This document shows, piece after piece, positions 1 through 64,000 of a DNA stretch of 64,000 nucleotides (position 1 is its first letter; each line of letters opens with the position of its first letter). This DNA comes from Candidatus Latescibacterota bacterium. Its GTDB lineage: Bacteria; Latescibacterota; UBA2968; UBA8231. Position numbers and translations under genes: made by a program. A model generated the notes under the pieces. It was not told the origin of the DNA and made no database searches. It was given only the letters and a program-made list of their open reading frames with translations. Where the stretch lies: contig OZ242005.1 in NCBI GenBank assembly GCA_965204725.1, positions 480,001 through 544,000 of the forward strand, read 5' to 3'.

Positions 1-121
1 TCGCACTCAAAATCATCCTTGCTCAAACCTTCTTTTAGCCCATAAAATACTCGGGAACCATCGCTATCCGGCATCCCGCCGACATACGTTCCTGCCAGTA
101 TCGGCCTTAGAAGCCTTTTTA

Positions 122-1207
122 TTGACCTCTGCATTTTTAATGGAATAGTTTATATTTATTTATATGCGACCTAAAGGTAGTGCCGATCGGCTAGAATATC
201 GCCGTCAATGGGCGGCTCAGTTGCTGGATGAAGGGCGAGGCGTCAACGAAGTAGCTCGTCTGGTTCGAGCGTCTCCCTCCTCGGTGTCTCGCTGGAAGGC
301 GATGAAAGCGCACGCCGGCGAGGAGGGGCTCAAAGCCAAACCGCATCCGGGGCGGGGCTGTCGGTTGAGTGGCCCAGATAAGGAGCAGTTGAAGCAGCTT
401 CTGCTGGCGGGTCCCCAGGCGGCGGGCTTTGATACCGCGCTGTGGACGTGTCGGCGAGTCGCGCAGGTGATTGCCCACACGTTTGGGGTGTCCTATCATC
501 CCGATCACGTGGGTCGTCTGCTGCATGGGTTGGGTTTTTCGTGCCCGTATCCCCAGCACCAAGCGCGGGAACGCGATGAGGAGGCCATCCGCCAATGGCG
601 CTTAGTGGAATGGCCACGGATTAAAAAAAAGCCCGGCACCAAGGGATGACCCTCGTCTGGATCGATCCGAGTGGCTTCCTGCTGCAACCCACCCGGCGTA
701 GGACATGGGCTTTGGCGGGGCACACGCCGATACACAAGGTGTGGAGCCGCCACGATCACGTGTCGGTTCAAGCCGCCGTTACCCTGCCACCTCGACGCCA
801 GCGGTTGGGCGTTTATTTCCGGGTGTATGAGCAGAATATCCATACGCAGGATGTGGTCTCCTTTGTCGGGTATATGATGAACATGATACGACGTAAAATC
901 GTGCTCATTTTGGATCGATGGAGTGTGCATCGTGCGGCGGTGGCGATCCTACAGAAACGGTACGCCGATCGACTCACCATCGAATGGTTACCCGCCTATG
1001 CACCCGAATTGAATCCGGTCGAACAGGTCTGGAATCATACCAAGTACGGGGACTTGGCCAACTTCAGGCCAGAACACATCGACCACCTCGCAGACGCGGT
1101 TACGATGTCGATGACCGCCCAGCATCACGATACCCCCCTGATCCGAGGCTTCTTCAAGTATGCACAACGTACCCTGTAAAGAAGTCCTTTAGTTTTGCAG
1201 AAGTCAA
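122..1207 (+). mobile_element. IS630-family insertion sequence
   Basis: Terminal inverted repeats TTGACCTCTGCA (122-133) / TGCAGAAGTCAA (1196-1207), flanked by TA at 120-121 and 1208-1209; contains a split transposase. Confidence 0.92.
164..1179 (+). CDS. IS630 transposase (HTH ORF 164-649 + DDE ORF 646-1179, probable -1 frameshift)
   Basis: N-terminal HTH and WT..RV motif; C-terminal WID.SGF, LILDRWSVH, LPAYAPELNPVEQVW; slippery A8G run at 623-631 at the ORF junction. Confidence 0.9.
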
Positions 1208-1345
1208 TAAGCATCCCATACTGGATTTATCCAATAGTCAGAGCTTGACATATATTAGGGAAGAAATGAAGAAGGTTAATCTGCGGGAATTTATGTGATC
1301 TGTTCACGGATATTCCTCTTCTTGATGGTGGATGTGAAAATTCTT

Positions 1346-2182
1346 TTACCGCAGAATGGCATTTGGTGGAAGTGCGACTATATCTGTTGCGCCAAGTGTT
1401 CGGAGATCCTGCAAACGACTCCAAAACTCTTTCGCTTCTACGACGATATGGACGGCCACTATATCTTCACGAGCCGCAAGCGGTAGAACGGTGGGAGCAG
1501 TGAGTCCGAGAAATAACTCGGCCAGTTGGCCCACGAGCGTCGGATCTAAATGCAGCATCAAATAGTAGTGTTTCCTCGCGTCGAGTACCGCCCGAATCCG
1601 CAGTTCAAGATTCTCAAGACCTTCATTAGATCGGTACACGAAAAGCCCTTGGCAGGGCATGATCTCCTTTAGGATACGGAGTCCGTTTTTCGCCAAGCTG
1701 TTGCCCGTTTCTCGTATATCGACAATTGCATCCGCGAGGCCAGCCGAACACACCCCTTCGAGAGCACCACCCATAGTCACTACCGTTACTTTGATCCGTT
1801 GTTCATTGAACCAACGTGTTGTAGCCTTTGGGAGGTGGGTCGCAACGATTGCTCCGGTTAAGTCGGCCACCGAAGTTCGCCCGTCACCTTCTCGGCTTGC
1901 AATAACCAAATCGGATTGAGCAGATCCCAGTGGAAGGGCGGCAAGATGACCGAGGTCTTCTTCAAGGACGAGGTCGGTAGAGATGAAAGCACCATTGATC
2001 CGACCTGTACCAAGCCAAGCGGCCGCATCTCGTGGCCGCATCTCGATAAACTCGAGCTCGTTGACTATTGCCCTTGATCCATTGCCGTCGAAGAACGATG
2101 TGGTGAAACCCGCCTGATTCAGAAGTTCTAAAGCGAAACCACGAAGACGCCCTCTTGAGGGGATGGCAACGCGAGCGATCAT
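1346..2182 (-). CDS. hisG: ATP phosphoribosyltransferase (long form)
   Basis: AIPSRGRL N-terminus, ADAIVDIRETGNSLAKNGL PRPP-binding motif, C-terminal GLTAPTVLPL regulatory domain. Confidence 0.85.
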   Translation of the reverse strand: MIARVAIPSRGRLRGFALELLNQAGFTTSFFDGNGSRAIVNELEFIEMRPRDAAAWLGTGRINGAFISTDLVLEEDLGHLAALPLGSAQSDLVIASREGDGRTSVADLTGAIVATHLPKATTRWFNEQRIKVTVVTMGGALEGVCSAGLADAIVDIRETGNSLAKNGLRILKEIMPCQGLFVYRSNEGLENLELRIRAVLDARKHYYLMLHLDPTLVGQLAELFLGLTAPTVLPLAAREDIVAVHIVVEAKEFWSRLQDLRTLGATDIVALPPNAILR

Positions 2183-2490
2183 CTTCTGCGTTCTCCTAGC
2201 TCGTTTATGACATCCTCAAAGGAAACATCTACCCCTACGAGCCCAACAAGCAAATGGAACAGGAGGTCAGCGGCTTCTGAGGTGATGCGCTGCCGATCTA
2301 CTACTGGCCGCCCAAGTTCAAGACAGATCTCGAACGCCTCCTCCATCAACTTGCGTTGAAGCAGCTCTTTGTCTGAAAACAGCTTGGTGGAGTAAGACCC
2401 CTCTGGTCGCGTCCTGCATCGTTCCCGTAGGATGCTTTCTAGTTCGTGGATGATTTCTGACCTCTCGAAATTTTTGGTGGGTTGAGCCAC
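2179..2490 (-). CDS. hisE: Phosphoribosyl-ATP pyrophosphatase
   Basis: PEGSYSTKLF, KLMEEAFE, SEAADLLFHLLV motifs; GTG start with GAGGAG RBS; overlaps hisG start. Confidence 0.88.
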   Translation of the reverse strand: MAQPTKNFERSEIIHELESILRERCRTRPEGSYSTKLFSDKELLQRKLMEEAFEICLELGRPVVDRQRITSEAADLLFHLLVGLVGVDVSFEDVINELGERRR

Positions 2491-2511
2491 GTATTATCTC
2501 CTCTCTCGCCG

Positions 2512-3540
2512 TTATCCTTCTAAGCCCTGTAGCTGCGTTGGTTCTTCAAGGGGGACCACGGGATTTTCCAAAACTCCGATCCCGCCGGAAAAGGTCAACT
2601 GCATCACGTCCCCGTCCAAAAGCCCCGCCGCCAAGTCCGCCTCGGCAAAGACGATGGGCGTCCCCCAATAAAAGGCCAGCAGGGTGCGCGGTGCTAGGGG
2701 CAGCCGCCGGAAAAGGTGGTGCTCTAGATGCAGGAGTTGCCCGGGCATGTTCAGGTTGTTCTGGCCGGTCGCGCCCTTCTTGTATGCTATGGATTGTCCG
2801 CCGCGCAGGATGCGGCACGAGACCTCGACCTCGGCGTCGTCGTACTCGTCGGCCGTAACCAACATCGGCCCTAGAGAAGCGCAGCCGCCGGCCCAGTTTT
2901 TGGCTTGGGGCAAGTTGAGGGGATTGGCGGCCTCAATACCGTTGTCGGTGGCGTCGTTGCCGCCGGTATAGCCCAGCCGCTCTAAGCGGCCTTGGCGCGT
3001 CAGGCCATAGACCGACACCAGCTCGGTCTCGGGCACTAAGCGCTGGGTGTCGCCGGGCCGGGTGATGGGCTGGCCGTGCCCGACGACGGCGTCTGGCTCG
3101 CCCTTGGCGAACAGCTCGGGGCGGCCACCGCCGGACACTTCGCGGTATTTCTGGTCGTACACGTTGACCACCTCGCCGGTGGCCTGCTGGGCCTCGATTT
3201 CGCGCAGCTTAGCGCTGACTTGGTGGGTCACGCCAGCCAGCCACACGCGCAGGGCGTGGGGATCGCCGGGCGGGCCGCTGACCGGCTTCGTCAGGTACGG
3301 GGTGCGGGTGCTGCGGTTGGCCAACAGCGCGTCTAGCGGCAAGCGGCGCGTAGCCCGGTTTTGCAAGTTCTGAGCGGCGACCGCCAACCCAATCTCGTCG
3401 CCACCGCCGTCGTAGTAAAGCTGATGCACGGTACGCAGCTTCGGTGCCGCGCCGGTCAGGTCTAAGACTTCGTCGCCGGCGACGAGGCCCAAGCGCATAC
3501 CGTCCTCCGGCTCGATAAATTGCACTAGTTTCATACGCAT
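2512..3540 (-). CDS. Fumarylacetoacetate hydrolase-family protein (keto-deoxy sugar acid dehydratase-like)
   Basis: RPELFAK, VPETEL, GYTGGND, IEAANPLNLPQAK, SLGP motifs. Confidence 0.75.
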   Translation of the reverse strand: MRMKLVQFIEPEDGMRLGLVAGDEVLDLTGAAPKLRTVHQLYYDGGGDEIGLAVAAQNLQNRATRRLPLDALLANRSTRTPYLTKPVSGPPGDPHALRVWLAGVTHQVSAKLREIEAQQATGEVVNVYDQKYREVSGGGRPELFAKGEPDAVVGHGQPITRPGDTQRLVPETELVSVYGLTRQGRLERLGYTGGNDATDNGIEAANPLNLPQAKNWAGGCASLGPMLVTADEYDDAEVEVSCRILRGGQSIAYKKGATGQNNLNMPGQLLHLEHHLFRRLPLAPRTLLAFYWGTPIVFAEADLAAGLLDGDVMQLTFSGGIGVLENPVVPLEEPTQLQGLEG

Positions 3541-3558
3541 TGCTCCCTAAGTGATCGT

Positions 3559-4386
3559 TTAAGAGATAAAGAGCGGCGCGTCCGACTTGGGCGCGATGCC
3601 GGCCCGCTCGGCCCGCTCGATCAGGTCGAATATGGCGGCTTCGCCGTCCGCTCCGTAATCGAGCGTGTGCCGATTGACGTACAGGTCGATATGCGCCTGC
3701 ACGACGCCTTCGTCCATTTCTTGGGCGTACTGGCGGATGTAGCCCCGCACCGCGTCTGGGTGGGCGTAGGCGTACTCTACGCTCTGCACGAGCGCCCGGT
3801 CGAGCTGGCCGATGAAGTCGGCCCCGAGGCTGCGCCGTGCGAGGATGCCGCCGAGGGGAATGGGATGCCCGGTGCTTTCCTCCCACCACTGGCCTAGATC
3901 GACGACCGCTTCCAGCCCGTGTTGGGCATAAGTGAAGCGGCTCTCGTGGATGATGACGCCCGCATCAACTAAGCCTTGTGCGGTCGCTTCTACGATCTGG
4001 TCGAAAGGCATGACCGCTAGCTGCTCAATGCTGGGGTCAAACAGCCTCAGCAGCAGGGCCGCGGTGGTCAGCCGCCCAGGAATAGCGACCCGCTTGTGCT
4101 TGAGGTCTTCCCGCGCCAACCGCTCCCGCGCTACCAAAAGCGGCCCGCACCCCCGCCCCAAGGCACCGCCGGCGTGTAGGAGGCAGTACTGCTGCCGCAA
4201 GTGCGCCAGCGCGTGGAAGGATATTTTGGTCGCGTCGAGCTGCCCTTGCAGCGCTTGCGCGTTGAGCGTTTCGATGTCGGCCAGCACGGGCGTGCATTCG
4301 GGCGCACCGGCGATCTGCCCGTGGACCAAGCCGCAAAAGACAAACGTATCGTTGGGACAGGGCGAATAGCCCAAGGTCACGCGCAT
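3559..4386 (-). CDS. mqnD: 1,4-dihydroxy-6-naphthoate synthase
   Basis: LGYSPCPNDTF, GGALGRGCGP, IIHESRFTY, PIPLGG, HIDLYVN. Confidence 0.93.
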   Translation of the reverse strand: MRVTLGYSPCPNDTFVFCGLVHGQIAGAPECTPVLADIETLNAQALQGQLDATKISFHALAHLRQQYCLLHAGGALGRGCGPLLVARERLAREDLKHKRVAIPGRLTTAALLLRLFDPSIEQLAVMPFDQIVEATAQGLVDAGVIIHESRFTYAQHGLEAVVDLGQWWEESTGHPIPLGGILARRSLGADFIGQLDRALVQSVEYAYAHPDAVRGYIRQYAQEMDEGVVQAHIDLYVNRHTLDYGADGEAAIFDLIERAERAGIAPKSDAPLFIS

Positions 4387-5099
4387 ACTCCCTCCTCCAA
4401 GAGCTTCTCAACGGCGGCCTGCGCCCTAGCGGCGGCCCGCGGCACATCCCATTGCTCCCGCGTACGCTGCTCGACGATGTTGCTCATGGCGCGCAGTTCG
4501 GCAAAAGGCACCCCGTACAGGGTGCATAGGTGCGCGACCGCCGCTCCCTCCATGTTTTCGCACAAGGCCCCAAAGCGCCGTCCCCGTTCCACCCCCAACT
4601 CGTCGGTGCCCGCGCATTCCTGCACGGTGACGAAGGGGCCGATATAGGCTTCCGGCAACGCGACCGCCGCCCGCCGTACCCACTGCTCGTCGGTGGGGAA
4701 GCAATTGTAATAGGAGCGCCCTTTCTCCAGCACCGGAATGCCAATCAGTTCGCTGGCCTGCCAGCCGTCTGGCGTCCGCACCCCCAGATCCCCGTAGTAT
4801 TCCTCGCTGGCCAAGGCCAGATCCCCGACACTTGCCCCGCTCTCTGGATAAGCCCCACCCACGCCGACTTGGACGACCCGCAGCGGCCGCTGCCCCTGCA
4901 AGTAGCAGGTGAGCGCGTGGGCCGCATTCACCGCGCCGATTCCGGTTGTGACCAAGGTCACCGGCTGGGCGCCAATTTTCCCGCTCATCCATTCGCGCCC
5001 GGCGACTTTGCGCTGTACGCGCTCGGCCACGGCCTCTCTTAGGGCAAGCTGCTCAAAAGCCGTCGCACTCAGGACGAGGATTTCTTCGGTGCCCGTCAT
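4377..5099 (-). CDS. mqnB: Futalosine hydrolase
   Basis: MTA/SAH nucleosidase fold (TGIGAVNAA, GVGGAY, ENMEGAA, ELRAMSN), directly upstream of mqnD. Confidence 0.88.
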   Translation of the reverse strand: MTGTEEILVLSATAFEQLALREAVAERVQRKVAGREWMSGKIGAQPVTLVTTGIGAVNAAHALTCYLQGQRPLRVVQVGVGGAYPESGASVGDLALASEEYYGDLGVRTPDGWQASELIGIPVLEKGRSYYNCFPTDEQWVRRAAVALPEAYIGPFVTVQECAGTDELGVERGRRFGALCENMEGAAVAHLCTLYGVPFAELRAMSNIVEQRTREQWDVPRAAARAQAAVEKLLEEGVCA

Positions 5100-5136
5100 G
5101 GAGGACTCCTATATGGCAATCCTACATCCTTCAAGA

Positions 5137-5164
5137 CTGGATTCCCGCTTGCGCGGGAATGACG
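5137..5164. repeat. REP-like palindrome (ATTCCC-N8-GGGAAT core)
   Basis: CTGGATTCCCGCTTGCGCGGGAATGACG matches the widespread GTCATTCCCGCG..GCGGGAATC short repeat (dRS3-like core); one copy seen in the window. Confidence 0.7.
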
Positions 5165-5251
5165 ACTCGTAGGCAAAAAAGACTGGGCCGATGAACATTC
5201 CATGCCTTCAGATTATTTAGGACTGCTATATGAATGTTGGATAATATACGG

Positions 5252-5280
5252 TTGACTCGGCCGAGAGCCAGCCTTACAAT
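5252..5280 (+). promoter_or_regulatory. sigma70-type promoter of purM
   Basis: TTGACT-17 bp-TACAAT, 25 nt upstream of the purM ATG. Confidence 0.6.
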
Positions 5281-5305
5281 CCGGCCTAGAACAGAAAGGA
5301 ATTAG

Positions 5306-6343
5306 ATGAGCCAACGCCTCTCATATACCAGCGCGGGCGTCGATATTGACCAGACCGATGCCGCCAAGCGCGCCATGGCCGCGAGCATGGAAACCGCCGA
5401 TCCGCGCGTGCTCAACCGGATTGGCGCGTTTGCCACTCTGCTCGACGCTCGCTTTCCCGGATACGCGCACCCGGTGCTGGTACACAAGAGCGAAGAGCCC
5501 GGATCCAAGCAAAAGTTGGCTTTTGCGCACGGCCGCCATCGCGGGGTTTGCTACGACATGGTCAACCACCTCATCGACGATATCATCGTCATGGGTGCCG
5601 AGCCGATTTCGGTCCAAGACGTCATCGTATGCGGGACTATGGAGGGTGCTATCGTCAACGACCTCGTCGAAGCCTTGGCCGACGCCTGCCGCCAACAGGG
5701 CTGCACCCTAACTGGCGGCGAGACCTCGGTGCAGCCCGGCGTGGTCCCCAACGGCCTCTACGTGCTGACCGCCAGCGTCATCGGCGTCGTCGATAAGGAC
5801 GCCATCATCAACGGTCGCGCCATTGAGGCCGGCGATCAGGTGTTGGCACTCGCTTCCAACGGCCTGCACACCAACGGCTACACGCTGGTCCGCGCCCTGT
5901 TAGACCGGCAACCTGAGCTGCTCGCGGCCGACGTGGCCGGCGAACCCTTCCTTGAAGCGGTGCTCAAGCCCCATACCTGCTACTTGCAAGCCGTGCGCGG
6001 CCTTTTCGCCGACCCCGGCCTGCACGGCATGGCCCACATTACCGGCGGCGGTCTCCGCGACAACCTCAGCCGCATCTTGCCGCCGGGCCTCAACGCCCAG
6101 CTTGACTTGGCGGCCCTACAGATCCCACCGATTTTCCGCACCTTGCACGCCGCCGGCGATCTAGACGACGCGGACATGCTCCGCACGTTCAATATGGGCG
6201 TGGGTATGGTGCTGGTGATCGCGCCCGAGGCCGAGGAACAGGTGCTGGCCCACTTAGTCGCTCAAGCCTGCCGGGCCTATCCGCTCGGGGAAATCGTCGC
6301 TGGCGAGCAAGAGGTCGCGTTGCAGGGGACGCTTGCTTGGTAG
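5306..6343 (+). CDS. purM: Phosphoribosylformylglycinamidine cyclo-ligase
   Basis: SYTSAGVDI, LTGGETS, SNGLHTNGYTL, AHITGGG, RTFNMGVG. Confidence 0.93.
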   Translation: MSQRLSYTSAGVDIDQTDAAKRAMAASMETADPRVLNRIGAFATLLDARFPGYAHPVLVHKSEEPGSKQKLAFAHGRHRGVCYDMVNHLIDDIIVMGAEPISVQDVIVCGTMEGAIVNDLVEALADACRQQGCTLTGGETSVQPGVVPNGLYVLTASVIGVVDKDAIINGRAIEAGDQVLALASNGLHTNGYTLVRALLDRQPELLAADVAGEPFLEAVLKPHTCYLQAVRGLFADPGLHGMAHITGGGLRDNLSRILPPGLNAQLDLAALQIPPIFRTLHAAGDLDDADMLRTFNMGVGMVLVIAPEAEEQVLAHLVAQACRAYPLGEIVAGEQEVALQGTLAW

Positions 6344-6518
6344 GATTGCCGCCGATGCTACTGGTTGCCCTGTTGGCGATGTTGGCTACCAGCGTCAGAC
6401 CGCCGGTTTACAAGCCACCACGTCAGGACGACGAAGAGGAGGCCCGCCGCCACCCCAAGGCCCCAAAGGAGGCTCGGCGGCACGGGGTGGCAGAGGCCGT
6501 TTTTGCGGCACTTCATCT

Positions 6519-7172
6519 TCATAAGCGGCTGGCCCAGAGCATGCCGCGCCGCTGGATTTCGCGCGCTTGGGGCACGTCGAAGTCCCGCGCCACATGGCCC
6601 AGCGACGAGTAGAACACCCGACCCGCTCCCCACGTGCGCTTCCACACCACCGGCATGACCGTCCCGTTGACCCAAGGTGCGCTTTGACGGCCCTCCAGCG
6701 TGGTCGTGGCCAGCACTTGATTGCCGGGGTCGGTGTGCATGTAGTACTGCTCGGAGTGCATCTGAAAGTCGTCTAGCCCGGCGACGATCGGGTCGTTTGG
6801 GGCCGCGATGTTCACTGTGTAGTCGATGATGCCGTCTGGGTGGGCGACAAACTGGCCGCCGACCATGAACTGATAGGTGGTATTGTTGCGGAACGAATCG
6901 GCCATGCAGCCGTGCCAACCCGCCACGCCGGCCCCGCGCTCAACGGCCGATAGCAGCCCTTGTTCCTGCTCGCCTTCGATCTGGCCCATCGTCCACGCCG
7001 GCACCACGAGATCTTGCTCGGCCATTAGGTCGCGGTCTTTGTACGCGTCGAGGGTGTCCGAAATGGTCACCGCGAACCCTTCTTCCTCTAGAATGGGCGC
7101 GAAAACATCGACGCACTGCTTGGGCTCGTGCCCCTCCCAGCCGCCCCACACCATGATTGCTTTCTTGGCCAT
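6519..7172 (-). CDS. ThuA-like domain protein
   Basis: [35 protein letters not shown]. Confidence 0.85.
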
Positions 7173-7186
7173 GACGCTCCTTTGCG

Positions 7187-7942
7187 TTATCTGGCGCCGC
7201 GCGCCAGTTCGTTGTCAACGAGGTATTGATAGCTTTTTTCCACGGCTTCCATCATGTCGGTCGCACAGCGGTCCAACTCGACGATTAGCCAGTCGCAGGT
7301 GCCGTGGCTGGCCTCGATAATGGGCGGGAAATCCATGGTCCCCTCCCCGACGGCGAGCATGTCCTGCTCCGGGTCGCACGGGCCGTCCTTGATGTGCAAA
7401 AGCGGCGCGCGCTCGCCCAGCTCCTCTACGACCTGCACCGAGTCGCCGCCGCCGGTATTGACCCAATAGGTATCGACCTGAAAGAAGATGGACTCGTCGA
7501 GTGCGTCGACTAGGTGCTCAAAACCCGGACGCCCTTCTACTGGCTGGAACTCCCACCAGTGGTTGTGAAGGCCCAGCTCCAATCCGTTCTCAGCGGCGAT
7601 CTCGGCGGCTTGGTTCCAGCGGTCGCAAAGGGCTGTGAGCGCGTCCGCGCTTGCGAAGGCATCGCGCGGTGTGGAACTCACCACGCGGCTGGCCTCCAAC
7701 TCGTGGGCCAACTCGATGACTTGGTTTTTTTGCTTGCCCAAGGGCAATTGCGTATGTACGCTGCATACGTCTAATCCCAGCTCGGCAAATAGGTCGCTGG
7801 CTTCATCTACTGCGATGCCGGGAAATCCGGCCGTCTCGACTCCCACGTACCCTATCTCGGCAATCCGGGTAACCACGGATTTGAAGTTGTGCGCGAGGGC
7901 GTCGCGGACCGTGTAGAGCTGAAGTGCTATGGGGGCAGCCAT
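7187..7942 (-). CDS. Sugar phosphate isomerase/epimerase (AP-endonuclease-2 TIM barrel)
   Basis: [35 protein letters not shown]. Confidence 0.85.
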
Positions 7943-8220
7943 TTCTTCCTTCCTTGTATGAGAGATATAATAGGGATATGAAGGTCAAAGCGATAGCTAA
8001 GGGAGGCTTGCAAATTGTCAGGCGTCGATAGTCGATAAGGGAGCGGTGCATAACGGCAGTAATTAAATGAAAAAAAATGGGCCGGTGGGCAAATAATTTC
8101 TGACGCGCCCAGCGCACGTCTCCTGTCCGGCAGGCCCGCTGGGTGCATTGGTAATGCCATCGCCCTTGCTCGGCCGATCCCTCGCTCCTACATTAGCCGC
8201 TCCAACCAAGGAGCAATCAG

Positions 8221-9294
8221 ATGAGCACCCAAGACAAAGCGCGCCTCGGGTTTATCGGCGCCGGCTGGTGGGCCACCAGCAACCACATTCCCGTTTTTGC
8301 CGCCCGCGACGACGTCGAACTGACGGCCGTGTGCCGCTTAGGCCAAGCCGAGCTAGAGCAGGTGCGGGACCACTTTGGATTCGCGTTTGCCACCCAAGAC
8401 TATCGAGAGTTATTGACTGATTGCGAACTCGACGGAGTCGTAGTGGCCTCGCCGCACACCCTGCACCACGAACACGCCCTCGCGGCCTTAGAGGCCGGCC
8501 TGCACGTGATGTGCGAAAAACCCCTGACCACCCGCGCGGCCCACGCGCGCCAGTTGGTGCGCGTCGCGGCCGAGCGCGGCCGGCACTTGCTCGTGCCCTA
8601 CGGCTGGCACCACAAGCCCTTTATCCAGCGGGCCAAAGCGCTAATGGACGACCGCGCTATCGGCGAGATCGAATTCGCGCTCTGCCACATGGCCTCGCCG
8701 ATTCGCGCCTTGCTTGCGGGCGAGGAGGTGGATGTCTCCGACATTTCCGGGCAAGACGCGGCTAGCCTCTTCGGCCCTACGCCCTCTACGTGGGCCGATC
8801 CGGCCGTGGCCGAGGGCGGCTACGCCCACGCGCAAATATCGCACTCCTCGGGGTTGCTATTTTGGTTGTCCGGGCTGCGCGCCGAGCGCGTCTTTGCCGC
8901 CATGAGCGCGCCCGGGGCCAAGGTCGAGCTGTACGACGCGCTCGCGGTGCGCTTTACTTCGGGGGCCATCGGCACCGTCAGCGGCGCCGGGACCGTGCCC
9001 ACGGACCAGCCCTTTCAGGTTGACCTGCGCCTCTTCGGCTCGGAGGGCATGCTGCTCGTCGATTGCGAGCGCGCCCGCATGCACTTGCGCCGCCACGATG
9101 GCCAACACGTCGTCGAGGAGGTCGCCGCGGACGCAGGGGCCTACGAATGCGATGGTCCGCCCAACAACTTCGCCGACTTGATCTTGGGCAAAACCGACGT
9201 CAACTGGACCCCGGGCGACGCCGCCATGCGCGGGGTAGAAATGCTCGATGCCGCGTACCGGTCGGCCGCTTCGGGCCGGGAAGAGCCGGTGTAA
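8221..9294 (+). CDS. Gfo/Idh/MocA oxidoreductase
   Basis: GFIGAGWW Rossmann motif, HVMCEKP; AAGGAG RBS. Confidence 0.9.
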   Translation: MSTQDKARLGFIGAGWWATSNHIPVFAARDDVELTAVCRLGQAELEQVRDHFGFAFATQDYRELLTDCELDGVVVASPHTLHHEHALAALEAGLHVMCEKPLTTRAAHARQLVRVAAERGRHLLVPYGWHHKPFIQRAKALMDDRAIGEIEFALCHMASPIRALLAGEEVDVSDISGQDAASLFGPTPSTWADPAVAEGGYAHAQISHSSGLLFWLSGLRAERVFAAMSAPGAKVELYDALAVRFTSGAIGTVSGAGTVPTDQPFQVDLRLFGSEGMLLVDCERARMHLRRHDGQHVVEEVAADAGAYECDGPPNNFADLILGKTDVNWTPGDAAMRGVEMLDAAYRSAASGREEPV

Positions 9295-9342
9295 CATCGT
9301 CACTCGCGGCTAATTGGCCCAGAAAATTCGTTGACATTGTTT

Positions 9343-9398
9343 AGCCTCCCCGATTGCTTCTGATATAGGAAGCGATTGGGGAGGCTTTTGTGGTTTTT
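9343..9398 (+). terminator. Intrinsic terminator after the Gfo gene
   Basis: AGCCTCCCCGATTGCTTC...GAAGCGATTGGGGAGGCT stem followed by a T-rich tract. Confidence 0.6.
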
Positions 9399-9499
9399 GG
9401 GGGTCGCTCTTGACATTGTATTACCCCTCCTCGTTGCATTGTATAAACGCAGAAGATCGGCCCCAAATTTTTGGAGTATTAAAATGTTCATCGTGAATC

Positions 9500-9718
9500 G
9501 CTCGGCTAGGCAAATGCCCCTAGCCACCGGAAAAAGCCTCTCCAGCCGGAGGGCTTGTCTCGCAGCCGACATAGCAGTCGGCGGTACGCAGCTCCTACAG
9601 ACCTTATTCGCGCCGAGAGGAAGGGATGCCCAACCGGACTGAGGCACCTCGTTCCGAAGGACTAGATGGCCCAGAGGCCGTGGCGCGAAAGGACGACGCG
9701 CTACGGCCTCTTTTTTTG
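9500..9718 (+). ncRNA. Candidate structured ncRNA / cis-leader (no family recognised)
   Basis: Consecutive hairpins 9504-9525, 9534-9556, 9565-9582, ending in a 15-bp stem 9673-9711 + T7. Confidence 0.35.
9673..9717 (+). terminator. Intrinsic terminator
   Basis: AGAGGCCGTGGCGCG / CGCGCTACGGCCTCT stem + TTTTTTT. Confidence 0.75.
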
Positions 9719-9738
9719 TGAAAAATGGGTGAAATCAC

Positions 9739-9791
9739 TTGACATTGTTTTATCGGTTTTATTGAATAATTAGTGAACATTTGTTCAGCTA
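9739..9791 (+). promoter_or_regulatory. Promoter region with LexA-like box (GAAC-N4-GTTC)
   Basis: TTGACA at 9739, AT-rich -10 region, then palindrome TGAACATTTGTTCA at 9774-9787. Confidence 0.45.
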
Positions 9792-9828
9792 AACGAGCAC
9801 TTAAAAAGCGGCGCGACGGAAGCAAAAA

Positions 9829-10161
9829 ATGAAAACCAACGAACAACCACAGCACCTCAACACCGCCCCCCGAGCCTTTGCTCACGGCGGTGCCAAAAGG
9901 CGCGTTGAGACCCGGGCCGGCCGGGTCATCGATGCGCGACAGCGCTTCGCCGCTTTGCGGCGCGGCTTAGACAGCGGGGCGTTGCCGCCCACCCCGGGCG
10001 AGCGGCAACGGGTCTGCGCGACATTCACCAAGCCAACCAAGGACCTCATCGCAAGGAGCAAGAATAGTATGCGACGCGAGATCATCAACCAAGGACTGAT
10101 GTACGCAATCATCAGCCTCTTTGTATTCGCGATGATGCCGCTCCTGCGCTTCCTCAGCTAA
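9829..10161 (+). CDS. Small basic protein with C-terminal transmembrane helix, unknown function
   Basis: 110-aa ORF, Arg-rich, ending in hydrophobic GLMYAIISLFVFAMMPLL; promoter-like sequence upstream and hairpin at ~10198-10228 downstream. Confidence 0.6.
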   Translation: MKTNEQPQHLNTAPRAFAHGGAKRRVETRAGRVIDARQRFAALRRGLDSGALPPTPGERQRVCATFTKPTKDLIARSKNSMRREIINQGLMYAIISLFVFAMMPLLRFLS

Positions 10162-10262
10162 TGGCTCTTTGACGCGCAGCGGCATTGCAAAACCGTCCTA
10201 GGGCAGCAGCGGCAACCGCTGCCCTAGGGCATCAACCCTTTCGACCTTAGGACAGAAAAAAC

Positions 10263-12704
10263 ATGCAAAATCGCAAGACCGATCTGTGCTCGCGGCTGGC
10301 CCACTGGCTGTATTGCTTGGGGTCGGTGGCCTGTGCGGTCCTCGGCCCCCGCGTCCTGCACGCCCACCAAGCACCCGACCGTGCGCTCAACGCCGTGCGT
10401 CTAGAAGGCGTCCGGCCGCAGATCGACGGCGTGCTCGACGACCCGGTGTGGCAGCAGGCCCCGGTCTTTACGGGCTTTGTCCAGCGCGAGCCCGAAGAGG
10501 GGCAGCCGGCGAGCGAACAGACCACCGTGCAGGTCGCGTACGACGACGAGATGCTCTACGTGGGGGTCATGGCCTACGATTCCGACCCCGAGGGCATTGT
10601 CTCGCGCTTGGTGCGCCGCGACCAGTGGGCCGAAGCCGATTGGATCCAAGTCAGCTTAGACACGCATCACGACCACCAGACGGGCTACGCCTTCTCGGTG
10701 TATGCCGGCGGGTCAATCTACGACTCTGTAATCCGGGATTACGGCTGGGACAACGACGCTTGGAACGGCGTGTGGGAATCCGCGCATCGCATCGGTACAG
10801 AGGGCTGGAGCGTGGAGTTCGCCATCCCGTTCCACAACCTCCGCTTTAGCAGCGGGGGGGACTGGGGCATCAACATCGCCCGCTACATCAGCCGCAAGAA
10901 GGAACAAGTTTTCTGGGTTATGATCCCGCGCAAGGAGAGCGGTTGGGTCTCGCGCTTTGCCCACTTAGAGGGCTTGGCAGACATCCAATCTAGGCGGACG
11001 CTGGAGCTTTTGCCCTACTCGGTGGGCCGCTCCACCTTTGCGGCTGGGCGCGAGTTATTCGGCAATGCCGGCGCAGACTTGCGCTATGGGCTGTCGTCGA
11101 ATGTGTCGCTCAACGCCACGATCAACCCGGATTTCGGCCAAGTAGAGGCCGACCCGGCCGAGCTCAACCTCTCGGTCTTTGAGTCGTTCCAAGAAGAGCG
11201 CCGCCCCTTCTTCGTGGCGGACAGCGAGGCTTTCGACACGCCAATTGACTTGTTCTACTCGCGGCGCATCGGTCGCCAGCCGAGCTTTCACGCCCTGCCC
11301 GACGGGCACAATGCCCTCGACGAGAGCGAATCCACCACCATTCTGGGCGCGGCCAAGCTGACCGGCAAGACTGCGGCCAAGACCACCTTTGGCCTGCTGA
11401 CGGCCCTTGCTGCCAGAGAGTACGTCCGCATTGAAACAACCTTGGTGCGCGAGGAGGCTCCAAAGCATCGCGACTTCCTCGTCGAGCCGCGGACCCACTT
11501 CCTCGTCGGCCGCGTCAAGCAGGACCTATTTGCGGGCAACTCGCATGTCGGGCTTCTGGGTACGGCCGTGCAGCGCGACCGAGCACACGACGCCTATACC
11601 GGCGGTGTGGATTGGACGCTCAAGTGGCGCGACAACGGATACACCTTTTGGGGTCAGCTCGCTGGCAGCCTCGCCACGGTAGATGACCGGCGTCGTGGCG
11701 GTTTGGGCAATATGGCGGTCTTGAGCAAGAACAGCGGCTGGTTGCGCGGCGAGCTGTGGTGGGAGGCCTATTCGCGGCATTTCGAGATCAACGACCTTGG
11801 CTTTCAGTGGCGCAACGACTTCTACACCCCTTGGCTCTGGATACAGCTGCGCAAGGAAGAGGACTGGGCCATCTTTCGCCGCAATTTCTACAACTTCAAT
11901 CGCTGGGGGACGTGGAATTTCGACCGCACCAACCTGCAAAACGGCTTCGACTTCAACACGCACCACCAGCTCAAAAACTACTGGTGGATCCACTTCGATT
12001 ACTACCATACATGGCGGTCCTTCGACGACCTCGACACCCGCGGTGGCCCCCTGATTGTGAGGCCGGCAAACGACGGCTTTGAGATTGAGTTGGAAAGCGA
12101 CGACCGCTTCATGGTCAGCGGCTGGGTCGAGTTTGAATGGGAGAACAACTCGGTTGGCAGCACCCACCGCGAGGTCTCTGGCAGCATCCGCATCCGGCCG
12201 ACTTCGCGGTTCGAGATCAGCCTGCGGCCGCGCTATAGCTGGGATTTCAACGATGCCCAATGGGTCGAAAACCTTGATGCGAACGCCGACGGGGAAGACG
12301 ATCTATTCCTGTACGGGGCGCTCGACAGCCAAACCCTCGACCTGACGACGCGGGCCAACATCCTCTTCAGCCGCGACCTAAGCGTGGAGGTCTATGTCCA
12401 GCCTTTTATTAGCGCGGGCCGCTACGCCCACTTCAAGGCACTGGCGAAGCCGCGCTCCTACTCGTTTGTCGATCATCCCGGCCCCGATAAAAGCCCTGAT
12501 TTCCGCAACCGCTCGCTGCACAGCAACGCCGTCCTGCGCTGGGAGTACAAGCCGGGCAGCACCCTTTTCATCGTCTGGTCGCAGTTCCGCGACGACGAAG
12601 CCGAGGTGGGGGCGTTTCGCCCCGGGCACAACCTGCGGCGCAGCTTTATAGACGAGGGGACCAATATTTTCTTGGTAAAGCTCAACTATTGGCTACACAT
12701 CTAG
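10263..12704 (+). CDS. DUF5916 / CBM9-like domain outer-membrane protein
   Basis: Signal peptide, IDGVLDDPVW CBM9-like start, NPDFGQVEAD, ERRPFF, LFYSRRIG, C-terminal beta-signal LVKLNYWL. Confidence 0.85.
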   Translation: MQNRKTDLCSRLAHWLYCLGSVACAVLGPRVLHAHQAPDRALNAVRLEGVRPQIDGVLDDPVWQQAPVFTGFVQREPEEGQPASEQTTVQVAYDDEMLYVGVMAYDSDPEGIVSRLVRRDQWAEADWIQVSLDTHHDHQTGYAFSVYAGGSIYDSVIRDYGWDNDAWNGVWESAHRIGTEGWSVEFAIPFHNLRFSSGGDWGINIARYISRKKEQVFWVMIPRKESGWVSRFAHLEGLADIQSRRTLELLPYSVGRSTFAAGRELFGNAGADLRYGLSSNVSLNATINPDFGQVEADPAELNLSVFESFQEERRPFFVADSEAFDTPIDLFYSRRIGRQPSFHALPDGHNALDESESTTILGAAKLTGKTAAKTTFGLLTALAAREYVRIETTLVREEAPKHRDFLVEPRTHFLVGRVKQDLFAGNSHVGLLGTAVQRDRAHDAYTGGVDWTLKWRDNGYTFWGQLAGSLATVDDRRRGGLGNMAVLSKNSGWLRGELWWEAYSRHFEINDLGFQWRNDFYTPWLWIQLRKEEDWAIFRRNFYNFNRWGTWNFDRTNLQNGFDFNTHHQLKNYWWIHFDYYHTWRSFDDLDTRGGPLIVRPANDGFEIELESDDRFMVSGWVEFEWENNSVGSTHREVSGSIRIRPTSRFEISLRPRYSWDFNDAQWVENLDANADGEDDLFLYGALDSQTLDLTTRANILFSRDLSVEVYVQPFISAGRYAHFKALAKPRSYSFVDHPGPDKSPDFRNRSLHSNAVLRWEYKPGSTLFIVWSQFRDDEAEVGAFRPGHNLRRSFIDEGTNIFLVKLNYWLHI

Positions 12705-12830
12705 GGCGGGGATTTCGCTCTGCATTCGGCCCTTGCCGCGAAAGCTGCGGTGAGGGCTAAACGGGCGGCGGGCTTCGGCGGCAGCACCCGCTCTACGCGC
12801 AGAGCTACGAGTTTGAGCGGGCGATGCTCG

Positions 12831-13631
12831 TCAGTTGTTTATGCCCGAAGTTCGGACGGATGCGCGGACTTGGCCCCCGTGTTCGGCGAGCCAAGAGCGG
12901 AAAAATTGCAACACGGCTTCGCCGTCTCCCTGCTGTCGTTGCTTCCGCTGAATGAGCCATAGCTCAATCTCGACGTCGCGCAGGTCCGGGTTGAGCCCGC
13001 GGGCTTGGGGGCTGCCGCGGAAGCGCTCAAAATTCGGCTGAGCCTTGTAGAACGAAATCGCGTCGCTGTTCTGGAGGAGATCGGAAACGATGATGAGACG
13101 CCGCGGCACATTGCGCCGTTTGGTACTCTGAAAATGCTTGATGGCAACCGACTGCACCGACTCCATGATCGGCGACGACTTCGCCTCTTTGTTCGTGAGT
13201 AGCTTTTTAAGCTCCTCTTCTAAAGGCGCGCGAAATTTCTGCTGCCAGTTGCGCCGCATGATCGCTTCGGATTGCGTGAGGTGATCGACGTTGTCCGGGT
13301 CGCCGGGACTACAGACCTCGATAATCGGGTCGAGGCTCCCGCCATGCGTGGGATCCATGGCAAAAAGACTGATCTCGTGGTTTTCCTCGATCTCGTCGAG
13401 CAAGTTCCAGATCCGCTGCTCTAGATCGGACTTGGTGGTGGGCAAGAACGAATCCGTGCGGTCGAGCAGAATCGCCGTAATCGCCGAAGGCCCCTCCGAC
13501 CGGCACAGGGTCTTTGGATCGCGCTCGACCGCCGAGGGCTTTAGCCACACGACAACGAGCAAGACAACGATGACCCCCGCGATCATCGAACCGCCTACTA
13601 TCTTTTTTTTCGATAGCTTGCTTTTACTCAT
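12831..13631 (-). CDS. Membrane-anchored vWA-like domain protein
   Basis: N-terminal TM; LLDRTDS (MIDAS-like DxTxS), SPIMES, LIIVSDLLQNS; ATG overlaps upstream TGA. Confidence 0.65.
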   Translation of the reverse strand: MSKSKLSKKKIVGGSMIAGVIVVLLVVVWLKPSAVERDPKTLCRSEGPSAITAILLDRTDSFLPTTKSDLEQRIWNLLDEIEENHEISLFAMDPTHGGSLDPIIEVCSPGDPDNVDHLTQSEAIMRRNWQQKFRAPLEEELKKLLTNKEAKSSPIMESVQSVAIKHFQSTKRRNVPRRLIIVSDLLQNSDAISFYKAQPNFERFRGSPQARGLNPDLRDVEIELWLIQRKQRQQGDGEAVLQFFRSWLAEHGGQVRASVRTSGINN

Positions 13632-15040
13632 CAACTTTCGTCCTGATCGTCCCTCGCGCTATCCGGCTGCCGCCGATGCGGAGCCAAAGGCCGCAATTCC
13701 TCGCTACCCATATCGTACTGGTAGTGTAGTTCCTTCACGCCGTTGTCAATTTTTACCTCCGCGGCACCGGTGATCTTCAAGATCTCCTCGCGCGTCAGCA
13801 TGGCCTTGGGCAAGCTGGTGTCTATTGGCGTTTTTATTATTCGCCAAGGCTTCTTAAAGCGCTCGGGGGCTTCTCCGTCTCGCATCGCCCGGTTGGTATC
13901 CCGGTAGAGCTTGAGCAAGTGGTTGCCCGCGTGCTCCAAGTGCTCTAGATGGTCGTCGAACGATTTGATGAGGCGTCGATGGTCGTCGATGATGGAGTCG
14001 TGTCGTCGCCCCGCGAGCAAAATGTTTTGCTTGATGTCCTCCAACGCCTGCACCGCCTCATCCGACGTTTTCTTTAATCCCTTTAGGTTGTCCTGATAGA
14101 GCGCGTTGTACGCTTCGTCGGCCTCCGCAAATACGCGCGCACACTTTGCGAACCCCGGATAGCGGTCATCCCACAGGATTCCATCAATAAAGCTAATAAT
14201 CGCAAAGAGGAAGCCCATAAAGAACAAGATCCACGATTGGAAGTCCGCTAGGTTCAATGGATTCTCGCCAAAAGCGGCGATGGCGAGTTTCCCCCCTTGG
14301 TCGAGCACCGTGCCCGTTGTTTCTCGATAGTGCGCTACCATCAGGTTGAAAAACAACGCAAAGCCGATAAACACCACGACGCCGATAATGCCCACGGACC
14401 GTCGGCCCCAGTGGATGTGGTTGAAATTGGTGACGAGGATGCCGAGCAAGAAGGCAATACCTAAATTGACAAACGAGATGACAACCGCCTCGGTGTACGC
14501 GCCGAACAGCCCGAACTCATTGCCCTTTGCCAGAAAGGAGGCATTGCCAAAGGTCTCAATGAGAAAGAGCACGGCGATGATGCCTATGTTAAATATCTTG
14601 TCGTCCCAACTGCGGGGCTGCGGCTCGCGGCTGAGGCCATTTTGTTCCTTAAATTGCTGCAAGTCTTCTTTTTTTCGCCGCAGGTCCTGTTGCTCCCTAC
14701 TCAACTCCACGATGGCCTTATCGACGTGCTGATCAAACTCGGCGCGTTGCTTGGCCGTTTCGAGATCAATGGAACTTAGCTGCTCGCGGAAATCTAGCGC
14801 GACGAGACGCTCTCTGTATGCCTTTAGCGTGCTCTCACACACCTTTTGCGCCTGTGCTTGCGCGCTTTCAATTAGCCCGATGACCTTGCGTTCGGTGGGG
14901 TCGAGGTCGTCTTCTGCACTGTCTAATGCGGGCCTCCCCCGCCTCGCGTTTCTTTGGCTATCCTCTACGATATGCAGATCTTCCGCGACCTTATTGGTGT
15001 CGATCTTCTCAAACAGGTCGGTGTGAAGTTCGTCCGTCAT
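13631..15040 (-). CDS. Coiled-coil protein with central 4-TM bundle, unknown function
   Basis: Charged heptad-rich N- and C-terminal regions around four hydrophobic helices; start MTDEL with GAGGAG RBS; lower GC than flanks. Confidence 0.75.
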   Translation of the reverse strand: MTDELHTDLFEKIDTNKVAEDLHIVEDSQRNARRGRPALDSAEDDLDPTERKVIGLIESAQAQAQKVCESTLKAYRERLVALDFREQLSSIDLETAKQRAEFDQHVDKAIVELSREQQDLRRKKEDLQQFKEQNGLSREPQPRSWDDKIFNIGIIAVLFLIETFGNASFLAKGNEFGLFGAYTEAVVISFVNLGIAFLLGILVTNFNHIHWGRRSVGIIGVVVFIGFALFFNLMVAHYRETTGTVLDQGGKLAIAAFGENPLNLADFQSWILFFMGFLFAIISFIDGILWDDRYPGFAKCARVFAEADEAYNALYQDNLKGLKKTSDEAVQALEDIKQNILLAGRRHDSIIDDHRRLIKSFDDHLEHLEHAGNHLLKLYRDTNRAMRDGEAPERFKKPWRIIKTPIDTSLPKAMLTREEILKITGAAEVKIDNGVKELHYQYDMGSEELRPLAPHRRQPDSARDDQDES

Positions 15041-15156
15041 CGCATACTTCTCCTCATTTGCAGCGTATTTGGGGCTGAAAGGATGGGGATTGGGGGGATA
15101 TATTAAAGATAGACATAACTGCGATTTTCGCATCCCTATTCTTTAATGCCCAACCC

Positions 15157-16290
15157 TCAGAGCACCACCCTAAACCCCTCTCGGTCCTCCATGCCCTGTG
15201 CGAAGATGCGCGGGTCGATGTCGAGGCCCGCGCCGAGCGTGTCGGGGACGTGCAGGATGGAAGCGTCCAGCCGCCAGCCGTCCGTGATTAGCCCGGGCAT
15301 GGTAGCCGGCGCGGCTTCAAGCAGGCAGAAGTTCGGGATGGAAGCGGCGAAATGGGCGTGGTGAAAGCGCTCGACATAAGACCCCCAGCAGTGGGGGGCG
15401 CACAGCGCGTTCCACTGCTCTAGACGCGCCGCAGTGCTCCGCCACCACGTCAGGCCGAGGGCGCGAAAATCGTGCTGCACCACGTCGATAAATCCCTTTT
15501 CTACCAAGTCAAAAAAGTACGGCGGCGGTGAAAACTCCCCGTCGGCAACGAGCGTATCCCAGCCGTTTTCGACGATGTGCTCCTTAAGCGCTTGGTTGAG
15601 CGGGGGGTCTTCGGCAAAAGGCTCCTCAAACCAATAGATGCCCACGTCCGCGCAAGCGTCCAACAGGGCTATAGCCGTATTGAGCGTATTGCCCATGTTG
15701 GCGTCAATGAGCACCTTGGCCTGCGGACCGGCGGCTTCGCGCACCGTGCGAATGACCAGCTCGTCGCGCTTGAGGCCCGCGCCGGTGGGCATCCAGCGTG
15801 CGCCGCGGCCAACCTTGATCTTGAAATGCAAATAGCCGTGCTCGTGGCCGGTGGCGACTTCGCGGCGGAAGATGTCTTGGACCTGTTCCTCATCGGTGGC
15901 CTCCAAATCGTCGATATAGATCGAGCCATCGTACACTTCGACCTCGCGTTTGCCGCGGGCGCCGAGCAGGCGGTACAGCGGCAGAGCCATCATCCGTGCC
16001 ACCAAATCCCACAGCGGCAGGTCGAGGGGGCGGCCCGCGGGCAGGCAGCCGTCGGGGAGCTGGAAGAGATCGCCGATCTCCTTGCCGAGGAGTGCCTGCG
16101 CTGTGGCCTCGTCAATGCTGGACCAACCCAAGCCCCAAGCCCCGCCATCCGTGCGGACCCGGACGACTGGATCTGCGATCTGCTCGCCGTGAGCGGGAAC
16201 GCGGGCGTTGAAACCGCTGTGGCGCGGCCGGGTGCCGCGCAGAACGCATTTTTCAATACAAGTAATTTTCCCTTTGGGGATTTCGTGCAT
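15157..16290 (-). CDS. Mandelate racemase/muconate lactonizing enzyme (enolase superfamily)
   Basis: DLPLWDL, FKIKVG, LIDAN, WFEEPF, VADGE, APHCW; start MHEIP with AAGGAG RBS. Confidence 0.88.
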   Translation of the reverse strand: MHEIPKGKITCIEKCVLRGTRPRHSGFNARVPAHGEQIADPVVRVRTDGGAWGLGWSSIDEATAQALLGKEIGDLFQLPDGCLPAGRPLDLPLWDLVARMMALPLYRLLGARGKREVEVYDGSIYIDDLEATDEEQVQDIFRREVATGHEHGYLHFKIKVGRGARWMPTGAGLKRDELVIRTVREAAGPQAKVLIDANMGNTLNTAIALLDACADVGIYWFEEPFAEDPPLNQALKEHIVENGWDTLVADGEFSPPPYFFDLVEKGFIDVVQHDFRALGLTWWRSTAARLEQWNALCAPHCWGSYVERFHHAHFAASIPNFCLLEAAPATMPGLITDGWRLDASILHVPDTLGAGLDIDPRIFAQGMEDREGFRVVL

Positions 16291-16403
16291 GGTCAAGCTC
16301 CTTGTCAGGGTGCCGGTGCGGCTAAGTATGCGAAAGGTCAAACTGGCCGCGGACGACGCGGCTGTAGGGCGTTGGGCACTGGGTAAGCGATGGTGGAGGC
16401 TCA

Positions 16404-16489
16404 ATAATACAAGGGAGTTGTTGGATGTCAAACGGCGCTCCCGGGCTACGTAGGTCGCTGTTGACCCGCTACAGGAGCGGGCGTACTAT
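16404..16489. promoter_or_regulatory. Divergent sigma70-type promoters
   Basis: Minus strand TTGACA-16-TATTAT (16431 to 16404); plus strand TTGACC-17-TACTAT (16461-16489). Confidence 0.55.
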
Positions 16490-16538
16490 TCCGCACGATC
16501 CGCACCAATGAGCAATTATGCCGAGGAAGGGAAGCACT

Positions 16539-17060
16539 GTGTTTGAGCGACCCGATTGGAACGAGTACTACATGCGCATCGCCATGGCGGTCCGGGCGCG
16601 CGCCAACTGCACGGGCAACCGCGTTGGGGCCATCTTGGTACAGAACGACCGGATTATTTCGACTGGCTACAACGGCACCCCACACAACATGGTCAACTGC
16701 CTCGACGGCGGGTGTGCCCGCTGTGCCCGCCGCGACCAACACGCTTCGGGCAAGGATTACGATTTGTGCATCTGCGTCCACGCCGAGCAAAACGCCCTGC
16801 TGTCGGCGGCCCGCTTTGGCATCGCCACCGAAGGAGCGGTGCTGTATTCGACGATGCGCCCTTGTTTTGGCTGTGCCAAAGAAATTCTCCAAGCCAAGAT
16901 ACACGCGGTGTATTACCTACACGATTGGATTTATCCCGATGTCGAGCGGCAGGCCAGCTACGAGGAGTTGTTGTCGTTTATACCCGGGGGGGTGCGGCCC
17001 GTAGCGATGGACGACTCGGACGCGGTTTGGGCCGTCTCCAACTTGCGCCAAGACGAGTGA
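16539..17060 (+). CDS. dCMP deaminase family (ComEB-like)
   Basis: RPDWNEYYM, STGYNGTP, HAEQNA, PCFGC zinc motifs; GTG start assumed. Confidence 0.9.
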   Translation: MFERPDWNEYYMRIAMAVRARANCTGNRVGAILVQNDRIISTGYNGTPHNMVNCLDGGCARCARRDQHASGKDYDLCICVHAEQNALLSAARFGIATEGAVLYSTMRPCFGCAKEILQAKIHAVYYLHDWIYPDVERQASYEELLSFIPGGVRPVAMDDSDAVWAVSNLRQDE

Positions 17061-17062
17061 GG

Positions 17063-18496
17063 ATGAGGCTCGTTGCGTGGGCTGCGTGGGCGAGCCTGCT
17101 AGCCGTGCGGCCCGGCGGTGCCGAGCCGGTCGCCGTGGTTCCGGCGGCTTCCAAGCCAACGCTCGACGGCATCTTGGTCGAGTGGGGAGCACCCGAGCGC
17201 ATCGGCCTAGTCCCCGGCGGGGAGCGAGTGGGCGTACGGGGGGCCTTTACCGGCGCGGCCGATCACGAGGCCGACCTCTACCTGATGTGGGATGCCGACT
17301 GCGTGTACGTGGCGGCCGCGGTGGTTGACGATACTGTGGATGCCCAACAGATTCCCCCGGACCAAAACGAATGGCGCGGCCCATCCGGGGAGCGCAGAGA
17401 CGCGATGTTTTACTACGATCACCTGAAAATTTTCTTGCGCGGCCCCAAGCAGCCTTTGGGGCACACCATCTGGCTGAGTCCAGCCGACGGCGCGCCCTAT
17501 TTGTGGGGAGGCATGCAGCGCGAGCAGCCCACAGAGCGCGTACCCGTAGAAGCCGGAGGGGCACGGCGCGAGCAACTCTACACCTTTGAAGTGGGCATTC
17601 CTTGGCGTTGGTTGGGTTTCTATCCTCAGCCCGATATGGTGCTTGACGCCCTCTTCCTGCTGCCGGATTCCGACCAGCCCGCCGAGGAACTTCGCGATAA
17701 GGTGCGGCAGAGCAACAAGTGGATCTGGTGGCAGGGCAAGGTGCAACTCAAGGGGCGGCCACCCGGGTTGCGCCAACCGCCCAAGGCGCAGGTCGTCGCG
17801 GAGATTGCGAAGAAGACGCGGGAGATTACCGTGCCCAAGGTGCCCCGAGCGGAACAAGAGACAAAGAAGGAGTGGGACGAGCGGGACTCGGTGGCAACGG
17901 GGGAACGTCGAGTCGCCCAGCGGGAAATTCCGGCGGCGGCGGACCGTGGCGGTTCTGGCAGCGCAACGGTCCAAGAGGTCGTGCCGACTGCGTCGTTGCG
18001 TGTGCTTAGATCGCGGCTGCTAGCGCGAAAAAAATCAGCACCGGATTGGGTGCGGGTGCTCAATGACGACGAGAGCGTGTCGCTGGGTCAAGTCGATTCC
18101 CTCTATTATAGATTGACTCATTCGCTGGTGCGCCTGAGCGCGGACCGCATTAACGCCCGCACTGACGGGCTCGTCATGGACATGGCCGAGTACGCCGGGA
18201 CTTGGCGGGCGCAGGCGCGGCACTTCTTGCAAAAACTGCTGGCCCAGACGCTCGCCGATCTAGCACAGGGGCGGCTGCATCCGCCGATCGTCGGCGCGGC
18301 CGCCGAGGTTGGCGTGGACAGCGATAAGGCCGTCCGCTTGGTGCAATCGCTCTGCCGCGAGGCTCTCAAGATATACACCGAGGGCAAGGTCGCTAATTCC
18401 GAAACCCTAATCGACAAAGCACGGCGGCGAGCCAAGCTCTCCGCGGCGCAGGCGCACGACCTGCTCGCAGTGCTGGCCGCGGCCATACCCCGATAA
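17063..18496 (+). CDS. Exported protein with CBM9/DOMON-like N-terminal domain and helical C-terminus
   Basis: Signal peptide, PTLDGILVEW, YLMWDADCVYVAAAVVDD, YTFEVGIPW; starts 2 nt after the deaminase stop. Confidence 0.6.
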   Translation: MRLVAWAAWASLLAVRPGGAEPVAVVPAASKPTLDGILVEWGAPERIGLVPGGERVGVRGAFTGAADHEADLYLMWDADCVYVAAAVVDDTVDAQQIPPDQNEWRGPSGERRDAMFYYDHLKIFLRGPKQPLGHTIWLSPADGAPYLWGGMQREQPTERVPVEAGGARREQLYTFEVGIPWRWLGFYPQPDMVLDALFLLPDSDQPAEELRDKVRQSNKWIWWQGKVQLKGRPPGLRQPPKAQVVAEIAKKTREITVPKVPRAEQETKKEWDERDSVATGERRVAQREIPAAADRGGSGSATVQEVVPTASLRVLRSRLLARKKSAPDWVRVLNDDESVSLGQVDSLYYRLTHSLVRLSADRINARTDGLVMDMAEYAGTWRAQARHFLQKLLAQTLADLAQGRLHPPIVGAAAEVGVDSDKAVRLVQSLCREALKIYTEGKVANSETLIDKARRRAKLSAAQAHDLLAVLAAAIPR

Positions 18497-18570
18497 ATTC
18501 CGTGAATCTCCGTCGCGGTTACTTGACCCTCGAAATCCGCTCTCCGAGAGAGGTTTTAAGAGATGACTAA
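18496..18570 (+). pseudogene. 3' remnant of a PIN-domain toxin gene
   Basis: Translates NSVNLRRGYLTLEIRSPREVLRDD*, resembling the N.VN...GY..LEIRSP.EV C-terminus of a PIN family; overlaps the next ATG (ATGACTAA). Confidence 0.55.
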
Positions 18571-18760
18571 CGAAAAGAAAAAGTTCGATTCCATTGAGAT
18601 GATGCGCTCGATTCGCGCCAAACTTTCGGTTCAGATCGAAGGGATGACACGCGAAGAGGAGCTCAATTGGCTCGCATCGCAGGAACTCAAAGATCCATTC
18701 TTGGAACGTCTCCGCAGGAAGGCGGCCAACAAGACCGCACAAACGAGACGTGCGACGTAG
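18563..18760 (+). CDS. Small PIN-associated protein (putative antitoxin)
   Basis: 65 aa, KKFDSIEMMRSIRAKLS...GMTREE pattern recalled from small proteins downstream of PIN genes. Confidence 0.55.
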   Translation: MTNEKKKFDSIEMMRSIRAKLSVQIEGMTREEELNWLASQELKDPFLERLRRKAANKTAQTRRAT

Positions 18761-18771
18761 GCAATCTCTGA

Positions 18772-19700
18772 GAGGCTGTCTGAAAACCCATTATGTAGTC
18801 GTATTTGAATCGGCGTACTCATCAGGCCATATTCAGGTTTCACCACAAAATCTGAACAGAAAGGCTCGTATGATGAGTACGCCCAGTGGCCAATATGCAA
18901 CCGATGTAACCGATGTGCAATGGCAGCAGATCGAACCGTTGCTGCCGGCTCCGCGGTGGCGCCCCAACGGTCCGGGTCGGCCGCCGCGGGATCGGCGTCC
19001 GATCGTCAACGGGCTTTTGTATCTGAACAAGACGGGGTGTCCTTGGGCGTTGTTACCGGCTTGTTTTGGCCCGTGGAAAACGGTGTATGATTACTTCCGT
19101 CGCTGGAGCCGGCACGGGGTCTGGCCGCGGGTGTTGGAACGGCTCACCCAGCAGGAACGCCGCCGCAACGGCCGGCCGGCCACGCCCTCGGCGGGCTGTA
19201 TCGATAGTCAGACCATCAAAACGGCAACCCATGGTAAAACAACCGGTTACGACGCGGGCAAGAAGGTTCAAGGCCGAAAACGGCATCTGCTGGTCGACGC
19301 CTCAGGCTTGCTTCGACAGGTGGTGGTCACCGCCGCCGATGTATCCGATCGAGACGGCTTGCAGCAGGTGTTGACCCGCTTGGGGACGTCCGGCGTAGCC
19401 CGGTTACGCAAACTGTGGGGCGATGGCGGCTATCGAGGCGAGGCGATCCGAACATGGGTGGCCAACCTAAAAAAGACGCACAAGATTGACTTGGAAGTCG
19501 TCGCCAAACAAGGCCCCGGATTTACCGTACTCAAACGCCGTTGGGTCGTCGAGCGTACCTTGGCATGGGTGATGAACTCGCGCCGTCATGCCCGAGATTA
19601 TGAGGTGTTGACCCGCCATAGCGAAGCCTTGATCCAGATTGCTATGATCCACCTGTTACTCAAAAGAATCAAATAGAAAATGGAGTTTTCAGACAGCCTC
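18772..19700 (+). mobile_element. IS5-family insertion sequence (IS1031-like)
   Basis: 16-bp perfect TIRs GAGGCTGTCTGAAAAC / GTTTTCAGACAGCCTC; flanks are TGA (left) and TAA (right). Confidence 0.9.
18870..19676 (+). CDS. IS5 transposase
   Basis: YATDVTDVQW, TGCPWALLP, IDSQTIK, GYDAGKKVQGRKRH, DGGY, RWVVERT. Confidence 0.93.
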   Translation: MMSTPSGQYATDVTDVQWQQIEPLLPAPRWRPNGPGRPPRDRRPIVNGLLYLNKTGCPWALLPACFGPWKTVYDYFRRWSRHGVWPRVLERLTQQERRRNGRPATPSAGCIDSQTIKTATHGKTTGYDAGKKVQGRKRHLLVDASGLLRQVVVTAADVSDRDGLQQVLTRLGTSGVARLRKLWGDGGYRGEAIRTWVANLKKTHKIDLEVVAKQGPGFTVLKRRWVVERTLAWVMNSRRHARDYEVLTRHSEALIQIAMIHLLLKRIK

Positions 19701-20820
19701 TAAGTCCTTGAGGTTCCCGGATATTTATGGTTATGTAGTCATGCAGTCACATCGGATTACAAGTCAACACGGACGGTGCGGGTTTATTGTTCCTCTTTCA
19801 GTAACCTTCAGCTTTGAATTTTCTGATCTCCGGGGATTGCTAGCTAGCAGTGGGACCCATTGGTTTTCTTCATTCGACAACATTCCGGCAGCACTCTTTT
19901 CCGGTGTAAGCCAGCGATGCACAATCTGGATTAGTTCCTCGGCGGGAGGTGATTCGTTCGCTACTCGTCTTTTCAGATGGCGCTCGGCATATAGGACTTT
20001 TCTGTTAAATAATATAACCTACAACAAGGCAGATAATGGTGTTCCCACCACAAGTTTTGGTATTCCTCGCCTGACGAATTTTTTCGGTGCAAAATTGTTA
20101 GCACTGCACATTAAGTCATCTTCTTCAAAGTTAATCTCATCCCATGATACAGGCAGAACAACAGTCAGATTAGGATTCTCACCAACGGCGCGAAACTTCA
20201 TCTCCACATATATCGAGCCGCCGCCGGTATTGCATGAGGGTAATGGGAGTGTACTCGGTTCCACTCAATGCGGTTGGATGACTCTACCCTCTGATGAGAA
20301 AGCGTTTGCTGCTCTCGCGATCACAGCAGGCGATGCCTGTTTCTGGTATTGGCTGACGCGAGGCGATGGATTCCATGTTACAAACTGGTTACTCATTGAC
20401 CTTCTGGCTCCCATCGATTCGTTTCCAACAGATCATTTGTGCAGACTGGCTACCATCGGAGAATTATTACACCAGTACAGATATTCTGCGCTTGTCTTCA
20501 AGAAAAACGCAGGTAAATATGTCGGGAATTTTAACTATCAAAAGCTACTCTCACTGACGAGAAAAGCTGACATCGTGTTTCTATCTGGACTAGGTGCCAG
20601 TTGGGATGATTTGAGAGAATTATTCTCTTTCACTTCCTTGGTGCGGGGTATTAACCAAGAAGCCGGTGAGAAGAATATACCCATGTCAGTAAGAAAACTT
20701 TTCGTGCAGCCGGATTCCATTGACTTCTACAATGATCATCGTCTGCACGAGATTGACGAGTGGATATCAACAACGTACTCGATTGAATCTAGGCTAGTTA
20801 ATAGGATTTCTTCGGTATGA
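19701..20820 (+). pseudogene. C-terminal part of a type IIG/Eco57I-like restriction-modification protein, 5' end lost
   Basis: DIYGYVV...GRCGFIVPLS...LR...FDNIPAALFSGV matches N6-MTase sequence downstream of NPPY, followed by a TRD-like region; frame is open back into the IS end; no NPPY or SAM-binding motif; low GC. Confidence 0.7.
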
Positions 20821-20851
20821 ATATTGAGGAGGATTTGAAATGGCCATACTA

Positions 20852-21695
20852 GAAGCTATCTCATAAATAGTCTGGCTGTGCTACGTTAGTGGTATTCCCT
20901 TTCGGAGGTATCTCTTATGGATCTTACAGACGAACAGTGGTCGATAGTGTCCCCACTGCTGCCGGCGTGTCCCAAACGCCGCGATGGCCGGGGTCGTCCG
21001 TGGCGTTGTAACCGAGCGGTGCTCAATGGTATTCTGTGGATTCTCCGCACCGGGGCGCCTGGGCATGACCTGCCTGCTCGCTATCCGTCCTACCAGACCT
21101 GCCATCGTCGATTCCAACAGTGGTCGTCTGATGGCACCTTTGAACATATTCTGCGCACCCTCGCGCACGACTTGCATGAGCGCGGGGGCCTTGATGTGAG
21201 CGAATGCTTCATCGATGGCCTGTTTGTCGCGGCGAAAAAAGGGGGGACCAAGTGGGTCCGACCAAGCGGGGCAAAGGTACGAAGCTCATGGCAGTGGCAG
21301 ACCGCGCTGGTCTTCCTATCGCCGTACTCATCCAAAGTGCTTCGCCGCACGAAGTCACCCTCGTAGAAGCCACCCTGGAAAACCGATGGGTCCAGCCCCG
21401 ACCGCAACGACTCATCGGGGACCGAGCCTACGACTCGGATCGATTGGATGCGAGCCTGGCCGACCAAGGCATTGAGATGATCGCGCCGCATCGCCGCAAT
21501 CGTACGCAGGCCAAAACCCAGGACGGGCGGCGGTTGCGGGGCTACAAAAGACGCTGGAAAATAGAAAGACTGTTTGCTTGGTTGCATAACTTCCGCCGCA
21601 TCGTGGTTCGATACGAATACTATGCTGAAAACTACCTCGGCTTTGTACAACTCGGATGCATCCTCATACTGCTACGGTATTTATGAGATAGCTTC
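20852..21695 (+). mobile_element. IS5-family insertion sequence (IS427-like)
   Basis: 18-bp TIRs GAAGCTATCTCATAAATA / TATTTATGAGATAGCTTC with TA at 20850-51 and 21696-97. Confidence 0.92.
20917..21686 (+). CDS. IS5/IS427 transposase (two ORFs, probable frameshift)
   Basis: [15 protein letters not shown]; second [28 protein letters not shown]; slippery AAAAAAGGGGGG at 21235-21246. Confidence 0.9.
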
Positions 21696-22685
21696 TAAAC
21701 AAAACAGATTTATTCCATTCACTGTTCGACGCTTTTCGCCAGAACACAGACTCTGTCTATTTTGTATGTGGAAACAATCCGTACCGATTCTCTTTCAAAG
21801 GCAAATTCGTTACTGTTTTCGTTGGTAACATTCACTTTGCTGGGCGCACTGATGATGAATATCGAATCCAATGCCCAGGAGGTTTGCCGGAGACACTGCG
21901 CAACAGCAAGCGAAGGGGAGATACGGTACTCATCTTAGGATTTTCTGCAAAGGTGCAGGTCTTCAATGCATGGGATCCGGATAAATTCTTGGCTCGGCAC
22001 TCGGGAGTCCAGCAGTTTTCTGTCTATACTCGATTATCACGCATGCAAGAGGCTGCCGCACAGGGCTTCTCAACTCATACCGATACAGCTAAACAAGTCG
22101 TGGTCATGTTTCGCCCCGATCTCATCGGTTTGTATTTGGAAAACTCAACAGTGCTCCACCAAGCTACTGATCAGAAGTTGCGAAGAATAGCCGAAATTTA
22201 TAGTAACATCCAATCAGGTCAACTTCCTGTGCGACCAATCATGGTTAAAAGACAGAGGATTCAGATAACTAGTACTGAGTATCCTCGAAGTCCAAAGTTT
22301 AGGCAAGAAGTGTTAGGAGCGTACTGCTACAGATGTGCAATGTGCGGGCTTCAATTAGGCCTTGTAGAAGCCGCTCATATTGTGCCACATGCTCATCCAA
22401 AGGGACTTGATATAGTGAGTAATGGCTTGGCCCTTTGCGCTCTACATCATCGGTCTTTCGACACAGGGCTACTCTATGTTCGGGACGACTATTCAATTCA
22501 TATAAACTCTAATAGGGTCAGACACTTGAGAAAGATGGGTAGGTCTGATGGACTGAAGAGTTACAAACGGAAACTCAGGCGTGAACTGTTCCTGCCCGCC
22601 GAGAGTGTTTTTCTTCCCTCACCGGAAAACCTTACTCTCGGGAATGCTCTTCGGGGAGTTGAGTTGGCCTGAGAGGTCGACCATA

Positions 22686-23288
22686 ATGCAAGACATGCAG
22701 TCGTTCCCAACTCCTACACTAGCGGTCCAACCTCTGCCCTCAAGGTTCAAGCCTCGCTTGCTGGCAATCGGTGCTCCCGAAATTCTCAACTCGGAACACA
22801 CCGCGCTCTTCTGCTCCGTCCGTTGCCCCGGCGACCTAATCCTCAAGACCTACGACTTGGCGAGGGCCATGCGCGAGGCCGGAACACCCGTGATAGGCGG
22901 CTTCCAGACGCCGATGGAGAAGGAGTGCCTGCGCCTGCTGCTGCGAGGCAACCAGCCCGTCGTGGTATGCCCCGCTCGCAGCATTGACAACATGCGGGTT
23001 CCCCGCGACTGGCGTCCGGCCATCGCCGAGCGAAGGCTGCTGATCATATCTCCTTTCCCGCCATCGCAGCACCGTCCAACAATGAAGCTGGCAGCCCAAC
23101 GAAACGACATGGTAGTTACGCTCGCTAGCCGGGTTTTCATCGCCTATGCCGCCCGTGCTGGCAAGACGGAAAAGTTAGCCCGCAAGGTCGCCGAGTCCGG
23201 CAAACCCCTCCTCACCCTCGATAGTCCCGCCAATGCGAACCTGCTGGAACTCGGAGCTCGTGTGCTTGGGGTGGATGGTCGGATCTAG
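22686..23288 (+). CDS. DprA/Smf-like (SLOG/Rossmann) protein, short form
   Basis: ALFCSVRCPG, VIGGFQTPMEKECL, LLIISPF, AAQRN, FIAYA..GKT. Confidence 0.75.
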   Translation: MQDMQSFPTPTLAVQPLPSRFKPRLLAIGAPEILNSEHTALFCSVRCPGDLILKTYDLARAMREAGTPVIGGFQTPMEKECLRLLLRGNQPVVVCPARSIDNMRVPRDWRPAIAERRLLIISPFPPSQHRPTMKLAAQRNDMVVTLASRVFIAYAARAGKTEKLARKVAESGKPLLTLDSPANANLLELGARVLGVDGRI

Positions 23289-23341
23289 CGAGCTAGATAG
23301 CCGGATAAGATGAGAACCGAAATAATGAAGCAGTTCGTCGA

Positions 23342-24583
23342 CTAGTCGGATTTCCGAGCCGGCCCCGGCGGCCGGGCAAACGCGGCGGACCAGTCCATCC
23401 GGCCGGTAAACTGCATGGCGGCGAAGAGGGTGGCGATGCAGAGGACGGTGATGGCCAAGCCGGTATAGCCGACAAAGAAGAAGGTGTAGGAGAACAGGAC
23501 CAAGTAAATGAATTGGGCCAAGCCCACCTCCACCAAGGCCAGCCGCAGGCCGACCACCAGCCGCATGTAAGAAACCACCAGAAAAACAGACACGGCCGCA
23601 GCCACCAAAAAGGCGTAGTGGATGAGCAAGTGATCGGCTAGATAGGCCAACAGCAAGTGGAAGCTGAAAAAGGCCGCGCCGATGAAGAAGTAATTCATCG
23701 GGTGGATGTCGATGCCTTTGACCGCGGCGAAGACGAAGAGCAAAAAGAAAAAGAGAAAGAGGGAGATGGGAGCGGCCTCGGTCACGTCTTGCACCCAAGG
23801 GCCTGGGTTGAGGCGGGCGGGCATGACCATGCCGAGAGCGGCCCCGGTGAGTAGCTGGTCGTACTGCCAAGTGAGACGCCAGCCCTCGGCGGTGCGCTCC
23901 TTGTGGGTGGGCGACAGGCTTTGGCCGGGGAAGTCAATGGCGGCGAAATCCGTGAGCATGGTCAACTCGAAGTCGGAAACTTGCTCGACGTGGTCGCCGA
24001 AGCGGTACTCCCACTGTTCGAGTCCCTGCGATTGATAGGCAAGGCGGATTTGGCGGCTCTGGCCCGGCGCTAGGTGCAACGGCTGCCGCAGATGCCCTTC
24101 CGCCAGCGGCAGCGGTGCGATGGGGTGGCCGTTGAGGGACAGGGTGAAATCGTCGTACACGGCTTGGGAAGTCGGCAGGGCCAACTCGAAGGTCAGGTCG
24201 AGGGGTCGGTCGGTCTCGTTAGTCGCGGTATAGGTCGCGTCTAGGGCCACTTGGTAGGTGGGATACCACAGCAGGCCCTTGCGGCGGTGTTCGAGATGGA
24301 GATCAACCTGTAGGCGGCTGGCTTTTAGGGGCAGGAGGTGCCGCCGCTCCCTAACGTGTTCTACCGCTTGGCCATCGGGGGCCTGTTGGACGACGATTTC
24401 CTCGGTGGTCCAGTACAGGAGCGGGGCGGGTTGGGACTGAGGGGTGCCCCACAGTTGACCCACGGCCGCTTTGAGCTTGGTGTCTTGGTGGTGGGTGCGG
24501 TAGGAGACGACCTGCGCCAAGATGAGCCACGCGACGGTCGTGCAGGCAAAAATGAAGCCGATGGCGGCGATGCGGTACAGCAT
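23342..24583 (-). CDS. CreD-like inner membrane protein
   Basis: N-terminal TM, periplasmic region (LWGTPQSQ, RKGLLWY), six C-terminal TMs with HPMNYFFIG. Confidence 0.7.
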   Translation of the reverse strand: MLYRIAAIGFIFACTTVAWLILAQVVSYRTHHQDTKLKAAVGQLWGTPQSQPAPLLYWTTEEIVVQQAPDGQAVEHVRERRHLLPLKASRLQVDLHLEHRRKGLLWYPTYQVALDATYTATNETDRPLDLTFELALPTSQAVYDDFTLSLNGHPIAPLPLAEGHLRQPLHLAPGQSRQIRLAYQSQGLEQWEYRFGDHVEQVSDFELTMLTDFAAIDFPGQSLSPTHKERTAEGWRLTWQYDQLLTGAALGMVMPARLNPGPWVQDVTEAAPISLFLFFFLLFVFAAVKGIDIHPMNYFFIGAAFFSFHLLLAYLADHLLIHYAFLVAAAVSVFLVVSYMRLVVGLRLALVEVGLAQFIYLVLFSYTFFFVGYTGLAITVLCIATLFAAMQFTGRMDWSAAFARPPGPARKSD

Positions 24584-24747
24584 GAAGCCCTCCTTTGATT
24601 GCGTTTGAACGCTTCGCCGATAGCTGAAGTTCCACGTTACAGAAGGTGCTCGCCTAGCCGTCGCTGGAAGGAATCGCGTCCGGTGGCTCGCTTGCTAGAC
24701 GAAATGCTCGGGGCCGATATTGGGACCCCTTACTATACGATACTAGC

Positions 24748-24810
24748 CGCGATTCTTCCAAGGATCGAGGGCATCTTGCCCTCGATCCCGGATGGAAAGG
24801 AAGGGTCGCG
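24748..24810 (+). promoter_or_regulatory. Long hairpin in the leader of the 2086-aa gene
   Basis: Perfect 12-bp stem GGATCGAGGGCA/TGCCCTCGATCC (24762-24788), extended by CGCGATTCTTCC/GGAAGGGTCGCG. Confidence 0.5.
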
Positions 24811-24828
24811 TACTGAGTTGGGACCCTT

Positions 24829-27800
24829 ATGATCGCGCTGAATATCGCCTTTTTGCTCGTCTTTGCCATCGGCCCGGTGGCGGCTTCGGCCGGGCCGCGA
24901 GCTGTGGTGGAGCATTTGTCTTCGCTGGGGTCGCGGGTAGCGGGCTATCCGGGGAGCGACCAAGCGGCGGCTTATGTGGAGCGGCGATTGCAGGCGTTGG
25001 GGTTGGCGACGCGACGCGACACCTTTGCGGTGGTGGTGCCGGTGGACCGGGGCGGGCGGCTGGAGTGGGAGGGTGAGTCGGCGGACCTGTACGCGGTGTG
25101 GCCGAATGGGGCGCGGACTTCGACCGTGCCGCCGGAGGGGTTGCGCACCACGGCGATTTGGGGCGGCGATGGGGATTGGGGCGATTTCAATGGGCAAGAG
25201 GTGGCTGGGCGGGTGGTGGTGCTGGACTTTGCGAGTGGCGACGCTTGGCTGAAGGCCGCGTCGTTGGGGGCGCGGGCGGTGGTGTTTGTGGGCGCGGATT
25301 CGGCTACGACTCAGCAGGGGCAAGGCAAGTATGCGCGGGTGCCGTTGGATGTGCCGCGCTTTTGGCTGGAGGGGGCCGCCGGGGAGCGGTTGCGGCGGCG
25401 GTTGGCAGGTGGCGGAGCGGTAGAGGTGGGGTTGTGGGGGCGGATGGATTGGCAGGAGCGACCGGCGTACAATGTGTGGGCGGTGGTGCCGGGGCCGGGA
25501 GCGGGGACGGTTGTCGTCCATGCGTATTACGACGCGCCGTCGGTGGTGCCGGCGCGGGCGCCGGGGGCAGAGGCCGCGGTGAGTGTGGCGACGCTGTTGG
25601 AGGTGGCCGCTCAACTGCAAGCGAACCCGCGGGCGCACACGGTGGTGCTCGCCGCGCTGAGTGCTCACTTCCAAGGGCGGCAGGGCATGGTCGCCTTCCT
25701 CGATAAGCACGCCCGCTCCCACCCGCACTATGCGGCCCGGCTCGCCGAGCCGCTGTCTATTGACCTGTTCATCGGCCTCGATTTGTCCAGCCACGGCGAG
25801 CAGGTGGTGCTGTGGAACAACACGGATAGCTACGCGCTCAAGCGGTTTTTCGTGCCCTTTGGCCGGCGCTTTGCCGAGTACGCAGCGGCCTTGGGGCGCG
25901 CCGAGGCGGTGGCCAATGGCATCAGCCCCATTCGGGGGATGGATTGGGACAGCTATATGCCCGGGGGCTTGGCCGCCGATGGGGAATTGGCACTCGCGGC
26001 CGGGTTCCCATCGCTGACGCTGGCCACGGTGGGCGACGCCCGCTTCGCGCTGGATTTGCCGCTGGACGCGAGTGCGGGGGTGGCGTGGGACCGGGTGGAG
26101 GGGCAGGCGGCGTGGGTGGCCGAGTTGCTAACGCATGCGTTGGCCGATACAGCGCTGTTGGCCGGGCGGGAGCGGCTCGCCGAGGCCCTAAAGGATCGGC
26201 TGCGGGATTTGCGCGTCAAAGCGCGGACGTTCCCCCGGCGCAGTCAGGTGCCGGACCGGCCGGTGCCCGGGGCGTTGGTCGCGGTGCAGGTGGAGCAAGA
26301 AGAGCGCAAGGGGGTGCGCGACACGCGCTACTTTCTCGCGGATGCCGCCGGGGTGGTGCGGGTGCCTGGGTTGGTACAAGGGACGTACCCGCTGGCGATA
26401 GCGGCGTTGGACGCCGAGCGCGGGGCGATTACCCACGTGGTAGATTTGAGCACCCGCGCCCAAGCGCACCACGGCAAGCCGAGGTTGGATGGCCGCTTGG
26501 CCCAGAATGTGCGTTGGCTCCACAACGAGCGGACCGCCGTGCTCTTTCCCGGGGTGGGGCGGCCCTTGTACGGCTTGGTCGAGCCGCGCTTTTTGCATGC
26601 GTTGAACGAAGTGAAGGTGCTGACGGCGGCCGGGAGCGAGCCGCGCCAGTACGGGTACGCGCTGGGGCCGAGCAGCATCGGCTCGGTGGGGGTGATCTAC
26701 GGGCCGGCCGCGGCGGCTGCGACCGACCGCGTCAAAGTGATTTTGGATGGCCAGTTTTTGTTGCTCAACAGCGAGGGCCGCCAAAGCGAGGCCGCCGCAC
26801 GGGGCCGGGGTTTTTTGCTGGCCGAGGAGGGGTTTGGGGCCGCGACCCTACAGGCGGCTCGGGATGTGTGGACCTTGGATGCGGCGCGGCTGGAGGTGCT
26901 CGAAAAGCACGGCATTGAAAACCAGCGGTTGACGCGGCTCCACGCGCAGGCGGCCGGGGCCATCGCCCAAGCGGAAGCAGCGGCCGAGCAACGACGGTGG
27001 GATGAGTACGTGGCGTGGAGCCGCAAGGCACTCGGCTTGGAGACGCGGGCTTACCCGGAGATCTTGGCGACGCTCAACGACGTCCTCAAAGGGGTCATCT
27101 TCTTTATGGTGTTGTTGGTGCCGGCGGCCTTTTTCGGCGAGCGGCTCTTGTTTGCCGCGGCCGATATTCGCCGACAACTCGCGGGCTTTGGGCTGTTGTT
27201 GCTGGCGATTTGGCTGATTTTGGCGCAGGTGCATCCGGCCTTTGAGTTGGCCGAGCCGCTGGTGGTGCTGTTGGCGTTTGCCATCATGGCCATGGCGGCC
27301 TTAGTGCTCTGCATGGTGGTGAGCCGCTTCAACCGCGTCATGGCCCAGCATCAGAGCCAGCAGACGCGGGTCCATGCCCAAGACTTGAGCCGCTTGAGCG
27401 CGAGTTACGCGGCCTTCATGCTCGGGATTTCCAACATGCGGCGGCGACCGTTGCGCACCGGCCTGACCTTGGCGACGCTGACGCTTTTGACGTTTACCCT
27501 GCTCTCTTTTACCTCGTTTGAACAGCAGATCCGCTACGCGAGTTTCCGGCTGCCTCACGCTGGGGCGTATCCTGGGATCCTCATCCGCGACCGCGGCTGG
27601 GAGCGCCTGACGCCGGAGGCCCTTGACTACGCCGAGTCTCATTTTGGCGGTCATGGCTGGCTGGGGCGACGCGGCTGGTACGCGGCCGAAGGCGGTAAGG
27701 GGGGCTGGATTGCGGTGGCCGCGGCGGGGGAGGCGGTGCGGGCCACCGGCTTGTTGGGCCTGACGCCGGCCGAGGCGCGGATCACGCGGGTGGATGAGAG

Positions 27801-30800
27801 CTTGGTGGCCGGGTCGTTTTTTGCCCGCGATGACGAGGCGAGCTGCATCCTGCCGCTGGGCATGGCCGAGGCGCTGGGCGTTGCGGTCGGGGATCGGGTT
27901 GAGGTGTTCGGGCGGGCGCTCACGGTGCGCGGGATTGCCGCCCCCGAGCGGCTGGGTGCGCTGCGCGACCTCGACGGCGAGAGCCTGATGCCGGCCGATT
28001 TTGTCCTGTCGGGCGCGGAAGTGCTCCAGCTCGGGGCCGCACGGGCGGTGGATATTGCCGGCGAGGCGGATCCGCACGCGCTGCGGCCCTTCGTCCACCT
28101 AGAGCCGCACCACGTGGTCCTCGTGCCCTATCAGACGCTGGCCGAGGCCGGGGGTAGCTTGCGCTCGGTGGCCGTGCGCTTTCCGCCGGCGACCGACGGG
28201 CAGGCGCTGGTCGAGGACTATCTGACGCGGGTGGCGGCCACCCTGTTCGTCGGCTCGCCCACAGGAGAGGTGCTGGCCCTAAGCTCGGTGGGCCTGACGA
28301 CCGTGAAGGGGCTGGGGGTGCTGGCGATCCCGACGCTGGTGGCCGCGCTCATTGTGCTCAATGCGATGATGGGGGCGGTGTACGAGCGTCTGCGCGAGAT
28401 CGGCATCTACTCCGCGGTGGGGCTGGCCCCCTTGCACATCGCGTTGCTGTTCGTGGCCGAAGCCTGCGTCTATGCGGTGCTGGGGACGACGCTGGGCTAC
28501 TTGCTCGGCCAAGGGTTGGGGCGGGTGCTGTTGGGGCTGGGGCTGTTGCAGGGCCTGACCGTGAACTACTCGTCCTTGGCGGCCATTGGGGCCGCGCTAG
28601 GGGTGATGGGGGTGGTGTTGCTATCGACGATCTATCCGGCGCGGCAGGCAGCGCGGCAGGCAGTGCCCGACGTGGTGCGGCGCTGGCGGCCAGACCCGCC
28701 GGTCGGCGACGAGTGGCGGTTTGAGTTCCCCTTCATGCTCGGCGCGGGGGAAGTGGAGGGGGTGTGCGGTTTTTTGGCCAACTACTTTGGTGCCTTTGGC
28801 CGGGCGACGCTGGGGGATTTTTACGTCGAGGATATGCAGGTTACGCAGGCCGAGGGCTATCGCCTCGCGTTTGCGCTGTGGCTGGCCCCTTTTGACTTGG
28901 GGGTGAGCCAAGAGGTGGTCGTGGAGTTCGTGCCGGCCGGGGAGCAGGCGCGGGCGATGGAGGTCAGGCTGCGCCGGCGTAGCGGCGAACACCACTATTG
29001 GCAGCGGCTCAATCTGCGGCTGGTGGAGGCCCTGCGGAAGCAGATGTTGATTTGGTACGCGCTCAGGGAGGCCGAGCGCGTCCAGCATGTGGAGTCGGCT
29101 CGGGCGCTGGCGGCCGAGCAGGCCGAGGAGGGCGGGGAGGAACAAGCGGAGGCCGCACCGTCGGCGGCCTTTACTTGGCGGGGGTTTGCGGTGGGGGCGC
29201 TGTTGGCCTTGGGCATCGGCGTAGGGGCGCCCTATGCGGTGATTATGCTGCAAGGGTCGTTCATGGCGCTCAACAGCTCGTCGCCCGGGGCGATCTTCCT
29301 GTTTTTTATCTTGGTGATCGGGGTCAATACCCTGCTGCGGGTCCTCGGCCGCAGCCTCGCCTTGGGGCGGGCCGATTTGGTGCTCATTTACGCGATGATG
29401 CTGTTGGCGTCGGCCGTGCCCACGCAGGCGTTTGTCGGCTACCTGATTCCGATCATCAGCGGGCTGTACTACTACGCGACCCCGGAAAACAACTGGGGCG
29501 AGATTTTCTTTCCGCACGTGACGCCGTGGCTGGTGCCGCAGGACCGGCAGGCGATTGTCGATTTGCACGAGGGGCTGCCGCCCGGGGCGCGCATTCCGTG
29601 GGGGGCTTGGAGCGAGCCGCTGGGCTATTGGTACGCGTTCTTTTTGGCGCTGAGCTTTATGATGCTCTGCATGAGTTCCATCCTGCATCGGCAGTGGTCG
29701 CAGCACGAGCGGTTGGCCTATCCCATGGTGCAACTGCCGCTCAAGATGGTGGAGGAGGGCCGCCCGGGGTTTAAGCTGGCCCCGTTTTTTAAGCAGCGGC
29801 TGTTGTGGATCGGCTTTGCGGTGCCGTTCATTCTGCTGTCGTTCAAGGCGCTGCACTACTACTTCCCGGCGGTGCCAACGCCGCCTCAGTCGGCCGGGCA
29901 GCTCGCGTGGATCGGCGAGGGGACGACGCTAAAATTGGACTGGGTGTACGCGTGGATTGGCTTTTTTTATTTGGTCAACCTAGACATTTCCTTTTCTATA
30001 TGGTTCTTCTACGTCCTCAACAAGGCGCAAGAGGGGATTTTCGCCTCGTTGGGCATTGCCAGCAGCGAAAAGCTCAGTCTCTATTCCTTCTCCCAGACCG
30101 CGGACCTGACCCACGAGGTGATGGGGGCCTGTCTGATTTTCGTCGGCTACACCTTGTGGATGGGGCGGCGGCACTTAGGGGCGGTGTGGCGCAAGGCGTG
30201 GCGCGGCGACCCGGCGATAGATGATTCCGGGGAAATGCTTTCCTACCGGGTGGCGGTCTTTGGTTTTTTGGCCAGCCTGCTCTTCGTGGGCGTCTGGCTG
30301 TGGGCGTCCGGGGTGCCGCTGGCGATTTTGCCGCTGTTTTTGCTGGTGTGCTTGCTATTCTACGTGTTCGTCACGCGGGCGGTGGCCACGGCCGGGCTGG
30401 CGACGGCGCGCTCGCCGATGGTGGCGGCGTTTTTCATCATTTCTGCGGTCGGCGCACCGGCGATTGGGGCCAAGGGGCTGACGGCCCTGACCTTCACGTA
30501 CGTCTGGCAGTCTGAGATGCGGCTCTTTCCGATGATTGCCGCGGCGAATTCGCTCAAGCTGGCCGAAGCGGTGGCTGGGTCCAAAAGGCGGTTGTTTTGG
30601 GGGATGGCGCTGGCGTTGGTGGTGAGTTTGGCCGGGGCGACGTGGATCATTTTACAGGTGTGCTACGAGCATGGCGGGATCAACCTGCATCCGTTCTTTA
30701 TGACCCGTCAGGCCGGGCGCACGTTTGCCGACATGGCGCGGCCGATCGTCGAGCCGTTGCCAGCCGACGGGCGCGGTTGGTTGTTTACTGGCGTCGGCGG

Positions 30801-31089
30801 CCTCCTCGAGGCCGTACTCTTGTGGGGGCACCATCGGTTTTACTGGTGGCCGTTGCACCCGTTGGGGTTTATCGTCAGCGTGGGTTGGCTGGCCGGGCAG
30901 GTGTGGTTTTCGGTGTTTATCGCGTGGGCACTCAAGCTGGGCATTGTCAAATGGGGCGGGATGCCGCTCTACGAGCGGGCCAAGCCGCTTTTTTTAGGGC
31001 TGATTTTGGGCGAGGCGACCGCGGCCGGATTGTGGTTGTGCATCGACGGGGTGCTGGGCGAGACCGGGCATTTTCTGTCGTATATGTGA
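24829..31089 (+). CDS. Giant fusion: M28-like/PA domain + FtsX/MacB permease + DUF6785/DUF6784-like polytopic transporter
   Basis: Signal peptide; SRVAGYPG, HAYYD, APGAE, GLDLS (M28 fold); RRRPLRTGLTL and YERLREIG (FtsX); acidic linker; HERLAYPMVQLP, WPLHPLG, KPLFLGLILGE (DUF6785/6784-like); no internal stop. Confidence 0.8.
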   Translation: MIALNIAFLLVFAIGPVAASAGPRAVVEHLSSLGSRVAGYPGSDQAAAYVERRLQALGLATRRDTFAVVVPVDRGGRLEWEGESADLYAVWPNGARTSTVPPEGLRTTAIWGGDGDWGDFNGQEVAGRVVVLDFASGDAWLKAASLGARAVVFVGADSATTQQGQGKYARVPLDVPRFWLEGAAGERLRRRLAGGGAVEVGLWGRMDWQERPAYNVWAVVPGPGAGTVVVHAYYDAPSVVPARAPGAEAAVSVATLLEVAAQLQANPRAHTVVLAALSAHFQGRQGMVAFLDKHARSHPHYAARLAEPLSIDLFIGLDLSSHGEQVVLWNNTDSYALKRFFVPFGRRFAEYAAALGRAEAVANGISPIRGMDWDSYMPGGLAADGELALAAGFPSLTLATVGDARFALDLPLDASAGVAWDRVEGQAAWVAELLTHALADTALLAGRERLAEALKDRLRDLRVKARTFPRRSQVPDRPVPGALVAVQVEQEERKGVRDTRYFLADAAGVVRVPGLVQGTYPLAIAALDAERGAITHVVDLSTRAQAHHGKPRLDGRLAQNVRWLHNERTAVLFPGVGRPLYGLVEPRFLHALNEVKVLTAAGSEPRQYGYALGPSSIGSVGVIYGPAAAAATDRVKVILDGQFLLLNSEGRQSEAAARGRGFLLAEEGFGAATLQAARDVWTLDAARLEVLEKHGIENQRLTRLHAQAAGAIAQAEAAAEQRRWDEYVAWSRKALGLETRAYPEILATLNDVLKGVIFFMVLLVPAAFFGERLLFAAADIRRQLAGFGLLLLAIWLILAQVHPAFELAEPLVVLLAFAIMAMAALVLCMVVSRFNRVMAQHQSQQTRVHAQDLSRLSASYAAFMLGISNMRRRPLRTGLTLATLTLLTFTLLSFTSFEQQIRYASFRLPHAGAYPGILIRDRGWERLTPEALDYAESHFGGHGWLGRRGWYAAEGGKGGWIAVAAAGEAVRATGLLGLTPAEARITRVDESLVAGSFFARDDEASCILPLGMAEALGVAVGDRVEVFGRALTVRGIAAPERLGALRDLDGESLMPADFVLSGAEVLQLGAARAVDIAGEADPHALRPFVHLEPHHVVLVPYQTLAEAGGSLRSVAVRFPPATDGQALVEDYLTRVAATLFVGSPTGEVLALSSVGLTTVKGLGVLAIPTLVAALIVLNAMMGAVYERLREIGIYSAVGLAPLHIALLFVAEACVYAVLGTTLGYLLGQGLGRVLLGLGLLQGLTVNYSSLAAIGAALGVMGVVLLSTIYPARQAARQAVPDVVRRWRPDPPVGDEWRFEFPFMLGAGEVEGVCGFLANYFGAFGRATLGDFYVEDMQVTQAEGYRLAFALWLAPFDLGVSQEVVVEFVPAGEQARAMEVRLRRRSGEHHYWQRLNLRLVEALRKQMLIWYALREAERVQHVESARALAAEQAEEGGEEQAEAAPSAAFTWRGFAVGALLALGIGVGAPYAVIMLQGSFMALNSSSPGAIFLFFILVIGVNTLLRVLGRSLALGRADLVLIYAMMLLASAVPTQAFVGYLIPIISGLYYYATPENNWGEIFFPHVTPWLVPQDRQAIVDLHEGLPPGARIPWGAWSEPLGYWYAFFLALSFMMLCMSSILHRQWSQHERLAYPMVQLPLKMVEEGRPGFKLAPFFKQRLLWIGFAVPFILLSFKALHYYFPAVPTPPQSAGQLAWIGEGTTLKLDWVYAWIGFFYLVNLDISFSIWFFYVLNKAQEGIFASLGIASSEKLSLYSFSQTADLTHEVMGACLIFVGYTLWMGRRHLGAVWRKAWRGDPAIDDSGEMLSYRVAVFGFLASLLFVGVWLWASGVPLAILPLFLLVCLLFYVFVTRAVATAGLATARSPMVAAFFIISAVGAPAIGAKGLTALTFTYVWQSEMRLFPMIAAANSLKLAEAVAGSKRRLFWGMALALVVSLAGATWIILQVCYEHGGINLHPFFMTRQAGRTFADMARPIVEPLPADGRGWLFTGVGGLLEAVLLWGHHRFYWWPLHPLGFIVSVGWLAGQVWFSVFIAWALKLGIVKWGGMPLYERAKPLFLGLILGEATAAGLWLCIDGVLGETGHFLSYM

Positions 31090-31193
31090 GATTGAATAGG
31101 CGGAACGAACCCCGGCGGGTTGAACTGCCCGCCGTTTGCGGCGTATTCTATAGTATAGCGGTGCGTTATCATACATCGAGGATTCAACAGTCC

Positions 31194-32360
31194 ATGTTCG
31201 ACTCAAAGCGCGTGCGAGCGGTGCAAAGCCCGGTGATCCCGCATCTGGCCGCCCTCATCCGCGCCAACGAGGGCACCATTTCCCTCGGCCAAGGCGTGGT
31301 TCACTACCCGCCGCCGCCCCAAGCCATGCAGGCGATTGCCCAGTTTGGCGGCGCGATGGCCGAACACCACTATCAGGCCGCCCGCGGCCTGCCCGAACTC
31401 CGAGAAGGATTGCGCCAAAAGCTCGCGGCCGAGAATCAAATTGAGGTGGCCGACGACCAAGTTTTAATGGTCACGGCCGGTTCCAACATGGGCTTTTACC
31501 ACGCGTTGCTCGCCGTGGCCGACCCGGGCGACGAAATTGTCGTGATGGCGCCTTTTTACTTCAACCACGAAATGGCCGTCGCCCTAGCCAATTGCCGGGC
31601 CGTCGTCGTGCCTACGGACGATGCCTATCAGCTCGACCTCGGCGCGATTGAGGCCGCGATTACCGCGCGCACCCGCGCCGTAGTCACGATCTCGCCCAAC
31701 AACCCAACGGGCGCGGTGTATCGGCCCGAGGATTTGGCCGCGGTCAATCGGCTCTGCCGCGAGCGAGGCTGCTACCACTTTGCCGACGAGGCGTACGAGT
31801 ACTTCACCTATGGCGCGGCCCGGCACTTTTCGCCCGGCTCCCTGCCCCACAGCGCAGAGCACACGATCTCGCTCTTTTCCTTTTCTAAGGGCTATGGCCT
31901 CGCCAGTTGGCGGGTCGGCTACCTCGTGGCCCCGCGGCACCTGCTCAGTGCGCTGGAAAAGATCCAAGACACCGTGCTCATCTGCCCGCCGGTCATCTCG
32001 CAACGCGCCGCGCTCGGCGCGCTCTCGGCCGGGGCCGCGTACTGCGAGGGCTATCTCGCGGGTATGGACGCGGTTCGCCGGCTCTGCCTAGCGCGGCTCG
32101 GGGCGCTCGGCACGCGGGTTGAAGTGCCGGCGACCGAAGGGGCTTTTTATTTATTGGCGCGTCTGCAAACCGATCTCGACGCCATGGCGGTGGCCGCCCG
32201 CTTGGTGCGGGAGTACAAGGTCGCCGTCATCCCCGGCCATGCCTTCGGATTGAGCGCAGACTGCTATGTGCGCGTTGCCTACGGTGCCCTGCGCCAAGAG
32301 GACGTGGCCGAGGGCATGGATCGGCTCGTCGAGGGTTTGGGGCAGATTCTCTCCGCTTGA
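31194..32360 (+). CDS. PLP-dependent aminotransferase class I/II
   Basis: ISLGQG, SPNNPTG, DEAYEYF, SFSKGYGLASWRVG. Confidence 0.92.
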   Translation: MFDSKRVRAVQSPVIPHLAALIRANEGTISLGQGVVHYPPPPQAMQAIAQFGGAMAEHHYQAARGLPELREGLRQKLAAENQIEVADDQVLMVTAGSNMGFYHALLAVADPGDEIVVMAPFYFNHEMAVALANCRAVVVPTDDAYQLDLGAIEAAITARTRAVVTISPNNPTGAVYRPEDLAAVNRLCRERGCYHFADEAYEYFTYGAARHFSPGSLPHSAEHTISLFSFSKGYGLASWRVGYLVAPRHLLSALEKIQDTVLICPPVISQRAALGALSAGAAYCEGYLAGMDAVRRLCLARLGALGTRVEVPATEGAFYLLARLQTDLDAMAVAARLVREYKVAVIPGHAFGLSADCYVRVAYGALRQEDVAEGMDRLVEGLGQILSA

Positions 32361-32381
32361 CATGGTGAGCTATTTAAGCGT

Positions 32382-35213
32382 ATGTTTCGGCAGACAAAGA
32401 GCGACCTGAATCTGCATAAAGAATGCCCCAGAGGAAGTTCTCCACTTCTCTGCGATGTGGAACTTCGACAAACATTGTATTCGGTATTCTGGCGGGTTGG
32501 TCGCTCTTCTTTTGTTCTATTCGCCCTCCTGCTCTGGCCCGTAGTCCTGCGCGCCCAGCCCATCGCCACGGCCCCGAAGGCACTCGACTTGGGTGTAGTC
32601 GGCGTCGGCGTGGAGGCGCGGGCGTCCGTTTCCCTCAAAAATCTGCAAGACGACGCGCTTGAAGTGATCGTCGGCATTAGCGGTGCTGGTTTTGGCACGG
32701 CCGCGGATACGTTGCGCTTAGAAGCCGAGGGCCGCCGCCGCGTCGAAGTGCATTTCAGGGCGACCGCGCCCGGGGAATATGCGGGCGAGCTGATCGTGCA
32801 GGTGGCCTCCCTGTTTGCCGATGAGCGTCTAAGTGTGCCGCTCCAAGCAGTCGCGGTCGTGCCGACCCTAACGCTGCTGCCAGCCGAAGGACTGGATTTT
32901 GGCCCAGTGCCCGTCGGCCAAGCGGCTAGGGCGGCCCTTGTAGTCAAAAACACCGGCCTCGTGTCCGTGGTGGCCGGGCGGATGGCCGTTGCCGATCCCC
33001 AAGGCCCCTTTCGGGTTGAGGGCGACGTCGGCTCGTGGCCGGCTCCCGGCGATGAAATGCGGATTGACGTTGAGTTTGCGCCGACGCGGGCGGGGCCGGT
33101 CGCGACGGAATTCGTGGTCGTCGCGCCCGGTTCTGGGGATTGGTCCATCCCCTTGCGGGGGAGCGGTCTGGTGCCGCAAGCGGCCTTTTCGCCTCTCCCG
33201 CAAGTGGGCCTTGACTTTGGGATCGTCGAGGTGGGCCAGCGCCTAACGCGCCGCGTGACCGTCCTCAATCAGGGCCAGACCGAATTGCACCTTAAAAACG
33301 CCAGCCTTGAGGGCGCGGCGTTTGCCCTCGGAGGCGCGGACTCGGCGGCCACGCTTGCGCCCGAGGGGCGGCTCGACCTGAGCGCGGCGTTTGTGCCGCA
33401 GAGCGAAGGCGACCACAGCGGCGTCCTGCGCCTACACACCAGCGACCCGCAGGCCGCAGTGGTGGCCATCCCCCTCGCGGGTCGCGGCCAAATCAGCCCG
33501 CCGCGCATCGAGATTCTCAACGGCGGCCTAGACTTCGGCAGTGTGCCCATCGGCGAGACCGCACACGCGCATTTGCTGCTGTGGAACCGAGGAGGTCGGC
33601 CGGGCGTGGTGGAGGTTGCAATGGCCGCGGGCGAGGGCGTTGAATTTGAGCTCGAACAGCCCTCGGTCCTCGTCCAGCCTCGGGCCAGTGCCCAAGTCGC
33701 GCTGAGTTTCTCGCCCAAAGAAGCCGGGCCGCGCCAAGCTATTCTGCACGTCGAGGTTGAAGCCCAGCGCCAGACGGTGCGCTTGCAGGGCGTCGGCCAG
33801 TTTTTCGCCCTCAGTCCGGCGACCGTTGACTTCGGTCGAGTCGCGGTCGGCCAAAGCAGCAGTCGCGTCGTAGAAATAGCCAATGTGGGCAACGCCGACT
33901 TTGAGGTTCACCAGCTCCGCTCGACGAGCACTGAATTTACCGCCCATACCCCCATTGACGCGGACAACAAGTTCCTGTTGCCGGCCCACAGCCAGCGCAC
34001 CTTGCCGCTGCACGTGGCCTTCAGCCCGTCGGCCCGCGGCGCGATTTCGGGGACCTTGCGCTTAGACGGCTTGGGCGCGCAGGAGATGACGACGCTCGAC
34101 ATCCTGCTCAAGGGCAGCGGCATGGCCGCTGAAATCGATCTGCATCCGGCGGGCCTCGTTGATTTTGGCTATGTGGCCTTGGGGCAGCAGACGGAAAGGA
34201 CCTTTGTGGCGACCAACGTCGGCGATACCGTGCTGCAAGTCGAGGCGCATCCCCAAAGCGAGGAGGCCCGCGTCGCGCCAGCGCAATTCGCGTTGGCCCC
34301 GGGCGAATCCGTGCGCCTCACGCTCTTTTTCGCGCCCGATGCCTTGGGCGAGCGCCGCGGGCGCGTTTTGCTGGTCAGCAACGACGTCAAGGACCGCGCC
34401 CGGCCGCTCGAATACAAGGGGGACGGAGTGCTCGCAGACATCGACTTGGCGCGCATTGTCGAGGTCTTGATCGCGCACGGCGAGGAGCCCCAGCCCTTGG
34501 CTGTCGGCTGGAACAATACCCCGGTCGTGCAAAAAGACGGGACCAAAGTGGATGTGGCCTTTGCGATTTCCGACTCGCTGCGGCCGGCGCTCATCGGGCG
34601 CGAGCTGGTGGTCGAGTGGACCCCGCTCGACGAAAACTATGCCCCGAAAAAAGGCCGCACCCAAAAGCAGAAGGTCACCATCTACGAGTCGAGCGGCGAG
34701 CGCGTCTTGGTCGAGGACCTCAACTTGCGGCTGTCGGAAGAAGACAATCGCCGAGTGCGGCTCAAAATTACGACCCACAGCTACCCGGGTGCCCCGCCGC
34801 AGAGCGTGTCGCAGCTTTTGGAAGCCGGGGGTTGGAAGTGGGAATTTGAGGCCAAGCCGCTCGTTTCCTTTTTGACGATTCGCCCCGGGCGCGATTATAC
34901 CGACCGCGACGGCAACCCAGTCCAAGGCCAAACCGAGCGCCTGATCGGCTTGCCCGGGTTGGCCTTTGCCGGCTGGCACAACGTGGATAACCCGTTGATT
35001 TCCGGCATCCACTTCACGGCCATCGGCAATGTCCTCGAAGCCCTTTCAACCGAAAACTCGCTGGCCATTTCGCTGGGCGTGGCCGTTTCCTTTTACAAGG
35101 ATCAGTTTCTCTTTGGCTTTGGCTGGGACATTTACGACAGCCGACCCCGAGCCAAGAAGAAAGGCTCGCAGGACTACATTATGACCTTTAAGTACTCGGG
35201 GTTGTTCAAGTGA
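32382..35213 (+). CDS. Surface protein with six choice-of-anchor-D / ASH-type Ig-like repeats (true start probably near 32475)
   Basis: Six [LV]D[FL]G.V..G repeats with N.G motifs; signal peptide ending VLRA-Q; TTGACA-18-TATGTT overlaps the first ATG. Confidence 0.8.
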   Translation: MFRQTKSDLNLHKECPRGSSPLLCDVELRQTLYSVFWRVGRSSFVLFALLLWPVVLRAQPIATAPKALDLGVVGVGVEARASVSLKNLQDDALEVIVGISGAGFGTAADTLRLEAEGRRRVEVHFRATAPGEYAGELIVQVASLFADERLSVPLQAVAVVPTLTLLPAEGLDFGPVPVGQAARAALVVKNTGLVSVVAGRMAVADPQGPFRVEGDVGSWPAPGDEMRIDVEFAPTRAGPVATEFVVVAPGSGDWSIPLRGSGLVPQAAFSPLPQVGLDFGIVEVGQRLTRRVTVLNQGQTELHLKNASLEGAAFALGGADSAATLAPEGRLDLSAAFVPQSEGDHSGVLRLHTSDPQAAVVAIPLAGRGQISPPRIEILNGGLDFGSVPIGETAHAHLLLWNRGGRPGVVEVAMAAGEGVEFELEQPSVLVQPRASAQVALSFSPKEAGPRQAILHVEVEAQRQTVRLQGVGQFFALSPATVDFGRVAVGQSSSRVVEIANVGNADFEVHQLRSTSTEFTAHTPIDADNKFLLPAHSQRTLPLHVAFSPSARGAISGTLRLDGLGAQEMTTLDILLKGSGMAAEIDLHPAGLVDFGYVALGQQTERTFVATNVGDTVLQVEAHPQSEEARVAPAQFALAPGESVRLTLFFAPDALGERRGRVLLVSNDVKDRARPLEYKGDGVLADIDLARIVEVLIAHGEEPQPLAVGWNNTPVVQKDGTKVDVAFAISDSLRPALIGRELVVEWTPLDENYAPKKGRTQKQKVTIYESSGERVLVEDLNLRLSEEDNRRVRLKITTHSYPGAPPQSVSQLLEAGGWKWEFEAKPLVSFLTIRPGRDYTDRDGNPVQGQTERLIGLPGLAFAGWHNVDNPLISGIHFTAIGNVLEALSTENSLAISLGVAVSFYKDQFLFGFGWDIYDSRPRAKKKGSQDYIMTFKYSGLFK

Positions 35214-36159
35214 GCAGATGGCGGCACACCATGGCCGCGGCACACAAGTCTTGCGCGCCCATCCCCGTCAGGTAGGCCGCGCTCGGCGCGCCCGCGCCCA
35301 AGCGCCCGCAGGCCGCATCGCCGATGTCGAGCACCGCGCCCGCGGCGTTCCGCGCCAAGGAGATTTGCTCGGCGCGCCCCTGCTCGGCCGCCAAGCGGAA
35401 CTCTCCAGACCGCTCGGCTTGGGCGAGCACATCGACGACCACCGTGCGCTCGCAGAGCACTTCCGGCGCGAGTTGGCGCGTGCGACTGTCCCCGGCGATG
35501 ACCGCGAGGTACGGGACTTGGGCCAGCGCCGCGGCCGTCAAAATGGGCTGGGGCGTCGGCACGGCCGTCAACACGGCGTCGGCTCCAGCGATACACGTCG
35601 CTAGCGACGAGGCCACCCGCAGGGGTGCTCGCAGGGTTGGCCCGACCGCTTGGGCGAACTCCGCCCGGTTCGCCGCCCGGCGGCTCGTGCAGGCAATCTC
35701 TGCCAACTCAAAGAGTGCGTCGCAGGACAGGGCCAAGCTCCGCGCAATCCGGCCGGTCCCCAAGATGGCGATGCGCTCGATAGCCGCGCCCGCTAGGTAT
35801 TGGAGCCCCAGTGCCCCAGCCGCGCCGGTGCGCTGGTCGGTGATGTGCCCGGCCTCTAGCCGCCACGCCCGGCCCTGTTGCAGATCTTCAAATGCGATGT
35901 ACGCCTCCCGCTGGGCCAGCCGCCCGGTCGCCACGTCTGAAAGCTCTTCGATGATCTTGCGGGCGCGAAACTTCCCTGGCCATTCGGCCGGCATGTCGAG
36001 GCGAAAGGAATCGAGTGCGCCGCGCTTTTGGATGCACTCGGTGCGCGGTGGGTTGCTGATGACCCCCGCGCCATACTGCTCGAACGCTTGGTGACAGGCG
36101 GCGAGAAAATCAGCCGTGGAGAAGCGGTGGGCAAAGTCTTTTTCGCGCAGGATCTCCAT
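35206..36159 (-). CDS. Ornithine cyclodeaminase / mu-crystallin family
   Basis: ITDQRTGAAG, ILGTGRIA, TGMGAQDL. Confidence 0.8.
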   Translation of the reverse strand: MEILREKDFAHRFSTADFLAACHQAFEQYGAGVISNPPRTECIQKRGALDSFRLDMPAEWPGKFRARKIIEELSDVATGRLAQREAYIAFEDLQQGRAWRLEAGHITDQRTGAAGALGLQYLAGAAIERIAILGTGRIARSLALSCDALFELAEIACTSRRAANRAEFAQAVGPTLRAPLRVASSLATCIAGADAVLTAVPTPQPILTAAALAQVPYLAVIAGDSRTRQLAPEVLCERTVVVDVLAQAERSGEFRLAAEQGRAEQISLARNAAGAVLDIGDAACGRLGAGAPSAAYLTGMGAQDLCAAAMVCRHLLT

Positions 36160-36222
36160 GTCTCATCCTTTGTTTGCTTGACGTAACTTGCCGTTTTTTA
36201 TTCATTTAATGGCGTTGGAGCG

Positions 36223-36684
36223 ATGGAACGAGAAACCCCCAACATGCAGGAGTTCATTTTGTGGGGGCTGGCCGTTGTGGCCATAGCCCTTCTCCTCAAA
36301 GCGGCTTTCTGGCCGCACTCTGCGACTCCCCAGCCCACGCCCCAACGGGAAGTTCCCAAGCCGGAAGCCACTCCCCAGATCAGCCCCATTCGGGTCGAAA
36401 TCCTCAACGGCGGCGGCGAATCGCAAATCGCTGCCCGCCTCCGCAAAAAGGTACGCGCCCTCGGGCTAGACGTGATTCACGAAGGCAATGCACCGAGCTT
36501 CAATTACCTGCACACCCTCGTCGTCGATTTGGATGGCGATATTGAGCAAGCCCGACAAGTGGCGGATGTCTTGGGGATCCCTCATTTTATTCAACAGCAG
36601 AGAGACCAATTCAGCTTGGCGAGCGTCTCCATTATCATCGGGCGCGACTATCGCCGCATTGGCCTGCTCGACTCGGCCAAGTAA
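36223..36684 (+). CDS. LytR C-terminal domain protein
   Basis: N-terminal TM, VEILNGGG, GNAPSFNY, IIIGRDY; typical neighbour of rsfS. Confidence 0.8.
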   Translation: MERETPNMQEFILWGLAVVAIALLLKAAFWPHSATPQPTPQREVPKPEATPQISPIRVEILNGGGESQIAARLRKKVRALGLDVIHEGNAPSFNYLHTLVVDLDGDIEQARQVADVLGIPHFIQQQRDQFSLASVSIIIGRDYRRIGLLDSAK

Positions 36685-36696
36685 CGCCCCGGGAAA

Positions 36697-37104
36697 ATGC
36701 CCATGACCCAGTGCCAAGACCCGCGCATCAACCGCGTCGTAGAAATTTTACAAGATAAGAAGGCCCTCGCAATAACCTTGCTGGATCTACGCTCTATAAC
36801 CGACACCTGCGACTACTTCCTGCTCTGTACGAGCACCTCTGAGCAGCACACCCGCAGCCTCGTGGACGCGGTGCGGGACCAGCTCGTCGAGATAGGAGAA
36901 AAGCCTTGGCACATTGAGGGCACGGATGCCCAGCGCTGGGTTTTGCTCGATTACGTCGATTTCGTCGTCCACATCTTTCGCGCAGAGGCCCGCGATTTCT
37001 ACGCCCTAGAGAGGCTGTGGGGCGACGCGCAACGCACGGACTATGCCGCGCTAGACGCGCCCGAGGAAGCGGCGGAAACGCCCTTTGAATTTTCGACCTT
37101 CTAA
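36697..37104 (+). CDS. rsfS: Ribosome silencing factor
   Basis: DKKA, DYFLLC, WVLLDYVDFVVHIF, FYALERLWGDA. Confidence 0.93.
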   Translation: MPMTQCQDPRINRVVEILQDKKALAITLLDLRSITDTCDYFLLCTSTSEQHTRSLVDAVRDQLVEIGEKPWHIEGTDAQRWVLLDYVDFVVHIFRAEARDFYALERLWGDAQRTDYAALDAPEEAAETPFEFSTF

Positions 37105-38144
37105 TGCCAATGCAAACGCTCAGATGGCAGGACGATGCGCTGGTCCTGCTCGATCAAACGCGCTTACCCGAAGCGCTGGTGTACGCGACCTATCGCCACG
37201 TCGAAGAGATTGCCGGCGCCATTGAAAGGCTCGTGGTGCGCGGCGCACCGGCCATTGGGTTGGCGGCTGCCTACGGCGTCGTGGTCGGCGCACGTGCCGC
37301 GGTTGATTGCCCCCCCGAGTCCTTTGGCCGCCGCGTGGAAGCGACCATCGCCCGCCTCGCCCGCACCCGCCCCACCGCGATCAACCTGTTCTGGGCCTTA
37401 GAGCAAATGCGGGAGGTGTTGGCGGCGAATCAAGGGCGCGACAACCGCACCCTCTGCGACCTCCTGCTAGCGGCCGCGCATCGCCTCTTGGAGGAAGACC
37501 GCCAAATCTGTCGCCAGATCGGTGCCCACGGCGCGGCCCTCCTGCGCGATGGCAGCCAAGTCATAACCCACTGCAATGCCGGCGGCTTGGCCACGGCCGA
37601 CTACGGCACGGCCTTGGGGGTGGTCTATGCGGCCCAAGAGGCCGGCAAGAAGGTCGCCGTGTTTGCCGACGAAACCCGCCCCTTGCTGCAAGGTTCGCGG
37701 CTGACGGCGTGGGAGCTGATGCAGAGCGGCATCGACGTCAAGGTCATCTGCGACAATGCGGCCGCGGCCGTCCTGCGAAGCGAGGCGATTGACTGCTGCA
37801 TAGTGGGCGCGGATCGCATCGCCAAAAACGGCGATGTGGCCAACAAAATAGGTACGTACGGGCTGGCCATCCTCGCCCGCGAGCACGGCGTACCTTTTTA
37901 CGTGGCCGCCCCGGTCTCGACCCTCGACCTAACCTTGGCCTCGGGCGAGGAAATCCCCATTGAAAAGCGCGACGCCGCCGAGGTGCGCCAAGGCATGGGC
38001 AAGCCCACCGCGCCCGACGCCGTGCCGGTGTACAACCCGGCCTTTGACGTCACGCCCGGCGACTTGGTGTCGGCGATTATCTCGGAAAAGGGCGTCGCCC
38101 GCGCTCCGTACGAACCTGCCCTATGCGCTTGGGTCGAGCCATGA
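37104..38144 (+). CDS. mtnA: S-methyl-5-thioribose-1-phosphate isomerase
   Basis: VRGAPAIG, RPTAINLFWA, THCNAG, DETRPLLQG, NKIGTY, NPAFDVTP. Confidence 0.93.
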   Translation: MPMQTLRWQDDALVLLDQTRLPEALVYATYRHVEEIAGAIERLVVRGAPAIGLAAAYGVVVGARAAVDCPPESFGRRVEATIARLARTRPTAINLFWALEQMREVLAANQGRDNRTLCDLLLAAAHRLLEEDRQICRQIGAHGAALLRDGSQVITHCNAGGLATADYGTALGVVYAAQEAGKKVAVFADETRPLLQGSRLTAWELMQSGIDVKVICDNAAAAVLRSEAIDCCIVGADRIAKNGDVANKIGTYGLAILAREHGVPFYVAAPVSTLDLTLASGEEIPIEKRDAAEVRQGMGKPTAPDAVPVYNPAFDVTPGDLVSAIISEKGVARAPYEPALCAWVEP

Positions 38145-38905
38145 AAAGCTATCCGCTCCTATTGCTGGCCCTGCTCGCCACGGCCCATTGCGCGAGTGCC
38201 CCGCGCTGGCGCACGGATTCGGGCGCTGCCGCGCCCCCGAGTAGCGAAGAATTTGACCCGCGCACCCTCGGCGAAGCCCCTTTGCTCATTGAGCCGGTCC
38301 AACGCGAGTCAAAAGAACGCGAAGAACGCGCCCAAACCCCAGCCGAGCCTGCGCCCCCCGCCCCAGACCGCGCTGCGACCGCGAGCACTTCGGTCTATCG
38401 CCTCCAGTTGCTCGCCTTGAGCAACAAAGCCATGGCACGCCAGCGCCGCGTCGAGCTGGAACGTGCGCTCGGGGTGAAGGTGTACCTAGTGGCCCGCAAC
38501 GAACACTCAGTGCTGCAAGCGGGCCAATACCCCACGCGCGCTGCGGCCGCGGCCCTCAAGGAGCAGGTTGCTGCGCTCGGCCCGGATTATGCCGATGCCT
38601 ATGTCGTGGAGGTCCCGGCCGGTGCGCCGACCGAGGCCGCGCCCGGGCCGGAGCCCACCTTTGGCTGGAAGGTGCAAATCGCCCAGTTCCTAGAACACGA
38701 CAAGGCCAGCCGCCTCGTGGCCGACGCAAAAAAGCGCCTGCAACGCGACGACATCAACGTGATCTTTAAGGAACCGTACTACAAGATCGAAGTCGGCAAC
38801 TATCGCACCGAGGCGCGCGCTCAGGCCGCGGCCGAACGGATCGGAGAGTTCTACCCCCTCGCCCTCAAGGTCCGCTCCCAGATTTTCATCTCGCAGGAGG
38901 ACTGA
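38141..38905 (+). CDS. SPOR domain lipoprotein
   Basis: Signal with Cys (TAHC), two SPOR-like repeats (YRLQL, GWKVQI, YYKIEVGNY). Confidence 0.78.
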   Translation: MKSYPLLLLALLATAHCASAPRWRTDSGAAAPPSSEEFDPRTLGEAPLLIEPVQRESKEREERAQTPAEPAPPAPDRAATASTSVYRLQLLALSNKAMARQRRVELERALGVKVYLVARNEHSVLQAGQYPTRAAAAALKEQVAALGPDYADAYVVEVPAGAPTEAAPGPEPTFGWKVQIAQFLEHDKASRLVADAKKRLQRDDINVIFKEPYYKIEVGNYRTEARAQAAAERIGEFYPLALKVRSQIFISQED

Positions 38906-38911
38906 CCCGCC

Positions 38912-40636
38912 ATGCGCTTGTATTGTTGTGTCATCGCCTTGCTGTTCATGGCCTGTGCCCATGGCAAGAGCACCGGACCTGCGGCCTTCGACGAGGCGGC
39001 CCCCCCTATCGTGTCGGTGGATTTGTCTGTGGACCCACCGCCGGATAGGGCCGACTTACGCGCTGTGCGTTGGCACGTGCTCCTCGCCATCGAAAGCCAC
39101 GCGCTCGGGCAGACCCAACGAGCGCAAGCGGCCCTCGACTCGGCCTTTGGCATTCTCGCCGACCTCGACGAGCACGACGCGCTCGTCGATACCGCGCAGG
39201 CCGCCACGCTCGGCGCGTCCATTGAGCGGGCGTACCTCAGCTTGTTGCCGCACTTGGAGCACTTGCCGGCCGACAGCCCCTTGAACGTCCTGCTCGAAGG
39301 GCTATCCGAGGAAAAAATTGAGCACCTGTCGGCCGATGCCAAGCCTGTGGTCCGCATTCGCCAACTCAGCCTCCGTTGCGACATGCCCATTGACGCCAAC
39401 GACCGCGTCGTCGCCAGCCTCCACTTCTTTGAGACGCGGGGTCGCAAGACCTTTGCCACTTGGTTGCAACGCGCTGGGCGCTACCGAGAGCTGATCGTCG
39501 ATATTCTCCAGCGCGAGGGGATGCCCCGCGACCTGTTCTATCTAGCCGTCATCGAGAGCGGCCTCAACCCAAGGGCCTATTCGCGGTCGCAGGCCGTGGG
39601 ATTGTGGCAGTTTATGGCGCATACCGGCCGCATGATGGGCCTTAAACGCACCCATTGGATCGACGAGCGGCGCGACCCGGTCAAGGCGACCGTTGCCGCG
39701 GCCCGATACCTCAAAGGTCTGTACGCCGAGTTCGGCGACTGGCGTTTAGCCTTGGCCGCGTACAACGCCGGCCCGGGCCGAGTCCGCCGCACCATCGCCC
39801 GCGACGGCACCAACGACTACTGGCAACTCAACCTGCCCCGCGAAACGAAAAACTACGTGCCGCTTTTCATGGCCGCGGCCATCATAGCCAAGGATCCACA
39901 ACTTTTTGGCTTTGAGCCTCAAGCCGAAGAGCCAGCCCTTACCTACGATGAAGTCCTCCTGCCCCAAGACTGGCCTTACATCGATCTGAAAGCGGCGGCT
40001 CAACTCTTGGGCATCAGCCGCCGGGTATTGCACGACCTCAATCCCGAGTTGCGCCAAGACATCACGCCGCCGGGGTCTGGTTCGTCTTATGTTTTGCGGG
40101 TGCCGCCGGGCCAAGGCCAGCGCTTGCTCGACCAGTACGCCAGCTTACCCATCCCGCAAAAGGCCGCGGTCCACCAGTACCGAGTGCAACGCGGCGATAC
40201 GATCTCTGATATTGCCCAAGCCTTTGGCGTCTCCACGCGCGTCATTGCCGCGGCCAATACCCTGAGAAACCCCCACTTCATCCGGCCGCGACAACTTCTT
40301 TATATCCCGGTCGCCACCAAGGCCAAGCCAGCTATTGGCAGCCGCGAGACCTACACGGTGAAGCCGGGCGATACCCTGTGGGAGTTGGCTCGGCGCTTTG
40401 CGGTTAGCGTCCCCGACTTACAGGCGTGGAACAGCCTCGAAAAGGCGCTGATTAAACCCGGTCAACAGCTCACGGTGGCCAACAAGCGAGCGCGGATATA
40501 CACCGTGGTCTCGGGCGATACCCTGCACGGCATCGCCCGCAAATTCGGCCTCGCCGCCCGCGATATTGCCCGCCAAAACAACATCGATCTCTCGGAGACG
40601 CTGCTGGCGGGCACGGCTTTGCAGATCCCGCGGTGA
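38912..40636 (+). CDS. mltD: MltD-like lytic transglycosylase with three LysM domains
   Basis: IESG, AVGLWQFM, DERRDP, AAYNAG, LPRETKNYVP; LysM YRVQRGDT/YTVKPGDT/YTVVSGDT. Confidence 0.88.
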   Translation: MRLYCCVIALLFMACAHGKSTGPAAFDEAAPPIVSVDLSVDPPPDRADLRAVRWHVLLAIESHALGQTQRAQAALDSAFGILADLDEHDALVDTAQAATLGASIERAYLSLLPHLEHLPADSPLNVLLEGLSEEKIEHLSADAKPVVRIRQLSLRCDMPIDANDRVVASLHFFETRGRKTFATWLQRAGRYRELIVDILQREGMPRDLFYLAVIESGLNPRAYSRSQAVGLWQFMAHTGRMMGLKRTHWIDERRDPVKATVAAARYLKGLYAEFGDWRLALAAYNAGPGRVRRTIARDGTNDYWQLNLPRETKNYVPLFMAAAIIAKDPQLFGFEPQAEEPALTYDEVLLPQDWPYIDLKAAAQLLGISRRVLHDLNPELRQDITPPGSGSSYVLRVPPGQGQRLLDQYASLPIPQKAAVHQYRVQRGDTISDIAQAFGVSTRVIAAANTLRNPHFIRPRQLLYIPVATKAKPAIGSRETYTVKPGDTLWELARRFAVSVPDLQAWNSLEKALIKPGQQLTVANKRARIYTVVSGDTLHGIARKFGLAARDIARQNNIDLSETLLAGTALQIPR

Positions 40637-40637
40637 C

Positions 40638-41105
40638 ATGAGTGCGGTCCGCCACATCCTCTGGCTGGCACTGGCCTTTATCCTGCAAACCACTTGGGTT
40701 GATTCGCTAAGGGTATGGTCGATCAAACCCGATCTATTGCTCGTGGCGTTGAGCTTCATCGCGCTGCGCCGCGGGCCAGTTGTTGGGGCCTATATGGGGC
40801 TGGGCGTCGGCATCCTCCAAGATATATACCTGCCCGCCGATCTCGGAGTCAACGCGCTCGCCAAGTCGATCATTGGCGCGGGCTTTGGCTACAGTCACGC
40901 CCGCATGGTCGCCGACAGCATTCAAGTCCAGACCGCGCTCATGTTCGGCGCCGTAATCTGCCACGATCTCATCTACTATGTGGGGGCCGGGACCGATCTG
41001 CCCTTTGAGGTGAGCAGCATCTTGGGCCGCGCCGTGTACACGGGCTTGATCAACGCGGTTTTCTTCGCGGGTCTAACTCTTAAACGCCATCTCTTCCCCG
41101 CTTGA
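40638..41105 (+). CDS. mreD: Rod shape-determining protein MreD
   Basis: KPDLLL, GILQD, LGVNALAK; upstream of mrdA. Confidence 0.85.
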   Translation: MSAVRHILWLALAFILQTTWVDSLRVWSIKPDLLLVALSFIALRRGPVVGAYMGLGVGILQDIYLPADLGVNALAKSIIGAGFGYSHARMVADSIQVQTALMFGAVICHDLIYYVGAGTDLPFEVSSILGRAVYTGLINAVFFAGLTLKRHLFPA

Positions 41106-41107
41106 TT

Positions 41108-42877
41108 ATGGAACACCAGCAACAAGATCCGCACCGGCCCCTCAACAGCCTCCTCGTGCCCGTGGTCTTGCTGTTCGCAGTTTTGGTCTTGCGGTTGTTT
41201 TATTTGCAAGTGGTCACCTCAGCCGACTACGCCCGCGAGTCCGAGGAAAACCGCATTGCTCAGCGGCGCGTCAAGGCCCCGCGTGGGCTGATCTACGACC
41301 GCGATGGCCGCATCTTGGCTCGCACCCGGCCATTTTACACCGTCTCCTTGGAGCGCACCACGTCCAAGGATTTCGAAGCGGCCACGGCCGCGTTTACAGA
41401 GGCCATCGGCGACCGCGAACTAGACGGCGAGTACAGCCGCAAATACCGCACCATCCGCCTCAAGCGCGATGTTGACTTTCGCACGGTATCGATCGTAGAG
41501 GAGCGGCTCAAGGCCGACTGGCCCCTGCTCGACATTGAAATCGAGACCCAGCGCTACTATCCCTACGGCACGGCGGCCGCCCACCTCCTCGGTTATATCG
41601 GCATCATCCGCGACCAAGATCTACAGGGCGAGAACGACAACGCCTATGTGCTCGGCGACTTTATCGGCAAGACCGGAATCGAGAAGGTTCACGAGAACAG
41701 CCTGCGCGGCCTCGACGGCATGTTGTACGTCGAGATTGATGCGGCCGGCCGCACGGGCCGGGAGTTTCCAGAGCGCGACCAACTCCCCGTGCCCGGTACG
41801 CCCCTGCACCTGACTGTTGACTTGGAAGTACAACTGGCGGCTGAACGCGCCTTACCCGATAGCTTGGCCGGCGCGCTCGTCGCGCTCGACCCGCGCACCG
41901 GGGCCGTGCTGGCCTTGGCCAACAAGCCGACCTTTGACCCCAACATTTTCGTGTCGTTTCAGGCTCAGAAAGAGCGGTGGCGGGTGCTGCAGAGCAAAGA
42001 TGTGCTGCTCAACCGCGCCTTGCAGGGGCGTTATCCCCCGGGCTCGACGCTCAAGATGGTCAGTGCCATCGCCGCGCTCGAAACAGGGGTCACCGATACC
42101 CTGAGCTTGTTTGAGCCCTGCTATGGTTCGCTGACTGTGGGGCGGACCAAGTTCCGCTGCCACAAGCGGACCGGCCACGGCGGCCTGACCCTCTTAGGGG
42201 CGATCGAGACCTCCTGCAACGTGTACTTCTACCATTTGGCGCGGCTGATGAGCATTGAAACGTGGCACGAGTACGCGGTCAAATTCGGCTTTGGCCAGCC
42301 GACCGGGATCGTCCACCCCGGAGAAGCCGCCGGTCTCCTACCCTCGCGCCAGTACCACCAAGAGCGCGGCGGCTGGTCTTTCGGGCACTTGCTCAACCTC
42401 TCCATTGGCCAAGGTGCCATGCTAGCCACGCCCATTCAAATGGCCCGCTACGTGGCCGCCATTGCCAACGGTGGCTACTTGGTCACTCCCTATATCAGCG
42501 GTGATCCCCCCCCCCGCCAGCGCATTGACGGCATTTCGCCGCGGACCTTCGCCATCGTGAGAAAGGCCATGCGCCGGGTCGTAGCCAGCGAAACCGGGAC
42601 CGGCCGCCGAGCGCGGGTTGACAGCGTCGCGATCGCGGCGAAGACCGGGACCGCGCAAGTGCCCAATCGGGACGACGACGCTTGGATGGTGGCCTTTGCT
42701 CCGTACGAAGATCCCGCCATTGTCATCGCGGCCGTGGTCGAAGGGGGCGGCAGCGGTGGGGAGCGAGTCGGCCCGATTGTGCGCGAGGTCGTCCGCGCCT
42801 TCTGCATCCAAGAGGGCATCATCGAGCCGGAAGCAGCCCAAGCTGATACGCTCTTGGCTAACCACGGGACGCTTTAG
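41108..42877 (+). CDS. mrdA: Penicillin-binding protein 2
   Basis: APRGLIYDR, YPPGSTLK (SxxK), SCNVYF (SxN), KTGTAQ. Confidence 0.93.
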   Translation: MEHQQQDPHRPLNSLLVPVVLLFAVLVLRLFYLQVVTSADYARESEENRIAQRRVKAPRGLIYDRDGRILARTRPFYTVSLERTTSKDFEAATAAFTEAIGDRELDGEYSRKYRTIRLKRDVDFRTVSIVEERLKADWPLLDIEIETQRYYPYGTAAAHLLGYIGIIRDQDLQGENDNAYVLGDFIGKTGIEKVHENSLRGLDGMLYVEIDAAGRTGREFPERDQLPVPGTPLHLTVDLEVQLAAERALPDSLAGALVALDPRTGAVLALANKPTFDPNIFVSFQAQKERWRVLQSKDVLLNRALQGRYPPGSTLKMVSAIAALETGVTDTLSLFEPCYGSLTVGRTKFRCHKRTGHGGLTLLGAIETSCNVYFYHLARLMSIETWHEYAVKFGFGQPTGIVHPGEAAGLLPSRQYHQERGGWSFGHLLNLSIGQGAMLATPIQMARYVAAIANGGYLVTPYISGDPPPRQRIDGISPRTFAIVRKAMRRVVASETGTGRRARVDSVAIAAKTGTAQVPNRDDDAWMVAFAPYEDPAIVIAAVVEGGGSGGERVGPIVREVVRAFCIQEGIIEPEAAQADTLLANHGTL

Positions 42878-42880
42878 CGC

Positions 42881-44119
42881 ATGCGCCTGCTCCGCCAACT
42901 CGACTTCCCGCTCCTAATTGCGACTTTGGCGACCGTGCTGATGGGTATCGTCGCAATCTATAGTGCTACGTATCACAACGACTCGACTGCGGTGCAGAAC
43001 GCGTGGAGTAAGCAGGGCCTATTCGCGATCGTGGCCTTTGGCGTGGCCTTAGCCATCGTCTATATCCCGGAAAAGATCATTTACAGCGTGGCTTATCTGC
43101 TGTACGTGCCCAGCATTGTGAGCCTCGTCGCGGTGTTGGCTTGGGGCACGGGCGACGTTACCCGCTGGTTGCGTCTAGGGCCGTTGATATTGCAGCCTTC
43201 GGAGTTGGTCAAGATCGCGACCATCATCGCGCTAGCGCGCTACTTGAGCGACCGCAGCGTCGAGCGCATGAACTCCTTCGGCGGCTTTCTCGGGGCCTTG
43301 GGCCTCATATTGGTTCCGATCGCCTTGATTGTGCGTCAGCCCGACTTGGGGACCGCAATTTCTTTTGGCGCGCCGTTTTTCCCCATGCTGTATTGGGCGG
43401 GAATGCGCAAGTTCTTCATCTTCCTCGTCATCTCTCCGCTCATCAGCGTCCTCTGCTCTTTAGAGCCCCTGTGGCAAGCGGGCACTCCGTACATCTTCGC
43501 CGCGTTTGTCGTCGGCAGCACCTTCTTGATCCACCATTTTCTGCGCCGGCTCTGGCTGACCATATCCATGGCTTTCGTCAATACCTCGGCGGGTTTGCTC
43601 ACGGTGTACTTTTTGGAGCACTTCCTGCATCCATACCAGAAGGCCCGCATTATGACCTTCTTCAATCCAGAGAGCGATCCGCTCGGCTCCGGGTGGAACA
43701 TCATCCAATCCAAGATCGCCATTGGCTCCGGCGGACTGACGGGCAAGGGCTTTTTAGAAGGAACGCAGACCAAGCACGAGTTTCTGCCAGTGGCCCATAC
43801 GGACTTCATCTTCTCGGTCATTGGGGAGGAGGGCGGGTTTGCCTTGGGCCTGATAGTGCTGAGCCTGTTCTTTTTTCTCATCTACCGGGCGCTGCACATC
43901 GCCTCTGTTGCCAATAATGCCTTTTACAGCCTGACGGCCGTCGGCTTGGCCGCGATGCTGACCTTTCACGTGTTCATCAATATCGGCATGACCATCGGCG
44001 TCATGCCCATCACCGGCCTGCCGCTGCCCTTTCTCAGCTCGGGCGGCTCCTCGCTGCTGTCCAACCTCATCGCCATTGGCCTGCTCCTCCACATTGCCAC
44101 GTACCGCCACGAGTTCTGA
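42881..44119 (+). CDS. rodA: SEDS glycosyltransferase RodA
   Basis: QPSELVK, QPDLGT, QSKIAIGSGG, HTDFIFSVIGEE, TGLPLPFLS. Confidence 0.93.
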   Translation: MRLLRQLDFPLLIATLATVLMGIVAIYSATYHNDSTAVQNAWSKQGLFAIVAFGVALAIVYIPEKIIYSVAYLLYVPSIVSLVAVLAWGTGDVTRWLRLGPLILQPSELVKIATIIALARYLSDRSVERMNSFGGFLGALGLILVPIALIVRQPDLGTAISFGAPFFPMLYWAGMRKFFIFLVISPLISVLCSLEPLWQAGTPYIFAAFVVGSTFLIHHFLRRLWLTISMAFVNTSAGLLTVYFLEHFLHPYQKARIMTFFNPESDPLGSGWNIIQSKIAIGSGGLTGKGFLEGTQTKHEFLPVAHTDFIFSVIGEEGGFALGLIVLSLFFFLIYRALHIASVANNAFYSLTAVGLAAMLTFHVFINIGMTIGVMPITGLPLPFLSSGGSSLLSNLIAIGLLLHIATYRHEF

Positions 44120-45178
44120 ATGCGCGTCGCTAGACAGGCCGTTTGCTGCGCCCTGCTCGGCGCGTTTGTCATCAGCAACCCGCAATGTGGCACCTACCGA
44201 GCCGAGCACGCCCAGCTAGCGCGGGCCTATTTGCTCGATGGCCTCTACAGCCGAGCCTTGGTTGAGACTCGTCGCGCCATCCGTCAAGACGGGCCGGACG
44301 ACCGCTTGCTCCTCATCAGTGCTCTGGCCCGACTGGGGCTAGGCGAGGTGGATGCCGCGCTGGAGTTGGTCGGCCAAGCCATTGCCTTGGCGCCGGACAA
44401 CGACGATCTGTACAGCGCATTGCGCAACATTTGTCAAAGGGAAGAGCGCTACGCCCAAACCGCAGAACTGCTCGCCCTCCTGCGCGCAGACTACGGCCCG
44501 AGCGCGTCGCTGTGGGCGACCGAAGGCTGGCTCCATGCTCGGCAGGAGCGACTCGATGCAGCCATAGAAGCACTGCGCCACGCCATTCAACTCGACGAGC
44601 ATCACCTCTTCGCCCACGCGGAACTCGGCCGCCTCTTGATCTCCGAAGGGCGACTGGCCGAGGCCGAGACCGCGCTCACCGAGGCTGTGCGCCTCCAACC
44701 TGACGACCCCCAACTCGCCCTCGCCTTGGGGGATTGCCAACTCCGCCAAGGGCTTGCTGCCCGGGCCGCTCGCACGTTTGACCACGCACTGAAAGCCGGC
44801 GTCATCAGCGCTGTTGACATCGCCCGCATCTATTACGAGCGCGAGCAACCCGACCGCGCCATTGAATACTACGAGCGCGCCTTGGCCGGTGCGCCAGACG
44901 ACCCGCTGATCCTCAACAATTTGGCTTGGACTTATGCAGAAGAAGGCCGGCGCCTTAGCTATGCCCTCAATCTGTCGATGCGGGCGGTCAAGCTCGATGC
45001 GGAAAGCCCAGTCTATTTGGATACCTATGCGGAATTGCTGCACCTGTTGGGGCGGCATGCGTACGCGGTGGCCATTATGCAGCAAGCCCTCGCGCTTGAG
45101 CCAGCCGATGGCGAGCACCGGGCCTATCTCGAAGGCCAGATGGCAAAATTCCGCCGTGCGCTCGCCGTGCGCCTGTGA
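44120..45178 (+). CDS. Tetratricopeptide repeat protein
   Basis: Multiple TPR motifs, LNNLAW...YLDTY. Confidence 0.82.
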   Translation: MRVARQAVCCALLGAFVISNPQCGTYRAEHAQLARAYLLDGLYSRALVETRRAIRQDGPDDRLLLISALARLGLGEVDAALELVGQAIALAPDNDDLYSALRNICQREERYAQTAELLALLRADYGPSASLWATEGWLHARQERLDAAIEALRHAIQLDEHHLFAHAELGRLLISEGRLAEAETALTEAVRLQPDDPQLALALGDCQLRQGLAARAARTFDHALKAGVISAVDIARIYYEREQPDRAIEYYERALAGAPDDPLILNNLAWTYAEEGRRLSYALNLSMRAVKLDAESPVYLDTYAELLHLLGRHAYAVAIMQQALALEPADGEHRAYLEGQMAKFRRALAVRL

Positions 45179-45179
45179 G

Positions 45180-46208
45180 TTAGGTTCGGTAGTGTTGGTA
45201 ATCGATCTCGAGGTGTTCTAGCTTTGCGTACAGGCTTTTGCGAGACAGACCTACGTCTTCGGCCACTTGCGAAATCACCCCGCGGTGCCGGTGCAGGGCC
45301 TCGCAGAGAAAGTGCCGCTCAAACGAACTCCGCGCTTCTCTAAAACCGCGCCGGCCCCGTTTGGGCTCGTCTTCATCCTTCCAATGGACGATTTCTTCCG
45401 GCACGTCCTCCTTCCGCAACAAGCTGTCGCCGGCAAGGAGAACCATGCGTTCGAGCGCGTTTTCTAATTGCCGCACATTGCCCGGCCACGGATAGGTCAA
45501 GAAGAGCTCTAAGGCCGCGGCGTCGAGGCCGCGAATTTTGCACCTGTTTTGCGCCGCCAAGCGGCGGATAAAGTATTCGATTAACAGGGGAATGTCGCCC
45601 TTGCGCTGGCGCAGCGGCGGCAGCTTTAGCGGCACGACGTTGAGCCGGTAGAAGAGGTCTTCGCGGAAGGTTCCTTTGCAGGTCTCTTCCCATAAATTAA
45701 CGTTGGTCGCGGCAATAACCCGCACATCCACCCGCAAGGTCTCCGTGCCCCCGACGCGCTCAAATTCGCGTTCTTGCAGAACGCGCAACAGGCGCAGTTG
45801 TACGCGCATATCTGCCGCGCCAATCTCGTCGAGAAACAAGGTGCCGCGATCGGCGAGCTCAAAGCGGCCTAGGCGTTGGCGGATCGCGCCGGTAAAGGCG
45901 CCTTTCTCATGCCCAAACAGCTCGCTCTCCAAGACGCCTTCGGGCAGCGAGGCACAGTTGAGCCGCACAAACGAGGCCCTGCGCCTTAGACTGCGCCCGT
46001 GCAAGCGCCGCGCCAGCACTTCTTTCCCCGTGCCGCTTTCGCCGGTGAGGAGCACGGTCGCTGGGGACTTGGCGACCCGGTCCACTTGGGCCAGCAGGCG
46101 GCGGACTTGGGCGTTTTGGGTGATAAACTCGGAATGGTCGGGACCGCGGGGGGAGGACGCACCCATTCGAGCAGTCGCGTCCGAGTTAGCAGACGTACCA
46201 GAATACAC
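45180..46208 (-). CDS. Sigma54-dependent activator (AAA+ and Fis-HTH) lacking an N-terminal sensory domain
   Basis: GESGTGKE, ESELFGHEKGAFTGA, LFLDEI, FREDLFYRL, WPGNVRQLEN; GTG start with GGGAGG RBS leaves only ~30 aa before the AAA+ core. Confidence 0.88.
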   Translation of the reverse strand: MYSGTSANSDATARMGASSPRGPDHSEFITQNAQVRRLLAQVDRVAKSPATVLLTGESGTGKEVLARRLHGRSLRRRASFVRLNCASLPEGVLESELFGHEKGAFTGAIRQRLGRFELADRGTLFLDEIGAADMRVQLRLLRVLQEREFERVGGTETLRVDVRVIAATNVNLWEETCKGTFREDLFYRLNVVPLKLPPLRQRKGDIPLLIEYFIRRLAAQNRCKIRGLDAAALELFLTYPWPGNVRQLENALERMVLLAGDSLLRKEDVPEEIVHWKDEDEPKRGRRGFREARSSFERHFLCEALHRHRGVISQVAEDVGLSRKSLYAKLEHLEIDYQHYRT

Positions 46209-46259
46209 AGAGAACCTCCCTTTCTTTTTCTTATTTGGATATTCAATACATAAGTGAAT

Positions 46260-46287
46260 ATAATACGCCAACAAAGACGATTGTCAA
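46260..46287 (-). promoter_or_regulatory. sigma70-type promoter of the activator gene
   Basis: TTGACA-16-TATTAT on the minus strand. Confidence 0.5.
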
Positions 46288-46310
46288 GAATAACCAATGC
46301 AGATCGGGGA

Positions 46311-47087
46311 TTAGACTAAGATGGAGGGCTTATCGGCGCAGAGCTCGGAAACCAAGCTGTTGTAGTTGTTGGAGCCTCGCGAGGCTGCGTCGTAGAGTGC
46401 GATGGGCTGGCTAAAACCTGGGGCCTCGGCCAAGCTAATGTTGCGGTTGATGATCGTCTGATAAACCTTATCGCCGAAGTGGTTGCGTACTTCTTGGGCC
46501 ACGCGGCGGCAAAGCTGCAAGCGATCGTCGTACAGAGTGAGTAAAACGCCCTCGATTTCGAGGTTGGGGTTGAGATAGCGCCGCACTACGCGGATGGAAT
46601 TGCTGAGATTGCTCACGCCTTCTAGGGCATAATACTCGCACTGCACCGGGATGAGAACGGAATCAGCGGCGCTCAGCGCGTTGATCGTGAGCAAGCCCAA
46701 AGACGGCGGGCAATCAATGAGTACAAATTCGTACTGTTCCTTTACCGGGCGCAGGGCCTCGGCCAGCCGCTTGTCGCGCCCGACGATGGAGCTCATCTCC
46801 ACTTCGGCACCCGCGAGACGGATGTGCCCAGGCACTACGGAGAGGCCCTTTATATAGGTGGGAAAGGTCGCCGAGGAGGCGCTGAGCTGGCCTAGCAAGA
46901 CCTCGTAGGTAGAGGCGTAGTCGCTGCCGAGCTCGGCGTTGCAGCCACTCGTGGCATTGGCCTGCGGGTCTAAGTCGATGAGTAAGGTTCGGAACCCGGA
47001 AAGGGCCAGACAGGCGGCGAGATTGACGGCCGTAGTGGTTTTGCCAACCCCGCCTTTTTGATTGGCGATGGCGATGATTTTGCCCAT
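46311..47087 (-). CDS. parA: ParA/Soj family ATPase (no adjacent parB)
   Basis: [42 protein letters not shown]. Confidence 0.88.
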
Positions 47088-47485
47088 ACCTATACTTTGC
47101 CTCGTCAAAGCCTGCAAAAAGGCTTAACTAGCTAGATTCGGCACCGCGCCTAGGCGCGGCTCCGTGTTTTAATGAGCACAAACTAAGCGGGCCAAAAGGC
47201 CACTCCCACAGCAGAAGGGAGCGACCAAAACCGTACTCAGGGGAGTTGTACAGAAGGCCCTAATCACCGCCTCTCCCTCAATATAAGGCGGCACAACGGC
47301 TCGTCAAGGGCTTGTGCCAATTTGGTTACAGCCCAGTAGAAAAAAGTTTATAAGATCATATAAAATAATATGTTATAAACTTCAATAAATGGGTTGTCGC
47401 GCCGGCGTCGCCAAGTTTTTGGGCCGGCGGCGGGCGCGGTTCCTTATTATTGTTTCTCGCACCTAAAATCCAGAAACGAAAGACG

Positions 47486-48286
47486 ATGCAAAGCGATTCC
47501 ACATTCTCAGAATTAGTTGCTATCATGGCGCGTCTGCGCGGCCCCGATGGCTGCCCTTGGGACCGCAAGCAAACGCACGCCACGCTCCGGCCCTACCTGT
47601 TGGAGGAGGCGTATGAGGCCCTCGAAGCCATTGACGCGGCAGACGATGCCGAGTTGTGCGAGGAGCTGGGCGATGTGTTGCTGCAAGTGGTGTTCCACGC
47701 CCAGATCGCGGCTGAGGAGGGCCGCTTCGACATCGAGGCGGTCGGCCAAGCCATCGTCGATAAGCTGGTTCGCCGCCACCCCCATGTCTTCGACGATGCG
47801 AGTGCAGACGGGGCGGACGAGGTTTTACTCCGCTGGGAGCAGATCAAAAAGCAGGAGCGTCGGGAGCAAGGAAAAGCCGCCCCTTCGTTGCTGGAGGGCA
47901 TTCCCAAGCACCTCCCCGCCCTAATGCGCGCCCATCGGGTCCAAGCGCACGTTGCCCAGCAGGGGTTTGATTGGGACGACATAGATGGAGCGCTCGACAA
48001 GGTCGAAGAGGAATTCGCCGAAGTGCGCCGGGCTTGGGAGCAGGGGAAAGCGGCGGCGGTTGAGGAGGAGTTTGGCGACTTGCTCTTTTCGTTGGTCAAC
48101 GCCAGCCGATTCCTCAAAGTAGAGCCTGAGCAGGCCCTCAGACGGGCTGTCGCCAAGTTCGAGCACCGCTTCCGCGCCCTAGAGGAGACCGTGCATGCGC
48201 GGGGCGAGGAAGTGGCCGCGCTCTCGCTGGCCGTTCTAGACGAGATATGGGACGAAGTGAAAGCGCGCGAAAAGCCCGAAGGATAA
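47486..48286 (+). CDS. mazG: Nucleoside triphosphate pyrophosphohydrolase MazG (tandem domain)
   Basis: GCPWDRKQT, EEAYE, EELGDVLLQVVFH, RRHPHVF, EEFGDLLF. Confidence 0.93.
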   Translation: MQSDSTFSELVAIMARLRGPDGCPWDRKQTHATLRPYLLEEAYEALEAIDAADDAELCEELGDVLLQVVFHAQIAAEEGRFDIEAVGQAIVDKLVRRHPHVFDDASADGADEVLLRWEQIKKQERREQGKAAPSLLEGIPKHLPALMRAHRVQAHVAQQGFDWDDIDGALDKVEEEFAEVRRAWEQGKAAAVEEEFGDLLFSLVNASRFLKVEPEQALRRAVAKFEHRFRALEETVHARGEEVAALSLAVLDEIWDEVKAREKPEG

Positions 48287-48295
48287 GGAGGCGAC

Positions 48296-49009
48296 ATGGA
48301 ACTGGCACTCGATAGGGTTCCCTTGCGCGTTGACGTGCTCTTTTGCGCCACAGTCTTGGGCGTCTTGGTGCTTGCGGTATTGGCCGTGCGCGTTGCTGCC
48401 CAGCGCACCGGCCAACCCATCGACCTGTGGACGATGCGGGCCACTGCGGCAGCGGGGCTGTGGTTGGTGGCGACCGGACTGGCCGCGCTGTCGGGCGCGT
48501 TGCGCGGCTTCTCGCTCCCCCTGTTCACCGCTTTGATGATCCTAACGGGTGGTGTGGCCTTTTCGCGGGCGGGGGCCGCGCTGCTGGCGGCCGTTGGCCC
48601 GGTTGGGCTGATTGGCTTCCAGTTTTTCCGCGTGCCGGTCGCCATGTTCCTACGAGGAATGTACCAAGCGGGGCAGGCGCCGGTGCAGATGACCTACGAA
48701 GGGCTCAACTTCGATATCTTCGTCGGCTTGACCGCTCCGGCCATGGCTTGGTTGGTCTGGCGCGGCAAGGCGCGGTCCTACGCGATATGGGCTTGGAATG
48801 CGTTTGGACTGGTGCTGCTGGTCGAGGCGATCGCCATCGCGGCCCTCTCCATGCCGACGGAGTTCCGCGTCTTCACCAACGAGCCGGCTAGCACGTTCTC
48901 GACCTCTGCGCCTTACATCTGGCTGCCAACGGTCTTGGCTCCCGCCGCCCTAGTAGGTCATTTGTTGGTATTGCGCTGGCTGTCGTCGAGTTGCTCCCGG
49001 TCGAGATAA
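48296..49009 (+). CDS. Hypothetical multi-pass membrane protein
   Basis: About seven hydrophobic helices, NFDI and WLPT motifs; AGGAGG RBS. Confidence 0.75.
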   Translation: MELALDRVPLRVDVLFCATVLGVLVLAVLAVRVAAQRTGQPIDLWTMRATAAAGLWLVATGLAALSGALRGFSLPLFTALMILTGGVAFSRAGAALLAAVGPVGLIGFQFFRVPVAMFLRGMYQAGQAPVQMTYEGLNFDIFVGLTAPAMAWLVWRGKARSYAIWAWNAFGLVLLVEAIAIAALSMPTEFRVFTNEPASTFSTSAPYIWLPTVLAPAALVGHLLVLRWLSSSCSRSR

Positions 49010-50490
49010 TCCATGGCCGGATCGAGCCGCCAGCGGCACTGGTCGGGGGGCTGGATGGTGCGGCCCCATGCGGTTAGGATGGACCGGTCTGTGCGGAGCA
49101 CGGCTAGGCGTGCGGCGATTCGCTCTGGATCCCAGCCGTCTAGGACTTCGGCTTTGAGCGCGGCCAGCGTCTGTTGGTGCGCCGGATCGGCCGCTAGGTC
49201 GCAGCGCTCGCGCGGGTCGGCTTGGAGGTTAAAGAGCTGGCAGGGCTGGCCGTGGTAGTAGTTGAGCTTCCACGGCCCGCGCCGAATCATGCGCTGAAAA
49301 ATGCCCTCGGCCGGGAAGGGACCGCCGGCCCCGGCTGCGTCTTGGCAAAACTCGGAGAAGGCGACGTCGTCCCACGCGGCGTTTTGGGGATCCGCGAGCA
49401 AGGGCAGGACGCTGCGGCCCCGCGAGTTGGGCAGGGCCGGGCAGCCCAAGGCGTCGAGCATGGTCGCGTTGAGGTCGAGGGAGGAAATTACCCGGTCGCA
49501 ACGAGTGCCGGCGGGCAAGTGACCGGGCCAAGCGAGTATGGCCGGCACCTTAACCGAGTCTTCGTAAAAGGTCTGCTTCCACCACAGCCCGTGCTCGCCG
49601 ACCTGCTCGCCGTGGTCCGACGTATAGAGGATGAGGGTGTTTTCCTCCAAGTCGTTTTCTCTCAGCGCGGCTACGATCTGGCCGATCAGGGCGTCCATGC
49701 GGTGGACGAGCGCCCAATAGGCCGCGCGGGCGCGGCGGGTCTCTTCCGCGCTGACTTCCTCGATGTCGCAGGCTTGACGCCAGCGCTTGAGGTGGGGATG
49801 CAGGTGGTCGCCGAAGGGTTCGGGGGTTTGCGGCGGGGTGATGTTTTCATAGTAGTAGCGATAGTCTTGCAAGCGGGCGACAAAAGGCTGGTGCGGCAGC
49901 ATGAAACCGACCGAGAGCGAGAACGGCTCGGCCCCTTGGCCCGTGCGCTTGGCCACGCCGAGGCGATTGAGGTAGTCAACGGTCGCGGCGGTGACGTCTT
50001 CGTCGTGGACTTGATAGGCGCTTTGGCCGTGGCCGGACAGGCGCAGGCTGACGCGGCTCGGCCCGGCCGTGCCCGAGAGTTGGCCGTGATCAACGCCTTG
50101 GCCCCCGGGCTGGTTGGGGCCGTGATCGCCGACGAGCCGCTCCGCGTATCCGTGTAGTTGGTCCGGCCCAACCGAGTGCATGCGGCCGACGAGAACAGGG
50201 CGATAGCCGCCGGCGCCCATGGCGTGGGCGAGGGTGGGGATGCCGGAGTCGAGGATGTGGGAGTTGGTCCAGACTTGGTTGTCGCAGGGGTAGCGGCCCG
50301 AGAGCATGGACATCCGCGAGGGAACGCAAATGGGCGAGGGGCAATAGGTGTTGTCGAACACTACGCCGCGCGCCGCGAGGGCATCGAGGTGGGGGGTTTC
50401 GACTAGGGGATCGCCATAGCAGCCGGCGACGTAGGGGCTGTGTTGGTCGGAGTGGATGTACAGCAGGTTGGGGCGGGGGTCGCGGCTCAT
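48958..50490 (-). CDS. Sulfatase (choline-sulfatase-like)
   Basis: PNLLYIHSDQH, CVPSR formylglycine motif, TSDHGE, WWKQTFYE. Confidence 0.92.
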   Translation of the reverse strand: MSRDPRPNLLYIHSDQHSPYVAGCYGDPLVETPHLDALAARGVVFDNTYCPSPICVPSRMSMLSGRYPCDNQVWTNSHILDSGIPTLAHAMGAGGYRPVLVGRMHSVGPDQLHGYAERLVGDHGPNQPGGQGVDHGQLSGTAGPSRVSLRLSGHGQSAYQVHDEDVTAATVDYLNRLGVAKRTGQGAEPFSLSVGFMLPHQPFVARLQDYRYYYENITPPQTPEPFGDHLHPHLKRWRQACDIEEVSAEETRRARAAYWALVHRMDALIGQIVAALRENDLEENTLILYTSDHGEQVGEHGLWWKQTFYEDSVKVPAILAWPGHLPAGTRCDRVISSLDLNATMLDALGCPALPNSRGRSVLPLLADPQNAAWDDVAFSEFCQDAAGAGGPFPAEGIFQRMIRRGPWKLNYYHGQPCQLFNLQADPRERCDLAADPAHQQTLAALKAEVLDGWDPERIAARLAVLRTDRSILTAWGRTIQPPDQCRWRLDPAMDYLDREQLDDSQRNTNK

Positions 50491-50642
50491 AGTGCTAATA
50501 CCTCGTCGGTTGGGTGGTGCGCGACAAGGTACGCGGCTGGGCCGGGCCGAGCAAGGCGCGGTTGAGCGGGTTTTCTCGCGCTGTTGCATTGTGTACGTTT
50601 TTTGCACGACAAACCACAAGCGATGGAGATTGGAGATTGGAT

Positions 50643-51446
50643 ATGTCAAAGAAAAAAGCGGCCAAGCCGGCCAAGATGAAGCGGAAAGACTACGAGCGCG
50701 AATTGGCCAAGTTGCACTACGATCTGGTCAAGTTGCAGCACTGGATCAAGGATCAGGGCTTGCGGGTTGTAATCGTCTTTGAGGGGCGCGACACGGCCGG
50801 CAAGGGCGGGATCATCAAGCGCATCGCCGAGCCGCTCAATCCGCGCGGCGCGCGCGTGGTGGCCTTGGGGACGCCATCGGACCGCGAGCGCACCCAGTGG
50901 TACTTCCAGCGCTACGTGGCCCACCTGCCGGCCGCGGGCGAAATCGTGGTCTTCGACCGCAGTTGGTACAACCGCAGCGGCGTTGAGCGGGTCTTTGGCT
51001 TTTGCTCCGATGAGGAGTATTGGGAGTTTCTCCACTCGTGCCCGGAGTTTGAGCGCATGCTGGTGCGCTCGGGGATCGTCCTGATGAAGTACTGGCTCTC
51101 GGTGAGCGAGGAGGAGCAAGAAAGCCGCTTTCAGGAGCGCGCCCGGAATCCGCTCAAGCGCTGGAAGCTCAGCGATATAGATCTAGAGTCGCGGAACAGG
51201 TGGGTCGAGTACTCCAAGGCCAAAGACGAGGCGTTTTTCTATACGGACATTCCCGAAGCGCCTTGGTACACGGTTGAAGCCGACGACAAGCGGCGGGCGC
51301 GTCTCAACTGCATCGCGCACCTCCTCAGCCAACTGCCCCACGAGGACGTGATGCCGCAAAAGATGGACCTGCCGCCGCGCCCGCCGCACGGCGAGTACCA
51401 GCGCCCGCCCCACAGCAAGTTGCACTTTGTCGATGAGAAGTACTAA
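50643..51446 (+). CDS. ppk2: Polyphosphate kinase 2
   Basis: FEGRDTAGKGG, QWYFQRY, FDRSWYNR, ARLNCI. Confidence 0.95.
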   Translation: MSKKKAAKPAKMKRKDYERELAKLHYDLVKLQHWIKDQGLRVVIVFEGRDTAGKGGIIKRIAEPLNPRGARVVALGTPSDRERTQWYFQRYVAHLPAAGEIVVFDRSWYNRSGVERVFGFCSDEEYWEFLHSCPEFERMLVRSGIVLMKYWLSVSEEEQESRFQERARNPLKRWKLSDIDLESRNRWVEYSKAKDEAFFYTDIPEAPWYTVEADDKRRARLNCIAHLLSQLPHEDVMPQKMDLPPRPPHGEYQRPPHSKLHFVDEKY

Positions 51447-52974
51447 GAGCGGTATTCCCCTCTTTATAGTCGTAGTCGCGGCGACATTTTTCTTGGGGGT
51501 CTGGACCTTCGACCCCAAACTTTCCCTGAGCGGCGACAACGCCGAATTCATCACGCTGGCTCGCAGTCTGGCCCAAGGCGAGGGGCTTTTGCACCTCAAC
51601 TCGCCCGACCCGCAGCCGGCGACCAAGTACCCCTTTGGCTTTCCCCTGTTGCTGGCCCCGTTGGCGTGGGCTTTCCCCGGCGATTGGGTGCCGATGAAGG
51701 CTTGGGTGTTGGTGCTCTTCGCGCTGGGGATGGGGGTGCTCTACCAAGTGGCCAAGGAGCGGGTGGGCGTCTTGCCCGGCTTGGCGGTGGTGGCACTGAG
51801 CCTGATGGCCGGCAAGAGCTATTTAACCCACGGCCCGACCGGCGCGTCCTACGGCCCGCTGCTGTTGCACTACGCGCACCAAGTCATGTCCGAAGTCCCC
51901 TATCTGACCTTTTCGCTCTTGGCGCTGTGGCTCGTAGAACGGGGCGTCGGGTGCGCGGGCCGCAAGGGAAACTGGTGGCTCATTGGCGGTTTCGCCTGTA
52001 CCCTCGGGGCGTACTACATCCGCACGGCTGGGATCGCGCTGGTGGCGGCTGTGGTGGTCTATCTGTTGCTCCGGCGCGATGTCCGGCGGGCTTTGTTCTT
52101 TGGCGGCGCGGCGGTGGTCTGCTATTTGCCGTGGGCTTGGCGCAACCAAGCGGTGGGCCGCGGCGGCGTCTATATCGAGCAGTTGGTCATGGTCAATCCC
52201 TACCACCCAGAGCGGGGCCTGCTCGACGTGGGCGGCTTTGTCGAGCGCGTTATCGACAATACGCAGCGCTATCTGACCGGGGAATTGCCCAATACCCTAG
52301 TGCCCTTTTTTACCGGCGCTGAGACGGTTTTTCACCCCGCGCCTTTGTTGCTAATCGCGCTCGCCGTTGCCGCGACCGTGCTTTGCATCCAGCGCGGCGA
52401 ACACCTGCTGCTCCTGCTCTACGCGGCCTTCTTTTTAGGCATGGTGTTGCTCTGGCCTTGGCCGGGTGACCGCTTTCTGGTGCCTATTGTGCCGGTGCTC
52501 GTCTTGTTGGGGGTCTGGGCTGTTTTGCAAATCCGCGCTAGACTGGCCGGGGGCCACGGGGGCCGGTTTGTGGTATGGGGCTTGTTTGTGGGCTGCGTCA
52601 TCGGCTGGGTCGGCGGCGTCAAACGCCTAGCCGACTACGCCGCGGCCGACTATCCCCCGCCGTGGCGTCGCTACTATCAGGCCGGTCAGTGGCTCAAAGC
52701 CAACGCGCAGGAAGACGACATCGTGCTGTGCCGCAAGGGGTACTGGATGTACATCGTCTCGGGTCGGCGCTGCGTCGGCTTCCCCTTTGCCGAGCCGGCC
52801 AAGGTGCTGGCCCATATCGAGCGCGAAAAGGTGGAGTTCGTCGTGCTGGAAAGCCTCGGTTTTCCCCAGACTGGGCGGTATTTGCTCCCGGCCATTGAGG
52901 AGTACGAGAGCCGCTTTGCGGTGGTGTGGCACGACCCGGTGGTGCCGACCTATGTGCTGCGTTTTCTCCGCTAA
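51433..52974 (+). CDS. GT-C (ArnT/PMT, GT39-like) membrane glycosyltransferase
   Basis: GDNAEF..LARSL, YPFGFP, MSEVPY, RFLVP; many TMs. Confidence 0.75.
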   Translation: MRSTKSGIPLFIVVVAATFFLGVWTFDPKLSLSGDNAEFITLARSLAQGEGLLHLNSPDPQPATKYPFGFPLLLAPLAWAFPGDWVPMKAWVLVLFALGMGVLYQVAKERVGVLPGLAVVALSLMAGKSYLTHGPTGASYGPLLLHYAHQVMSEVPYLTFSLLALWLVERGVGCAGRKGNWWLIGGFACTLGAYYIRTAGIALVAAVVVYLLLRRDVRRALFFGGAAVVCYLPWAWRNQAVGRGGVYIEQLVMVNPYHPERGLLDVGGFVERVIDNTQRYLTGELPNTLVPFFTGAETVFHPAPLLLIALAVAATVLCIQRGEHLLLLLYAAFFLGMVLLWPWPGDRFLVPIVPVLVLLGVWAVLQIRARLAGGHGGRFVVWGLFVGCVIGWVGGVKRLADYAAADYPPPWRRYYQAGQWLKANAQEDDIVLCRKGYWMYIVSGRRCVGFPFAEPAKVLAHIEREKVEFVVLESLGFPQTGRYLLPAIEEYESRFAVVWHDPVVPTYVLRFLR

Positions 52975-53957
52975 GATGGCAGCGGCGCGTCGGCGCGGAC
53001 TAAGCCCTCGGCGCGGAGTTCGGCCCAAAACGAGGCGGGAATCTCCTGAGTGAGCAAGTCGAAGTTCTCTTGCACTCGCTCGGGCTGCCGCGTCCCGGGG
53101 ATGATGCAGGTGATGGCCGGATGGGCAAAGACGAATTGCGAGGCTGCGGCCCGCAGATCGACTTGGTGGCGCGCGGCCACGGCCTCTAGGGACTTGGCCC
53201 TAGCGGCGATTTCGGGTGGGGCTTCTCGGTAGTTGTACGTCGCGCCCGGGCGCGCGCCTTTGGCCAAGATGCCGCTGTTGTACGTGCCGCCGGCCATGAT
53301 GCCGATGTTCTTTTTTACGCACAGCGGCAAGAGCTCGTCGAGTGCGCTCTGGTCGAGCAAGCTGTAGCGTCCGGCGAGGAGGAAGCAGTCGAAATCGCCC
53401 TCGCGCGCAAAGCGGGCCAGCATTTCCCATTGGTTCATGCCCGCACTGACGGCGCGGATGACGCCGGCACTGCGCAGCTCGTCGAGCGCGGGATAAGCGC
53501 TGTCGATGGCCTCCTGCCAGTGGTTGTCTGGGTCGTGAATGTGGAGGATGTCGATGCGATCTACGCCGAGGCGTTTGCGGCTGTCTGCAAAGGAGCGCAT
53601 GACGCCGTCGTAGCTGAAGTCGAACACGGGTTGGTACGGAGCCGGGTCGTCGAACGCGCCCACCTGCTGGTCGCGTTGGGTGGGGACTAAGACGCGCCCC
53701 ACCTTGGACGCGAGCACATAGTGGGTGCGCGATACGCCCGCGAGGGCCTGCCCGAGGCGGAGTTCGCTTTTGCCCGCCCCGTACAGGGGTGCGGTGTCTA
53801 AGAGGTTGAGACCCAAGGACAGGGCGCGGCGCACGACCGAGATGGCTTGGTCGTCCGGGATGTCGCCGTATAGGCCGCCGATGGAGGCGCAGCCCAAGCC
53901 GAGGCGGGTGACGGACAGGCCGCTGCTGCCGAGAGGGACTTTTTCGAGTGGATTCAT
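52971..53957 (-). CDS. Aldo/keto reductase (D-threo-aldose dehydrogenase-like)
   Basis: DTAPLYGAG, SKVGR, FDFSYDG, IHDPD, LAGRYSLL. Confidence 0.9.
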   Translation of the reverse strand: MNPLEKVPLGSSGLSVTRLGLGCASIGGLYGDIPDDQAISVVRRALSLGLNLLDTAPLYGAGKSELRLGQALAGVSRTHYVLASKVGRVLVPTQRDQQVGAFDDPAPYQPVFDFSYDGVMRSFADSRKRLGVDRIDILHIHDPDNHWQEAIDSAYPALDELRSAGVIRAVSAGMNQWEMLARFAREGDFDCFLLAGRYSLLDQSALDELLPLCVKKNIGIMAGGTYNSGILAKGARPGATYNYREAPPEIAARAKSLEAVAARHQVDLRAAASQFVFAHPAITCIIPGTRQPERVQENFDLLTQEIPASFWAELRAEGLVRADAPLPS

Positions 53958-54042
53958 GCTAGCTCCTTGTTAGTTCGTTAGATGACTGGTAAAAAGCTAT
54001 GCCAAACGACCCGGCGCAAAAAGCCCACCCCTTGAGACCTGC

Positions 54043-54071
54043 TTGACGCTCACAGGGGCATGGCGTACATT
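54043..54071 (+). promoter_or_regulatory. sigma70-type promoter
   Basis: TTGACG-17-TACATT upstream of the DUF255-rfbD-GT genes. Confidence 0.55.
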
Positions 54072-54116
54072 AAACGGCCTTTGTAAACGGTTCGGAACTC
54101 GTTGAATATAAAAGAG

Positions 54117-55547
54117 ATGTGTCAATTTAAGCCCAAGCTGCTGGTGCTGCTAATGTGGGCCGGATGCGCCCCGGCCGAAAAGCCGCCGCAGGAAGAGATC
54201 GGTCGCGACCGACCGACCGTGGCCGGGTGGCAGTGGACCGATGGCGAGCTGCCTTGGGAGGCTTGGGACGAGTCTTTGTTCGCACGCGCTCAACGCGCCG
54301 ACAAGCCCATATTGGTCTATTTGGCCGCCCCGGGATACGAGGGCCTATTTCCCGCGCCAACGTCGGCGTTGCGCCAACTCGTGGCCGAGAAATTTGTCGG
54401 CGTCCGGGTCGATCCGTTCAAGCAACCGGATATTGCTCAGCGCTATGAAAGCGGCGGTTGGCCGGCCCTCGTGGCGGCCCTGCCAGACGGGCGGGTTTTT
54501 GCGCGGGCCGTGGATATTCCGCCCGCCAACGTCGAGCCTTACCTGCGCCGGTTGCGCTCGGCCTACGAGGAAAAGCGCGCAGTGCTCGTCGCCAAGGTGG
54601 AGCGCGCCGCGGCCCGGCCCAAAGGGGAGACCCCCTTTGCCATAGATGCCGTGTACCGCGCGTGTGCGGCCGCCTTTGACTCGGCCTACGGAGGCTTCGG
54701 CGGCCCGACCAAGTTCCTAGAGACCTCGGTATTGCGCTTCCTGCTCGTCTATGCCGAAGTGCGGGGGGCCGATCCGGCGCGGCAGATGGCCTTGGCTAGC
54801 TTGGACGCGGTGCTCGCCTCGCCGCTCGGGGACAGCGGTGGTTTTCGCGCATACTCGTACGCGCCCGATTGGAGCGCACCTGCCAGCGAGCGGGACGCCC
54901 TTGATCAGGCGGCCATGCTGCATCTGTTGCTGGAGGCCGACCAGCCCCGCTATGTCGAGGCGGCCCGTGCCCTACTCGGCTTTGTCGAGGGGGTGCTCTT
55001 TGACCAAGCCGAGGGCGCGTTCCGCGGTCGCCAAGTCATGGCCGACACTTGGTGGACCGATCCGACGCTCTACGCCGACCGCCAAGCGGCCCTGATACGA
55101 GCGTACCTCGCTGCGGCCGCCGCCCTAGGAGACGACCGCGCCGCTCAGGTGGCCCTGCAAGCCGGCGACGCGCTCATCAACCGCTGCATTGACCGCCGCG
55201 GTCGGGTGCAACACGTGTGCGACTCAGACGGCGAGGGCAGCGTCGGCCTGCTCGTCGATCAAGCGTGGGCGGCCTTGGCCTTGTGGGAATTGGGCCAATG
55301 GAGTGGTGAGGATCGCTTTGCCGCGGCGGCCGAGCAGGTCGTGCGTTTTATGGAGCAGCGCGATCGCCCGGCTGCCCTCGGCTGGTTGCTGCATCACGGC
55401 GAGGGGCTCGCCCTCCAGCTCTATGGGCGACAGGGCCGTGCCGAGCAGGTGGTCGCCTTGGCCCGCGAGCCGCGCTTGGCGTCGGCATCCAGCCGAGCGC
55501 ATAGCTCGTGGGCGCGGGCTTTGCTGCTGTACGGCCCGCCGCTATGA
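54117..55547 (+). CDS. DUF255/YyaL-like thioredoxin + alpha-barrel protein (divergent, lipoprotein-like signal)
   Basis: PWEAWDE..FARA..DKPI, RVD..PDI..RY..GGWP, GGFGGPTKF. Confidence 0.7.
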   Translation: MCQFKPKLLVLLMWAGCAPAEKPPQEEIGRDRPTVAGWQWTDGELPWEAWDESLFARAQRADKPILVYLAAPGYEGLFPAPTSALRQLVAEKFVGVRVDPFKQPDIAQRYESGGWPALVAALPDGRVFARAVDIPPANVEPYLRRLRSAYEEKRAVLVAKVERAAARPKGETPFAIDAVYRACAAAFDSAYGGFGGPTKFLETSVLRFLLVYAEVRGADPARQMALASLDAVLASPLGDSGGFRAYSYAPDWSAPASERDALDQAAMLHLLLEADQPRYVEAARALLGFVEGVLFDQAEGAFRGRQVMADTWWTDPTLYADRQAALIRAYLAAAAALGDDRAAQVALQAGDALINRCIDRRGRVQHVCDSDGEGSVGLLVDQAWAALALWELGQWSGEDRFAAAAEQVVRFMEQRDRPAALGWLLHHGEGLALQLYGRQGRAEQVVALAREPRLASASSRAHSSWARALLLYGPPL

Positions 55548-56443
55548 GAATTTTGGTTGCTGGTGCCACGGGCCTTTTAGGCCGCACGTTGCTCTCCTTA
55601 GAAGGGGAAGCCGAGTGGCTGGGCTGCGGTCGTCGGTCCGCTGTCGAGGGCGTTTCCCATCGCCGAGTCGATCTAGCGGACCGCAAGGCCGCGACCGCCC
55701 TCATCGCCGAACTCGCGCCCGATTGGGTGATCAATGCCGCGGCCATGACCGATGTCGATGGCTGCGAAAAAGACGCACGGGCCGCGCGGCGAGCCAACGT
55801 CGATATTCCCGAGAACTTAGCCGGGGCTTGCAATGCGACCGGGGCCGGCTTGGTCCACATTTCCACAGATTACGTCTTCGACGGCCAGCGCGGCCCCTAC
55901 GGCGAAGGGGACGAGACCAATCCGCTGTCTTGCTACGGTCAACTCAAGCTCGAAAGCGAGGGCATATTAAATAGAATGGAGCGCGTGCTAGTCGTGCGAA
56001 CCCTGTGGCTGTACGGCTATGTCCCGCAGGCCGGGTCCAACTTCCTCACTTGGGTGCTGCAGGGCCTGTCTAGCGGCCAGCCCCGGCGGGTCTTTGCCGA
56101 TCAGTGGGGCAACCCGACCTACGTCCGCGATTTGGCCCGCGCCTTGGTGGCCCTGTGCGGCCAAGAGGCGCGGGGCTTGTTTCACCTCGGTGGCGCGACC
56201 TTTATGACGCGCTGGGAGCAGGCTCGGGCGCTGGCCTGTTTCTTTGGCTTGGACGGCGCGTTGATCGAACCCGTGCCGACCCGCGCGGCCGGGCTGCCCG
56301 CCCCGCGCCCTTTGCGCTCTGGGCTACGCACCGACGCGCTCGAAGCCGCGCTCGGCCGCCGGCCCCTGAGCTTTGCCGAGGGGCTGCAAGACCTCGCCGC
56401 GGACCCGCATTTTCGCCGCGCCTTTCCCCAACTTGCCCGCTAG
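55544..56443 (+). CDS. rfbD: dTDP-4-dehydrorhamnose reductase-like SDR
   Basis: GATGLLG, NAAAMTDVDGCE, HISTDYVFDG, YGQLK, DQWGNPT. Confidence 0.85.
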   Translation: MRILVAGATGLLGRTLLSLEGEAEWLGCGRRSAVEGVSHRRVDLADRKAATALIAELAPDWVINAAAMTDVDGCEKDARAARRANVDIPENLAGACNATGAGLVHISTDYVFDGQRGPYGEGDETNPLSCYGQLKLESEGILNRMERVLVVRTLWLYGYVPQAGSNFLTWVLQGLSSGQPRRVFADQWGNPTYVRDLARALVALCGQEARGLFHLGGATFMTRWEQARALACFFGLDGALIEPVPTRAAGLPAPRPLRSGLRTDALEAALGRRPLSFAEGLQDLAADPHFRRAFPQLAR

Positions 56444-56452
56444 CGTGCTCCT

Positions 56453-57178
56453 GTGGACCCCGTACAGATTTCCCTGATAACGCCCACGTACAACGAGCGG
56501 GAAAATTTGCCGCTGTTGGCCGCCGAGATATTTGCGATCATCGGCCAACAGCCGGATATCGATCTGGAGCTCATCGTGGTAGATGACAACTCGCCCGACG
56601 GCACCGGCCAAGTGGCCGAGGATCTCAAGGCCCGCTACCCCGTTGAGGTGGTCCATCGGGCGGGAAAGCTCGGCTTGGGGTCGGCGGTGATGGCGGGTTT
56701 CGCACGGTCGGCGCGGCCGCATCTCGGGGTGATGGACGCCGACTTGAGCCACGACCCGGCGATCTTGCCCGAGCTGGTCACCAGCCTGCGCGAGTGCGAC
56801 ATTGCCATGGGCAGCCGCTTTGGAGCGACCAGCCGCGTCGAACAGTGGGCTTGGCACCGCAAGCTGCTCTCCCAAGTCGGCGTGGGCGCGGCCCGCCTGC
56901 TGACCGGGGTCGAGGACCCGCTGTCGGGTTATTTTTGCTTGCGCCGCCCAGTGATACAGGACTTAGTGCTCACGTCCGCGGGCTACAAAATTCTACTCGA
57001 AATTTTGGTCAAGGGCCGCTATCGGCAGCATCGCTCCGTGCCCTTTGTCTTTCGCAACCGCCAGTTCAGCTCCAGCAAGCTGGACCTGCGCGAGTACCTG
57101 CTTTTTGCCAAACAAATCCTCTACTTCAGCGGCTACAAGCTCATGGGCCGCCAGCGAAGTGCTCGATCGTGCGACTGA
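56453..57178 (+). CDS. Polyprenol monophosphomannose synthase (GT2)
   Basis: PTYNEREN, VDDNSPDGT, MDADLSH, GYKILLE. Confidence 0.88.
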   Translation: MDPVQISLITPTYNERENLPLLAAEIFAIIGQQPDIDLELIVVDDNSPDGTGQVAEDLKARYPVEVVHRAGKLGLGSAVMAGFARSARPHLGVMDADLSHDPAILPELVTSLRECDIAMGSRFGATSRVEQWAWHRKLLSQVGVGAARLLTGVEDPLSGYFCLRRPVIQDLVLTSAGYKILLEILVKGRYRQHRSVPFVFRNRQFSSSKLDLREYLLFAKQILYFSGYKLMGRQRSARSCD

Positions 57179-58851
57179 GCGTCGTCTTCCTCAGCTACAA
57201 TACCCGCGACCTGACTCGACAGGCCCTGAATTCTGTCCTCGCGGCCGCCGAGGGCCTAGAGACGGAGATATTCGTCGTTGACAATGCCTCGGCCGATGGC
57301 AGTGCCGACATGATCGCCGCGGAATTTCCGCAAGTGAAGCTGGTTTGCAACGAGGCCAATGTGGGGTTCTCGGCCGGCAACAACGTGGCCCTGCGGCAGG
57401 TGACCGGCGAATACGCGCTGCTGATCAATACCGATACCATCGTGCGCCGAGACGCGCTACACGCGATGGTAGAGTTCTTGGACGCGCACCCGGAAGCCGG
57501 GGCCTGCGGGTGCAAAATCCTCGACCCGGACGGAACCTTACAGCTCGACAGCCGCCGCGGCTTTCCCACCCCCTTGGCGGCCTTCTGCAAGATGTCGGGC
57601 CTGAGCCGCCTCTTTCCCAAGCACCCGCTCATGGCCCGCTACCACCTGACGCATCTCGACCCCGAGCAAACGGCCGAAATCGAGGTGCTGTCTGGGTCCT
57701 GCATGATGGTGCGCAAGGCGGCCATGGACCAAGTCGGCCTGCTCGACGAGGATTACTTCATGTACGGCGAGGACATCGACTGGTGCTATCGCTTCCACCA
57801 AGCCGGCTGGAAGATCTACTACCTGCCGACGACCGCGATCATCCACTTCCGCGGCGAGAGTGGCCGGGGAACGCCGCTGAAAATTCTCTATCGCAAGAGC
57901 CGCGCCATGTCAATTTTTGTCAACAAGCACATGGCGCGGCGCTACCGCTTCTTCCCGCTGTGGCTCTTGCAGGTGGGCATTGCCCTGCACGGGACGTTCC
58001 GCTTTCTCACGCGGGCGGCCCGCGCCTTGGCCCTGCCCCTGCTCGACGCCGGTTTGGTGCTCTGCGGCCTCAAGCTCGGTTTAACGGTGCGCTACCACCC
58101 AGAGCTGGTGCCCTTCATCTACCGCATTGAGCAGGTCGGCACCCTTTTCGGACTCGACGTCCAGCCGACGCGCTGGCTAGTTCCGCCTCCGTACTCGGAT
58201 TTGCAATGGGCGGCGGTGTACGGTGCTTCGACCTTGGTCTGGCTGTTGGCGTTTTACGCCTCGGGCCTGTACGATCGCCGCCGCTACTCAGTGGCGTGGT
58301 CGGTGGTGGGCGCGACGCTGGGGTTTGCCGCCATCGTGATGTTGGTCTTTTTCTTTAAGGGATACAACTTCTCGCGGCTGGCCGTGGTCTCGGCTTGGTT
58401 TTGCAACGTGCTGTTAGTCGCCGGTTGGCGCTTGGTTGCGCGGTGGTTTTTGCACCAGCGCGGCCGCGAGGGCCGGTTGCGCACCCTGCTGGTGGGAACC
58501 GATGCGGCGGCCGTGGATTTCGTCGAGCAATTAGAGCGGGCGGGTATGGCCCACTGCAATCTGATCGGCGTGGTGGGCGAGGTTCCCCAGCAGCGCGGTC
58601 GGCCACTGGCCGGTAGGCCGCTGGTCGGCCACGTCGGCGAGCTGGAGGAGCTGGTGAACGACTTTGCCATTGATCACCTCGTGTTCACGCCGAGTGCCAT
58701 GTCGTCGTTCTTGGAGCGGCCAGTACAGGCGTGGGAGGCGCGGGGCTTGCGCGTTAGCATGGTGCCGATTGCGTTTGCCGAGGTGGTTGCCGATCGCGGC
58801 GTCCGCGACTGCGCGCCGTTGCCCCTCGTGGAAGTTAGAACGGGCCGTTAA
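57169..58851 (+). CDS. GT2 glycosyltransferase fused to TM bundle and CoA-binding-like domain
   Basis: VVDNASADGS, GFSAGNN, YFMYGEDIDWC; then TMs, FSRL and RTLLVG as in WcaJ N-terminal regions; GTG start. Confidence 0.85.
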   Translation: MRLSVVFLSYNTRDLTRQALNSVLAAAEGLETEIFVVDNASADGSADMIAAEFPQVKLVCNEANVGFSAGNNVALRQVTGEYALLINTDTIVRRDALHAMVEFLDAHPEAGACGCKILDPDGTLQLDSRRGFPTPLAAFCKMSGLSRLFPKHPLMARYHLTHLDPEQTAEIEVLSGSCMMVRKAAMDQVGLLDEDYFMYGEDIDWCYRFHQAGWKIYYLPTTAIIHFRGESGRGTPLKILYRKSRAMSIFVNKHMARRYRFFPLWLLQVGIALHGTFRFLTRAARALALPLLDAGLVLCGLKLGLTVRYHPELVPFIYRIEQVGTLFGLDVQPTRWLVPPPYSDLQWAAVYGASTLVWLLAFYASGLYDRRRYSVAWSVVGATLGFAAIVMLVFFFKGYNFSRLAVVSAWFCNVLLVAGWRLVARWFLHQRGREGRLRTLLVGTDAAAVDFVEQLERAGMAHCNLIGVVGEVPQQRGRPLAGRPLVGHVGELEELVNDFAIDHLVFTPSAMSSFLERPVQAWEARGLRVSMVPIAFAEVVADRGVRDCAPLPLVEVRTGR

Positions 58852-58935
58852 GTGGGGCCGTGTTGATTTTTTGCCTTTATTTCCGTTACATACTTGGGGA
58901 CGCGAGCACATACTGCATATACTGGGAGAATAACC

Positions 58936-59637
58936 ATGTCTGAGAGGCGTTTGGCAGGCGGTCGGGAGATTGTGCTGCCGATGAGCAAAGCAGTAGAAAT
59001 TAGTTTTCGCAGCCTGAAAATTCGCTTTGGCCGCTCCCTGATCACCACCAGCGGCGTGGTGTTGGCGATTGCTTTTTTAATGTCCGTGTGGAGCAACAAC
59101 GAAATCGTCAGCAGCCTGCGCAGCGCAGACAAAAGCGAGATCAACTTACTCTTGCAAAAAAACGGCATTGAGACGGGCATCACCGAGGCCGGCGATGCTT
59201 CTGAGGAGGCTATGGGCCGCCTAGAGGAAGAGCGGTCTAAGCAGACTTGGCTGATCAGTCTGTCGCTCTTGGTCTGCGTCGTCGGCATTGCCAACGCCAT
59301 GTTGATGTCGGTGACCGAGCGGTTCCGCGAGATCGGCACCATGAAGTGCCTCGGGGCCTTAGACACCTTTATCGTCAAGCTCTTCCTCCTCGAATCGACC
59401 TTTCAGGGGCTGGCGGGGACTTCGGCCGGGGTCGTCATTGGCTTCGCGCTGACGCTCGGCTTGGCGCTGCTCGATTACGGCGGCTACACACTCGCCTATT
59501 TCCCGCTCGGCGGCATCGTCGAATCGGCCGGTTACGCCTTGGTGGTAGGGACCCTGCTTTCGTTGATCGGTGCCATGTTGCCGGCGTACCGCGCGGCCAA
59601 GATGGAGCCGGTCGAAGCCATGCGCTCCGACACTTGA
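58936..59637 (+). CDS. Small FtsX-like ABC permease
   Basis: RFGRSLIT TM, short loop, MSVTERFREIGTMKCLGA, PAYRAAKMEPVEAMR. Confidence 0.88.
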   Translation: MSERRLAGGREIVLPMSKAVEISFRSLKIRFGRSLITTSGVVLAIAFLMSVWSNNEIVSSLRSADKSEINLLLQKNGIETGITEAGDASEEAMGRLEEERSKQTWLISLSLLVCVVGIANAMLMSVTERFREIGTMKCLGALDTFIVKLFLLESTFQGLAGTSAGVVIGFALTLGLALLDYGGYTLAYFPLGGIVESAGYALVVGTLLSLIGAMLPAYRAAKMEPVEAMRSDT

Positions 59638-59658
59638 TTCCTCCAGAGGAGATTTGCA

Positions 59659-60435
59659 ATGACCGCAACCGCCCCGGGCGAGGTCGCCATTCAAGAACAA
59701 GAAGCGGAAAAACGCACCGTAGTACGGACCCAGCAGGTAAAGAAAATTTACTTGATGGGCGAGATTGAGGTTCACGCTCTGCGCGGAGTAGATATGGAGA
59801 TCTACACCGGCGAGTACCTGTCGATCATGGGGCCTTCGGGCTCGGGCAAGAGCACCTTCTTCAACATGGTCGGCGGCCTCGACAAACCCTCGGAGGGCAA
59901 GGTGTACATCGACGAGGTGGACGTCGCCCAGCTCGACGCTTACGAGCTGGCTTGGCTGCGCTGCCGCAAGATCGGCTACATCTTCCAGTCGTTCAACTTA
60001 ATCCCGGTGATGACCGCGCTCGAAAACGTCACCTTGCCGATGGTCTTTGCCGGCCTGACCAGCGACGAAGCCCGCGACAAGGGCATGGAGCTTTTGGTCA
60101 AGGTGGGTCTTGGCGAGCGGTACTCGCACAAGCCCTACGAGTTGTCGGGCGGCCAGCAGCAGCGCGTGGCCGTCGCCCGCGCCTTGGCCAACGACCCGGC
60201 CGTCGTCCTCGCTGACGAGCCGACGGCCAACCTCGACTTGCGCACCGGCACGGAGATTATCGAGCTGTTGCGCGAGATGAACCAAGACTCCGGCGTGACG
60301 GTCATCTCCGCGACCCACGACCACAAGATGCTCAGCGTCTCCGACCGCGTGGTGTGGGTCAAGGATGGCCAAGTTGATCACGTGCGCAAACGCGAAGACC
60401 TCGACATCGAAGTAACCCACGTAGAAGGCGAGTAG
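59659..60435 (+). CDS. LolD/MacB-type ABC ATPase
   Basis: GPSGSGKS, IGYIFQSFNL, LSGGQQQRVA, LADEPTANLD, ATHD. Confidence 0.93.
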   Translation: MTATAPGEVAIQEQEAEKRTVVRTQQVKKIYLMGEIEVHALRGVDMEIYTGEYLSIMGPSGSGKSTFFNMVGGLDKPSEGKVYIDEVDVAQLDAYELAWLRCRKIGYIFQSFNLIPVMTALENVTLPMVFAGLTSDEARDKGMELLVKVGLGERYSHKPYELSGGQQQRVAVARALANDPAVVLADEPTANLDLRTGTEIIELLREMNQDSGVTVISATHDHKMLSVSDRVVWVKDGQVDHVRKREDLDIEVTHVEGE

Positions 60436-61211
60436 TGCTGCCCGAATACCCGGCCGCCTTTTGGGTCTGCGCGGTGGGGGCGGTGCTCTTGATGGGGGTG
60501 GCCAAGGCCGGCTTTGGCGGCGGCATCGGCATTTTGGCTACCCCGCTTTTGGCGCTGATGGTTTCGGTGGCAGATGCGGCTGCGCTCTTGTTGCCGCTGT
60601 TGATCGCCTGCGATGTATTCGCCGTCCGGCACTACCGCCACACCTTCGACAAAACGAGCGTCCAACGGCTCCTGCCCGGTTCCGCTTTGGGAATCGGCGT
60701 CGGGGCCTTTTTTTTTGGCTACTTTAGCCAGCACGAGCGCGTTCTAGAGGTGGGCTTGGGCTGCTTGGCCTTGCTGTTTGTCGCGTTCCAGTTCGGGCGG
60801 GCGGCGGTTGTCGGGATCGTGCAAAAGCAGCGTCCGGGGCCGCTCGCCGGTGTGCTGATGGGCGCGGTCTCCGGCTTTACCTCGACGATTGCCCACGCCG
60901 GCGCGCCGCCGGTGGTCATTTACTTGCTGCCCCAGCAGTTACCGCGCCACTTCTTCGTCGGCACCACGGTCGTTTTCTTCGCCGCGCTCAACGTGCTCAA
61001 GCTGCCGCCCTATTGGGGCTTGGGGCTTTTCCACGCCGACATTTTTAAGACGACTTTGCTGCTCGCGCCGCTGGCGTACGTCGGGGTGAAGTTGGGGGTG
61101 TTTTTGAATCAGCGATTTAGCGATGTGTGGTTCAACCGAGTGGTGTATGGAATGTTGTTGGCGACGGCGGTGCAGTTGATTACTGGCAGGGGGATGGGTA
61201 GTGGGGGATAG
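60435..61211 (+). CDS. TauE/SafE sulfite exporter family protein
   Basis: GVAKAGFGGG, SGFTSTIAHAG.PP, NVLKLPPY. Confidence 0.85.
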   Translation: MLPEYPAAFWVCAVGAVLLMGVAKAGFGGGIGILATPLLALMVSVADAAALLLPLLIACDVFAVRHYRHTFDKTSVQRLLPGSALGIGVGAFFFGYFSQHERVLEVGLGCLALLFVAFQFGRAAVVGIVQKQRPGPLAGVLMGAVSGFTSTIAHAGAPPVVIYLLPQQLPRHFFVGTTVVFFAALNVLKLPPYWGLGLFHADIFKTTLLLAPLAYVGVKLGVFLNQRFSDVWFNRVVYGMLLATAVQLITGRGMGSGG

Positions 61212-61340
61212 GGTCTGTTTGTCCCTAGCGCGGCGGTGCATCAGTAGCCTCCCTCTGCTCGACGCCGTTTGCGGGACTAGATTTGCCTTGTTATGATCAA
61301 CACAATGAATTTACAGAAACAATGAAAAGGAGATGGCCCC

Positions 61341-61583
61341 GTGATTAAGTCAACTTTAACCGATAAATGGCAAACCACCATCCCGGCCGAAGTCCGCAGA
61401 GCACTCCACCTCAAGCCGCGGCAGCGGCTCATCTATGAGTTGGTTGACGGCGCCGTTTTGGTAAAGCCCCAGCCCGAAACGCTCAAGGATCTGTATGGCT
61501 GTCTTGCAGACGACAAACCATCTGCGTCCAAATCCGAGGAACGAGCGGCAGTGCGCCAAGTAAGAGCGGCACGATACGAATGA
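61341..61583 (+). CDS. AbrB/MazE-type antitoxin
   Basis: STLTDKWQTTIPAEVRRAL swapped-hairpin motif; overlaps the toxin start (ATGA). Confidence 0.85.
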   Translation: MIKSTLTDKWQTTIPAEVRRALHLKPRQRLIYELVDGAVLVKPQPETLKDLYGCLADDKPSASKSEERAAVRQVRAARYE

Positions 61584-61990
61584 CCAAATACCTCTTAGAC
61601 ACCAATGTCCTCCTCCGTTTTTTGCGCGGCGACGATGCTCAGCATTCCCCGGCCGCTCGGGCGCTGTTTTCGGACGCTTGCGATGGAAAATGCGTGCTGA
61701 TATTAACCGAAGTGGCCCTTGCCGAAGCGGTGTGGGTGCTTGATTCCTTCTACCAGACCGAGCGCGAACAGATTGCAGAATGGCTGCGTAAGGTCATCAT
61801 TAGTGCTGGAGTCCGCTGTGTGAAGCAAGATGAAATGCTCGATGCTTTGCTGCGCTTTGCTTCGACAAAATGCGACTTCTTGGACTGCTATCTGGCCGCC
61901 CTAGCTGCGGCATCCGGCGACCATATAGCGACATTTGATAGGGATTTTGACCGCTTTGACGACATCAAACGCTGGCAGTTCAAACGGTGA
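61580..61990 (+). CDS. PIN-domain (VapC-like) toxin
   Basis: LLDTNVL, EAVWV, DFLDCYL, TFDRDF acidic tetrad. Confidence 0.9.
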   Translation: MTKYLLDTNVLLRFLRGDDAQHSPAARALFSDACDGKCVLILTEVALAEAVWVLDSFYQTEREQIAEWLRKVIISAGVRCVKQDEMLDALLRFASTKCDFLDCYLAALAAASGDHIATFDRDFDRFDDIKRWQFKR

Positions 61991-62200
61991 TCGCTGTGAA
62001 CGTACTGCCAAAAGAGACAATGCGGAGTTAAAGAAATCCGGCGATGTAGCTTGCCGGGGCCGAGGCCCGGGGGCGCGCTGGCTTTTTCTTAAGAATAAGG
62101 GTAGTAATGCTTGAGTAAGGGGAGTAGTAAGGGTATTTACCAACTGGGCGAATCTCGCCTGAGTTTGCAGGACTAAGTTCTCAGTATTATGCTCAAGCCC

Positions 62201-63211
62201 ATGGCTACCCTATTCGTCACCGGCGGCGCCGGTTTCATTGGCTCCAATTTCATTCGCTACTGGCTAGCGACCTATCCCGACGACCGCATTGTCAACTACG
62301 ACCTACTCACCTACGCCGGCAATTTGGCCAGCCTCGCGGACGTGGAAGCGAGCTATGGCGACCGCTATACCTTTGTCCGCGGCGACATTCACAACGCCGA
62401 TTTGACCCGCCATCTCTTCGCGGTTCATCGCCCCGACTACGTGGTCAACTTTGCCGCGGAATCGCACAACAGCTTGGCCATTGTCAACCCCTCGGCCTTT
62501 TTCCAGACCAATGTCGTGGGGACGCAAAAGCTGTTGCAGGCTGCGGCCGACGCCCAAGTGCCGCGCTTCCACCACATTTCCACCTGCGAAGTGTACGGCG
62601 ACTTGGCCCTCGACGCGGGCGAGTCCTTTAGCGAGGAATCGCCGTACCGACCCCAAACCCCGTACAACGCGGCCAAGGCCGCCGCAGATCTGGCCGTGCG
62701 CGCTTATGGCCATACCTTTGGCCTGCCCGTGACGCTGTCGAATTGCGCCAACAACTTTGGCCCCTACCAATTCCCCGAAAAAGTCGTCCCCTTCTTTGTC
62801 GCCCGCCTGCTCACCGGCCAGAAGATGCCGCTGTACAAATCCAGCCAGAACCGCCGCGAGTGGCTCCACGTGGATGACCACTGCCGGGCCATCGACCTAG
62901 TGCTCAAAAAAGGCGAGCTGGGTCATACATACAACGTTGGCAGCGGCGTTGAAAAAGATGTCGAAACCATTGCCGACCTCATCCTCGACGCCTTGGGGAT
63001 GGACGCCGCGCACAAAACCTACGTCGATGATCGGCCCGGCCACGACCGCCGCTACCTACTCGACTCGACCAAAATCCGCACCCAGTTAGGTTGGGAACCC
63101 CAAGTCGATTTTGCCCGCGGCTTCCGCGATACGGTCCACTGGTACCGCGACCACGAAGCTTGGTGGCGTCCCTTGCTCAAGAAAATCCAAGTCCGCGAAG
63201 AGGGCTGGTAA
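62201..63211 (+). CDS. rfbB: dTDP-glucose 4,6-dehydratase
   Basis: VTGGAGFIGSNF, LTYAGN, FAAESH, ISTCEVYG, YQFPEK, DRPGHDRRY. Confidence 0.92.
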   Translation: MATLFVTGGAGFIGSNFIRYWLATYPDDRIVNYDLLTYAGNLASLADVEASYGDRYTFVRGDIHNADLTRHLFAVHRPDYVVNFAAESHNSLAIVNPSAFFQTNVVGTQKLLQAAADAQVPRFHHISTCEVYGDLALDAGESFSEESPYRPQTPYNAAKAAADLAVRAYGHTFGLPVTLSNCANNFGPYQFPEKVVPFFVARLLTGQKMPLYKSSQNRREWLHVDDHCRAIDLVLKKGELGHTYNVGSGVEKDVETIADLILDALGMDAAHKTYVDDRPGHDRRYLLDSTKIRTQLGWEPQVDFARGFRDTVHWYRDHEAWWRPLLKKIQVREEGW

Positions 63212-63227
63212 GACATGACGAGGCCGC

Positions 63228-64000
63228 ATGAGTACTGATTCCTTTGCAGCAATCGTCGGCGAGGCCGATGATGCGATCTACGAGGTCCGCACCCGCGCGC
63301 CCGGCCCCAGCGGCAAGCTGCCGCTGACCATAGAGCAAGTCGTAGAAGCGCCGAGCGGCCACATTTTTGGCTACAGCCAGAACGCGGGCATGGGCTGGAA
63401 CCCCGATGAATTGGGCCGGGGAGAATTCCTCATCGTCAGCACGCAGGGCGGCATCCGCGCCCCGGATGGCCGTCCGATCGCCTTGGGCTACCACACGGGC
63501 CACTGGGAAATCGGCCTGCTGATGGAGGCCGCGGCCGAGGAAATCCACCGCCGGGGCGGCATTCCTTTTGCCGCCTATTGCTCAGACCCGTGCGATGGTC
63601 GCTCGCAGGGGACGACGGGCATGTTCGATAGCCTGCCGTATCGCAACGACGCGGCCATGCTCCTGCGCCGCTTGATCCGCTCGTTGCCAACCCGCCGCGG
63701 CGTGATGGGCGTGGGGACCTGCGATAAGGGATTGCCCGCGGTTCTCATGGCCCTAGCCGGGACGCCCGACCTGCCGGTCATCGTCGTGCCGGGCGGGGTG
63801 ACGCTGCCGCCGGAGGAAGGCGAGGACGCGGGCACGATTCAGTCGGCGGGTTCGCGGCTGGCGCGGGGCGAGATGGATATTGACGATTTCCAGGTACTCG
63901 GCTGCCGGGCCTGCGCCACGCCGGGGGGCGGCTGTCAGTTTTTGGGGACTGCGGCCACGACCCAAGTCGTGGGCGAGGCGCTGGGGCTTTCGCTGCCGCA
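63228..64000 (+). CDS. YjhG/YagF-family D-xylonate dehydratase (IlvD/Edd family), runs off the window end
   Basis: Absent from the ORF track; hand translation gives [55 protein letters not shown]. Confidence 0.88.

Follow-up and report, generated by a model that had tools for sequence, protein, structure and literature searches.

A giant M28-like/FtsX protein fused to a predicted OPT-fold permease in a Latescibacterota genome

Closest described systems

The permeases of type VII ABC systems (MacB, LolCDE, FtsEX, HrtBA, YtrEF, YbbAP and BceAB) share one plan, in which a periplasmic core domain stands between TM1 and TM2–4, and their cognate ABC ATPase is usually fused or encoded adjacently. 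The characterised MacB-type systems (MacAB, LolCDE and FtsEX) either drive substrates outward by pushing or extraction or work on the envelope itself, and a motif between TM2 and TM3 of these proteins docks the ATPase. Nicastrin and nicalin, which have M28-like domains without canonical catalytic residues, are outer subunits of polytopic membrane complexes. Among PA-domain M28 aminopeptidases are those of Aneurinibacillus (2ek8) and Bacillus subtilis (YwaD, 6hc6). The OPT/Yellow-Stripe-like family (PF03169, TC 2.A.67), known for taking up peptides or metal chelates with protons, includes barley HvYS1 (PDB 7wsr/7wst), which PMC9691689 describes as a proton-coupled, elevator-type importer.

The window analysed here is a stretch of 64,000 nucleotides, and it encodes a giant protein (Table 1) with likenesses to each of these. 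The type VII order of TM1, periplasmic core and TM2–4 is the same, but an M28-like head of 724 residues and three extra TM helices precede this unit and a helix-grip-like cytoplasmic domain follows it, no ATPase gene is adjacent, and the gene invariably accompanies, or is fused to, genes of OPT-fold permeases. The C-terminal module resembles the OPT family in fold throughout, but Pfam places it in separate families without known function, and it is fused to an FtsX protein. The head can be aligned with the M28 aminopeptidases from the N-terminal helix through the PA insert into the start of the catalytic domain, but the canonical His ligand and Glu-Glu pair are replaced and a giant membrane protein anchors the domain. 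The eukaryotic nicastrin and nicalin have other partners (gamma-secretase; an ER translocon complex), and the similarity to them is weak. In the literature we found no description of these families or of their combination, and no pairing of the type VII ABC class with OPT-fold permeases, which agrees with the suggestion of an earlier note on this DNA that the architecture may be undescribed.

With high confidence, the frame encodes, fused to one of its own partners, the giant subunit of an envelope system that is conserved but unstudied. Very probably this subunit consists of a periplasmic head, three linking TM helices and one FtsX module with a small cytoplasmic domain, and in all likelihood the unfused giant protein is always encoded beside one or two OPT-fold permeases (DUF6785/6784 upstream, the family F11 downstream). 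The natural fusion indicates physical cooperation among the parts of this system, which is widespread.

Table 1. Features of the giant reading frame and of other genes in the window
Feature	Position	Strand	Remarks
Whole reading frame	24829..31089	+	2086 aa + stop; giant M28-like/FtsX protein fused to predicted OPT-fold permease
N-terminal hydrophobic segment (residues 1-21)	24829..24891	+	candidate signal peptide or membrane anchor; hydropathy peak 2.33
PA-domain + M28-like region (residues 23-334)	24895..25830	+	remodelled metal site Y-x-D, E, H-F, D
Remaining outside domain (residues 335-751)	25831..27081	+	conserved across family
Three extra TM helices (residues 752-830)	27082..27318	+	hydropathy; predicted structure
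MacB/LolC-type FtsX module (residues 871-1277)	27439..28659	+	TM1, periplasmic core domain, TM2-4
Cytoplasmic alpha/beta domain (residues 1293-1412)	28705..29064	+	helix-grip-like; pLDDT about 90
Acidic linker joining the two halves (residues 1413-1446)	29065..29166	+	
Predicted OPT-fold permease module (residues 1447-2086)	29167..31086	+	Pfam DUF6785 + DUF6784
CreD-like inner-membrane protein gene	23342..24583	-	divergent; Pfam CreD 63.7 bits
Small FtsX permease without outer domain	58936..59637	+	4 TM, about 50-residue loop; candidate second membrane subunit
MacB/LolD-type ABC ATPase beside small FtsX	59659..60435	+	Pfam ABC_tran 112 bits; candidate motor ATPase

The fused reading frame and its modules

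The earlier note had described one uninterrupted frame of several modules, and the Pfam map contains each module that it named: Peptidase_M28 at residues 215-336 (20.8 bits, just below the cut-off of 21.3), MacB_PCD at 968-1057 (27.2 bits against a cut-off of 27), FtsX at 1166-1277 (49.9 bits), DUF6785 at 1449-1949 (423.4 bits) and DUF6784 at 1984-2079 (93.2 bits). The motifs are also where it had put them, with RRRPLRTGLTL starting at residue 871 (nt 27439; given as ~27440), YERLREIG at residue 1185 (nt 28381), the acidic linker at about 29065-29166 (given as ~29060-29165), and WPLHPLG and KPLFLGLILGE close to the C-terminus. On a Kyte-Doolittle scan the topology is self-consistent and runs from the N-terminal hydrophobic segment (1-21) through an outside domain (28-751), three TM helices (752-830), FtsX TM1 (879-897), a second outside domain (898-1148), TM2-4 (1162-1268) and a cytoplasmic stretch (1269-1446) to a last module with many TM helices.

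The giant fused frame is real and not an assembly artefact, as judged from four observations. Fused full-length homologues of 2086-2161 aa are found at identities down to 49%; same-genus genomes have open frames of 2094-2148 aa in 15 of 24 cases, plus one truncated by a contig end; the FtsX and DUF6785 parts share one frame without an intervening stop in 21 of 80 related genome loci; and at the linker, where read coverage had been suggested as a check, positions 29060-29200 are spanned without inserted or deleted letters by contigs from 4 runs of 4 studies, one of which may be the source of the window. In the fused homologues 30 to 55 residues separate the aligned FtsX part from the aligned DUF6785 part.

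A family profile of residues 23-334 matches the solved structures 2ek8_A (E 1.4e-13), YwaD 6hc6_A (2.4e-12) and nicalin 7tm3 (5.5e-7), with nicastrin at E 0.07 (4uis_A, E 0.13, with a single-sequence query). In hhalign the head aligns with a true M28 peptidase of the same genome over 279 columns (probability 96.3%), and Pfam Peptidase_M28 scores 27.5-36.9 bits in four of the five paralogues of the giant protein. By these profile comparisons we consider residues 23-334 homologous to PA-domain M28 aminopeptidases. The proposed PA-like insert is present, the alignment to the PA-bearing 2ek8 and 6hc6 running through it (positions 6-277); Pfam PA itself has no match in the 2086-aa protein and scores 21.9 bits, against a cut-off of 23.9, in the homologue from metagenome locus L177.

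The M28 positions, which we take to be the co-catalytic metal ligands His, Asp, Glu, Asp and His plus a catalytic Glu, were located through two true M28 proteins of the same genome; the column of the last ligand His is unreliable in the alignment. Among 27 aligned family sequences the canonical set of ligands and catalytic Glu is not retained: the first His is replaced by Tyr in 25, the bridging Asp by Glu in 26, and the catalytic Glu-Glu pair by His-[F/H/C] in all 27. The replacement residues Y234, D235, E248, H280 and D318 are invariant or nearly so. Of the description of the head as a pseudo-M28 peptidase, the homology and the loss of canonical catalytic residues therefore stand, but because the altered metal site is strictly conserved, "remodelled" fits it better than "dead". 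The likeness to nicastrin and nicalin probably reflects parallel loss of catalysis. Within residues 335-751 the sole Pfam match is a weak one to CarboxypepD_reg (476-535, E 0.048).

The three extra TM helices occupy model positions 2-101 (pLDDT about 80-90), and in the topology above they return the chain to the cytoplasm ahead of the FtsX module. For that module, Pfam, Foldseek and VIA-align agree with the TM cluster, MacB-like periplasmic region and FtsX permease reported earlier. Foldseek matches its model to MacB 5gko_A (E 4.8e-13) and LolCDE, both at probability 1.00, and also to HrtB; VIA-align gives Z 12.8-14.7 to MacB, YtrF, FtsX and LolC, and for the periplasmic domain Z 14.0 to 3ftj_A (rmsd 4.0, 178 residues). 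The type VII plan of a four-helix FtsX domain, with the periplasmic core domain between TM1 and TM2, is followed, and the giant protein falls below the NCBIfam equivalog cut-offs for lolCE (27.5 vs 362) and MacB (24.8 vs 966). Between TM2 and TM3 lies the motif YERLREIGIYSAVG, in which E, R, I and G are unchanged in 97 of 97 sequences. The cytoplasmic domain (1293-1412) has no Pfam match and only middling VIA-align similarity (Z 7-8.4) to SRPBCC/Aha1-C/KA1-type domains; its predicted fold is helix-grip-like, and it is not an ATPase.

The C-terminal module bears out the suggested similarity to OPT transporters. Its AF2 model (pLDDT 95.5, pTM 0.95) matches HvYS1 in Foldseek (7wst_A, E 5.6e-8, TM 0.63/0.69) and in VIA-align (7wsr_A, Z 24.5, rmsd 4.0, 551 of 600 residues; runner-up Z 5.0), so that the DUF6785 + DUF6784 part is predicted to have the fold of barley Yellow Stripe 1, of the OPT family. 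Sequence identity is only 10-13%, and Pfam OPT (PF03169) has no match in the 2086-aa protein at E values up to 1. DUF6785 (PF20581) and DUF6784 (PF20580) are matched in one chain here, and DUF6784 is likewise present in each of the 13 further DUF6785 proteins scanned. F11 has 12 or more TM helices, aligns with DUF6785 in hhalign (probability 93.8%, E 1.7e-7) and matches Pfam OPT positions 528-622 at its C-terminus (95 model positions, 25.8 bits); on these profile matches we regard it as a distant OPT-like paralogue of DUF6785.

Gene neighbourhoods and origin of the fusion

The survey of split and fused homologues that the earlier note had called for covered 80 loci. An OPT-fold gene lies within 1 kb and on the same strand in 49 of 49 unfused loci with both flanks visible; DUF6785 is upstream in 37 of 49, while downstream 43 of 56 have F11 and 3 of 56 a separate DUF6785 gene. 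At fused loci neither separate partner (DUF6785 upstream, F11 downstream) is present. This genome has six giant paralogues and 33 DUF6785 paralogues, and all five unfused giant genes are within 5 kb of a DUF6785 gene. DUF6785/6784 proteins had been described as usually separate genes, and fused forms do account for just 2 of the best 150 DUF6785 representatives. Stand-alone DUF6785 genes are often found beside secreted-protein and SurA-like genes.

In a tree of the FtsX part there is one fused group (26 fused rows and one 1832-aa protein, support 96), and the fused proteins also form one group in the tree of the DUF6785 part (support 100); fused forms at the 80 loci include some only 55-67% identical in that part. 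The trees point to a single ancient event that joined a DUF6785 module to the C-terminus of the giant protein in this lineage. The fusion is a derived form of a conserved gene set. The claim that it is a Rosetta-stone clue is upheld by the adjacency of the partners at every one of the 49 unfused loci; the caveat is that the fusion reverses the usual gene order and that its DUF6785 lineage differs from that of the usual operon partner.

Candidate motor and possible mechanism

We give even chances to the explanation as a whole, comprising gene system, mechanism and cargo. By analogy with HvYS1, an elevator-type protein coupled to protons, the OPT-fold module would form the conduit through the inner membrane, above which the M28-like head and MacB periplasmic domain may capture or handle substrate, and the FtsX module would pass on force from an ABC motor encoded elsewhere. 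This motor would be the single-copy pair of small FtsX and ATPase (58936-60435), perhaps with the orphan ATPase of this genome (C1:560299-561117), and one motor would serve all six giant paralogues. As cargo we tentatively favour an imported peptide or other oligomer, direction and cargo being the least secure steps; we know of no characterised MacB-type system that imports, which counts against uptake.

FtsX/MacB domains had been called ATP-driven mechanotransducers. Membership of the FtsX/MacB family holds, and ATP drive is a property of that family, with no ATPase gene near the frame: in this genome none of the six giant genes has an ABC ATPase gene within 20 kb, and only 3 of 80 related loci have any ABC match within 9 kb (31-41% identity). 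The small FtsX is single-copy in 138 of 151 genomes of the phylum. Both it and the giant protein occur in 138 of these, neither in 11, the small FtsX alone in none, and the giant protein alone in two (84% and 89% complete); the 11 double absences all belong to one family, so the co-occurrence amounts to about one independent event. At all 35 metagenome loci that are at least 9 kb long, the ATPase gene lies directly downstream of the small FtsX. Two of these 35 (L177 and L178, near-identical and hence one lineage) carry on one strand the genes for DUF6785, the giant protein, F11, a 294-aa protein, a PqqD-like protein (Pfam PqqD 42.9 bits in L177), the small FtsX and an ATPase. The 294-aa and PqqD-like genes directly follow F11 in this genome (C1:5188774-5190100) and directly precede the small FtsX on other metagenome contigs. 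Since the pair shares the distribution of the giant protein and clusters with it in two metagenome contigs, it is likely the shared motor. The small FtsX, its ATPase and the orphan ATPase are all under every NCBIfam equivalog cut-off, and by those models the small-FtsX ATPase is not FtsE or LolD.

An orphan ATPase adjoins the module in L025 and L028, but matching loci L021, L023 and L026 are without it, so a rearrangement may have produced the adjacency. When residues 745-1446 were modelled together with the orphan ATPase introduced above, the predicted complex scored 0.46 against 0.00 for the best control, with at least 44% of contacts in common between runs and a partner pLDDT of at least 74. 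Of 157 solved complexes 116 score at least this much, as do 2 of 215 mismatches; between this score and 0.60 there are just 18 of the 157 and both mismatches. The model thus lends weak support to ATPase docking, and because MacB, LolCDE and FtsEX complexes have been solved, it may be recall of a known likeness.

A PqqD-like peptide-binding protein is also compatible with export of a ribosomal peptide. The system might instead be an export or processing machine, in which the PqqD-like protein binds such a peptide in the cytoplasm, the OPT-fold proteins send it outward, and the MacB-type module and M28-like head handle, trim or expel it in the periplasm, much as peptides are expelled by MacAB-TolC. 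This is unlikely, although outward action is what MacB-type systems are known for, the site of the former peptidase has been kept rather than lost to decay, and the PqqD-like gene belongs to the full L177 cluster and follows F11 here. Among the proteins scanned at the loci we recognised no precursor-peptide gene, tailoring enzyme, membrane-fusion gene or outer-membrane channel gene, and six giant and 33 DUF6785 paralogues in one genome resemble a nutrient-uptake expansion more. Moreover, HvYS1, the only solved OPT-fold protein, is a proton-driven importer (PMC9691689).

We consider it rather doubtful, and somewhat less probable than export, that no ATPase takes part, the FtsX module being a passive scaffold or taking its movement from the OPT-fold module, whose proton-driven elevator motion would act on the periplasmic head, making a mechanotransducer driven by proton-motive force. 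The scarcity of ATPase genes (near none of the six copies here; distant ABC matches at no more than 3 of 80 loci), the conserved helix-grip-like domain after TM4 and the covalent joining of FtsX and OPT-fold modules in a whole clade all favour it. They are opposed by the TM2-TM3 motif, unchanged in 97 sequences, by the co-occurrence of the small FtsX-ATPase pair and its clustering with the giant protein in L177 and L178, and, weakly, by the predicted complex with the orphan ATPase.

An FtsEX-type envelope-remodelling regulator is improbable. Here the FtsX module would serve as an on-off switch for either the M28-like head or a bound hydrolase, cell-wall or surface polymers would be cut, and the OPT-fold partners would only recycle products. 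FtsEX-EnvC and other FtsEX structures are among the best structural matches (8hd0_C, Z 14.1; 8tzj_C, Z 13.0), M28 enzymes are peptidases, and the neighbours of stand-alone DUF6785 genes would suit such a role; against this, the catalytic Glu is swapped in every one of the 27 sequences, the scanned loci yielded no gene for a cell-wall hydrolase or an EnvC-like protein, the scores of both ATPases and of the small FtsX stay under the FtsX and FtsE model cut-offs, and four to thirteen copies per genome are unlike a division system. The idea that two adjoining genes were wrongly merged at the acidic linker, prompted only by its low complexity, is refuted by the fused frames and indel-free contigs described above, and nothing was found in its favour.

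The divergent CreD-like gene is upstream of the giant frame in 15 of 17 close fused loci and in 0 of 4 more distant ones, and is thus a neighbour in close relatives only.

The fused gene and its three modules

The gene is read as one uninterrupted frame, and its Pfam map agrees exactly with the order given in the earlier note, M28-like, then MacB/FtsX, then DUF6785/DUF6784. A hydropathy scan showed that the topology of the predicted protein closes. An Rfam search of the whole 64-kb window gave 0 matches, and a promoter and terminator scan yielded nothing useful.

Features of the fused protein and of associated loci (window coordinates unless residues, a contig or a locus are named; G000 is the genome of the window and C1 its contig; TM, transmembrane helix)
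Feature	Location	Remarks
Fused gene	24829-31089 (+)	single open frame, 2086 codons
Peptidase_M28	residues 215-336	Pfam 20.8 bits, cut-off 21.3
MacB_PCD	residues 968-1057	Pfam 27.2 bits, cut-off 27
FtsX	residues 1166-1277	Pfam 49.9 bits
DUF6785	residues 1449-1949	Pfam 423 bits
DUF6784	residues 1984-2079	Pfam 93 bits
N-terminal hydrophobic segment, then 724-residue outside domain		hydropathy
Three TM helices taking the chain back to the cytoplasm, ahead of FtsX TM1		hydropathy
FtsX TM1, then 251-residue outside domain, then TM2-4		hydropathy
178-residue cytoplasmic stretch ending in the acidic linker, then many helices of the last module		hydropathy
Two IS4/IS5-type transposase genes (DUF4096 + DDE_Tnp_1)	18750-21686	second split into two ORFs
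MTaX1 + HNH endonuclease gene and DprA-like (DNA_processg_A) gene	21884-23288	between transposases and CreD-like gene
943-aa protein	32382-35213	two genes downstream of fused ORF
Small FtsX	58936-59637	four TM helices, ~50-residue loop; 28 kb from fused gene
MacB/LolD-type ATPase	59659-60435	after small FtsX
Orphan ATPase	C1:560299-561117	between uvrB and polyprenyl synthase gene
Stand-alone DUF6785 paralogue	C1:4816876-4818831	52% identical to fused module
Single 294-aa and PqqD-like genes	C1:5188774-5190100	directly after F11 of sixth giant locus
Fic and PIN-domain genes	L010 9432-11139 (G000 C1:911432-913139)	inserted between giant gene and DUF6785 partner
Four tandem paralogues, 276-299 aa	L013 11509-15033 (G000 C1:5177509-5181033)	after giant gene of sixth locus
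Giant paralogue with in-frame stops (example)	G022:C1:6172879-6177222	
ATPase frame open through small FtsX region	L054 340-1806 (G030)	489 aa
Small FtsX called separately in L054	L054 340-1038 (G030)	232-aa ORF

The fusion is real, and four lines of evidence concur. Protein searches recovered full-length fused homologues of 2086-2161 aa at identities from 99% to 49%; an orthologue occupies an open frame of 2094-2148 aa (86-90% identity) in 15 of 24 same-genus genomes, with one further orthologue truncated at a contig end; and the FtsX and DUF6785 parts share one stop-free frame at 21 of 80 loci surveyed in species-representative genomes (mostly MAGs named Candidatus Latescibacterota, some Gemmatimonadota and three Armatimonadota). 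Across the linker (29060-29200), where the earlier note proposed a check of coverage, the contigs of four public runs, each from a different study, show substitutions but no indels; one run is identical to the window and perhaps its source. Together these exclude an assembly artefact or a frameshift at the linker. In run X3 no single contig spans the linker, and its two pieces overlap by only three bases (29093-29095).

A profile of 27 family members places the head among the PA-domain M28 aminopeptidases of the PDB (2ek8_A, E 1.4e-13; YwaD, 6hc6_A, E 2.4e-12), and the alignments run on through the PA insert, in line with the M28 fold and PA-like insert first noticed in the sequence. Nicalin (5.5e-7) and nicastrin (0.07) are weaker matches of the same profile, and hhalign against a true M28 peptidase of this genome gives a probability of 96.3%. 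The profile search was required: solved structures searched with the one head sequence yielded nicastrin alone, at E 0.13. Whereas active M28 enzymes carry the canonical His, bridging Asp and Glu-Glu pair, the giant family has Tyr for the His of H-x-D in 25 of the 27 head sequences, Glu for the bridging Asp in 26, and His-[Phe/His/Cys] for the Glu-Glu pair in all 27. Because the substitute residues are themselves invariant or nearly so, the former peptidase site is remodelled rather than decayed.

The AF2 model of residues 745-1446 (pLDDT 83.9) resembles MacB, LolC/E, HrtB, YtrF, YbbP and FtsX (Foldseek probability 1.00, best E 4.8e-13; VIA-align Z 12.8-14.7 to MacB-type and FtsX structures), which places the region among MacB-type proteins, as had been proposed from its MacB-like periplasmic part and FtsX permease. 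The motif YERxREIG...G between TM2 and TM3 is invariant in 97 sequences; in MacB-type proteins it is the docking site of the ATPase. The cytoplasmic alpha/beta domain after TM4, well predicted, is not an ATPase; its structural matches are middling and of helix-grip type (Z 7-8.4).

The model of residues 1430-2086 (pLDDT 95.5, pTM 0.95) matches barley Yellow Stripe 1 (HvYS1) and no other fold, both by Foldseek (E 5.6e-8, TM 0.63/0.69; every other match at TM 0.18 or below) and by VIA-align (Z 24.5, rmsd 4.0, 551 of 600 residues; next chain Z 5.0). The OPT-transporter similarity suggested for the C-terminal part is thereby recovered, and DUF6785 and DUF6784 jointly make up a single permease of OPT fold. 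According to PMC9691689, HvYS1 is an importer that is coupled to protons and works by an elevator-type mechanism. Leads from a protein atlas for the DUF6785 module ('peptide transporter', OPT) scored 0.77-0.79, under the trust level. The real ORF contains three modules: an M28/PA-like head with a remodelled site, a MacB-type FtsX module and an OPT-fold permease.

A conserved gene set and the origin of the fusion

The 5.4-Mb genome contains 33 DUF6785 genes, of which this one alone is fused, and six giant genes encoding a large M28-like head with an FtsX module; all five unfused giants lie within 5 kb of a DUF6785 gene. A third recurring family, here named F11, comprises proteins of 660-1094 aa with at least 12 TM helices. 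It is distantly paralogous to DUF6785 (hhalign 93.8%, E 1.7e-7), and its C-terminus scores 25.8 bits, level with the cut-off, against the final part of Pfam OPT. Among 19 unfused loci of 12 relatives the commonest order is DUF6785, giant gene, F11, with DUF6785 upstream on the same strand at 17 (within 1 kb at 15, at 2.8-4 kb at two) and F11 downstream at 10.

The 80-locus survey, which overlaps in part with the genomes of this set, includes 59 unfused loci. At every one of the 49 with both flanks visible an OPT-fold gene lies within 1 kb on the same strand, which strengthens the suggestion that the fusion is a Rosetta-stone clue. DUF6785 is upstream of the unfused giant at 37/49 loci, F11 downstream at 43/56 and a separate DUF6785 downstream at 3/56; fused loci have a separate DUF6785 or F11 partner in 0 of 21 cases. 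The giant and DUF6785 family is large and heavily expanded in these uncultured bacteria: the DUF6785 module search returned 5192 cluster representatives at E ≤0.001, and 585 of the 589 pattern matches listed in the genome collection, hence at least 585, encode relatives of the giant protein.

Fused proteins form one group both in a FastTree phylogeny of the FtsX part (support 96; 27 rows, being 26 fused proteins and one of 1832 aa) and in the tree of the DUF6785 part (support 100). The tree places a stand-alone paralogue as sister to the fused DUF6785 module; none of the operon-partner DUF6785s, which are 32-43% identical to the fused module, has this position. Given these single groups and the stand-alone, non-operon sister, the fusion was one old event in which the giant gene gained a DUF6785 of another lineage downstream, in the usual position of F11. 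The fusion has since spread by descent, plus duplication, and is a single-origin variant of a conserved gene set whose proteins are always neighbours. Three loci with a separate downstream DUF6785 (L095, L097 and L107) were considered as pre-fusion intermediates, which is unsupported, their DUF6785 being just 34-35% identical to the fused module. Contigs nearly equal in size encode three of the fused proteins (P0029, P0030 and P0031), two with the same longest-contig figure.

Stand-alone DUF6785 copies (e.g., L014-L019) often adjoin large secreted proteins with CHU_C or FlgD-Ig tails (15/33 loci); SurA-like double-PPIase, FG-GAP/ASPIC and TPR proteins are other recurrent neighbours, and these neighbourhoods resemble substrate-specific uptake loci. 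A Fic gene and a PIN-domain gene interrupt one giant locus of this genome. At the sixth locus the tandem paralogues, which have no Pfam match, are followed ~5-9 kb further on by F11, 294-aa and PqqD-like genes. In at least 15 genomes the match to one giant paralogue group contains one or two TAA/TAG stops in frame; the match may overrun the gene ends, or this could be a conserved break or recoding site.

Candidate motor genes and proposed mode of action

None of the six giant genes has an ABC_tran match within 20 kb, and an ABC match within 9 kb occurs at only 3 of the 80 related loci, all at 31-41% identity. The window does encode a small FtsX and an adjoining ATPase, neither of which reached a cut-off when scored against FtsEX and LolCDE models. 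At 35/35 metagenome loci of at least 9 kb the ATPase directly follows the small FtsX relative, and two of these, L177 and L178 (near-identical to each other), hold the complete set on one strand: DUF6785, a TPR protein, a 1533-aa PA/M28-FtsX giant, F11, a 294-aa protein, a PqqD-like protein, the small FtsX, a 98-aa ORF and the ATPase. The 294-aa and PqqD-like genes also directly precede the small FtsX in other metagenome contigs. Across 151 genomes of the phylum, giant and small FtsX are both present in 138, the giant without the small FtsX in two (84% and 89% complete), the small FtsX without the giant in none, and 11 genomes, all of one family, yielded neither. Each genome with the small FtsX has one copy of it, and the giant protein has 4-13 copies. 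In L054 the ATPase frame stays open upstream through the small FtsX region.

The orphan ATPase falls in the same well-supported clade as the ATPase of the window, on a long branch. Complex prediction of residues 745-1446 with this protein scored 0.46, versus 0.00 for the best control, with at least 44% of contacts in common between runs and a partner pLDDT of at least 74. A score of 0.46 is reached by 116/157 solved complexes and 2/215 mismatches; only 18/157 solved complexes, and both mismatches, reach it without exceeding 0.60. The predicted pairing is thus weakly supported, and since like complexes are solved the score may reflect family likeness only. An orphan ATPase beside the module in L025 and L028 was not adopted as an operon member, because it is absent from the matching L021, L023 and L026 and is separated from the module by ~600-bp gaps.

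We propose that head, FtsX module and OPT-fold permease would form one complex, in which the OPT-fold part would be the conduit, the head and the MacB periplasmic domain would handle the substrate, and a shared motor encoded in trans, for which the small FtsX and its neighbouring ATPase are the candidate pair, would power the FtsX part. Uptake of peptides or other oligomers is favoured, as suggested by the HvYS1 analogy and the large paralogue expansion; cargo and direction are the least secure elements. Export is a live alternative, as all MacB-type systems known to us act outward and the gene set has a PqqD-like component. Were uptake of nutrients correct, it would explain how these uncultured bacteria feed and would be the first import-linked role for type VII ABC systems.

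Both MacB-type ABC systems and OPT transporters belong to familiar classes. We regard as tentative, and rather doubtful, the broader idea of a hybrid class that would combine a type VII ABC mechanotransducer with a secondary transporter of OPT fold and elevator type in one machine. A single ABC motor (the small FtsX and ATPases) would be shared by many exchangeable cargo modules, each made up of one giant M28-like FtsX protein and its OPT-fold permeases. In its boldest form, proton-driven motion of the OPT-fold module, not ATP, would move the FtsX stalk. Such a class would be an inner-membrane counterpart of polysaccharide-utilisation loci, expanded in this uncultured Latescibacterota to 6 giant and 33 OPT-fold genes.

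Full-text literature searches, which covered few subscription journals, returned no paper naming DUF6785, DUF6784, PF20581 or PF20580, and among the matches listed none reported a MacB-type ABC system and an OPT transporter acting together or an FtsX, M28 and OPT combination; a search on Latescibacterota, sponge, peptidase and transporter together found nothing related. The parts belong to known superfamilies, and the combination appears undescribed. The natural fusion is strong genomic evidence that MacB-type and OPT-fold proteins touch, and, because both halves are in one chain, it offers a natural construct for structural work.

Surroundings in the window and environmental occurrence

The transposase stretch has a G+C content of 0.45-0.53, well under the 0.62-0.70 of the fused-gene region, and the endonuclease and DprA-like genes beside it may mark the border of a mobile or defence island. 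The 943-aa protein, with at least five HYDIN/ASH/Cep192-type Ig-like domains, had no counterpart close to the fused gene at those related loci that were checked. DNA near-identical to window 28200-30000 occurs in five metatranscriptome runs in small shares only (4-9% of sampled words), in runs labelled marine metagenome at 32-44%, and in runs labelled sponge metagenome at 61-100%.
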